Source of the DNA: Atractiella rhizophila
Lineage: Eukaryota
Assembly (NCBI GenBank): GCA_021432655.1
Contig: MU271376.1
Span: 1 to 48,528, forward strand
Direction of reading: 5' to 3'
Length of the DNA stretch: 48,528 nucleotides
In this document: positions 1 to 48,528 of the stretch, in pieces
How the letters are laid out: each line of letters starts with the position of its first letter
Numbering within the stretch: the stretch's first letter is position 1
Program-made: the position numbers and the translations under genes
Notes under the pieces: generated by a model
Databases searched by the model: none
The model's input: the letters and a program-made list of their open reading frames with translations, nothing else
Told to the model about the DNA's origin: nothing

Positions 1-1542
1 GGGGTATGTAGGCTGTATAGGCAGTAGAAGAAGGGGTGGATGTTTTGACTCTGAAGAAAGCACGCAAGAAACGCCCGACGCTTGATCTTTATCGCCACGC
101 GACATCCAACTTTATCGCAACGACGTCTTGTTCCCTCTGTTCACTGGCCCCATTTCTTGGCAAATAAACATATTCGAGAATGAGAATTGAGAATGAGAGA
201 ATGAGAATGAGACAAAACTTGAAACACGAAGTTGTAATATGAGGCCACGACAAGCGTTCCATCATCAGCTCACTGCTTCCTGACAGGTCGACAGCTGCTA
301 GGGTGATTGCGGTGGTACTGTCAAAGTCCTGTACGACACTGAACATGTGGGACAATACCTGGATTAGGATGGATGGATATGGATTGATGGTGTATGCTTC
401 TATTGAAGCCTCCACTTGCACTCTCAGCCGAAGGTTCAGAATCCTGAGCACGAGGTCCCCTATCCCGCTTTGAAATATGAGGCTTTACTTGCCCTGACTT
501 CGAAGCTTGCTCGTGTGGTGTGGCGTGACACTCCCATCGTGACGACCCACTTTGACTTCAGCTTTCGAGCGTTCTTGAGTGGCAAGCGCTCCGATCAATC
601 AGTCCGCGGTCGCGTCAACTCACTGACATGGCATGGCGGCTCGTGAACCGTGAACGTGAACTGTCTTGGTCGATCTCTCAATCATTAATTGTCCCTTGCT
701 CTTGAATGACCCGAGGGTGATGGCCTGATCCACGTACGACTTCGAAACACGTCGTTCTCACGGATTGACGGGCCGTCGCACTTCTTCTTTGGCTGAGATG
801 CTGCGAAATTCATCGTTCAATTCTGTAACGTCTTCTTGCCTTCTTATTCCGATACAATTTCCTGATGCGGGAAATGATAGCCGCGCTGCGCCCAAGGTGC
901 AATCTTCAATGAGAGTGCGAGACCTCCCCTGCTGCCACCATTGCACCACTCGAAAGGCTCACATATGTTAGAGGACCATTGACATCGAATAAGCTGCTTA
1001 TGACTTGTGAGAAAGCTTGCAGTCATTGTGACCGTCTCATTTCTATGTCTGAAGAAAGTTACGAGGCAAAACCACCGACCCTCATCATGTCAACCTCGAC
1101 CTCGATGTCCACTCCGTCAACTTCCCTTGCATAATACGGGATAGGGTCTCCTCCCAATGCCTCCTTGTCCAGTTTGTTCTTCATGTTAATGAAACGAAGT
1201 GCTGCGGCGCTGATCCGGTGATATGTAAGACTCTACTGCAAAAAGTGAACTCCTTTAGCTCAACTAGGGCGAGAACTAAGAGGCTCAATATATAAATGAG
1301 ACCTTAAATGAAAGAGAGACAGGAACAAGCTTATGCTAGCTGCACTAAAGTGTCGAGCCACCTATTGAGCTATTTGGTCTCAGAATGAAGAGAAGGGTTT
1401 TTACAGAGGCACTTCCAAGGCCAGCAGAAGTTACCTTGATTCTTACCGTGCTGTGAGGGTGAAGTAAGATAATGAGGAATAAGGTGATTTTACAGTGACA
1501 AGTGACACTGCTTTTAAAGGCCAATGAACAGATAAAAGATCC

Positions 1543-1874
1543 GGACAAGATTAAGCGAAATGATGGCATGGAGAGGACTGGGGAGAAAGTTTCGTCGTAG
1601 TCGACGCCCTCACGCTGCGTGAAGCCTTGAGCGACGACTCTTGCACGAAATCGGACGGTTTCTCCCCCTGGACCCAGTTTCTCGCTCAACACCCATTTCG
1701 AACCGATCATGGTCTCCCCCTCAGGAAGTGGCATCATCTCTCCAACTTCCCTCTCCTTCCACGAAATCCTCTCCTTGTCAAATGCGTCCTGCCACTTGGA
1801 GGCATCTGCACCATTAACGGCTTCTTCGTACGACGGAGTGAGGTTGCGAGTGGGGCTGGCGATGGTAATGCGAG
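1543..1874 (-). pseudogene. Copia reverse transcriptase N-terminal fragment (RVT_2)
   Basis: PSYEEAVNG...KW...IGSKWVL...RFRARVVAQGFTQREGVDYDETFSPV. It is in frame with the integrase once the 1875-2702 insertion and one TSD are removed (DTVAR|ITIASP). Confidence 0.92.
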
Positions 1875-2702
1875 TGTTAGGGCAAACACTATGTGCGGTC
1901 GCCGATGGGCGATGCGTCTGTAGTGGAGATAAACCTAAGAGAATACTCTAAGGTCACCTCCACTACTCTCTGATCTATATATACAAGCGGAATAACACTG
2001 CCACAAAGTGTAGAGCTGAGCAGATGAAACATGCAAGAGAACAAAAGGGGAAGTGACAGTGGGATTACACGGAGTTAATAAGAGGAGGATAGGCACAATT
2101 GGGCTAAGTGGTGATGTAGGTGCAAATGGACGACAGGAGACTGTCAGGCTTGCCCCACGCATTACCGAAATGCACTATCCGAGGTCACGCGACCTACCTT
2201 ACCGTACCATGTGATCACGTACCTACCCATCACCGCTCTGCACAGATCTGCGCTGTTCGCCGCTTTTCCATTCTTCACACGAATCGCCGCTCAGTAGACC
2301 TTATACATTTCCCCGATCTGCATCGTCTCCATTTTCGCCTTATTGTCCTTTCTCACTAGTACTGCCCAGTATATCTTATTTCTGCGTATTCCCTTTATTA
2401 CTTTCCTGATCTAGCTATCTTACTCGTTTCAAGCAACGTATGTTACAGTTTATGGCAGTGCCTTCACTTATGTATATATACATCGAGATGTAGTGGTGGT
2501 GACCTCAGAGTATTCTCTTAGGTTTACCTCCACTACAGGTTAGTCTTCTCATGCCATACTATTCTCTTAGGTTTACCTCCACTACAGACACATCGCCCAC
2601 CGGCGACCGCACATAGTGTCAGCCCTAACAGAGACGCAGTGGTGAACGGGCAGCGATTCGCAGGGAACGCAAATGGGCGATAGCTAAGATGCAAACCTGA
2701 CA
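1875..2702 (-). mobile_element. Solo LTR inserted in copia pol, itself interrupted by a second LTR
   Basis: Plus strand reads TGTTAGGG...CCTGACA with a 5-bp TSD GCGAG at 1870-1874 and 2703-2707. Homologous to 8899-9393 and 13005-13463. Confidence 0.92.
2142..2630 (+). mobile_element. Nested solo LTR (489 bp) in the opposite orientation
   Basis: TGTCAGG...CCCTAACA with a 5-bp TSD GAGAC at 2137-2141 and 2631-2635. Homologous to 10360-10756. Confidence 0.92.
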
Positions 2703-3968
2703 GCGAGCCACAGTGTCAGAGAGAGGTGTGTCTCCGAAATACTTTTCTCTGTTCTCTCTCTGAGCTTCTGCAGGAGAACGACGAGCTCGCTGAGAGCGTT
2801 CGCGGGGCGGAGGTGGGTCAGGTTTCACCTTCGACGGCGCCTCAGTGGGTCTCTCCCCCTCTTTCTGTTCCTCTCCCTTTTCTACCATGTCTGACATCTC
2901 TTCAGGAGGATCCAGCACTTCGTTAGTTTGGACTTCGAGAGATTGAAGGAGGGTCGGAGGGTGAGTTTCGTCAAATTGGACATGGAGGTGTTTGGTGACT
3001 GACCCGTTTTTAGGGTTGTAGATCCGATAAGTCTTGCTCTCCCAATCATAACCGACCAGTCTCCCTTCCCACGAACGTGCATCCAGCTTCTGCCTGTTTG
3101 GCTCAGGAGGAACCAGGCTGTAAGTTCGACATCCCAGCACGGGCAAGTGCTCCACTGATAGCTTCTTTCCAGTCAAAGCCTCGAACGGCGTCTTGCCTTT
3201 GAGCGCGACGGTTGGACGGTGATTTAGGAGGTGAATTGCGGCGACAGCGAGTTCTCCCCACAGCTTCTTGGGGAGATCGGAAGTGTGGAGGGTAGAACGG
3301 ATGAGGGAAGTGATAGAGAGGTTGAGACGCTCCGTGACGCCATTCTGTTGCGGAGTATAGGAGGCAGTGTGCTTGTGCTTGATGCCATGAGACTTCAGGT
3401 ACGTCTTGAACTCGTTGCTGGTGTACTCCCCGCCATTATCTGACCTTATCGCTTTGATCTTCAGGCCGGTCTCGAGCTCGACTTTGGCTTTGAACTCCTC
3501 AAAGGTGGAGAAGACATCAGATTTTCGCTTTAGAAGGTAAATCCACTTTCTTCGAGTCGCATCATCTGTGAAGCTCACCCAGTATTCAGCTCCACTGATC
3601 GACTTCACAGGCGCAGGACCCCACACGTCAGTGTGGACGAGTTCGAGCTTCTCGCTCGCACGTTTCGAAGGTCCACAAGGGAACGGGAGCTTGGATTGAC
3701 GACCAAGGAGACATCCGGCGCAAGGTGCGTGATGATCCTCCTCTCCCACTTCCATCCCTCTAACCATTTCTTTCTTCTGCAGCTCCTCAAGTCCATCCAT
3801 TCCAAGATGACCGAGCCTGCAGTGCCAGATGTGAGCAGACAGGGTTTTCATGGCAGTGGTGAGTTTTGCATTCGCTTCGCTTGCTTCCAAGAACAGCACT
3901 GACGCATCAAGCTTGCGCAGGCCTCCTTCCGCACTAATTTCTGCCACTACCGTTCCATCTCGCTTCAC
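2703..3968 (-). pseudogene. Copia integrase (GAG-pre-integrase, rve core, SH3-like region)
   Basis: WHCRLGH...CAGC, LVHTDVWGP, FTDD, IRSDNGGEY, PQQNGVTER, LWGE, TPFEAL, LVGYD...YRIYNP. The frame runs into an inserted LTR at 2702. Confidence 0.95.
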
Positions 3969-4485
3969 AATCCTCCCACGTCTGTCCGTGGAGAAGACGA
4001 CGTCGAAACCACATGAGTTGAGCTTATCGGTGGAGAGGAGAGCGCAATCAATTTCGGGTCAAAGAGAACATCGGTGAGTTCGATTTTTCTTTCCACTCCA
4101 TTCAGTTTTGTCAAGACTCTGACTGTTCCAATGCCAGTGGCCTTTGTGATGATTTCGTGGGACGAACGGATGCGACAAGTGTGTGGAGAAAGCAAGGAGA
4201 ACCAGGAACGGAATGGGACGATGTGGTCTGTTGCCGCAGAATCGACGTAGATCCCCTCGCGGTGAGTTCCATCTCCAGCGACCGTGTGGAAAGCCTCTGA
4301 GATCGTTGCTTCCCCAGGTTTTTCTTCTTCCTCCCGCTACTTCTTTCGGCAATCCCTCTCCCAATGACCTTCGATACCACAAAAGTGGCATTTGCCCTTT
4401 TTCTTCTCGCTTTTCGACCTCCCTACACCGCTACTTCCACCTCCCGATTTGGTATAGTTCCTTCCTCCTCCCCCAGACCTTGTAA

Positions 4486-5148
4486 CTAACGCTTCGCTAG
4501 GTTTGAGTCTGGATTCCTTCGATCGGCTTCGAGCAGGAGATGGGAAGCGATGTAGGAGGACGTGAAATCAGAGGAGGAGACGGCGTTGAACGAGGAGACG
4601 AGTTCGATCCAGGACGGGGGTAGGGAGATCAACAGTAGCATCGCGACATCCTCGTCATCCGTCTTGTCACCCATCGCCTTCAACTCTTGCCCCATGGTGC
4701 GAATCCGATTGACATGATCTCGCATCGACTCACCCTCGACGTAACGCGTGGTGTAGAGCTTCTGACAGAGGAGAACACGAGCCTGGCGGTCCTGGGTTTG
4801 GCAGAGCTCCTTGAGCCTATCCCAAACCTCCTTCAGCTTCTCAACATCGATGTCCCGGATATCGGTGAGTACGTGGTCTTTGCAGGCTTCGATAATGATC
4901 GAATAGACTAGGTTCGCCGGTCTCGTCCAGTCCTTCTGCGACGCCTCGACCTTCGGGACTTCCTCCGGCTTCCCAGCCTCTCCCCCAACGGCAATGGGTT
5001 TGACATCCGTCCCAGCAATGATCCCCCAGCATTTCTTGTCGAGCAGCTTCACATGGACACGGAAGTACCAGATGTGGTAGTTCTCCCATCCCTCGAGTTT
5101 TGGGATAGTCGAAGAAGTAAGTACGGTGGTGTCATGATTTTCAGACAT
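4486..5148 (-). pseudogene. Copia gag (Retrotran_gag_2/UBN2-like), frameshifted before the zinc knuckle
   Basis: IPKLEGWENYHIW...VWDRLKELC...EGESMRDHVNRI...VAMLLLISLPPSW motifs are typical of copia gag. Confidence 0.9.
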
Positions 5149-5192
5149 TTGAGGCTGACGAGGTGGCAGGGAATTCAGCTAGATGAGAACGA

Positions 5193-5205
5193 GCTCTCGC
5201 TACCA
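5193..5205 (-). promoter_or_regulatory. Primer-binding site (TGGTAGCGAGAGC)
   Basis: A TGG-initial motif complementary to a tRNA CCA end lies directly after the LTR terminus and upstream of the gag ATG (5148). TGGTAGCG resembles the initiator-Met PBS of Ty1. Confidence 0.75.
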
Positions 5206-5207
5206 AA

Positions 5208-5467
5208 TGATAAAGATTATGAGCGGTGGGACAAGCGGGACTGCAAGGTGCGAGACCAATCAAAACTCTCTTATTGTATGTTCTATATGAGAATGAAATA
5301 CATACCTGCAAGGTGCAAGACCAATCAAAACTCTGGGTCTCACACTTGCAGGGGAAGTTATTTTATAGCATAAAAGCTGAGTAATAAGAAAAAGGAACAA
5401 AGATGAAAGAAAGACTTCGCACCAGCAAGAGAAAGGAGGGTGCGTTTATGCTCCTGTCAAGATATCA
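5208..5467 (-). repeat. 5' LTR of the copia element
   Basis: Minus strand runs TGATATC...TTTATCA (TGATA/TATCA inverted termini) and ends 2 nt before the PBS. It has an internal CTGCAAGGTGC(G/A)AGACCAATCAAAACTCT direct repeat and a hairpin. The outer boundary is uncertain by ~10 nt. Confidence 0.7.
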
Positions 5468-6448
5468 TGCAGTTATCTTTCCCTCTTCGTCCTGTCGATC
5501 ATGTGTGCTTGGAGCTGATCGGAGAGGCATAGAGAGATGAGCGGGACCCTGATAGGGTATTCTGTGGTCAATGGGACCTTCAGGTTAGCAGCCGATTCCA
5601 GTACAGGAGCGTGTCGCCACATTTAAACCTTGTGTATCCGAAATCCATGGGCTCGAGAACAATGTGGCCGCCTCTCAACAACCAAGAGATATCCTCTTTA
5701 AGCTTTGCTGCCCTCACGCTCACATACATTCTACCTCAGGTTCTCATTCTCTGACATCGGACCCCACAACGAAGACATGTTCCCACCATGGTTCACGCTC
5801 TCTCTTCTTTTCCCTGCCTCTGCGTAGATTTTGCCAACTGGATCATAAGCCCAAGGAGGGGTGCGGCTTCCTCTTCGGCGATCATATTCACTCCAATAAA
5901 GTCCTAAAAATACCGCGGATGTTTCGCACTCGAATGGCCGGTAATCCTTTGAGCTAAAGGAGTCAGCTCCCCAGTTTCAAGCGAATGCGAGGTGTTGGAC
6001 CGGATGGGGGTCGAGAGGATTGTCGCTGGAAATATGTTGCAGGCATGTCGGAAGTATGGCATGGAAAGGTGGGAATTGGACAATCATCTCTTTTGCGATG
6101 CCATGGTGAGATGAATAGCGTAGAATTGACGAACCAAATTGTTTTGCAAATGCATAAGTACACAAGAACGTAGTATTATTCGTCCTGGATTTCAGCTGGG
6201 AGCAGCACCCCAGTGACATCCACCTAAGCTTCAAGTTCACTGTAAGCACATCAACCAATTTGTTGTAACGAGAGAAATGAAGGATCGACTCTTATAGCTC
6301 AGGACAAAAGCCAGCAATGAATCCATGACTGGACAGATAAGGTTGAGTCGAGTCTTTGCCTGCTTGAGATAAAGGATTTCGATCGTCGCGTTGTTTTTTT
6401 CTGGGAAGTGAAAAGAAAGCGCGGCTGAGACGTGAATGATACAGGTTC

Positions 6449-6669
6449 ATGATGGAGGAAGTAGTCGAGTTCCTGTCCTCTGACAATCCAAATGTCCGTC
6501 TGGAAGCAGTCAAGATCGCCAAATCCTACTCGACCCTACCATCCTCTCCTCTGCATTCTCCGACGTCAATCAATGCACTCAAAGCCCTCGTACAAGACAG
6601 CAATCCAGTACGTATCCATCACTCGCCTAACCTTACCGCTGACCACATCCAGCTTATAGCCCATGACGC
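6449..6669 (+). CDS. HGH1: HGH1-like protein (eEF2 chaperone), N-terminal part, cut by assembly gap
   Basis: MEEVVEFLSSDNPNVRLEAV...ALKALVQD, then a GTACGT..CAG intron (~6608-6652), then LIAHDA. This resembles the fungal Hgh1 N-terminus from memory. Confidence 0.6.
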
Positions 6670-6694
6670 NNNNNNNNNNNNNNNNNNNNNNNNN
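6670..6694. other. Assembly gap (25 N)
   Basis: Run of 25 Ns. Confidence 1.
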
Positions 6695-8732
6695 GGGGAT
6701 AAAAGACTTAGACTTGCCATGACTTTTATAGGTTTCTGTAGCAGTTAGTGACAGCGAGAGAATTACTGGTACCTTTCGGAGACCCTCTAAATGCTCGAAC
6801 TCGCGCGTTACCACGTAACACCAAACGCAGCTTCATAATTTACGCGTAACACGATCACATACCGCCTTTCATAAGTACACCTTCCTTCTGGTTTCTCGGT
6901 ACTGGTATCAAAAGTGTCCCTTCACAATCCCGACTGTGATACACGGTCTCAGCGACAACTTCTACGAGACCGCGGAAGAGATCGGGTTGATCTCCAAATA
7001 AGTAGCCTCTTCTGTAGTTCCCGTAATTTCTGGGAAACGATATCTCACATGTTGTGATTGAGAACATCCCAACTGCAGTTGACGGAACTCATGCCGTTCT
7101 TGCTATTTATCGATCTTTTCCGTTACGTTATTTCACCTTATTATTCAACGTTCTTTGTTACCCGTTGTAACGATCACTCTTTCCGATTCTCTATTACTTC
7201 TCTACCCTATATGAGTTTTAGATATTCTATATTTCGCTGACACGTACACTTGTTCTTACTCTTTTCCCTTTGACTTTTTTCCAGGCCTTTTACGTGTGCT
7301 TGGTCTTCTCCTCTTTAGCTATTCCAGCTTTCTTGCTGTTAAGGTACACTTCTTACGTTTTTCGCCCTGGTTTGTCGGGTCTGGATACTTTTCTATGCCG
7401 TTCTATGTCTGGCCTTCCGCTTTTATTTACTTGTATGTACTGTCGAGCCGTTCCGACCCGAGTTTTCACTTGGTGTCTAGCAGCCTGACATGAAGGCATT
7501 ACTGCACTTCGTCTGGTTGTCTTTTTACTTGTTTCCTTCGATTGTGTGGCTACACTTGGAGGACCGTGTTTCATGACAACTTCTACGATTCTGTCCGTAC
7601 AGAGATCGGGTTGATCACCACCATTAAGTAGCCTCTTCCGTAGTTCCCGTAATTTCTGGGAAACGATATCTCACATGTTGTAATTGAGAACATCCCAACA
7701 GCAGTTGACGGAACTCATGCCGTTCTTGCTGTTTAACGGTTTTTTCCACTACGATACTCCCACCCTAAAACACAACCTTCAGTAGTTACCGTAGAAACCA
7801 CACTATAACCGACTATATTACTTCCTACCTAGAAAAGTATTGGATTTCATTTCGCAGACACGTAAACTGGTTCTTACATTATCACTTTGACTCTTTATCA
7901 GACCTTTTAGGGAGTTGGACTCCTCCTCTATAGTTATTCCACTTTCGTACTGTTAAGATACACTCTCTAAGTTTTACTACTGGTTTGTGGGGAGGGATAA
8001 TTTACTACACCGTTATATGACTGGACTTCCGCTATTACTTACTTGTATATACTATCGAAACGAACAGACACGAGTTTTCACTAGGTGTCTAGCAGACTGA
8101 CAAGAAGGAATGACTGAACTTCGTCTGGTTGTCTTTTGTACTCGTTACCTTCGATCGGGAGGAGACACTTAGAGGACAGTGTTTAACGACAACCTACGTT
8201 CTGTCAGTACAGAGAAAACCAGACAAACCATCAAGTTTACTTCAGTGTCACTAAACTAAAGTGAATACAAACTCTTTCACCCTTCTCCACCCTTCTTCGT
8301 TATGAGATGAACACGACCAATTTCCTACTCGCATTCCGTGTTGTTACCTTTGATCTCTCTCGATTCTCCCCTGTACAAGAAGGCTTTAAAGTTTTCCACT
8401 ACTACAATATTTACGTTCACCATTGGTAACTTCAAACCCTCTCCTACTGCTCATTCTCTCGTCGCTCCACACTCTGACGTTCCACACTCTGGTTTGGTTA
8501 TTCTTACACCAAGATCGATACATTGCCGGTTTATGTCGTGGACACTCCACACTCTGGTTTGGTTATTCGTACACCAGAACGTGAGTGTCCCGTTAAGCGA
8601 AAATAGTCTCTTTTCACGACTTATTACTCTTCCACATTAACCTTCACTTCTCCTTTGAACTCGTGTGTGTGTTATTCCTACGATTCTCTGCACTTACAAG
8701 AGTCTTTCATCCTCCACATTCACAGGATATTG
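6695..8732. other. Mirror-orientation (complemented but not reversed) segment, probable assembly artefact
   Basis: 6924-6945 is the exact reverse, not reverse complement, of 2609-2630 (22/22). The plain complement of 8474-8494 matches 5239-5259 at 20/21. The right boundary is approximate. Confidence 0.88.
6954..8215. repeat. Imperfect ~620-bp tandem duplication within the mirror segment
   Basis: Units start GACAAC(TT)CTACG at 6954, 7575 and partially at 8188. They share long blocks such as GTAGTTCCCGTAATTTCTGGGAAACGATATCTCACATGTTGT and differ by many indels. Confidence 0.9.
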
Positions 8733-8898
8733 CCCAGATCACATATTTTGGCCTATTTGGAACTGTGGGAATGATCTATATTTGTGTTCACATCAGCGAA
8801 ATTGAATTCCGACTCCATGACTTGAAACCTTCATTGGCCCAAAAGGCCTACGACAATTCCAATTATGATGCATTTTCTGTTTCATTTTCAAGTAGTAA

Positions 8899-9393
8899 TG
8901 TTAGGGCAAACACTATGTGTGGTCGCCGACGGGCGATGCGTCTGTAGTGGAGATAAACCTAAGAGCATGATATGACATGAAGACTAACGTGTAGTGGAGA
9001 TAAACCTAACAGAATACTCTAAGGTCACCTTCACTACTCTCCAATCTATATATACAAGTGGAATAACACTGCCACAGAGTGTAGAGGAGAGCAGATGAAA
9101 CATGTAAGAGAACTAAAAGGGGAAGTGACAGTGGGATTACACGGAGTTAATAAGAGGAGGATAGGCACAGTTGGGCTAAGTGGTGATGTAGGTGCAAATG
9201 GGTGACGGGAGACGCAGTGGCGAACGGGCGCCGATTCGCAGGGAACGCAAATGGGCGATAGGAGACGCAATCCAGCGAACGGGCGCCAATTTGCGTAAGA
9301 TGCAAACCTGACAGATAGGCACAATTGGGCTAAGTGGTGATGTAGGTGCAAATGGGCGACGGGCGCCGATTTGCGTAAGATGTAAACCTGACA
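8899..9393 (-). mobile_element. LTR copy of the same family with internal duplications
   Basis: TGTTAGGGCAAACACTATGTG...AAACCTGACA, near-identical to 1875-2141 plus 2636-2702. The terminus is duplicated (ends at 9313 and 9393). No matching TSD. Confidence 0.9.
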
Positions 9394-10359
9394 TCACTTC
9401 AGCAAAGCCTGGTCTCTTGCAGCACATCTGCTTCACTCCTGCAACATCCTGCTTGCTCCTGCTCAGCCCGTTCATCTGGTTCGCTTCTGTAACATGCTGC
9501 TCCTGTAGCAAAGTGTTGCGTACTCCTGCAAAGTCCTGCTTGCTTCAACAAAGTCAGTCTGCTTCATGCACCTCTGCTTTGCTCCTGCAATGCCAAGCTC
9601 ACTGAAGCTACATGCTGGTTCCTCCAGTGAAGCAGTGGTTGCCTCAGCAAAGGCTGAAGGGGTGGCTGGCCCAGCAGAGGGACTCTGTAGCAAAGCAGTG
9701 GTCAAGGGCTGATACCTACAGTGAAGCAGCGGGGCTGATGTCTCCAACAAAGAGCAGTCTCTCTGATGAAGGTGCCTCCAGTGAAGCTATAGTTCCTTCC
9801 AGCGAGGGGGCTGTCCGTCCAGGGAAGGTTCTCCTCAGCGAAGCAGTGGTTATGGCCTGGATCCTTCAAAGATGTATAGGCCAATGCAGTGAAGGAGTTC
9901 ACTTCCAGCATGTCTGCGCCTCACTTTGGAGGTATGGACCGCATGCAGGAACTCATCTTTGCTCTGGGGACTTGGTCTCGTTCCAGTTCCGGTATGGGAG
10001 ATGCATGTTTGGGACCAGGTTCGATCTGGGAGGCCAAGGTCATGTCACTCTATGTTGAAGCCCATCAGGTTCTAAGTCATCTCTACATACCCTAAGGGGT
10101 CATGAGGTGCAGACCCAAAGCGGTTACTATCAGTTTGTGTGAAGCAGACTTCGTGAGAGAGGGCGAACTTGGTATGTTGCAGTTAGTTCCTATACAAAAG
10201 TGGTGATTTTGTGAAATGGGTGAACTTTGTATGTTGGAGTGCCAGAGTAGTTATTTTGTAACAGGAAGTGCATTCACTTCCCAAAAGCATGTGAGGCAAA
10301 AGTCACAACAACAGGTGGACTTTGCAGTTTGTAGCCAGCCAGCCACCCGGAGTACCCAC

Positions 10360-10756
10360 TGTCAGGCCTGCTCCTACATATTACCAAATTTCATCAATCT
10401 AGGTCATGCAACCTAATTTCCTACTTCACATTTTCGCACTCTTACCAACCACCGCTTTACGTTGTTGCATACAGGTCACCGCTCAGCACTTCGCCGGTCT
10501 GCACTGACACCATTTCGTCTTGACATTCTTTCACATTGCTCTACTTATTTTATCTTATTTCCAGTTATTCCCTTTGTTGCTTTTCCGATTTACTTATTTG
10601 ACATGTTTCATGGGCCATACTTTATAGTTCATGGTGGTGCCCTCACACATGTATATAAATCGAGATGTCGTGGTGATGACCTCAGAGTATTCTTTAGGTT
10701 TATCTCCACTACAGATATTGCCGATCGGCGAACTTTATATAATGTCTGCCCTAATA
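10360..10756 (+). mobile_element. Diverged LTR copy, possibly the 5' LTR of the gypsy relic
   Basis: TGTCAGGCCTGC...GTCTGCCCTAATA, colinear with 2142-2630. The terminal CA has become TA. Confidence 0.8.
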
Positions 10757-11618
10757 GAAGAATACTCTCCCTCCACCCTCTCTCTCTTCTTCAAAACCAA
10801 AGTTAGAAAAATGTTGGAGGTTTGGGGAGACATGAAAATGCACAATTCACTACCAACAGAAAAACGTATCTATCGCTCAGAAAGGATGTTCCAACTCTAT
10901 ACCTCACAACTGAAAAGCAGTTCAGAAAACTTGAACAAGACCTCATGTCAAGTTTCAACCAGTAAAATGCACATACTTCCCAGAATGTAATCGAAATTGT
11001 GCAACTGAGATCCGACCTCCAAAATACAAACGACTTTACGATTGCTAGATTCCAGACTAACTCTTCCTAGAGACAGTGGAACCACCTCCACCTTTTTATC
11101 TCGAACAGACCCAACACCTCAAGCATACTCCTCTCCTTCTATATATCGATCTGCAGTTTCACTATATGCAGGTACTAAACTTGTTTCACAATCTTCAAAG
11201 GAGTGCCCAACACAGCTCCAACCTTTTTACACGAAATTTACGGCTACACTTCTACTGTCCCAGGATAATTCCCCTCAGAAACATTAAAAATTCTAATTAC
11301 CCTCTCTTATATGAAAGATGGAGATGCTGAAAAATCCGCCGCTAGGATTTTGTGCTGACTTGTTGAAAATGAGGACTAAATTCGTGCAGCAATTTTTGTC
11401 AGAGTTCAGATCACGATTCTGCGCATCCAACCACTAACCCATCAGTGATGGCTGGACCCCAAAACATGTTTTCTATGAAGAAAAACAGCTTGAAAATAAC
11501 AAAACACAAGGAGAACAGACCACCTGTATTGTATCGACTGAGTACTAATCCCTCACTGAGCCCCCGAGGACATGGAGGTCGATGTGACACAATCTAGACC
11601 CCTCGTTGTCGACGATGC

Positions 11619-11712
11619 CAAAGAATAGGACACAGGGAAAGGAATGTAGGACGTCCATGAACAAAGAATAGGACACTGGGAAAGCGAATATAGGACATCC
11701 ATGAACAAAGAA
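11619..11712 (+). repeat. ~43-bp tandem repeat (2.2 copies)
   Basis: CAAAGAATAGGACAC(A/T)GGGAAAG..TAGGAC(G/A)TCCATGAA units start at 11619, 11662 and 11706. Confidence 0.9.
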
Positions 11713-12039
11713 CAGCACCTCTGAGCACAGTGTGAATATTTCAGTTCCAAGTTTGCGCAACAAGACTGTCAAGCGACCCAGATCATTGAACTTCTGACGA
11801 TAATGGTTGTTCCCCAATTGATAAGTCTAGATGAGGATTTTTAAAGCGGCGATGGGTGGAAGAAGTGTCCCCATTGCCGACCTGCAATTCTATTTCATCA
11901 CCTAAAACCACTTCCAACAAAGCACCACTTTGACTTTGTGCAGATTTCCCTCCTCCCGAATTCGACTCCCCCTTTCCAAAGATGAAAAAATACACCTTTG
12001 TTCCACCACTACATCTCTCGTCAGCTTGAAAACGAAACT

Positions 12040-12675
12040 CAGAACTACATTCCATCATCCATATTCCCAATTGCCGACAAGCCACATCGGTGCTTGTTGA
12101 CAGTGGGGCAACCATTTCCTTCATTTCCCCAAAACTCGTTTCTGCATACAACCTACCCATCACTCAACTTCCTTCCCCAGTAGCCAATTACAATATCGAT
12201 GGATCTCTCAATCAGGGGGGTTCCATCCATTCTGTTGCTTATTTACCCATTTTGATCGCTGCTCATCACAAAGTTTGGCAATTCGCAGTGGCGGAGTTGG
12301 GGACGGTTGACATGATCCTAGGTCATGATGGGCTGAGACACCACAACCCAGAGATTAACTGGGCTTTAGGAAAAGTAGAGTTCTCTCACTGCCCCACCCT
12401 TACAATGCGGTTGATGTGTCTACCCCATGCGAACAACTTCCATCGTCGTCTGCCTCAATACAAGCCACCATTACAAAATCGTAGAAACTGGCACAATACG
12501 TGGCGGCGATGAGACGAAAAAGTGGTCGAAATACCGGTGCAAATTGGAATTTTGCAGACATCTTTGATGACGAAAAATTCAAAACGTTACTTCCTCCACG
12601 ATGACTGTGGGACCATGCCATTAACCTTAAAACAGATGCTTGTTCTCTCAACAATGTTAAAGCCTGCAAAGGTGA
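12040..12675 (+). pseudogene. Ty3/gypsy pol relic: aspartic protease and pre-RT region
   Basis: LVDSGATISFI, YNIDGSLN, MILGHDGLRHHNPEINW, then frameshifted FADIFDDE...LLPPR*LWDHAINLK. Protease directly before RT is the gypsy order. Confidence 0.88.
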
Positions 12676-13004
12676 CAGATTGGCAACGGACACACATCCC
12701 ATTGACCAGTTATACTGCACGTTGTGTCTACAAGTGTGTGGCCTGAGCCTATTTAGTGGTGAGCTCCAAAATAAGCTTGGGTAGCTAGTGGGAGGAACAC
12801 CTGAGTGCCTTCCCCTAGACAGAGGAGTGAGTCCTATATCAACCATTACAGCTAAGGCCCCTACTCACTACCATTCCTTATGCCACTGTGACACAATTTA
12901 CACTCGTCACCGCCTGGCATTTTGCCGCTAATACTGAGACCCAAACTGCATACATTTCAGAGTTCAAAATCACCAATCCGGGCAGACTACTCGCTATTAC
13001 TACT

Positions 13005-13463
13005 TGTCAGGTTTGCATCTTACACAAGTCGGCGCCCATTCACCGGATTGCGTCTCCTATCACCCATTTGCGTTGCCCGCAAATTGGCGCCCGTCGCCAC
13101 TCAGCCTCTCCCGTTGCCTGTTTGTACACAGTGCAAATTGGCACTCAGTCGCCTGTTCGCCCATTTGTGCCTATATCACCACTTAGCCCAATTGTATCTA
13201 TTCTCCTCTTATTAACCGCGCATAATCCCACTGTCACTTTCCTATTTTAGTTCTCTTACATGTTTCATCTGCTCTCCTCTACACTCTGTGGCAGTGTTAT
13301 TCCACTTGTATATAGATCGGAGAGTAGTGGAGGTGACCTTAGTGTATTCTCTTAGGTTTACCTCCACTACAGGTTAGCCTTCAGGTCATATCATGCTCTT
13401 AGGTTTATCTTCATTACAGACGCATCGCCCGTCAGCAGACCACACATAGTGTCTGCCCTAACA
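13005..13463 (+). mobile_element. LTR copy (459 bp)
   Basis: TGTCAGGTTTGCATCTTA...GTCTGCCCTAACA is a reverse-complement match to 8899-9393. Confidence 0.9.
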
Positions 13464-13554
13464 GATACATGCTTTACAGTTCATGGCGGTGCCCTTACAC
13501 ATGTATATAAATTGAGATGTAATGGTGATGACCAGGCATTGTACATGCCTAACA
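13464..13554 (+). repeat. 3' fragment of a further LTR copy
   Basis: CAGTTCATGGCGGTGCCCTTACACATGTATATAAATTGAGATGT matches ~10625-10682 and ~2446-2503, and the fragment ends CCTAACA. Confidence 0.75.
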
Positions 13555-13560
13555 GACCAT

Positions 13561-15405
13561 CTATTCCTTGATGAACCCCAGACGCCAGTCAAGATAACCC
13601 CAAAATTTGCTGTCTATATCTGGTGCATATCGGTAGTCATCTCCATCTCCACCCTCACAAACCCAGGAACCTAAGCAAAGGTCGAACTCGCTTCCTTCAC
13701 ACTCTCTTAACATGCTCATCGCCCTGCTCATCTCTCCATCCAGCCATGCTCCAAAAAATAGGAGAACCCTTAAGTGCTTACCTGGGTCCCTAACCCCTCT
13801 GTTCCCAAAGAACCAGCAAATGAAATCTAAGAATATAAACCCTTCAAATTCAAACCAGTACACCATACAGTACCGAACATTTATTGAGGAGATTGCATTT
13901 GCATTTCTGAGGGTATAGAAGAACCTTTGGGGAACAATGTTGGAAGTTTCCTCACCACCATCGAGGTCAAGGGACTTGAGATGTTTGAGGTATGATAAAT
14001 CCAGCGGGGTGGTTAGAATGGATGTCTTCCCATCAGGCGAGTAGGACTTGAGCCAGATTGCAAGTTCTTGTAGGAGTGGTGGCAGACACGAGCCTGAGAT
14101 GGAGGCAGGGAGGGGACACAGATTGGCAAGGTGCAGCCGTGTTAGGGTTGGTGCAAGGGAGAGGGATGGGATAGGCGGATACCGATGAAGACATAGATGT
14201 TTCAGTTCAGAAGGTAATTCAAGGCCTGTTGATGTTGAAGAGCCAGAGTCTTCCACATTGTGAGCACGCAACTTTCTGATCCTGCCTCCTATCCTCCGCA
14301 TAAAATTCTCGATCTCATCATTCTTCCAACTCCTCCAACCTTGATCGCTAAAACCCACATCATCTAACCTTGTCAACCCTTCAATAGCATGTAACACAGT
14401 CTTTGCCTCCTCTTCAGTCCAAAATGCACCTATAAGAACTTCTTCAACATTAGGCGTGCCTGCAATGATGTCTTTTGCCATCTCAACTCGATTCCTATCG
14501 TCAAGCTTCGTACCAGACATAAACGAGAGGGTTCTCCAGAAACGTCCAGCACGGGGATCCAGTTTCAAACGAGCATACAGCTCCTGCACTGGAACATCTT
14601 GACGCCAATAAGGGATCGAAGCAGTCTCCCAGAGCTGACAGACATCAGAGACTCGCTGGAAGCAAAGGTCATATTGATCATCTTCAAGATCTTCAATGTA
14701 TTTTCCAAAAGAAAGGAATATGAAGACGAGAGAGAGTATCTCGGTAGGCAGCTGTGCAATAGTGCATGGATTAATCCCTGGAGTTCGAGTTGGGGACATG
14801 GAGAGTTGGATGATGTAGCCCTCACTGGTGGATGGGATGGCTGATGATTCCCATGCACTGACAGGAACGAAATTCCCACTAGAGAGGAGTGCAACGAGGT
14901 CAAAAATGACCTGAGAGCGATCATCTGGAAGATGGATCATGGATGTGAAGCGCCTCACGTGCACCTTGTCTGAATCCACAAATGTATGATGTTTCCTGTC
15001 CACAAAAGTTACTGTAATACTTTTCTCCTCCAATGTGATGCAAAAGTTCACTACACCATCAGAATCGACTGCACTTTCAAGACATTCAAGTGAGAAGTTT
15101 GACGATTTCGACGGCCCATATTCCCATGACAGAAACTCAACAGGGAAGACAAAGGTGATCCGGAGCATGCGAATCAATGGAGGTAGCCGAGCAACGAAAG
15201 AGGGAAGAATGGAGAGATGCATCGGAGTGTGTTCATCAAGGTGATTTATTGTGTACCAGGGAGCGATGAGATGAGCCAGTGCGGTTGACTCTGTTCCCTG
15301 ACCATCCTTGCATGGAATTGACGTTTCCATTTCAATCAAACCTAACGCTCGTTCTATTTGGCTTTGAGGTTGAACCCTAACATTCATGCAATTTAAAATT
15401 GGCAA
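13561..15405 (-). CDS. F-box / leucine-rich (RNI-like) protein with long N-terminal extension; probable extra upstream exon(s) at ~15430-15898
   Basis: 614-codon ORF. IAQLPTEILSLVFIFL...VSDVCQLW F-box-like motif near 14760, followed by LKHLCL, LTRLHL, LQELAI and LKSLDL repeats. Confidence 0.75.
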   Translation of the reverse strand: MPILNCMNVRVQPQSQIERALGLIEMETSIPCKDGQGTESTALAHLIAPWYTINHLDEHTPMHLSILPSFVARLPPLIRMLRITFVFPVEFLSWEYGPSKSSNFSLECLESAVDSDGVVNFCITLEEKSITVTFVDRKHHTFVDSDKVHVRRFTSMIHLPDDRSQVIFDLVALLSSGNFVPVSAWESSAIPSTSEGYIIQLSMSPTRTPGINPCTIAQLPTEILSLVFIFLSFGKYIEDLEDDQYDLCFQRVSDVCQLWETASIPYWRQDVPVQELYARLKLDPRAGRFWRTLSFMSGTKLDDRNRVEMAKDIIAGTPNVEEVLIGAFWTEEEAKTVLHAIEGLTRLDDVGFSDQGWRSWKNDEIENFMRRIGGRIRKLRAHNVEDSGSSTSTGLELPSELKHLCLHRYPPIPSLSLAPTLTRLHLANLCPLPASISGSCLPPLLQELAIWLKSYSPDGKTSILTTPLDLSYLKHLKSLDLDGGEETSNIVPQRFFYTLRNANAISSINVRYCMVYWFEFEGFIFLDFICWFFGNRGVRDPGKHLRVLLFFGAWLDGEMSRAMSMLRECEGSEFDLCLGSWVCEGGDGDDYRYAPDIDSKFWGYLDWRLGFIKE

Positions 15406-17838
15406 ATGTTAATCAGCAAGAATACACACTTATTATTTTCCATGCCAGCCAGCGAATGGTTCCTGTTGGATAACAACTGACTTGAATAGGGTGGAAGAGT
15501 GTAAGGGTGTTGGAGGATCTTGTTGCCTCCCGTTCCCAACAACGCATCATGTTGCGGAGACTCGTGTCCGAGGGGGGTAACGATGAATGTATCGTCATCA
15601 GAAACTGGATGGGGTCCACTGCTATGAAAGATAGCGCCAAAAAGGTTTTGACCACCGTGTCCGACAGCAGGAGCATGACCTAGACCTTCTGCACAACGTG
15701 ATCCTCCTTTCTGCACTTCGAGTTGTCGTGTAAGGTCCTCGATGCGTGCTTCATATCTGCTCTCTTTGTCAGCCTCACTCTTCACATACATATGGGGACT
15801 TTCTTGCTGACCATCCGCTGATGCTCATTCTTTATATCCACCAAAGCTTGTCGAATGGCATAGAGCTCTTGAATCTGCTTGAAGGCTGTTATAGGCATCG
15901 TTAGCAAACAGAACAAATGCAATTTATTCTTGTGACAAAGGTGTCATCTTTGTTCTTCGATCAATCGATTGTCAAAGACGAAAGAATCAAGGTTACGTAT
16001 TTGCTACTGCTTGCGATATCTGACAATCATCACATCCCTTCGATGTGAGGAGGAAACAAAGGGGTTGTGATCCTCGACTCGAAAATTACGAGGTCAAACA
16101 GTTCTGTGAGTCTTTCGGGATATCCCACAAATTATTCGGGCACGGGATGACTGTTCCATGTCCGCAGTCCCACATCATTTCCTCATTCGCTCACCGTTCT
16201 CATTCAACTCCTCTCTCTCATGTCTCATGGCCAATAATTCACTCTCCAAAACCTCCGAGTCAAAAGCCACCATATCTATGACTGCGTTCAGAGGTGTCGG
16301 TTTTCCGGACAGTCGTGAGGTGTACATCATGAGAAGGAAGGGCAGTCGTTTTAATCGCTTTGGATAAGGGATAATTCCTTCAAAGCAATCAATTATAAAG
16401 GTTGCGGGTGGTCGGAGGGCTGCTCCCATGATGTGATTGATCACATGGGGAAGGTTTGCGTCTGCTTGCTTGAAAAGGTTACGACTGGTTGAACAGTTTT
16501 TAACCGAACATCGCCGAATTGCAAGTGGCGAAGAAGAAGTGGATTTGAGAGGTGGAAACCACTTGCGCAAATCTAGGGCTTTTATGGCAAAGAAAGTATT
16601 ATGGAATCTCGTAGCATAGTCAGAACTTCTAACGCAATATTTTCTTTTGATTACCCGATTCTCCTCGCTCCTAGCCCAAGTCGCGGTAACCTTATTCGTA
16701 ACGTAAGTACACAACTAGATATCGCATTGCAACATTTGGCGGGGGACGACATCGTCGCTTCCTGTTGTGGAGAGGCAAGATAGATAGAGATCTTGCCTGT
16801 AGGAGACAGAGACTCCATAGATTCCCACATTGAAGCGGAACGCGGATATTTTCTTTCTGCTAACATACTACAACATACCAAAGTCACAATTCCAATTTCC
16901 CAAGGAAGACAAGAGGGTGCGACTGGAATGAGGAAGTCCAGTCCATATTAAGAGTGAATTTGTCATGGCGTACTGTCTCCGGGATATGACAGCTGACAAG
17001 GGAAGAAAGAGGGGATGAGTCCCTCATTCTTCTTGCAGTCTTTTGTCCTCGTTTGACGATGTAGGATTAACCCTAAAGGAAAGGAAGGGCAACAAGACTC
17101 CAACTTCCAAAAAGAATCATTGTCCAGGCATATCTCAATGCATCCATTCTGACTGCTACTCTGGCGAAGCATACCGAGAACGTTGGCCAATGCTGATGCG
17201 CTCTCGGACAATGTGTAGTAAACTTTTAATGCCCTGGGTCCAAACATGATGAAGCTATATGCAACGAGATCAAATTAAGTAGAGCTATCATGGGGGGGAC
17301 TTTTCAAAGCAAAGCAAAGGTTTTAAGGAAAGCGGTATCATACAAAAAGTTTGCAAACAGAGACAAATTGCAAAAACAAATGCGCGATGAATAGGAATAG
17401 CAATAAAGTGTTCAGTCAGTAGTGTCAATTTCAAACCGGACAAACCAAGTCATGGGAGGTAACTGTTGCTGCAGTATCACGTAACAAACAGCAGTCTTTT
17501 GGAAAGTTGATTGTGGTGGCAGAAGAACGGAAGGAAGGAGACTGGTGAGCGGGCTAGGTGCTATAGCCCATATGAATATAATACAGGACTATGAGTTGGA
17601 GGTTGTGAAGATGATGGATGGACTGGTACAGAATGAAATTAATAAACAAGGAGTGCTCTCAACCAAACCGATCCTTGGTGCTGCTCAGTTCTGATGCTGA
17701 CGGCATTGATCGATCTATTGTGCCTTTTGAACAGGGTAACCTGCGCAGGCATTTTGGGTCATCTCGTTCCTCTCGTTAGCGCTTGTAACATCCTGGGCAA
17801 CACGACAGCATAACCTTAGTCTGTTTCTCCCTGCTTCT

Positions 17839-19349
17839 TCAATGAGGAGCGACGTACTCGGTATCATCTGGTCCTCTCATCTCCACACTCATCCTCCTCA
17901 CTCTCTGGTAACTCCCCAACCCGCTCGTTCCACTCATCCCGGTAATACTAGGGAGCCTCGGCCTCCCCATCCCCATCCCAGTCGAGGGCCTTTGTATCCC
18001 GATGCCCAAGCCTCCCATTTCCCGATCAACGTCCATCATATCGTCCAGTTGATAGTGAGAGTGATTGTATTCGCTGCTCGTTCTCGACGAGGGAGAGGGG
18101 TTGGAGGAGCGTCCCTGGGAAGAGCCGGAGGAGGAGTTGGAGGAAGCGGACCGGAGGGGTTGGGATTGGTAAGGTTGCGGAGAGGGTGCCCTCATGCCGA
18201 ACATTCCTCTGGCTTGCTGCTGAGGCTGCTGCTGCTGCAGCTGAGGTCCGGGACTTGGTGCTCTTCTACCGAAGAGGCCTCCTGATGATTGAGGAGGAGC
18301 CGGTGGTCGTGTGGTTTGAGGCGGGGGAGTCGAGGCTCTCATTCCACCGAAGAGTCCGCGAGAGGGTTGAGTTTGGGGTTGTGTAGGAGGACGTGTCTGT
18401 ATGGGAGGAAGCCGAGTGTTTGCGGTGTTCGTCGAAGCAGAGGGTAGACCGCTCCTTGCGAATAAGGTCGGACGAGGTTGCTGTTGGGCTTGGGATTGGG
18501 AGTAAGAAGGGAAGGGAGCAGGTTGAGCTTGCGTTGGAGGACCAAACCGCTTGGTTGTAGGTTGAGGTGGGGGCTTGGCTGCACGTACAGACCCTGGGTT
18601 CGGCGGACTCTTACTGATACTGGTGGAACTCCCGCCGAACAGTCCGCCTGTCCCGCTTCGGTTCCTCGACGAGTTGTTGGCGTACATTTTAAATGGCACG
18701 GTGACCGATCTAAGGATTAGATCATTACTAACTCGTGGAAGTGTACGATACTCCCGATTGTAATATGCGACGAGGTGCCAGCGCTCGACTGTCGAGTTCG
18801 ATACCTGTCTGTTGATACAGATGGAGGCTCTGGTAAGAGGAAGCGCGCCGATTGGGTAGCCGCCTTCAGTATAAGTGAGAAAGACGCCGGACATTCTGGA
18901 CTGCTTGTACTGATGTTGTTGATCGATTAAGGAATAATGACAACCAGTTAGTTCTTAATATACCTGTCGATTGATACAGATGGAGGCTCTGGTGAGAGGA
19001 AGCACGCCCGTTGGATAGTCGCGTTCGGTATAAGTGAGAAAGACGCCGGACATCCTGGACTGCCCGCACTGATGTTATCGATCGATCAAGGAATAATAAC
19101 AACTGGTTAGTTCATTTTCTCTGACGCAGTTCGAGAAGGAATTTGCACCTTCAGGTGATCAGTCCATCGCATCATCCCGCTTTTACCTTCCTCAAACACA
19201 AAGACGGCGCCATGCTGGATTAGCTCTTCCCTCTCCTGCTCGTCTAACTTAGGCATGTCAACGAGCTTCCCAACAACACACGCGTGTACGATCTTCTCCA
19301 CGTCGGTGATGTCAGCTACGTATCCATGCCATGTAGCGTGCAACGACAT
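17839..19349 (-). CDS. Gti1/Pac2 (WOPR) family transcription factor, copy A
   Basis: TWHGYV...DVEKIVHAC...ELIQHGAVFVFEEGKSGMMRWTD...SRMSGVFLTY...WHLVAYY and a P/Q/S-rich tail. Exons 19349-19149, 19068-18964 and 18909-17839 all join in phase 0. Confidence 0.88.
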
Positions 19350-22300
19350 ATTACTTCGAGAGGTTGGGAGCGTTAGTACTTCCTGAGAGGTAGGTGATTC
19401 GTGTTAATAGTTATAGGTCCATCATCGAGGGCATCAAGCGACATGCTCTTTTTATTGTTGGACGGGATAAACGAGATTGGAGAGGGTCGAAGCCAATTGA
19501 GAAGAGATTTGCCACAATGCAAGATGAAGATGAAGACGCACAGCTAGAGCCGCTTTCCCCCTGACGTTCAGGGTAATGCATGATCTTGTCACACTCCTGT
19601 TAATTGAGTTTTGGCGTCGTTGATCCCTTATTTGAGCCAACGATTCGTATTTCGTCAATTGCAGGAGATTTTTGGTTATCCTGTTCCTGTTACACTTCAA
19701 CTTTCAACCTTCCTGCAATATGGTAGACCTGCGGTTAAATTACAGACGAATTGCTTCGGATGGTGCTGATTAGTAACAAACGAAGTTTACGTCCCAAAAA
19801 TCTCACCCGACGTTTCCATGCAAGATCCTGTTTACATTCCCGAACTTTGATAAACGCAGGGCCTACCGGAAGTGTCCTGGCGTAACGTTTTCATTATGCC
19901 AAATTTACTTAGCTGGTAAAGAGATGAAACAGTTCGGCCTTCCAGTTTCGGCAATCTGATCTTTATGTGCTTGTTTCACCCCTTGGTCGCTTCCGCCTTC
20001 GACTTTCCAGTTCCAGACATGGGCAACAGACAATGTCTCTTCACGGCCGCAGAAGGTTTTCTGAAGGTTTTGTTTCGGAGCGTCGTGCACATGATCCATC
20101 TGTGCGCAACAGGCGCCGTTTGTGTCCGTTTAGGACGCCTCCTTGACAGGGTTGAAGCTTTCAAGCTTGTTACAGTTCGGCGCATTTGGATCTGGCCTTG
20201 TATGTCAGCCTTGGAGAGTGGATAATTGGGGCTAACCCTTGCTAACGCTAGCCTTTCAACAAGCCATTGCTCCGCGTCGCTATTCTTAGACCGAGAGAGG
20301 AATGAAAGTCAGCGCGATGTCTGACTATAATGGGATCGGGATCCACGTTCAGGCCAATGACGCGTGAAATCCACGCCAGAGCTGCCAATGAAACAACATG
20401 GCGGACAATTTAGATAATGATTGCAATGCAGAAGCGTGACTGTGTCACTGGGAGGGTGAGCAAGTGCTAGTAGCACTACAACGCTACGAGTTGAGAGAAC
20501 AAGCTGGGAGGAACAAGGTCCAAGTCAGGTGAAGAATGTAATGTGAGCAATTCGACAGCTCGCTCGTGTGCCCAACCTGTTTGAGAAGCGGCGCAGACCT
20601 AAGCATTCAACTTGAAATGTCCGGAGGTGGCACCACCTCTTCGCTCTTCCTTTCACCCTTCCCAAACAAGATGACGAACGATAATTCGTGCACACGCGAA
20701 AGAGAGCCGGACGGTGTGACCTGATGGGCAAACAGGTGAATCGGCGCCGTAGGCTGTGTGAGTTCAATCCTGAGCAGGCTCTGGAGCAATCTCAAGGAAG
20801 GATGGTACTCACCTGCTGCGAGAAGATTGCTTGAACTGTGGAGTACCGGCTTCGGATCGAGGTTTTCTTGCGCCGACGAGAATGGTGCATCATGCAATTC
20901 TTGCGGTGGCTGCTTCCAGGCTAATGCAAACAGTTCCACTGGAATCAGAATGCGAACTTGCAATTTGGAAGCGAAGACGCGAAAATGTAAAATGTCGTTG
21001 CTTTCCTTCCTCTTGGGTGGAACTCTTCCAGAAGGACCTCACTACAGGCTCCTGCGCCACCTATCTCAGCCTCCTTGAAGTCCTCAGAACTCTGTCAAAG
21101 TATATTCAGGAAAGAAATAGATGGGGATTATGAGAACTCTTCAAATTAAAAATGAGGTTATCATTGCAACTGCAGAGACTCCTGAATACCGTAAAGTAGA
21201 TTCACGTCCTCCAAACGTTGGGACCATGCAGATCCACTTCGATTTCACTTTCACGAGTGGGAGAGAGAACGAACAAGCAAACAAGAATGGAACGAGAGCA
21301 GCGATATTCTAGGGAGGCCTGGGCTGGTAACAAAGTACGGTTATTTTGGTGTATTAGTGAGCTCCCCCTGAAACATTCCAAGCAACTACATATTCGAAGA
21401 AACTAATGTATTTCAGCAGCCCAGTCCCGCTTTTCATCCTACCTTTTTTATGCAGAATCAGTGCAGAACGCCCAGTTTCATTTTCGAGATTTCAACTTTA
21501 ATTTTTCGCCCTCGAAGGCTTGGCAGATGCCCTTGCACCTCCAAATTCGATCTCTGCCCCTTGTTGATGCAGTTCAAGACATGCTGAAGTGCTGGAACGC
21601 CACAAGAAACTACGCCCGAAGTATTTCTGTCGTGACAACCGAGCAGGAAGGTCCTGCTGCTGTTTCCATTCAACCGGCCCAAAGTTTTGCCGTTGGCTTC
21701 TTCGGTGTCCCTGAGTTCCCTGAGTTCTTGGAGCAGGTTGCTCTCCTTCGATTCGACCTGAATTGTGTGCCTGATTTCCAACTCCTTACGCTTGATTTCG
21801 CTATCCGGTGTCGACTCCGATCGAACGTCTATTAACAAGTTTGAAACTGAATTACTTGCAGAGAGGCATGTTACGAGGGTACAGGGACGGAGGTGGTGGT
21901 GGTTCTACTTGAAACAGGAAACAGAAAGGAGAAAACGGCACAACGGTAGGAAGGCCGGTTCAAACTCTAATTCAAACCAGAAGTTTAGAGTTTGTACAAT
22001 CTTCTGCCGCACCGATCTTGTATTTACTTTTAATTTGCCCACTCCTTTGACGAAATGGATCAAAATATGCTGATCAGGTTGCTGTTCGATGAGGACGGAA
22101 TTTGAGAAATACAGTTAGGGCACTCTCCTCTACTCGGAGCCATGCTGGTGAGGAAATTCACTTCCTCATCTCGCATTGTTGTCGATTGTTTCCTCACTTG
22201 CTGTCCACCTTTTGTTGTCTCGTTCATCCATCAATAAATATGAAGAGCCTTTCGCTTGGACGCCGAGGATAAAACAACATAATCCATATCTATTTCTTTT

Positions 22301-23144
22301 AGGCTTTCGGGTCTAGGCAAGCATGAGTCATCCATAGTGCGCATAGCGCCATAGGAGACGCATATGAAACGATCTATGGGGGTCCTATGATAGGCCAGGG
22401 AACTTGCTGATATAGTCCATCGCATTCAGGATCAAGCGAACCTTCAAAGTTTTCCTTTCCTCTCTTTCATGATGCATTTTCCACCAATGGAGTAACTTTG
22501 GCAACAGTCAAACTAGAATTTTCCTTATTCCAACACGCGTCATAGTCGAAGCTCTCATTCCAAACACCTCCTTCTCTCTCAATACTGCGAAGTTTCTCAC
22601 TCCAATGGCTGCACACAGGCCGAAAGATCAAGATGGCTGGGCCTATGGTCTGTCGCCATCACTTTCTCCTTCCTCGCTTCTCAACCGATAATTATCACAG
22701 AGCCCTTGGTCCTAACGAGAAGTTGACTGACCGCGTCCCGCTTTTCTCGATCATGTTCAGGACAATCTTGATTTGGACCAGTTATGCGGTTGAACGTTGT
22801 TTGGGAGGGGATCTACAGATGATAAAGGTCCGATTGACGGAAGAGTCGGATCTCTTTCAAGGTTGTCTGGCATTTGTTCCTCACGTCTGGAAACACAGCG
22901 CGTTGAAATTACACACTCTAATTAAGTTGAGAAGACGCCCGAATAAAGGGAGTGTCAAACAAAGATAAGAGCGTCAATCTTGCATTGATGCTGATGAGTA
23001 TTCGAGCATTTTTTTTTGCTCCTTCCATCTCCTCACATAAAGATGTCACCCAGCACCATCCCCTCATACACGCACAAAACCTGGCCTGGCAACATAAACA
23101 AACCACAAACTAACCAACACAGGCTCCCAACCTCTCGAAGTAAT

Positions 23145-24544
23145 ATGTCGTTGCACACTACATGGCATGGATACGTAGCAGACATCACCGACGTGGAAAA
23201 GATCGTTCACGCTTGTGTTGAAGGGTTACTCGTTGACATGCCTAGAAGGTTAGACGAGCAGGAGAGGGAAGAGCTAATCCAGCATGGCGCCGTCTTTGTG
23301 TTTGAGGAAGGCAAAAGCGGGATGATGCGATGGGTAGATCATTTGAAGGTGCATATTCCTTCTCGAACTGTATCAGAGAAAATAAAGAACTAACTGGTTG
23401 TCATTATTCCTTGATCGATCAACAACATCAGTGCGGGCAGTCCAGAATGTCCGGCGTCTTTCTCACTTATACTGAACGCGGCTTCCCAATCGGCGCGCTT
23501 CCTCTCACCAGAGCCTCCATCTGTATCAACAGACAGGTATCGAACTCGACAGTCGAGCGCTGGCACCTCGTCGCATATTACAATCGGGAGTATCGTACAC
23601 TTCCACGAGTTAGCAATGATCCAATCCTTAAATCCGTCACCATGCCATTTAAAATGTACGCCAACAACTCGTCAAGGAACCGAAGCGGGACAGGCGAATT
23701 GTTTGGCGGGAGTAGTAAGAGCCCCCCAGAGTCTGTACGTGCAGCCACGCCCGCACCCCAACCCTACACCAAGCTGTTCCCTGGTCATCCAACGACGCAA
23801 GCTCAACCTGCTCCCCTCCCTTCTTACGCGCAATCCCAAACCCAACAGCAACCTCGTCCGAACTTATTCGGGAGAAGCGGTCTACCCTCAGCCTCGAACA
23901 CCGCAAACGCTCGACGTCCTCCCTTGCAGACTAACCCTCCTGCACAACCCCAAACTCAACCCTCTCGCCCACTCTTAGGTGGAATGAGAGCCTCGACTCC
24001 GCCGCCTCAAGCCGCACGACCACCGGCTCCGCCTCCATCATCAGGAGGTCTCTTCGGTAGAAGAGCACCAAGTCCCGGACCTCAAACGCAGCAGCAGCCT
24101 CAGCAAGCCAGAGGAATGTTCGGCATGAGAGCCCCCTCTCCGCAACCAACGCAATCCCAACCCCTCCGGTCCGCTTCCCCCGTCTCCTCCTCCCGCTCTT
24201 CCTGGGGACGCTCCTCCAATCCCTCTCCATCGTCGAGGACGAGCAGCGAATACAATCACTCTCACTACCAACCGGACGATATGATGGATATTGATCGGGA
24301 AATGGGAGGCTTGGACATCGGGATACAAAGGCCATCGACTGGGATGGGGATGGGGAGGCCGAGGCTCCCTAGTGTCACCGGGATGAGTGGAATGAGCGGG
24401 TTGGGGAGCTACCAGAGAGCGAGGAGGATGAGTGTGAATATGAGAGGACCAGATGATACCGAGTATGTCACTCCTCATTGCAGAAGCAGGGAGAAACAGA
24501 CTAAGTTTATGCTGTCGTGTTGCCCAGGATGTTACAAGCGCTAA
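23145..24544 (+). CDS. Gti1/Pac2 (WOPR) family transcription factor, copy B
   Basis: Same motifs as copy A. Exons 23145-23348 and 23432-24544 flank a GTGCAT..CTAAC..CAG intron of 83 nt. Confidence 0.9.
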
Positions 24545-26611
24545 CGAGAGGAACGAGATGACCCAAAAAGCCTGGGCAGCTTACCCTGTTCAAAAAGGCA
24601 TAACCGACCAACCAACTCAGTCAACATTCGGGCTCACAAGCACGAACGATGAACCTCCTCAAAATTCTGTTGCACGCACACTTTGTGCATCTACTTCATG
24701 ATTTCGCACCACTTCAATTCCGTAACCTCCAACTCGTCGTTCCTCATTTCGTTCATCTTTCAATTTCAACACTTCAATCAGCTCTTTCTTTGTTCATCCA
24801 ATCTCAGTGTTGGTGGTTACGGTTACGTTCACATTCACGTCACGGCTCATGTTTACGTTCTGTCACACTCAAGGAAGTTAACCCTAAGGTTTTCTATGGC
24901 CAGGATCAAAACCCCTGTTCTACCCGCACGAGACCGGCTAGGCGACGACCATCCCATTTTGAATAGTCTATCAGTGCGCTTCCACTGGACCAAACATTTT
25001 ATTACATTTGCCTTTATTTTGAAACCTTTTCTTAATGGTTGTGCTTTTCCTCTAAATTTTTCTCAAAATCCTTGCCTCGAAAAAGTGGACAACTTATCAT
25101 CTCTATTCAATCTGATTTATATCACATGTATCTATTGCTTCCCGCTCCTTGAGCAATGCAAAAGTCTGCCAATGCGTGAGTTCCCGCATGCAGGATAGGA
25201 ACAACATTTTGGTGATCGTTGGTCCTCCTACATTGGACAGCATAACGGGAACAGAGGCTAGAAGAAAACGAACACGTCTATCGTGCCAGCTGGTGCGACT
25301 TTGGGTAATTCTCCCATCCTGCAACATGGAAGGCCGTCGCCAAAGGTTTGGGCCATCTGTTGGTTGGGGAGATAACACGCAATCCTAATGGTTGTGAATT
25401 GGCGAAAGTAGGCGAGATAGGAAACAGGGAAGAATGGAGAGGTGAATGGAATCGGGAAAATCGCTTGGGGTGATGACATGGACAATTGCCCTCGAGTTTG
25501 GTCACTGTCACGGTCACGGACACACGCTCCACAAGCACCATCGGAAACTCTTTATCACCCTCCTTCATTCCATTTCATTCTCACGTCCCCTATAAGCAAT
25601 TCTTCGACAATTCGCATTTTGACAGTCAAGCGACGACGTGCTGAAAGCAGTTTTCGATTTCCAAAGACGGTCCTGTATTCAAAAAGAGTTCTCGTCTTCT
25701 CAATCATAAAAATAGAGGCACTGGACGAGTTTCAGCCTTGTTTCCAATGTTTTGCATGATTTGAAACGCAATCCGTGGCTGTTACTAACAAGCGCCCCTG
25801 TCTTCCGTTGCAAACTGCGACTGAAATTGCCTGATATCCAATAATCCCATACGGAAACAAACAGTCGTCCATTCTTCAAGGACGAAATGTACGGTGATTT
25901 TGAGGCAGTAAGCGAAAGAAGAGCGTTTGCCTACAGCGACACACACTTTCGCACGTCCTCAAGCGATATGAGAACCCATATTCTCAGGTTCATTTCGAGG
26001 AACCAAAGAGACGCGTTATTGGCTCCAACAATGATATCACTAATCGACTATCAGTTGATGCCGTGAGTTGTGAGCATTACTGTTAAGCGTCCTGACATGT
26101 TAGTTTTGCTCTTCTCTGTGGTAACCAGACCCTAATGCACTCATCTCACTTTTGAAACATCACGAATATGCGAAGCAGTTCGGAATGCTAACACGAATCT
26201 AAACGCAGTCTTTAGCCAGTAGATTGCTCTGTCATCCTTTTCATAGGACATTGCTGCAAAGTGAAGCTTCTGACTGATTCGCAAGAGGGCACTTTTGACA
26301 AAGCAGCTATCATTGATTGAAAATTAAATGAATATACTGACTCCCTTGCAAATAAGAAGAAGAAGGAGAACAAGCAGAAGGGAAGATTCAAACAACCGCA
26401 CCAACCGACATCGATCCATTGGTCCATCCCATGTGCAACCACAACTACTGAGCATTCTCCTTGCCTGACTATCAATATCAATTTTTCCACACCATGCCTT
26501 CGTTCGCATTTTAGAAGAGCGCATCGAGTGTACAGCTGTTCCACCGCGACGGGGTAAGGAGGCGAGGAACGGTCGTACAGTGGAAGGAAGGGAAGGGGGA
26601 GGAGGACGAAC

Positions 26612-27155
26612 CAAATACAGAGCGCGGCGAGACTGGCGAGACAAGGTCAGTTCTTACGTCGGTTTGGGGTGACTAGATTGGACACCGGGCCGGCGAGGGG
26701 AATAGATTGGGACGGAAGGAAGGAAGAGTGAGAGACGTACCAAGCGCCACAGCAGCCTACTCCTCCTCCATCCTTCTGTTGAGGCTGGACATACACCTGT
26801 TGCGGGGGTCCCTGTGCCGGATACCCATAACCTTCATCCGCATTAAAGCGAAAGCGAAGAAGAGCAAGGAAAAAGAAAGTGAGCATGCTTCCACGTCCTT
26901 CGCTTGGCGATGGCGAATGGTTGGGGATGAACACGTACCGCCTGGAGGAGCGCCGTAAGCTTGTTGAGGGGGAGGGGGGTAGTATCCACCCTACGATTGA
27001 AAATAACAACATCCTTTTCAGCATGTGAATGTGGCTATGAAGCAGTGGACACTGACCTGTGGGGGGTGACCACCAGGAGGACCCCACTGCTGTTGCTGGT
27101 TAGGATCGTAGTATCCGCCTTGTGGAGGGCCGCCTTTGTGATAATCGTTGTTCAT
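26612..27155 (-). CDS. Cysteine-rich transmembrane module (CYSTM) protein, multi-exon; last exon not resolved
   Basis: Spliced reading MNNDYHKGGPPQGGYYDPNQQQQWGPPGGHPPQ|GGYYPPPPQQAYGAPPG|GYGYPAQGPPQQVYVQPQQKDGGGVGCCGAC|LAALCI.. gives a P/Q/G/Y-rich N-terminus and a Cys-rich hydrophobic tail. Donors are GTCAGT, GTACGT and GTTCGT. Confidence 0.8.
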
Positions 27156-27409
27156 GGCGTACAGGAAAGGTGATGAGATGCAAGGGAAGAAGGGAAGAAA
27201 GAGTGTGAATGCGTTGGGCGAGGCTTTTTGAGTGGTCGAGGGCCGGCCGTGTGTCCGAAGACTCTTGGCAGCCGCATTCCGGGTGGCACCCTGGGCAAGA
27301 CAGGCTATCCATCGTCCATCTCGTCTAGACAGTCCTTTGTGTGAGGGAGATATCTATACGCCATAGAAGTAGAGACGAATACTGGCGGTGACTTTGAAAG
27401 CGCAGTTGT

Positions 27410-29485
27410 GTTGTAGTGAGTGATCTTTCGGCCCCAATCTGCCGCACATCGTCTCCGATATTCGGATGTGTTTTTCCATTTTTTCCCAGCCAGAACTTAT
27501 CGAAATCGATTCCAGACATCAGACATGGATTATGCAGCTATAGCCGGTTGGACGCATTCCTGTTGTTGAAATCATGATCATGGCTGCGATGGCTGGTTAA
27601 TAGCAATCGGAGCGTTGTTGGCTAGAGTGAGACACAACCTAGCAGATATATCAACAGTATGAAACCGAAGAACTCTGATGCGCCTAGGAATGTTTATTCC
27701 TGAGTAAGGCTTGAGATTATGCCCCCGAGCGCTTTCCGTATTCTCAGCGTATGAGACGGTCGCTGAAGATACAAGTCAGCTAATGCAGAGTATCCATCCA
27801 ACGGTGTTTATCACCTTTGCTATCCCTCCTACAGAATAGCATCTGTACTCATATGCACTCTTACAGCCTCAAAGCCAACTTTTGTCTCCTATCTCAAGGG
27901 AAGAAGTAATCTAAGGGGCGACAACGGTGTGGCAGATTTACTGTCAAAGGTGGAACGCTGAACAATGAATGTTGAGTGCTTGCGCAGCTAGGACCAACGG
28001 CAAAGAATTAATTTAGGCGTGGGCAGGAATAACGTACAATTTGTACAATTTCGTCGTCTTTCATGAATCCTGATCCTGCGGCATAGCGAGTCCCAACCAC
28101 GTACTCACGTTCGAACATTCGAAGGCATCAATGCCATCGCGGGTATGTTAGGGTTGCTTTTCATGCTTTCCGAGCTATTAAGGAGACTTACGCAACGAAC
28201 GAAAGGCGGGAACTCGAGGGACTATGCGACAATTATAATATTGCAAGCAGCGCCCCACCCAGGTGGAACGGTAGAAGGGAACCCGACTCTCGTCTTTTCC
28301 CAGTGCTCCTGAAGCCAGAGGTGGCACAATTCAGCTCACCTCGCATAACAGAGCTGTAATGACAGGAATCTACTTCGTTGGCGTGTCGTGGCATTTTTCG
28401 GGAATGTATAGGTCGGGCGACATCGTGAAGTTGAATGAAAAGTTGTAGTGAGTGATCTTTCGGCCCCAATCTGCCGCACATCGTCTCCGATATTCGGATG
28501 TGTTTTTCCATTTTTTCCCAGCCAGAACTTATCGAAATCGATTCCAGACATCAGACATGGATTATGCAGCTATAGCCGGTTGGACGCATTCCTGTTGTTG
28601 AAATCATGATCATGGCTGCGATGGCTGGTTAATAGCAATTGGAGCGTTGTTGGCTAGAGTGAGACACAACCTAGCAGATATCAACAGTATGAAACCGAAC
28701 CACTCTGATGCGCCGGGGCATGTTTATTCCTGAGTAAGGCTTGAGATTATGTCCTCGCGCGCTCTGTTTCCATATTCTTAGCGTATGAGACGGTCGCTGA
28801 AGATACAAGCCAGCTAATGCAGAGTATCCATCCAACGGTGTTTATCACCTTTGCTATCCCTCCTACAGAATAGCATCTGTACTCATATGCACTCTTAAAG
28901 CCTCAAAGCCAACTTTTGTCTCCTATCTCAAGGGAAGAAGTAATCTAAGGGGCGACAACGGTGTGGCAGATTTACTGTCAAAGGTGGAACACTGAACAAT
29001 GAATGTTGAGTGCTTGCGCAGCTAGGACCAACCGCAAAGAATTAATTTAGGCATGGGCAGGAATAACGTACAATTTGTACAATTTCGTCGTCTTTCATGA
29101 ATCCTGATCCTGCGGCACAGCGAGTCCCAACCACGTCCTCACGTTCGAACATTCGAAGGCATCAATGCCATCGCGGGTCTGTTAGGGTTGCTTTTCATGC
29201 TTTCCGAGCTATTAAGGAGACTTACGCAACGAACGAAAGGCGGGAACTCGAGGGACTATGCGACAATTATAATATTGCAAGCAGCGCCCCCACCCAGGTG
29301 GAACGGTAGAAGGGAACCCGACTCTCGGTGTTCTTTTCCCAGTGCTCCTGAAGCCAGAGGTGGCACAATTCAGCTCATTTCGCATAACAGAGCTGTAATG
29401 ATAGGAATCTACTTCGTTGGCGTGTCCTGGCATTTTTCGGGAGTGTATGCATCAAGGTCGGGCGACATCGTGAAGTTGAATGAAA
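27410..29485 (+). repeat. Near-identical ~1.03-kb tandem direct duplication (27410-28441 / 28442-29485)
   Basis: Both units start GTTGTAGTGAGTGATCTTTCGGCCCCAATC and end GGCGACATCGTGAAGTTGAATGAAA, with only scattered SNPs and small indels. Confidence 0.97.
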
Positions 29486-29719
29486 GTCGTGATCAATAGT
29501 GCGCACTCAAGTGACCAAAAGTAGCCTCCTTTCGCTGGCAAAAGCGCCTCTACTCCAATGTTTTACCTCTGTCAAACCTTGATATTTATGTCTACTAACA
29601 GGTATGTACAACATTTAACAACCTCACCCACCTGACTCCGTCCTAAGGCAGGTAGGGAATAAAAGCAGCTGGATCCCAGACAAGCGTTTCCCCAACACTC
29701 AGCTCCCACTTGAAGTACG

Positions 29720-30314
29720 ATGATCCCAAAACCGACTGATATTTCTCCTAAGGATGTAGCGGTCCTCGCTGCAGCACTCTCTGCCATGGTTAACCTTGTA
29801 GTTACCGCCATATTTGTTGGACCTCAGTCATACACAAATTGGATTCTCACTCTTGTATTTTCTGCCGCTTTCGCATCGTCCGGAATCTCTTTCATTCTCA
29901 GTGTTCGATGGCTTCGTTGTCCCAACTTCATTGTAGAGAACAGTGTTGCAGATGCCAAAAGGTACGTGGATTGCAAAGTCCAAAGTCTGGGTATGACGGA
30001 AATATAGTACCATGGAAAAAGGACCCGAAAACGACAATGCCTGCGAACAAGTACATGGATCGTCCTCCTCAGCCTGCTCAATCATGACCATGCAAGATGT
30101 CCCACTGCAACTCCTTTGTTCCTGCTTCTTTGGTGCTGCAGGATGGATTTTTCTACCCCTCCTCATCTGCCTACAAATCAGCTTCATTGGCGTCAAAACT
30201 CTCCCAGCAACTGCACTCTTCGTCATTTCCGCAGGTTTTCCAGCTTATGAGATGATACGGTTTGGGAAGGAATGGATGCGTAGGTGGAGAAGAGGGGTTG
30301 TGCAGTTACATTAA
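29720..30314 (+). CDS. Hypothetical multi-pass membrane protein (~182 aa)
   Basis: Two ORFs join in frame across a GTACGT..TAG intron at 29962-30007. About four hydrophobic segments. Confidence 0.65.
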
Positions 30315-30837
30315 GACAACACGTATCAACTGCTTACGGCGAAGCTAGATAATACCTCAGAGCCTCTGCAGATGTGTGATCAGTTTCGAATCTGTTGTAC
30401 CAATAAATTGAATTATTGCTGTTAAAGCTTGAAGGTAGGATCCCCGAAGTGAGACAAAGCATGAGGGAATGCGATTAAGATTGTAAGCAGCTCGGTTCAT
30501 CAATATGCACCCAAGAACGTAGACGAAAAGCGCTAAGGCATGCTACAAACACTCCTCACTAAAAAGGAGGGTCACAAGGGCAATCATAGTGATCTCAGTT
30601 CAACCAACTCTGCAACTTGAATCGCATTGCCACGGATTAGAATGAGTCCCGAAAGTCACGAGAAATGGGTGGATGATTTACTTTTGCCATGCTGTCCTGA
30701 TTTTCTCCTTGTCTCCTCGTTCAAATCGATTGTGACAAGACTGATAATATTTGACAGGTTGGGTGGTGACCCCTGATTGTTTAACTTATGTCATTACTAG
30801 CACACAACAGCAGCAGTCATCCCGATCGGGACATGTC

Positions 30838-30882
30838 AGTGAGTCTACTCCAAGTGAGTCTACTCCAAGTGAGTCTACTCCA
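30838..30882 (+). repeat. 15-bp perfect tandem repeat x3
   Basis: AGTGAGTCTACTCCA at 30838, 30853 and 30868. Confidence 0.95.
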
Positions 30883-31172
30883 GTTAGGCTCACAACTTAC
30901 AACTTCCCAAACTTTCCTACTCTATTGTGTCAGTCACTTTCCTCGCTTATAAAAAGGGAAACAGTTTACAATCGCATTCTCTCTTTGCTACACGACCCAC
31001 TGGTACAGTGTCAGGTTGAAGTAATTCGTGAGTCGCAGATTATCATTGGGGGAACTGGGAGTTCATTCGTTTTGTTTTGGTGTAAAAGGAACCGGCATCC
31101 TGCGTTTGAGCGAATAACCACGAAAAGAGACAACCTGAGCGAGTGATAGTTAACAAGATCGAAAGGGGCAGC

Positions 31173-32546
31173 ATGGCGGTCTCCCCAGGCGGCGGTTCAC
31201 TGCCGATGATTTTGGACGACGTTCTCGTGTGCATATTTCCGTTCCTATCCGAGAAGGAACTGTCAAAGCTCTGCCGCGTTTGTTGGTCTTGGAACACTAT
31301 CGCGCAACCTATCCTGCAGCGGCGACGCGTCTTCACATTTTCTCTGTTGCGAGGGGACGATAATTGGGATATCAAGCGTCTAGAACAGCAGCGCCAGTTG
31401 ATACACTCATCAAATGTTGGAAATGTCCGTCATTTGGCCTTATCGAACCGACACTCCACCGCCATCCCTCTTGCGAAGGACAACGCGAGCTGCATCTTCA
31501 TTTTCGCAGTTCTACAACAAGTCGCTCGGAACCTCGCGTCGCTTCACATCGAAGATTTTAACTTCACGAAACTGGATAGCGCGTTTACCTTCCCTCCCTT
31601 GCCTTTGCTCAGAAGCTTCGTCGTTGTCAATACCGACCAGGAAGTTCCCTTGGCACTTGAAGATGCATTCCCTCACTACTCTGCCAGCAGTCATCTAAAG
31701 GTTCTTGTCCTCCCCATGATTGACCAGCTCTCGACTTACCATCTCTCATCTTACGCCCTCACCCATCTGGAGTTGACGACTCAGAATAAAGAGCTTGACG
31801 AACATGCGAAAGGGAAGATTAGGTCTTTAACGTGTTTGACAAAGCTCAAGTGGACCTTCGTCGCCCCTCCGCTCGGCTGCATCCTTCCGTCCTTCATTAG
31901 GGACCTTACATTACGTTCTGTTCGAAAGTCGCGTTCTGTGGACCCCGTATCTTGGTCCATTGAAGAGGCTTTCCCAAACGTCGCTGATCTCTCGAACCTA
32001 TCTTCGTTGGCCCTCGCGAACTGTGTTCCTTTATCTCCTAATTTTCCACCATGTCAATCCAAGCTCGTAACGTTACGTGCCGGAGAAACGCTCGAAAATG
32101 AAGGAGACAGCGTATTCAAGCTTTTGCACAGTTCAGCGGAGTCGCTATCCGACTTTCAATTCACAGTCACGAGTCTTCACCGCCTTCGCCAGCTCGTTTA
32201 TCTCTACTGCGGGGGACGAAACAATTCTGATCCAACAATTGTCGATACTTTCAGACTTCTCAGCTCCAGAATAAAGAGCGTGTACTTTGGACATGAGTAC
32301 GAAAGGAGAAACTTCCAAGCGCGTGGTGTGACCGGCGGTGAATTGCGTCTTCTTGTGGCTGATCTTGAGGGAGAGTCGGATATTGCGACGGCGTTGATTA
32401 GCGCGGTCCAGGAAGGATTACTCCCGGCTTTAGAAGTCGTCGCCCTCCCATGTGAGATGGAAAAGGAAGTATTAAAAGCGATTACGAATTTAGGGAATGA
32501 GCATCATTTCAAAGTCAGAAGTCAGTCCTTTTCTTACAAACAGTGA
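31173..32546 (+). CDS. F-box / LRR-like protein, intact family member
   Basis: Intronless ORF with LPMILDDVLVCIFPFLSEKELSKLCRVCWSWNTIAQPIL F-box, then VRHLAL, LASLHI, LTHLEL, LTKLKW and LSSLAL repeats. First ATG is at 31173. Confidence 0.85.
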   Translation: MAVSPGGGSLPMILDDVLVCIFPFLSEKELSKLCRVCWSWNTIAQPILQRRRVFTFSLLRGDDNWDIKRLEQQRQLIHSSNVGNVRHLALSNRHSTAIPLAKDNASCIFIFAVLQQVARNLASLHIEDFNFTKLDSAFTFPPLPLLRSFVVVNTDQEVPLALEDAFPHYSASSHLKVLVLPMIDQLSTYHLSSYALTHLELTTQNKELDEHAKGKIRSLTCLTKLKWTFVAPPLGCILPSFIRDLTLRSVRKSRSVDPVSWSIEEAFPNVADLSNLSSLALANCVPLSPNFPPCQSKLVTLRAGETLENEGDSVFKLLHSSAESLSDFQFTVTSLHRLRQLVYLYCGGRNNSDPTIVDTFRLLSSRIKSVYFGHEYERRNFQARGVTGGELRLLVADLEGESDIATALISAVQEGLLPALEVVALPCEMEKEVLKAITNLGNEHHFKVRSQSFSYKQ

Positions 32547-33085
32547 GCAAAGATACTAATCGTTATACATCCGCCTGGATATTCAAAGAGCTGCGCTTCC
32601 GATCGTCAACGCCAATTAGGGCTATGCCTGGCTATTCCTTCAGGAGATAGCTTCGGGATTGACCTCCAAAGTATCTGTCATCTGTCTCTCGCCCCAGTCC
32701 CTTCATCATCCGGTTCACGAAATCTTTTCTCTCTGTTCTTTAGCATTATAAAGCAGAAAATCATTATTTCTCCTACTAATGTATTATGTTAATAGTCATG
32801 TATGGTTGCAAAATCCATACCTCCCTAGTTTAGATGCACATCCTCCAGTCCCATACACTGAGGACAAGGTCATCAATTTGTCGGGAGACTCTAGATCTCA
32901 CACTGAGCTCGGTTGAGCTGACTGTCAACAACTTCCGACTCGTTGCAGCCAGAAAGGACAAAAGTGGAAGCTTTGATTTACTGAAACTTCATGAATCCGT
33001 CAAATAATATATAGCAAATTTAGTTTGATCCGCTCGCCAAAGAAGAACATTCGCACTTTCAAGTTATCAGTCGGGAGTTCCCAAT

Positions 33086-33400
33086 TTGAGTGCGTTCAAA
33101 AGAAAAGTTGCGATGTCATGCCATTCCCTAGGAAGATTAAATCCTCGATCCTGGATCTGGCAACTATGTTGTCAGATAGCGGCTGGAGAGGCACAATCAG
33201 CTTATGGTGTAGGAGCGACACTCTTCGAATATCAGCAACGCCAGCCATTTGTCAGCAACGTCCGCCATTTGGCTATCAGACGATTAATGGACAAACGGAT
33301 CTCGGGAAGCCATCCTAGCTGCATCTCGGTGTTCGAAATCCTAGAACAGCTAGCTCCACATCGAGTGTCGCTTCGCATCGAATATGACTCCGTAATTTGG
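33086..33400 (+). pseudogene. Relic of the F-box/LRR family
   Basis: QQRQPFVSNVRHLAI...SCISVFEILEQLAPHRVSLRIE aligns with QQRQLIHSSNVGNVRHLAL...SCIFIFAVLQQVARNLASLHIE of 31173-32546. Confidence 0.7.
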
Positions 33401-33715
33401 ATGGCGCCGCTCAGACAGTTGTATCTAAAGCCACTTTTCCATATCTTCTTGTCAGCTGGCAGCTAAACTCAAAAATGGGCGAAAATAACCCGCTTACTAG
33501 ATGATAGCCTTGCCTGCTCGAAAAGGCGTAAAACGAGACAGAAAGAGAGAGAACACTGTCATTCGAATGAAGAACTGTGACCGCTAAATGATGTAACTCC
33601 TGTTTTACTTGCTCCTCGTGCAGGGGGACGAAGCTTGGTTAAGAAGCTTTGAAACTTGGTGGGCATTTTTCTTTTTTGCTACAGCTTCCCACAAACATAT
33701 CTGGTAATGCTTTTC

Positions 33716-33987
33716 TCAATGTCTGCAGAGGTCTGTACCGCATGAGCTAGGCACATCAATCTTTTCCACGTCCTTGGTGCACCATCCTCCGAAATAATGA
33801 TCTGGCTCAGGGTCGACCTGATCAAGCATTAGCATATTTTTCAATGTTCGAGGGAAGTCACACCTCTTCATCGTCCACATACGCCTTCCAGCTCCCTCTC
33901 GGGTGCTCATGATGGGCGTGGATATGAGGAGAGGATGTTGCGTAGAAAGCAAGATAGCCTTTCAAAGATGCGAAGTCCGCAATAGGG
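33716..33987 (-). pseudogene. 5'-truncated duplicate of the DUF427 gene
   Basis: PIADFASLKGYLAFY...VDDEE|VDPEPDHYFGGW starts abruptly at the duplication junction. Confidence 0.85.
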
Positions 33988-34540
33988 ACCAATTAGGGCT
34001 ATGCCTGGCTATTCCTTCAGGAGATAGCTTCGGGATTGTCCTCCAAAGAACCCGTCATCTCTCTCTCGCCCCAGTTCCTTCGTCATCCGGTTCACGAAAT
34101 CTTTTCTCTCTGTTCTTTAGCATTATAAAGCAGAAAATCATTCTTTCTCCTACTAATGTATTATGTTAATAGTCATGTATGGTTGCAAAATCCATACCTC
34201 CCTAGTTTAGATGCACATCCTCCAGTCCCATACCCTGAGGATGGTATAATATCGAAAGGGTTTCCCAAATATCAATCAAGGTCATCAATTTTGTCGGGAG
34301 ACTCTAGATCTCACACTGAGCTGGGTTGAGCTGACTGTCAACAACTTCCGACTCGTTGCAGCCAGAGGGGACTGTCAGGCTCCTGCTTATAAATTACCAT
34401 TAATAGGGTGGGCCATGAAAAGTGGAAGCTTTGATTTACTGAAACTTCATGAATCCGTCAAATCATATATAGCAAATTTAGTTTGATCTCGCCACAGAAG
34501 AACATTCGCACTTTCAAGTTATCAGTCGGGAGTTCCCAAT

Positions 34541-34850
34541 TTGAGTGCGTTCAAAAGAAAAGTTGCGATGTCATGCCATTTCCTAGGAAGATTAAATCCT
34601 CGATCCTGGATCTGCCAACTATGTTGTCAGATAGCTGCTGGAGTGGCACAATCAGCTTATGGTGTGGGAGCGACACTCTTCGAATATCAGCAACGTCAGC
34701 CATTTGTCAGCAACGTCCGCCATTTGGCTATCAGACGATTAATGGACAAACGGATCTCGGGATGCCATCCTAGCTGCATCTCGGTGTTCGAAATCCTAGA
34801 ACAGCTTGCTCCACATCAAGTGTCGCTTCGCATCGAATATGACTCCCTAA
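34541..34850 (+). pseudogene. Relic of the F-box/LRR family (duplicate of 33086-33400)
   Basis: Same peptide, in the second unit of the tandem duplication. Confidence 0.7.
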
Positions 34851-35182
34851 TTTGGAAGGCGCATTCACCGCTTGCCCTCAGACATCTGTAAAGCCACTTT
34901 TCCATACCTTCTTGTCAGCTGGCAGCTAAACTCAAAAATGGGCGAAAATAACTCGCTTACTAGATGATAGCCTTGCCTGCTCGAAAAGGCGAAAAACGAG
35001 ACAGAAAGAGAGAGAACACTGTCACTCGAATAAAGAACTGTGACCGCTAAAAGCATGATGTAACTTCTGTTGTACTTGCTCCTCGTGCAGGGGGACGAAG
35101 CTTGGTTAAGAAGCTTTGAAACTTGGTGGTCATTTTTCTTTTTTGCTACAGCTTCCCACAAACATATCTGGTAATGCTTTTC

Positions 35183-35833
35183 TCAATGTCTGCAGAGGCC
35201 TGTACCGCATGAGCTAGGCACATCAATCTTTTCCACGCCCTTGGTGTACCATCCTCCGAAATAATGATCTGGCTCAGGGTCGACCTGATCAAGCATTAGC
35301 ATATTTTTCAATGTTCGACGGAAGTCACACCTCTTCATCGTCCACATATGCCTTCCAGCTCCCTCTCGTGTGCTCATGATGGGCGTGGATATGAGGAGAG
35401 GATGTTGCGTAGAAAGCAAGATAGCCTTTCAAAGATGCGAAGTCCGCAATAGGGTCCAGATACGACCATGCTCGAACTCGGACTGAAGGGTCCTTAGAAG
35501 AGGGTAAAAACAGATCGTAGTACGTCGCTTGACCCTTCCACTGTCAGAGCCAGTAGCCATCAGCCTCATTGTCTGTGACAAGAAACTCGAAGAATAGATG
35601 CTCACTGGGCAAAAGGACGACTTCTTCTCATGCACCTTCAACAGCTCCATCTTCACATCTTCCCTAGGAATGTACCACGCTGGCGGATGATTCGTCTCTA
35701 ATGCTCTCACGGCACGTGTGGAATCGACAATGACAAGTCCTTTGTCTTCTCCTTCTCCATCCCAGACGATCTTCACTCGTCTATTCGAAGGATCAAGCTT
35801 GGCTGGACGAGGGTAATTTGTGGGGTTCTCCAT
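35183..35833 (-). CDS. DUF427 domain protein
   Basis: MENPTNYPRP...RAVRALETNHPPAWYIPREDV...SFCP|WKGQATYYDL...AWSY...LKGYLAFY...VDDEE|VDPEPDHYFGGW. Introns at 35605-35541 and ~35330-35285. Confidence 0.88.
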
Positions 35834-36885
35834 TATTTTATTATTGATGTCGAGACTCGGTTGGGCAGTTGTAGATGGTTCTCTCTCTGCTTCCACTCAT
35901 CTTTTATAGCTGAGAGGGATGGGGGTTGTCCATGCGATAATGCTTCGTCATCATTCACGGCTAGAGACCATGAATGACTATTACAGTAATGAATGGAGGT
36001 GGAATCGGCGGAAAGATTCGTTCTCCGGTTCCAGTTGGAGGACGAAGCGCACACCCTCAGACCCATCTCCATTAGTATTGACATCAGTCAACCGACGTAG
36101 CTAAACCGCTCAAGGTGTTCGGTGTACGGTAAGGGAAGAGAGGCAATTTGGGTGTTTTTCTCTCCTTCAGGCAGAACAGCACGTGTATCAATATGAAGGC
36201 GTTCGTTTGTGCAGGTACGCCTAGAGGACCCCGAGCGAGTTGGATGTGGCTGGCTTTTTGTCCGAGTGTAAATGTGACTTCTCTGAAGATAGCGGCGAGA
36301 TGCACATCATGAGAGAAGCGACACGAAGGCGCTGTCAGTAGACAGTATCATGATTTGTGGTCATTTGGTCCCAATCCCGATGCCAACGCTTCTTCTTCCC
36401 GAGCATTGATGCAGGTATTTATGAAGCGGAATGTAAAAGAATTGCAATGTCACAGGGTGGAGAGTATCGAATACTTTCGACAGTAATTATCCACGAGTGC
36501 AGGTTTGCCTCGCTTTGATCACCAGCAGATCTGAAAGGGCTTGCTTCTAAATGCGCGTGGGAATATCTTCCCTTGACATCCGTTTCATCTGATTCACCCA
36601 CTTCACAGCTAACATGATCCCTGTAATTTAACCGTTGCAGAGCCCATGGTTAGCGTGAGCGCCAACAGTATTGTGAGCTACATTTGAGCAAGTTTTAACA
36701 AGCTTAAAGGAGACGTGGTTACCGCTGATACAAACAAATGAGAAGGAAGATTTTGGAAAGGAGGATTGTTTGCAGGTTGTAGGATGGAATCGATGACATT
36801 TCGACAAAAGGCTGATAATTATGGTATTTAAATGAATCATACCAAGAACATCTCTATTACAATGTCCACGCCGCAGTCAGGCCAG

Positions 36886-38238
36886 TCACTCTTTCTCAAA
36901 ATGGCTCTGAAACCCCAATGCCACCTTTTCAGCAAACGCCTTCCTCTCTTCCTCATTCTCAATTTCGCTCGCAATCTCCTTCAGGTTCCTTAGATTCTCA
37001 ATTACTCGTCCCAGGTCGAAATCTCCTTGCTCGTCCAGCTTCCTAAATTCCTTCGACAGATCCTCATCCGATGCCAACCCATCATCGAGCTGTCCATATG
37101 CTGCACGATCGAAAGGTACATCGTCCTCTTCGTCAGTGTCGAAAAACGGGTCGTGATCTTGGTTTCCTGACAGGGACTTGCCAAATATGGCATCGTGCGC
37201 TTCTTCTATCTCTTTTGCGGAAGGAAAAGGCAGATGTGCGGAAGATGTAGACGCCTGAAGAGTTGGGGTGAACGCTCCAAATCCTTCTTCGTCCCATGTC
37301 GCGGTTGATGATTTGGATTGCGAGGAGCGAGAAAGCGTCGGTGTGGCGGCGGAGACGAAGTTGGAGAAATCGTCGTTGAAGCCTCCATCGTCGGCAGAGA
37401 TGGACGGGAGGGAATCATCCCTTTCCCGGTGCGGTCCTTCGTCTTCTGAACTGTGCACTTCCCTCTCCTTCCAGCAAGTATGAGTTTTCAAATAATTACT
37501 GGATGAGAGAAGAAGCGTACCTCGAGTCGCCCTTTCCCCTTCCGCTCCTTCCCTTGACTCTTTAGCACCATCTTCTCCCAACGGCAGGCGCTCAAAGCCT
37601 CCTCCACCCTCTTCATTCCACTTATCTCTCCAAACCCATCCTCCCTCTCCTCATCACTCGTTGTCTGCTTTCCCTCAACCCCAAGTGGAACCTCTACCAT
37701 CTCGAACCCAGCATCGGCACATGTGTCTTCAAACTCCTCTTTCAGCTTGTCTTGCGCCGCAGATGCGGAAGCCGAGCTGAAGAGGACGAGGACGAGGGCA
37801 ACTTCGTAGTTGTTGGAGGAATCCGATAAGACACTCAGCAGCTCTTTGAGTGCTGGCAATTCTTCAGACCTCTAAACAACCTATCATGTTCACTTCACGG
37901 TGATGAGTGGGGACCCACGAATGCCACACTCAATATGAGAGCTTGCGAGGATGCTTTTCCTGCCTTTAGGATTGCATCAAAAGATCCAAAGATCTCAAAA
38001 TTAAGCAATGTGGTGTAGTATCGGTTGGATAGCAGATGCGGTAAAGTCGTTAGACCATATTCTTGAGATTGGGAAGTGTATTCTGTGGTAGGGGATTAGG
38101 TGCGGACTGTGCAAATGTAATGGCCATACCATGGAGGACTTTTTCTACGTCGGATCGTGAGCTGCCTAAAGATATGACTGGGACATGATTCGCTTCTTCT
38201 TCCCATCCCGGCGGTAGGGAAGTAGGTGGGACAGACAT
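36886..38238 (-). CDS. IRC6: Alpha/gamma-adaptin-binding protein p34 (AAGAB/Irc6-like), multi-exon
   Basis: LLSNRYYTTLLNF, C...GFEMVEV, GMKRVEEALSACRWEKMVLK, an acidic linker, and C-terminal EEERKAFAEKVALGF resemble family motifs. ATG 38238 joins in frame across a GTATGG..CAG intron. Confidence 0.8.
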
Positions 38239-39864
38239 CTTTGCAACTGGATGTAAAAGAAGCAATATGAGTTTGAGGTGGTCGTCTGGAAACAGCAGAT
38301 AACCCAAAGATAAAGCATGTGCAAGCAATTAAAGAGTATTGACTTGTATCATGAGATTTGCATGGCTCTTGTAACACTAATTCAAAGTTCACTTGTATAG
38401 AGAAAATGAGACAAATGTCATCCTGTCGTCTTTTGACCAGTATCCTCTCTACATCCATATGATGCTGCAGTCCCAGATGAATTGTTACATTCAATAACAA
38501 CAAGCCGTTGCTCACACCAACTTGAGTAGTAATATTTTGGCCGTACCTGAAGAGGGTCGAGCTTGCGCAAGAGGCCGGGAAGGAGAGCAGTCTAACGAGC
38601 TGCCGACTCACCTTTCAAGATTTAAAAGGTTCGGTCAGAGGGATGATGGAAGAGAGCAATACGCTGCTCTGGCCGCCAGTTCTGTAACAAGCTGCTTCAA
38701 CTTCCTGAGCCAAGCTAACTAAACCCCTATCGTGGAAGTCTTTGCACCAGGATTTGATCGAATGGAACAAAGGTGTCAAGCTTGCCAAGGACAAAGGTGT
38801 CAAGGGTGATGCCTCACTGCTCAGGGGGGGAAGATGAGGGAAAGATTGATGAACGATTGATTGAGAGAGGTTGTTGATCTTTGGTAGTAAGCACGTGTAG
38901 GTGCAGTCAAGAAATGCGTCTTTGGTTCACACGGAATTCCTTTGTTCCTTCTCGTACGCGTTTCTCCAACAAAAGGACGTTCACCTGGGTTCACCGCTGA
39001 ATTCGTGGAGAATGGGCCAGTAATACGGTGAGTATCCTCGCTGGGCAATGGCATATGGATGGGCTGGAGCGAACTGCGTCGGGGCTTGTCCGATACAAGG
39101 AGGCAGAACTAGTGCTCCAATATTCGAGCTGCCCTAAGACTTGCAGTCTCTTGTGCTCAGGTGCATCTTTTCTTGGTTTGGTGCAGATGGGGGCAAGCTC
39201 GAAGTTCGAACGCGACAAGAACGCGTCCCAAGCACTTAATTCTCGCCTAGCGCCTGCGAACGATCTGAACTCAGTTGAACTGAGGCCACAATGGGACGCC
39301 AGTTGTTCCCAAGATAGAAGACTCTTCGTTTGTCTCGTATTTACCCTTCTGTTTGTGATCTTTCCCTCGTCCCACCTTTCTCCATGCGCAGTGATACGCG
39401 TAATATATTAGTACTGAGTGACACCGTTGCTGCGTTGTGCTTCAATCGAGGAGAATATATTGCACTTTAATCAGGGCCCGGGAGTGCAAACCCATCAAGG
39501 TCTTTGTTGATTGTAATACGGAGCGTTATTAGGACGACCGCACTCTTCTGCTCTTTCGATCCTGTCTCCTGCCCGAGTGTGTTCAACTAGAAAGTAGAAC
39601 ATATATAGGTAGTAGCTCATCCTGTCTTGCTGTGTGTCGTCCTAAACGGTAAATGTCAAGTGACAGTTGGTGATTCCTCGTGTGGTCTTCTGTAACCTTC
39701 GCTAATTTGTGCCTTAGAATTCAACTTGTAGATTGGATGCAACTTAAAACAAGGTGGGAGTTATCCGTCAATCTCCCAGCGGTGATTTTGATTTCTGTGT
39801 TGGATGAAGAGAGGAGCAATAAATCGCAGAAAGTATCGCATCATTCTTCAACAATCTTTCAGCC

Positions 39865-41257
39865 ATGGAGACCGAAGCCCATACATTTGTTTTGTCCTCG
39901 AACGCCTTACCAATAATTCCATCTGGACCAAAGGTTCTCTCTTCCACTCCAACTCAAAGTCCATTCCGCCTTCTCTCCCTCCCACCCGAACTCCAACTGC
40001 ACGTCATCTCATTCCTATCTTCACGCTCGCACTCAACCAACAGGGCTTCCGATCGCACCTTATTCTCCCTCTCCTTGGTCAATAAACACTTTCGTATATT
40101 AGTCAGGCCCTTCTTGTTTGAAAGAGCCTCCTTTAGGCTCTATGCGTGGAAGGAGGCTTGCCCGGCGCCGGCTGCGTGGGATAGGATGTCGAGGGCGAGG
40201 GAGAAGTACGTCAATGGCCTCCTGTGGTTAGGAAGGTCGGAAGGTAAACGGGAAGACATTGAAGCGGAGGAGGAAGGAGGAGAAGGAGAAGGAGCGGGAT
40301 TGATCCGATTCGTTAAGGAAGTAGGGATCAGGTGGACACCAGTAAGAGCTGAAAACACTGCAGGATGGAGGAGTAGAGGTGGAGTGAGACCGTTTGATGA
40401 TGACGTGCGTTCTTTCCACATTCACCTTGTTCACGTTGGATGGTCTGGCTAACCTCGCGTGGGGGCAGATCGCATTCTTGAAGGACGCGTTGGAGTCGAT
40501 CTTCAAACATGCAAACGTTCAAACTGTGCACCTGACAGTCGACGACCTTTCTCTCCGCGGCTTCTCTTCCCGTCTTTCCTCCTCCCTCCTCCCCATTCTA
40601 TTGTCCATCATTCCCCAAAACGTCGACCTTCGACTTACCCTCACTTCTCCGGCATCCTCTTTCTCCTCGGCTGGCGTCACAACTGATGAGATCGAATCAT
40701 TCCTGGAATTCCTAGTAGAGTTAGGAAGTTGCAGAACGACGAGTGTGGCGTGGACCGATCTCCACAAGATGGAAGGAAAAGCTTGGGACACCATCCGTTC
40801 ACTCAGCGCGACTTTGCACGACTTGAGCATCCGTCTTACCGAAACGGCTTCGTTCTCACTCCCACCATCGGAGGCGCCGATATTGGGAAATCGAAACTGC
40901 AACGGAACGCAAGGTATCAGGAAATTGGCCATCGAAGGCTCCCTTCCAGCACCGCTCGTTTGGTTCCCCGCATCCGGAGGAATGAGCATCCTCACCTTCT
41001 CTACACTCACTCGCCTTTTGGAGGAAGCGGAGTTGGACTTACTTGTTCTGAAAAGGGTGAGGATTCGAGGATTCGAAGACGGGATAAGTGGGAATGCGAG
41101 TGTGAACACTGTTGTTCTAGACGAAGTGGAGTGCACAGAGGATGAGGATGAGGATGGATGGATCAGGCAGCTGGGAGCGACGAGTGTCTTCGTCAGGAAA
41201 GCGGGAGGTGTTGTTACAAAATTGGGGAGCGCCAGGAAGGGATCCCAAGCATTCTAG
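39865..41257 (+). CDS. F-box domain protein (unrelated to the LRR cluster)
   Basis: LLSLPPELQLHVISFL...LFSLSLVNKHFRILVRPFLF. Intron 40405-40468 (GTGCGT..GCTAAC..CAG) joins the two ORFs in frame. Confidence 0.82.
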
Positions 41258-42245
41258 CACACGTACGATGTAAAATTGAGATATTAGCGGTGCCCATCTG
41301 ATCTTTCTTCCATCCAGAGTCATGATATCAGTTATTTCATCATCTTCCTGTGTTATTAGGCACACAAAATCCGAATATCAGTCCATGCCCTTCAATAAGC
41401 ATGACTTTTTTTCGATTTCCTCTGTATGAGCATGAAAGTTCAAAGTACAGACTCACTTCTAGTAGTGACGAAGATGCCCATATCCCAGAGTCCATTTGGA
41501 CCTCGACCATAGTTCCCCGACGGAGATTCACCAGGATCCCCTCAGTAGCACCGTGCGCTTCCCATTAAAATAGACCAATATGGTGTGGGAATCATCTCCA
41601 GCCTTCATTGATCTACAACAATCTCCAAGGTTTTTATTCCCACGATGCGCCTGAGAGAAATTGGCAAAACTTGGCCTTTTTAGTCAGTTCACATACTTGC
41701 AACTCTCTTGATACTCCCCATGATACTAAGATACAGCCAAGGGCTAGCAAACGGCCCAAACAATCCTCGAAAAAAGGGGTTATTCTTAGATAGACAACAG
41801 ATAGAAAGTGGCTTCAACAGAGTGTGCAATAGATTGCTGCTCCTCACGAAAGAAAACAGCATACATTCATTCGTGCCCCGTTCAACTTGAAGCTTTTGTT
41901 CCGCAGAGTGAGAGTAGTACCTCTCAATCTTAAATAGCTCCTGCCTCACTCAAATCTACCCAGTCCTTATCTACCCATTTTCTTGTACGGTTACAGCCTA
42001 CATGTCCCAGCCAAGCCCATTCCGAGTTCACTATGACTGTAACGCAATAACTTTCATTCCTTCTTGAACTGGTGTGATGCGGAACAAGACTAGCGCGGGA
42101 ATCAGAATTGGAACTAATAGTAAGTATTTACAATATTACTAGGATATCACTCAAGAACTTGAGAAGCATAAGAGAGAAGTGTTCGTATGAGCTAGAATGT
42201 ACTTGAACTGATAACACATAGTTTTCAAGGAGGACGCAACAACGA

Positions 42246-43753
42246 TCATTTGTCAAGCATTGCAGAGAAGAGGAGAAGGAACCCTAAGTTACCAGTAGGC
42301 GTAGGTAGGTACCCTATTTGGGGTCGACGAGCGGAAGCGCAGCTCTGCGGATATTCAGCACATTTAGAACGCTTAGTTGTTAATAGGAAAATAGAAAAGG
42401 ACTGACCGATGATTTCGAAGTGATGCTTTTTCCCTAATCGTTTAATCGTTCTCAACGCCTCCCTGTCCATCTCACATGGGAGGGATACAACTTCCAAAGC
42501 CGGGAGCAGTCCTTCCTGAACGGCGCTAACTAAGTCGTGCGCAATTTCGGACTCTGCTTGAAGATCACCCGCAAGAAGACCCAATTTACCACCGTCCATA
42601 CCCCACGCTTGGAAGTTTCTGCTTTCGTACTTATGCCCAAAGTACACTCTCTTTATTCTGGAGCTGAGAAGTCTGAAGGTATCGATAAATGTAGGATCGG
42701 AACTGGTTCGTCCCCCACAGTAGAGATAAACGAGCTGGCGAAGGCGCTGAAGGCTCGTGACCGTGAATTGAAAGTCGGATAGCGACTCCGCTGAACTGTG
42801 CAAAAGCTTGAAAACACTGTCTCCTTCATCCTCGAGCATTTCTCCCGCACGTAGTTTTACGAGCTTGAATTGGCACAGTGGAAAACTGGGAGATGGAGGA
42901 AGGCAACCGTCGAGGACCAGCGCAGAAAGGTTTGAGAGATCAGCGAGGTTGGGAAAAGCCTCTTCAATGGACCAAGGCACGGGGTCGGCCGATCGCGGCT
43001 TTCGAACAGAACGCAGTGTGAGGTCTACGATAGAGGTTGGAAGGTTGCAATTGATGGGTGGCTCCTCGAAGCTCCAGTTGAACTTTTTCAAGCGAGGCAA
43101 AGAGCTGAATCTGCTCTCCGTGTCTTCATCGAGGCCGCCACGTCGAGTAGTCAACTAGTCAACTCCAAATCGGTTAAACCGCATGATGGGAGATGGTATA
43201 CTGAGAGTTGGTCAACTATGGGGAGAACAAGATCCCTGAGAAGAGTGCTGGCAGAATAGTGGGGGAATGCATCGTCTAATATCAAGGGAAGTTTTTGGAT
43301 GTTATTGGTGAAGGTAAGGCTTCGAAGCATAGGTAGAGGGGGAAAGGTAAATGTCCCCTTTAATGCAGCTAAGTCAAAATATTCGATATGAAGTGATGCG
43401 AGGTAAGGAGCAACTTGTTGTAGAACTTCGAAAATCCAGATGCAACTCGCATTATCCTTCACAAGACGGACGGCGCTGGAGTGTCTGTTCGATAAAGCCA
43501 AATGACGGACGTTTCTGACATTCGATGGGTGTATCAATTGGCGCCACTCTTTTAGACGCTTGCGATCCCAATGGTTGTCCCCTCTCAAGAGAGAGAACTC
43601 GAAGACACGTCGCCGCTGCAGGATAGGCTGTGCGATGACCTTCCAACGCGAACAAACGTAACAGCATGCTGACAGGTCCTTGTTCGAGAGGGAGGAAATG
43701 ATTATAACAACAATGTCGTGCGGGATCCCTGGTAGTGCAGCAACTTTTGGCAT
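42246..43753 (-). pseudogene. F-box/LRR paralog of 31173-32546, frameshifted by an 8-bp duplication
   Basis: Full-length colinear similarity (e.g. GDSVFKLLHSSAESLSDFQFTVTSL). AGTCAACT occurs twice at 43149-43164 and breaks the frame. Confidence 0.88.
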
Positions 43754-44449
43754 CCTGTCATAAATCTTGTTTAACTCGTCAGCACTATCAAAACACAATA
43801 TCCCAATTCCGCACGTATTAGTTAATTGTTGTTAGCTCACCAGGACTCGAACAGTTTCACCTCAAAAACAACGTAAAACAGCGTCTTGAACAAGCTTAAA
43901 CAATTGACCAAGTGCTCTCTCCCCTCAGCCTGAGTGCGTGCGGAAGAGGAGAGTCGAGCGACGGGCCTTTTTATGAGTGGAGCAACTGAGTCAAATATTG
44001 CTGGGACCAAACTTTCATAACATAGCATGTGGATTGTATGACGCATTGGGGAATAACATGAGCAAAAAAGGGGATCAGAGAATTTCGTGAGCTTCCATCT
44101 AGTCCTGCAAAGCATCGCTTTGGTAGCCTGGCGGCCTAATGCAGTACTTTCAGAATCTGTTTCGAAGGCATGGTGATTGATTTCGCACTTTACACTCTTG
44201 CTATTTACAATTACCCATGACCGTCAGTAGTGTGGTGAGTTGGATGAGTATGTACAGGTAAAGGGGAAGAGAACAACGATGATCTGGGGCCGTGTATTCG
44301 GAAGGGCGGAGGGCGATTGACGCGACGCAACAGGAGAAGGATTCCCAAGGTACCTCCAACTCATTGGTTCGACATTGTCGGGGCTGCTTAATGGAACCTC
44401 ATTGGCGTCGACGCGCGCGTGGGCACCTCTTCAAAATCAATTGTAAAGA

Positions 44450-45375
44450 TCAGTACTTCTGTTCACCGTCCATAACCATAAGGACGGACTGACTTTTGAC
44501 TTTGAATTGATGGTCGGCTTGTAAACGCTCAAGTGTTGCCATCGTCGCCCTCTCAAGCTCTTGGGGGATAGTGACAAGTTTCAAAGCAGGTAGCGATCCT
44601 TCCGTAATGGCAGTACTTAACGCAGACCCAAGCTCTACCTCAACGGCGGGGTCTCCCGCGTGAAAACGCAATTCAGCGTTGTCCAGAGGACCTCGCGCTT
44701 GGTGTTTCCTGTGTTTGGCAGCCCCAATGTACACGCTAGTTACTCAACTCTAGATGGGTGAGGGCGTAAGATGAGAGATGGTACGTCGAGAGCTGGTGAA
44801 CCATGGGGAGGACAAGAACCTTTAGATGACTGCTGGCAGAATAGTGAGGGAATGCATCCTCAAGTGCCAAGGGAAGTTTCTGGTCAGTGTTGACGATGGT
44901 AAAACTTTCGAGCATAGGCAACGGGGGGAAGTTAAATGCGCTGTCTAATGCAGCAAAGTCGAATTCTTCAATTTTGAGGCGACGTCAGGTAAGGACCAAC
45001 TTCTTGAAGGATTTCGAAGATCAAAACGCAGCTTGAGTTGTCTCTCGTGACTGGTTCTTTTGTAGCATCTTCGTTCAAAAGAACCAAATGGCGGACGTCT
45101 CTGATATTCGAAGGGTGTATAAGCCGACTTTGCTGTTCCTGAACTTCTTGATCTTCATCGTGGTCCCCTCCCAAGAGAGAGAGCGTGAAGACACGTCCGC
45201 GATTCAGCATAGGTTGTGCGAGTGCATTCCAGGACCAACAAACGCTGCAGCACCTTGCGAGGCGCCTGTCGGAGAGTGAAGAAAATATCCAGACGAGGAC
45301 GTCATCCAAAATCACTGAAGCACAACTCCTCCGTTCCGGCATAACCGTCATCATCTCCAAGCTCGATAGATGCAA
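44450..45375 (-). pseudogene. Third F-box/LRR paralog with a frameshift and large internal deletion
   Basis: ILDDVLVWIFSSLSDRRLARCCSVCWSW F-box and a +1 frameshift near 44978. LTHLEL jumps at ~44736 to VYIG...QARG...EGSLPALK, skipping roughly 160 codons present in the paralogs. Confidence 0.88.
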
Positions 45376-45738
45376 TCGTCCTGGGTTATTTCTTCAGCAG
45401 GAAACCACTCGTTCCTTGTAGAATCACTTACGTTCGTAATTTGGACTGAAAACCGTCGAAATTCCGTTGGTCAGTCAGATATATATATTTGAATAGGTTC
45501 CGCCTCTGCGTGGTTGAGACACAATATCTCCATCAACACAAGATCAAGGCTGCTACTCTTTGAAACAGTTGAAGTTGGAACAAGACCAAAACAATTGGGA
45601 CTGATCCGACGAGCATAAAGGGGAAAGCGGAGCATGGTATTGATGGTATGAAACCGAAACGGTAGCTGAGGCTGGTGGCCCCCTGAAATCTGTTTGAAGC
45701 CATCAAATATCGAAACAATTCCTCATTAGCGCTCTAAA

Positions 45739-48523
45739 TTAGGATAATGCAGCTACAATCCGCTCCCTCACTTCCTTTGGATCAATCTTGATGCCTTTCT
45801 GCCTTGCCCCTTTGGTGGCAGCACCAACAAGCCAGCCAATGAGTGCCTGCCGCTTTTTCCCCGGCACTTCCTTTTTGATCTTCTCCACCATCTCTCGCTC
45901 GCTCTCGAATAAAGCCTCCAGGTCGAATTGTTCCATCATCGTCGGTGCTGCTAGAGCGGTGCGAAGATATTGAATCAGTCGGTCGGAGGGTGAGGATGCG
46001 AGGTAATCGGAAAGTAATGGCACGACATCGCTCCCTGTCCCAATACTCAGCCTGACTTCTAGCGGTGGAGAAAGGGCGAACGCTTAAACTCTCCCCAGCT
46101 GACAGCACCTACCACCTCTCTCCATTCCCCTGGCTCCACTTTGGCGTCTTCTAGGGACAAGTTGACTCTTTTCAGCTCTCGAAACAGGTCGTTAATCGTC
46201 CTGAGAACCTTTTCAGTAAACTGGTAAAAGCTGAGAGAAAGGACAGACCAATTTGCGATCAATTGGGCAAGCTCGACATATTCTCCGACCGCTTCTTCAT
46301 ACCACTCCTTTGCACCCGACGAAACGATGATATCGGCATCGCGCATTGCAATCCCGTAAGTCTGAACGAGTCCCTCTGCTCTTCCAGCCGGCGCAATGTC
46401 GGGGGAAGCAGTCTCGATCTCCCAACGTAGCTCCTCCAGCAGATCCTTTTGTTTTCTTTGTTATTGGACGAAGGACGAGTCAAGAAGCGCACGAACCTCG
46501 TCCACTTGAATGACAGGAAGATCAGGTTCCGGCATGTAGCGGTAGTCGACCGTCGTCTCTTTATCTCTCAAAGGGAAAGTTGCGCCTGAGAATGGATCGA
46601 AGAATCTAGTTTCTCGACGCACTTCACCTCCCTCATCGATAACGGCTTGTTGTCGCGTGAGCTCTGATTCTGTGATGTTTTGCATGTTCAGAAAGATGGG
46701 ACTCGATGGGAGGTCAGCACGAACTGATGGCATCGCCTAAAGATCGCAGGCCGTTGAGGTTTTTGAGCTCTACTCGCGCAGAATTGGGCAGCGAGACGTT
46801 GACGTCGCATCTGAGCGATCCCTATTGCCCGCTGAGACTCCGCACCCTCACAAGAGAGAGCCTAGCTCACCGTTTCCATTGACATCTCTCCAACTTTGTG
46901 TCGTTTGAACAGCTGTTGGACAGTCCGCACAAAGTCGATGGCTTCTTCTGCGGTACTACAGGGTATCAACTTGGTGTGTACTTTACGAAATAAAGGGACA
47001 ACAAACTTCATATCAGGATGGGTGACCACTTCGATCAAGGCTGCGCCTGAGCGCGTGAGGTTTATAAGTGACAGCTCCTTTTCATGGTCATGGAAAGTCT
47101 TTGCGGTGTCCTGTCATCATCAACATCAGCCGGTCAACATTTCTCATGGAGAGAGAGAATACGGGACCTGTTCAAGCTGTACCCGTGCGATTCGTACGTT
47201 TCCGACCTTCCCCTCCACGGCTAAAGGGTCTGTAATGTCTCGTTCGGCTAGAACGATGGACGAGCGGGAAGACAGACGGACGATATTGCTGAGTTATCTG
47301 GTATCCTGCAGGTTGATCTGAGTAGAAGTAGTGTTTGCGATCGAAGGACGAGAAGCGCGGTATTCGACAGGAGAGAAGGAGAGAAGATAATAGAGCCAGT
47401 CGGAGTGGTGTTGGGGATAATACCTGGGGGATTGCGATCAGAGCCTAAATTCTACAGTTGCGGGTGTGTCAAGGCAAGAAAATCTTTAGAAGGTCGCTCG
47501 GTGATCTTCTTGTTCTCAGTTTGGGTACAAAGTCGGCACATTAAAATACCTCCTAATGTTTTGTACGGAACCACTCTCTTTATACAGACGCTACTCTTTT
47601 ATGTAGAGTCATTCATTTGTATACCAGGCACTCTTGCCCAGAAGGCACTTTTCCCAGAGGCCACTCTGTCGTGGCATAAAGGTGATTATGTTTTTGCATA
47701 CAACTCATTCTTTTGCATAGATGGCGCGCAAGCAATTTACGTGCAAGTCACCCTTTTGCTTCACGGTTACCACGGAAGACACCCTTTTGCGCAGAAGCCA
47801 CCATTTTGCACGGAAGTCAGTCAGCCTTCTGACAAAAAGAATAGAATCATATCTACAGTTCCTCCTTCTCCCGCTCCTTCGTAAGAGGCCATCAGAAGGC
47901 ATTGCACTTTTAACTCGACAAAACGACAATCAAGGAGCAGAAATAGAAAAGGAGACAAGTGTATTGTATCTCATATTAGGTATAGATGAATAAAGAAATG
48001 GACTGGGCAAAGAACCAGCTGAAGCAGTTGTCTCGATTAGTTCATGACCGATTCCTCGCCCTTCCCTCTGCTCCTGCCTGTGTGGAGTAGAGCGACACGG
48101 AGAGGCGTAGAGGCTCTCGACTCCCAATTGAGCACAAAACATGCAGCAGCTTCTACCGAGACGAGCAGAGCAGAGCAGACCGACTTGAACACCAAATGTT
48201 ATGTCAGAGCTGAAGAAAGAAAGTCTGCAGCTTGCATCATGAACGTCTCACAATCCCTCTCCATCATCCCAACACATGTAGCATACAAGAGAGAAAGACT
48301 CACAGGTAAACTGCCCGGCAACGCTGCATCCAGAGCCTCCACTTCTCTTATCCCACTCTTTCCTTTACCTTTCCCACCTCCCACGGCACGAAAAGCAGCT
48401 GCCATTCACGCTTTTACTCCTTCCGCGAGCCGGAAGGAAAGAGGGATGGAAGGTGGACTCACGACTGAAGAGTTTGGAGGGCGAGAGGAGGTGGATGTGC
48501 ATCTCTAGACCGATTCGTGCCAT
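45739..48523 (-). CDS. PET112: Glutamyl-tRNA(Gln) amidotransferase subunit B (GatB/PET112), multi-exon; may start beyond the window edge
   Basis: [14 protein letters not shown] | DAALPGSLP | VL...[21 protein letters not shown] | VQLEQ|DTAK...[19 protein letters not shown] | [10 protein letters not shown]...VELKNLNG | ETR...[11 protein letters not shown], with a C-terminal Yqey-like helical end. Confidence 0.95.
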
Positions 48524-48528
48524 CTCCT

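Follow-up and report, generated by a model that had tools for sequence, protein, structure and literature searches.

How can some 2 kb of a fungal assembly resemble the DNA around it only when every letter is complemented and the order of the letters is left unchanged? The locus lies in contig MU271376.1 of Atractiella rhizophila (assembly GCA_021432655.1), of which we analyzed positions 1 to 48,528, referred to here as the window. A first-pass annotation, made from the letters alone, had described the segment 6695-8732 as matching its neighbors solely as complement-without-reversal. We compared this segment with the rest of the window in all spellings, that is as written, as the reverse complement, as the complement and reversed, and the description was borne out by alignments, by BLAST and by composition. 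We conclude that 6695-8724 is very probably (with a probability of about 0.95) an artefact at the level of the text, due to the mishandling of a strand during assembly or gap filling, and not DNA as it occurs in the organism.

The surrounding window

The rest of the window reads the correct way round. It contains a copia gag, an integrase, a piece of RVT_2, and the start of a gene that is identical to a database protein. The features are collected in Table 1.

Table 1. Positions of the mirrored block, its genuine counterparts and neighboring features in the window.
Feature	Position	Strand	Comment
Piece of RVT_2	1345-1947	-	profile match
Genuine repeat copy	2141-2630	-	counterpart of mirrored 6924-7521
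Integrase	2625-4058	-	profile match
Copia-type gag	4486-5178	-	PF14223, E 1.4e-26
Genuine block upstream of copia gag	5239-5390	+	counterpart of mirrored 8474-8631
DUF383/HEAT-type gene start	6449-6669	+	residues 1-59 of 358, one intron; runs into gap
Run of 25 N	6670-6694		only N run in the window; left edge of mirrored block
Mirrored block	6695-8724	.	2,030 bases, complement-without-reversal; on the other strand, reversal-without-complement
Mirrored terminus of TGTTAGGGC-type repeat	6924-6945	.	exact backwards spelling of 2609-2630
Mirrored diverged repeat copy	6924-7521	.	resembles 2630-2141, minus strand
Collinear match of complement	6924-6945 to 2630-2609	minus	E 4.6e-5
Collinear match of complement	7100-7184 to 2428-2347	minus	E 5.6e-4
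Collinear match of complement	7287-7388 to 2336-2241	minus	E 8.8e-8
Two direct-repeat units in block	6999-8137		period 612-626; families D10, D11
Mirrored relative of copia gag upstream block	8474-8631	.	with internal repeat
Stretch right of block, supported as written	8725-8919	+	public-run contig

The first-pass annotation labelled the end at 2609-2630 an LTR terminus, which we treat as putative. Ends of this TGTTAGGGC type form two inverted pairs in the window, 1875/2630 and 8899/13463, and no clear target duplication was found at them. The first pair bounds a unit of 756 bases, the inverted ends of which (1875-1945 and 2560-2630) are 93% alike. This unit, which has the appearance of an insertion or of two repeat ends joined head to head, separates the integrase of a minus-strand copia element from its reverse-transcriptase part. 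The second pair bounds a larger unit, with inverted arms at approximately 8899-9320 and 13000-13463 that are 84-97% alike, enclosing a fragment of a retroviral-type aspartyl protease (12030-12512; PF08284, E 1.3e-8). The contigs of this repeat have a summed depth of ~100,000-250,000 in one public sequencing run (X1, see below), compared with ~250-330 for unique DNA, and the repeat at 8899-13463 therefore represents a very abundant family.

Further to the right, the minus strand has a 615-codon open frame at 13561-15408, for which no Pfam match was found at E <= 0.01. The arms of an inverted repeat lie at 17725-19371 and 23123-24595, 88-95% alike and separated by ~4 kb. Tandem duplications are found at 27410-29448 (~1.03 kb) and at 32612-35354 (~1.4-1.47 kb), with copies that are 91-100% alike.

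Homology of the block in mirrored form

The first-pass annotation had noticed that 6924-6945 spells the repeat terminus at 2609-2630 backwards. The two agree at 22 of 22 positions, with E 4.6e-5 when the segment is searched against the window by BLAST, and E 0.001 when the complement of the whole window is searched against the window. This short match lies at the end of a much longer one. When the complement of 6924-7521 is aligned locally, with gaps, to the minus strand of 2630-2141, 372 of 483 aligned columns are identical (77%) and the score is 520. The three other spellings score 138-174, and 100 shuffles gave 136 ± 15.6 with a maximum of 182, so that the alignment stands ~25 shuffle standard deviations over the mean.

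The annotation had proposed a BLAST search with the complement, and held that a lack of further genomic matches would weaken the mirror call. Run against the window, the search did return further matches, including those within the 77% copy of 2630-2141 that corresponds to 6924-7521. With short seeds, three matches of the complement are collinear along the minus strand of this one repeat (Table 1). Seventeen matches of the complement were found at E <= 10 with short seeds, and 5239-5259 was also matched. The written text with short seeds gave seven matches to the window, the best with E = 1.0, and neither the written text nor its reverse complement gave any BLAST match to the window at E <= 1e-3.

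A second region of homology lies close to the right-hand end of the block. The complement of 8474-8631 is collinear with 5239-5390, with a Smith-Waterman score of 62, and the alignment takes in the GACTGCAAGGTG-type repeat in both its copies as well as the hairpin arm and the A/T-rich block. The same segment scores 15 as written, 20 as the reverse complement and 27 reversed, while 200 shuffles gave 19.5 ± 2.5 with a maximum of 32; the score is thus ~17 shuffle standard deviations over the mean. The claim that the plain complement of ~8450-8730 reproduces the organization of 5220-5460 thus held, with 8474-8631 and 5239-5390 as the parts that align. With gag on the minus strand, 5239-5390 lies directly upstream of it, as for a copia LTR. 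No second copy of 5180-5900 in normal orientation was found within the window, and the element may run off the start of the window.

The mirrored matches are confined to the block. Searching the complement of the whole window against the window gave four matches, which are two reciprocal pairs, each with one partner inside the block, and no mirror match outside it. The idea that the block simply mirrors the flank beside it was rejected; the reversed block gives the 22-base match alone when compared with the window.

Within the block there are direct repeats, with copies at 6999-7130 and 7625-7756 (92%), and at 7383-7525 and 7995-8137 (84%). Direct repeats stay direct under mirroring.

Composition and orientation

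The orientation of the text can also be read from its composition. Reversal swaps CA with AC, TG with GT, TA with AT and CG with GC, and we calculated strand-symmetrised odds ratios for these dinucleotides. For AC/GT the odds ratio is 1.28 in the block and 0.88 in the rest of the window, and for CA/TG the values are 0.94 and 1.12. The ratio for TA is 0.89 in the block against 0.62 outside, with AT at 0.65 against 0.95. Finally, CG has a ratio of 0.99 in the block compared with 0.81 in the rest of the window, and GC 0.50 compared with 0.93. All three reversal-sensitive pairs are therefore exchanged between the block and the text outside it, in agreement with the impression, originally gained by eye, of a segment rich in AC, GT and TA between flanks that favor CA and TG.

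We extended this to longer words with an orientation score, defined as the log-odds of a short word against its backwards spelling and trained on the rest of the window. Each of the six 500-base windows in the block has a negative score, lower than that of any window outside it, at word lengths from 2 to 5. The lowest 500-base score outside the block is -5.3 (word length 2), at 18251-18750, a stretch that has no mirror matches. Summed along the sequence, the score climbs up to the gap (~6700), falls across the block and climbs again from ~8680-8730.

For controls we used leave-out training on windows of the length of the block itself (n = 43). With a word length of 2 the block has an orientation log-likelihood of -43.4 (z = -6.9), while all 43 controls are positive, with a mean of 37.5, a standard deviation of 11.7 and a minimum of 9.4. 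At word length 3 the block scores -84.3, and the control minimum is 17.4. On reversal the block scores +43.4 at word length 2, which is within the normal range.

It might be argued that the mirror matches arose by chance and that the block is ordinary, if odd-looking, intergenic DNA, given that the first matches were picked by eye; nothing further speaks for such a reading. The 22-base match at E 4.6e-5, the alignments ~25 and ~17 shuffle standard deviations out, the z of -6.9 against 43 controls and the zero mirror matches elsewhere in the window all stand against it, and we regard its probability as negligible.

The edges of the block

The first base of the mirrored block is the base directly after the run of 25 Ns, so its left edge lies at an assembly joint. 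The right edge has been placed at ~8732 in the first-pass annotation. We correct this to 8724, eight bases further inside, on the agreement between a contig from public sequencing runs and the turning point of the orientation score at ~8680-8730. There are no Ns at the 8724/8725 joint; the 25 Ns are on the far, left-hand side of the block.

Three public runs, which we refer to by code, contain part of 6695-10694, with shares of sampled words of 0.30, 0.25 and 0.06, none of which reaches half. X1 and X2 come from one sample, perhaps the source of the assembly itself, and are not independent of each other. A contig of 396 letters (record 1 of X1 and record 9 of X2) matches 8725-8919 with 0 differences, while the 201 letters that remain extend leftward of 8725 and have no fit to the window at 90% likeness. 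That they lie to the left was read from record 8 of X1, where the last letter of a minus-strand record is at the lower window coordinate. Since the contig agrees with the written text from 8725 and then continues leftwards with other letters, it sets the right edge of the block at 8724/8725. Its depth is 334.7 in X1 and 224 in X2, compared with 124-324 for other unique pieces, and thus corresponds to single-copy DNA. The identity of strain between the runs and the window is assumed from the 0 differences over 195 bases. We conclude that the real DNA continues leftwards from 8725 with letters other than those of the written text.

In the depth profile, all 15 bins across 6695-8704 have zero depth in all three runs, although an absence of cover is by itself no evidence, and all 15 bins from 8705 onwards have depth in X1 and X2. 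A search of metagenome contigs with the 35 bases at 8725-8759 gave 0 matches.

These observations bear on the most exotic reading of the locus, that the DNA exists as it is written and arose by a systematic exchange of A with T and C with G, i.e. complement-only copying in a parallel-strand manner that would give 'swinger' DNA. At the level of repeat families the block does formally obey the exchange rule. Against this, the block begins directly after the N gap, and at its other edge, 8724/8725, a contig found in two runs with the depth of single-copy DNA parts from what is written. To our knowledge no polymerase copies in parallel orientation, and this too counts against such an origin. Moreover, the cases cited for this kind of DNA are themselves database records, and hence open to the same artefact. 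We therefore consider the swinger reading very improbable. The same low standing applies to its fuller form, in which a kilobase-scale nuclear stretch would have been made by parallel complement-only copying of repeats, with the departure of the contig put down to a difference between strains.

The content of the block and the interrupted gene

Read with the mirroring undone, the block begins with 229 bases without an assigned family, followed by the repeat copy of 6924-7521 from its terminus inwards. After this first TGTTAGGGC-ended copy comes a second unit, and then the relative of the copia gag upstream block at 8474-8631.

The longest open frame from stop to stop in the block is 129 codons over all four spellings. 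Six-frame peptides of at least 25 residues, numbering 57 for the text as written and 59 for its mirrored form, gave noise alone against the window, with best E values of 0.006 and 0.015 respectively. Judged by frame lengths and the comparison with the window, the predicted hidden content is non-coding repeat DNA. The earlier claim that the block hides real sequence from six-frame analysis thus stands in so far as neither strand nor any frame of the written text gives a match. As regards coding content the claim found no support, with no frame longer than 129 codons and, in either spelling, no match to a protein-coding part of the window.

On the other side of the gap is the start of a gene of the DUF383/HEAT type. 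Over the first 53 residues it agrees at 100% with a protein of 358 residues in the database, named in its source as a DUF383-domain protein of Atractiella rhizophila. Residues 1-59 alone match in the window, and the remaining ~299 residues of the protein (P0001) were found nowhere in it, either as written or complemented. It follows that the true gap is longer than its 25 Ns, or else that the join is wrong. The gene is interrupted by the gap and not by the mirroring. In the database the full protein is encoded on a single contig, 73,294 bases long. The two sides of the N gap may therefore have been misjoined, or the gene start may be a redundant partial copy.

Origin of the mirrored text

The first-pass annotation had proposed that a strand was mishandled during gap filling beside the 25-N gap. 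Four results support the core of this proposal, an error of the text and not real DNA: an edge of the block that coincides with the N run, a reversed oligonucleotide signature over the full length of the block, homology that is seen solely with the complement, and a contig that departs from the written text. In the mechanism that we propose, a correct repeat-rich stretch would have been written into the scaffold by software that carried out half of a reverse complement, either reversing without complementing, or complementing without reversing.

The layout, with Ns on the left and a seamless join on the right, points to gap filling as the step at which this would have happened. The block would be an extension that was built into the gap, starting from the right-hand flank, and inserted in mirrored form. 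We infer this from the seamless 8724/8725 joint together with the Ns on the far side, as would be found for a gap that has been reduced. If the extension was made from the right flank, then the true sequence is probably the plain complement in its given order, running on into 8725; an alternative is the reversed text in place.

That alternative belongs to another account of the same artefact. A contig of 2 kb, or a contig end, could have been misturned at some other step, by an assembler, a scaffolder or a submission script, in which case the truth would be the reversed text in place. Both one-step errors leave an identical signature. The homology might have separated them, yet it fails to span the joint: when the complement of 8400-8724 joined to 8725-8900 was compared with 5150-5800, the 120-base span scored 17, against 17.9 ± 2.3 for shuffles. 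Because the homology to 5150-5800 does not extend over 8724/8725, it does not separate a collinear complement from text reversed in place. The left-hand gene has no continuation within 42 kb, so that the scaffold join itself may be wrong, and this too would fit an error made at another step. Conversely, a contig placed on its own would usually be flanked by Ns at either end; 8724/8725 has none, and there the public-run contig runs leftwards unbroken. An error at another step is a serious possibility, though at clearly less than even odds, and we favor gap filling from the right-hand flank. We found no link of the assembly to any particular program, and a literature search gave no assembly report for the species.

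Significance of the block

If the block existed as written it would be kilobase-scale nuclear DNA made by parallel copying, and would be highly interesting. As an error in a file, the mirrored block is without biological import. It does mean that 2 kb of a public fungal assembly are unseen by normal searches, whichever strand or reading frame is used, and mirrored text of this kind could pass for exotic biology, as similar records did. The log-odds of words against backwards words provide a cheap detector, which split the block from 43 of 43 controls and placed its edges to within ~50 bases. It could be applied to every gap edge of an assembly, and its value lies in the quality control of databases.

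Comparison with known systems

Natural mirror repeats, which can form H-DNA, have short adjacent arms of homopurine and homopyrimidine. The block shares with them a backwards symmetry on the same strand. It differs in that the mirrored parts are ~600 and ~160 bases of complex sequence, diverged from their partners (the ~600-base partner is 77% identical), which are 1.9 to 5 kb away. On these grounds of complexity, distance and divergence, a natural mirror repeat or H-DNA tract was rejected.

Swinger DNA offers a closer formal likeness. According to PMC4942731, on this concept of Seligmann, no rule other than the exchange of A with T together with C with G has been reported for DNA records, and the mitochondrial 16S gene of the stonefly Kamimuria wangi is cited as an example. 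As in our locus, a regular record switches sharply to text that equals real sequence after complementing. The authors of that work infer polymerization, whereas here the edge at the N gap and the departure of the contig indicate an error at the level of the file. Swinger DNA would be present in molecules and not in a record alone; at this locus the contig of single-copy depth departs from the written text at 8725.

A placeholder of 25 Ns is written for gaps that are unsized or overfilled. One widely used gap filler, PBJelly, defines gaps as at least 25 Ns and extends flanks into them, and Ns remain when a gap is merely reduced (as described in passages of PMC3504050). Flank extension of the PBJelly type resembles what we observe, in the 25-N gap, the seamless splice to one flank and the Ns on the far side. 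The corresponding passages of PMC3504050 mention no complement-only fault, and in this the block is unlike it. Among titles and the openings of abstracts in the literature, we found no report of reverse-only or complement-only errors in assemblies.

Lastly, the block may be compared with errors of orientation at scaffold joints. Like these it is a product of software, sited at an assembly joint beside a run of Ns in repeat-rich DNA. In an ordinary misorientation, however, the text has undergone the full reverse complement; it is still valid DNA and still matches its relatives. The mirrored block has undergone half of that operation, and so matches nothing in six frames or on either strand.

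Follow-up and report, generated by a model that had tools for sequence, protein, structure and literature searches.

An apparent exon duplication in a WOPR gene of Atractiella rhizophila is a mosaic of two paralogs that is more probably due to misassembly than to recent intron gain

Copy A and copy B are two genes standing head to head in a 48,528-nt stretch of the Atractiella rhizophila assembly (GCA_021432655.1, contig MU271376.1, C197 in the contig numbering used below, positions 1 to 48,528), the whole of which is called the window here (table 1). Copy B encodes 438 aa and holds one unit of a segment that copy A, on the minus strand, holds twice. The assignment of these genes to the WOPR family in the preliminary description was confirmed. 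For copy A itself, exon 1 matches PF09729 (Gti1_Pac2) at positions 1-61 (E 2e-16, 61 bits) and the public gene model P0001, apparently a prediction, scores 76.1 bits against a gathering cut-off of 23.6. The fold assignment comes from the structural model of a paralog, P0002, which has pLDDT >90 over residues 1-140, contains both WOPRa and WOPRb and has its best matches with PDB 4M8B (Foldseek E 1.3e-13), 4QTK and 4QTJ. Mapped onto this model, the repeated exon corresponds to P0002 residues 69-103, with two strands (73-75 and 78-83) ahead of the linker and one (94-103) behind it. The unit-1 exon thus reaches from the penultimate strand of WOPRa to the first strand of WOPRb.

Table 1. Positions of the features of copy A, copy B and the adjoining block, in window coordinates.
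Feature	Position	Strand	Description
Copy A exon 1	19349-19149	-	201 nt, ATG at 19349, first 67 aa of WOPRa
Copy A intron 1	19148-19069	-	80 nt, donor AAG/GTGCAA, 100% identity to paralog P
Unit-1 exon	19068-18964	-	105 nt, phase 0, identical to paralog P exon
Putative 54-nt intron	18963-18910	-	GTATAT..CTAAC..CAG
Copy A last exon	18909-17839	-	unit-2 exon, remaining WOPRb, long P/S/Q-rich tail
P-identical tract	19248-18960	-	289 bp, 0 differences from paralog P (C4, exon end 240405, minus)
Q-like tract	18959-18715	-	245 bp, 99.2% (243/245) identical to paralog Q (C4:245376-245620, plus); first 95 nt exact, differences at 18864 and 18848
Join	18960/18959	-	blunt, P-type tract meets Q-type tract, one occurrence in assembly
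Alternative 159-nt intron	18963-18805	-	between two CAG/GTAT sites; would restore one-unit protein
Copy B	23145-24544	+	head to head with copy A; exon 23145-23348, intron 23349-23431 (83 nt), exon 23432-24544
Window block	1-18954		94-97% identical to C4:218.7-240.6 kb where aligned

WOPR genes are numerous in this genome. PF09729 has 25 matches, two pairs of which represent one gene each, giving approximately 23 loci, some with stops and some that may be alleles. About a dozen of them are 80-97% identical to copy A in DNA; these are mosaic and lie in head-to-head or tandem groups on contigs C4, C83, C12 and C197. On C4 the truncated paralog Q (C4:245k, plus) stands head to head with paralog P (C4:240k, minus) at a distance of 5 kb. 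The subfamily resembles the known WOPR regulators (Wor1, PDB 4QTJ/4QTK; YHR177W, PDB 4M8B; Ros1) in the PF09729 match, the fold and the presence of both WOPRa and WOPRb. It differs from them in its expansion (about 23 loci against the two WOPR genes that the available excerpt of PMC4917244 gives for most fungi), in the WSPSR motif, which reads CGQSR or YKQSR (C or Y for W), and, for copy A, in the loss of an arginine pair. In an alignment of 27 WOPR proteins the conservation of R34 and R35 is at least 90%; a 3-nt deletion and a substitution near 19249 (19249-19252) turn MPRRLD into MPKLD in copy A, which thus lacks both and also lacks the W and P of WSPSR. From these residues, DNA binding by copy A is doubtful. 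A literature search, itself weak, yielded no published account of a WOPR expansion of this kind.

Several other members carry rearrangements of their own. One and the same foreign sequence truncates paralog Q (from C4:245621) and the C83 copy (~32.4 kb / 33 kb), at a different position in each. Both C12 copies (19.6 kb and 92.9 kb), which have stops or frameshifts, share a 169-nt insertion that lies between GATCC repeats, is closely preceded by GT motifs and ends in CAG; it may represent a further new intron or else a small inserted element. A distant WOPR paralog on C383 (minus strand) has three out-of-register tail segments after it, the middle one a 279-nt piece of another lineage (C383:40332-40610) set between two segments of the copy itself, with 1-2 nt of microhomology at the joins. 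With its private substitutions, this insert looks old and real.

The rest of the window is rich in repeated sequence. Block 1-18954 was compared with C4 in pieces over 3699-18954, plus 1-250; it would be either a segmental duplicate or a second haplotype of C4:218.7-240.6 kb. Since the block follows this part of C4, the 3' flank of copy A is the counterpart of the 3' flank of P. Two tandem duplications of ~1.03 and ~1.4 kb (27410-29480 and 32612-35472) are ~97% identical with several indels, and the first has a blunt join. By eye, broken copia-type retrotransposon frames with gag, protease, integrase and reverse transcriptase motifs occupy 1345-5178 (minus), and three related F-box/LRR-like frames, partly inverted, lie at 31110-32546, 42246-43831 and 44968-45393, with further relatives on C197, C330 and C421. 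Short repeats are interspersed at 1875-2630, 8899-9367 and 13000-13533. The whole of contig C1674 is a 99% copy of 37243-39068, and the canonical Gti1-type gene on C298 (18.4 kb) recurs almost unchanged at the end of C425; both are possible alleles of a heterokaryotic culture. A fully diploid assembly is not supported, as the greater part of 35000-48528 occurs without a second near-identical copy, a few duplicates at 99% aside.

The repeat in copy A is far beyond chance. Tandem Repeats Finder reports a period of 159 with 87% matches and a score of 486 over 19115-18801. A repeat of ~160 bp, made up of the 3' end of an intron and the start of an exon and missing from copy B, had been described previously, and it is present in the assembly, although it runs beyond the boundary at 18866 that had been given for it. 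Intron sequence makes up 50 of the 159 nt, so the unit is not purely exonic, and a GT lies near its end. The splice geometry proposed earlier, a 105-nt phase-0 exon followed by a 54-nt stretch with donor, branch motif and acceptor, likewise stands at the coordinates proposed, and the two exon peptides are as quoted, by translation of copy A and comparison with copy B. Intron 1 of copy A occupies a position common to the paralogs aligned. The putative 54-nt intron is made up of 4 nt of former exon and the last 50 nt of a Q-type intron 1 (50/50 nt identical to Q), and includes an in-frame TAA at 18957-18955.

The history proposed for this geometry, an intron gained by tandem duplication with later divergence of the two copies, is not supported. 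Aligned across the join, copy A follows P on the left and Q on the right with zero overlap; P-diagnostic bases extend to 18969 and Q-diagnostic bases begin at 18957. A 2-nt AT microhomology at the join was considered and ruled out, as the alignment shows a blunt join. Unit 1 being P and unit 2 being Q, derivation of both copies from one gene segment fails at copy A, and the supposedly diverged YKQSR copy is the exon of Q. Simple duplication followed by divergence is thereby ruled out, since each unit is identical or near-identical to a different paralog: unit 1 and unit 2 are pieces of two different paralogs placed end to end. Hand counts over 159 nt agree, with eight differences between unit 2 and copy B, 15 plus a 3-nt gap between unit 1 and copy B, and 20 plus a 3-nt gap between the two units, the most distant pair of the three. 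Being nearer to unit 2, copy B is a relative of that unit and not simply the preserved unduplicated state for which it had been taken. The second unit is found in none of the 11 other aligned family copies in the same genome, nor in the C383 copy. Copy A as a whole is pieced together from tracts resembling B, C83, P and Q, and its B/Q-type alleles extend beyond the truncation point of Q.

A more elaborate form of the duplication history would place a tandem duplication inside copy A, with B ancestral and the units diverging later, and would have P and Q each converted separately from one of A's units. Identity alone gives no direction of transfer, and tandem duplications of 1.0 and 1.4 kb, counted as blunt, lie nearby. 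This history nevertheless has to accommodate two units that are further from each other than either is from B, and derived bases that unit 2 shares with B and Q, and unit 1 with P and C83. It also requires two conversions, each ending within 2-10 nt of the join. We consider it highly improbable.

Whether the join exists in the organism was addressed with two sequencing runs, X1 and X2, of DNA from one sample. The depth sums below depend on the rules assumed for contig simplification, which govern the survival of junction and branch contigs. The data are simplified contigs, not reads (Logan contigs, built according to the excerpt of 10.1101/2024.07.30.605881 by Minia3 with SPAdes-like heuristics), the figures refer to the contigs and differences listed, the depth sums were made by hand, and a hole in the cover of simplified contigs is no proof of absence. 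Both runs match the A-private stretches on the two sides of the join, with no difference among those listed. Taking a 946-nt upstream contig as single-copy depth (128.7 in X1, 88 in X2), the P-type intron contig at 19046-19174 has 270.8 (2.1x) in X1 and 175.2 (2.0x) in X2, from which the 5' half of copy A is a real second P-type copy. The contig at 18671-18825, at 2.1x and 2.2x, agrees with the 2.2x expected for A, Q and partly B, so the 3' half is real too.

No contig bridging 18960/18959 was found among those listed for X1 and X2. In X2 the bin 18940-19006 has a depth of 58.5, which equals 18 x 217.6/67 and is thus the share of a single Q-type contig, in which 18957 is followed directly by 19114. 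The depth of bin 19074-19140 (262.9) equals 175.2 + 27 x 217.6/67. A real branch at the join would be expected to give a 60-nt junction contig and another contig starting at 18959, and the X2 sum has no room for them. The X1 bin value also fits without junction contigs, with more assumptions. The depth of the Q-type contig, 1.94x (X1) and 2.47x (X2) single-copy, fits better with two full Q-type introns (2.0-2.2x) than with a second copy starting at 18959 (1.55-1.7x). P's own bases 18960-19006 are likewise missing in X2. The contigs of both runs lack the 3-nt deletion of copy A, and simplification would be expected to remove a minority allele in this way. In metagenome contigs, two scans for exact patterns gave 0 matches to the join pattern; the organism may be absent there.

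The observations thus comprise a two-paralog mosaic, a blunt join and approximately two copies of each half-type in the DNA runs. From these we infer that the join is absent from the organism, and the manner in which an assembler would have made it. It is somewhat probable, in our judgement, that the apparent exon duplication arose in the course of assembly, when the 3' half of one paralog was attached to the 5' half of another. Gene 1 would be real in the 5' half, with its private upstream region, exon 1 and P-type intron and exon, and gene 2 in the 3' half, with the end of a Q-type intron, its exon, tail and 3' flank, within a family of more than 10 close WOPR paralogs. The assembler would have carried the first piece 289 nt into sequence common with P, started the second where it could be distinguished from Q, and abutted the two out of register, with the result that 159 homologous bases appear twice. 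Each real gene would then have one intron and one unit, with no new intron and no two-unit isoform.

The length of the exact match to Q may be a trace of such a start. From the join to the first private SNP, identity with Q runs for exactly 95 nt, which is K-1 for K=96, the value at which ALLPATHS-LG builds its unipaths according to the excerpt of PMC3483556. A copy-private K=96 path would start at the join if that copy had Q's upstream sequence. The run therefore fits a K=96 assembler, with the limit that K=96 belongs to ALLPATHS-LG, which may not be the assembler used here; the chance of a coincidence is about 0.4%, or a few percent allowing for post hoc noticing. The 289-nt P run left of the join is in turn comparable in length with the stretches by which two other contigs end inside near-identical copies, 266 nt for C425 and at least 263 nt for C1674. 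C586 opens with an orphan 3' half of a WOPR family member (the first 800 nt, of which 66 nt at the start agree exactly with copy A), a sign that the assembly does not resolve the family completely.

Several observations weigh against an assembly join. The join has no N gap, although gaps elsewhere carry 25 N. A 95-nt run was sought and not seen at other contig ends (C1674 start 137 nt, end at least 263; C425 end 266; C197 start 14), nor at the start of C586 (66 nt to copy A) or in the two tandem duplications of the window (198 and 50 nt). In the C383 copy a piece of another paralog lineage, with private substitutions, sits out of register, which suggests that events of this kind take place in the family.

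These points bear on the main alternative, a real and recent out-of-register gene conversion between P and a Q-type copy A, which we regard as a substantial possibility that falls short of being probable. One-sided strand invasion is a known route of break repair. A break in intron 1 of the Q-type copy A would have been followed by invasion of P by the upstream end only, copying of P through the exon to 4 nt past a latent CAG/GT, and blunt joining to the other end. The outcome would be two units from two parents, and a latent donor with a functional branch point and acceptor within the next 54 nt. The absence of an N gap fits such an event, and the older insert on C383 is comparable. A patchwork of tracts is expected under frequent conversion, and the tracts are fresh (0 differences in 289 nt for P, 2 in 245 for Q), with B/Q alleles beyond the cut-off of Q. 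The intron length also falls in the modal range of the genome, and linker length in WOPR proteins varies widely (156 aa in Ros1, in the excerpt of PMC4917244). Against this, the join is unseen among the listed X1 and X2 contigs, depth agrees better with two full Q-type introns, and the 95-nt run must be a coincidence. The donor GTATAT is not clearly enriched before acceptors, although neither are the family's own GTGCAT and GTGCAA, and copy A, without the near-invariant RR pair, may not be under selection.

A third alternative keeps the join real and private to the sequenced culture, where a non-homologous deletion would have fused neighbouring co-oriented paralogs while the culture behind X1 and X2 kept both. 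This would explain a clean, N-free join that is absent from X1 and X2. The matches of these runs to A-private stretches on both sides nevertheless indicate the same or a very close strain, and the 95-nt run is still left without an explanation; we think such a fusion most unlikely. An error of assembly stays more likely than a newly born intron.

Should the join be real, its products would depend on splicing. A survey of 600 kb of the genome (60 stretches of 10 kb) places the peak of acceptors 44-68 nt downstream of consensus donors and shows G at +5 in most of the enriched donors (GTGCGT, GTGAGT, GTATGT). For GTATAT before acceptors (167 sites), the z score was 2.0 with one definition of the branch site and 0.1 with another, and the family donors GTGCAT and GTGCAA were no clearer; the power of the survey is too low for rare donors. 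The U1 donor consensus is CAG/GTAAGT. Counted by hand against it, the new donor CAG/GTATAT matches at 7/9 positions, the ancestral latent site at 6/9 and the intron-1 donor of copy A at 4/9 plus one wobble. With a donor of 7/9 and a length in the modal range, the 54-nt intron is plausible if the join is real.

Four outcomes can be read from the sequence in that case. Splicing of the 54-nt intron, adding 35 residues, is plausible; unit 1 could be skipped; the 159-nt intron could be removed, leaving one unit as model P0001 assumes; or the 54 nt could be retained, with termination at the TAA after 104 aa. The last two had not been considered in the preliminary description. In a two-unit protein the extra 35 residues would probably loop out at the variable WOPRa-WOPRb linker, judging from the P0002 model and the alignment. 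None of the four runs compared (X1 to X4) shows a spliced isoform. Contigs of run X3 fall in 17 of 30 bins but leave 18605-19140 empty, and run X4, presumed to be RNA, gave a single contig of depth 3, at 17956-18211, with no cover of the introns. That the join is real, that the 54-nt intron is spliced and that a recent paralog-templated repair thus made a new intron and a two-parent, two-unit WOPR domain in one step is, taken together, unlikely.

The closest published parallel is the potato RdRp gene PGSC0003DMG402000361, in which, according to the excerpt of PMC4974935, an intron was gained by duplication across an intron-exon boundary; verification of the join there came from 53 genomic and 106 RNA-seq reads. 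In both genes, if copy A is taken as assembled and spliced, the duplicated segment comprises the 3' end of an intron and an exon, the branch point and acceptor are inherited, an extra exon results, and a few former exon bases with a cryptic donor (10 nt in potato, 4 nt in copy A) pass into the new intron. The potato intron differs, as far as that excerpt goes, in its GTAAG donor and single source gene, where copy A has a donor without G at +5 and two paralog sources, and in being verified by reads, where the join of copy A is known from the assembly. Tandem genomic duplication is among the mechanisms of intron gain listed in the excerpt of PMC3443670. The AGGT model of Rogers (Rogers 1989; ATP2A1, Hellsten et al. 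2011), as described in the excerpts of PMC4974935 and PMC3443670, resembles copy A in that the unit ends in CAG/GT and a 159-nt intron between the two sites would leave the protein unchanged. It departs from copy A in that the unit here is not purely exonic and has a stronger inherited acceptor inside it, and that no clear branch motif is seen by eye before 18805.

Intron transfer between paralogs would be similar, if the join of copy A is real, in that paralog sequence is moved by recombination; it concerns a whole intron moved in register into an empty site, whereas copy A has part of an intron with an exon, out of register, and a new donor. False duplications arise in short-read assembly of near-identical repeats or haplotypes. 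Assembly collapses are usually in register, and abutted contigs usually have an N gap between them. Copy A resembles false duplications in its blunt join, in the near-perfect match of both sides to other places in the assembly and in the unresolved contig ends nearby, and differs from the usual ones in being out of register without an N gap. The excerpt of PMC4974935 names this risk, and adds that few recent intron gains have an identified source. We found no published case of a new intron arising from an out-of-register paralog copy, judging from search listings alone.

The best reading of the locus is as a warning that repeats in young paralog families of this assembly need read support before an evolutionary reading. 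If the join is real and the intron spliced, the architecture would already be known from potato RdRp, with the difference that the sources of both halves can be named here. With both donors still in the genome, at 100% and 99% identity, this would be a paralog-templated gain of an intron observed very soon after its origin, among some 23 WOPR loci that exchange DNA-binding segments. Firmer than the join, as a peculiarity, is the family to which copy A belongs, with about 23 mosaic WOPR loci where most fungi have two genes.
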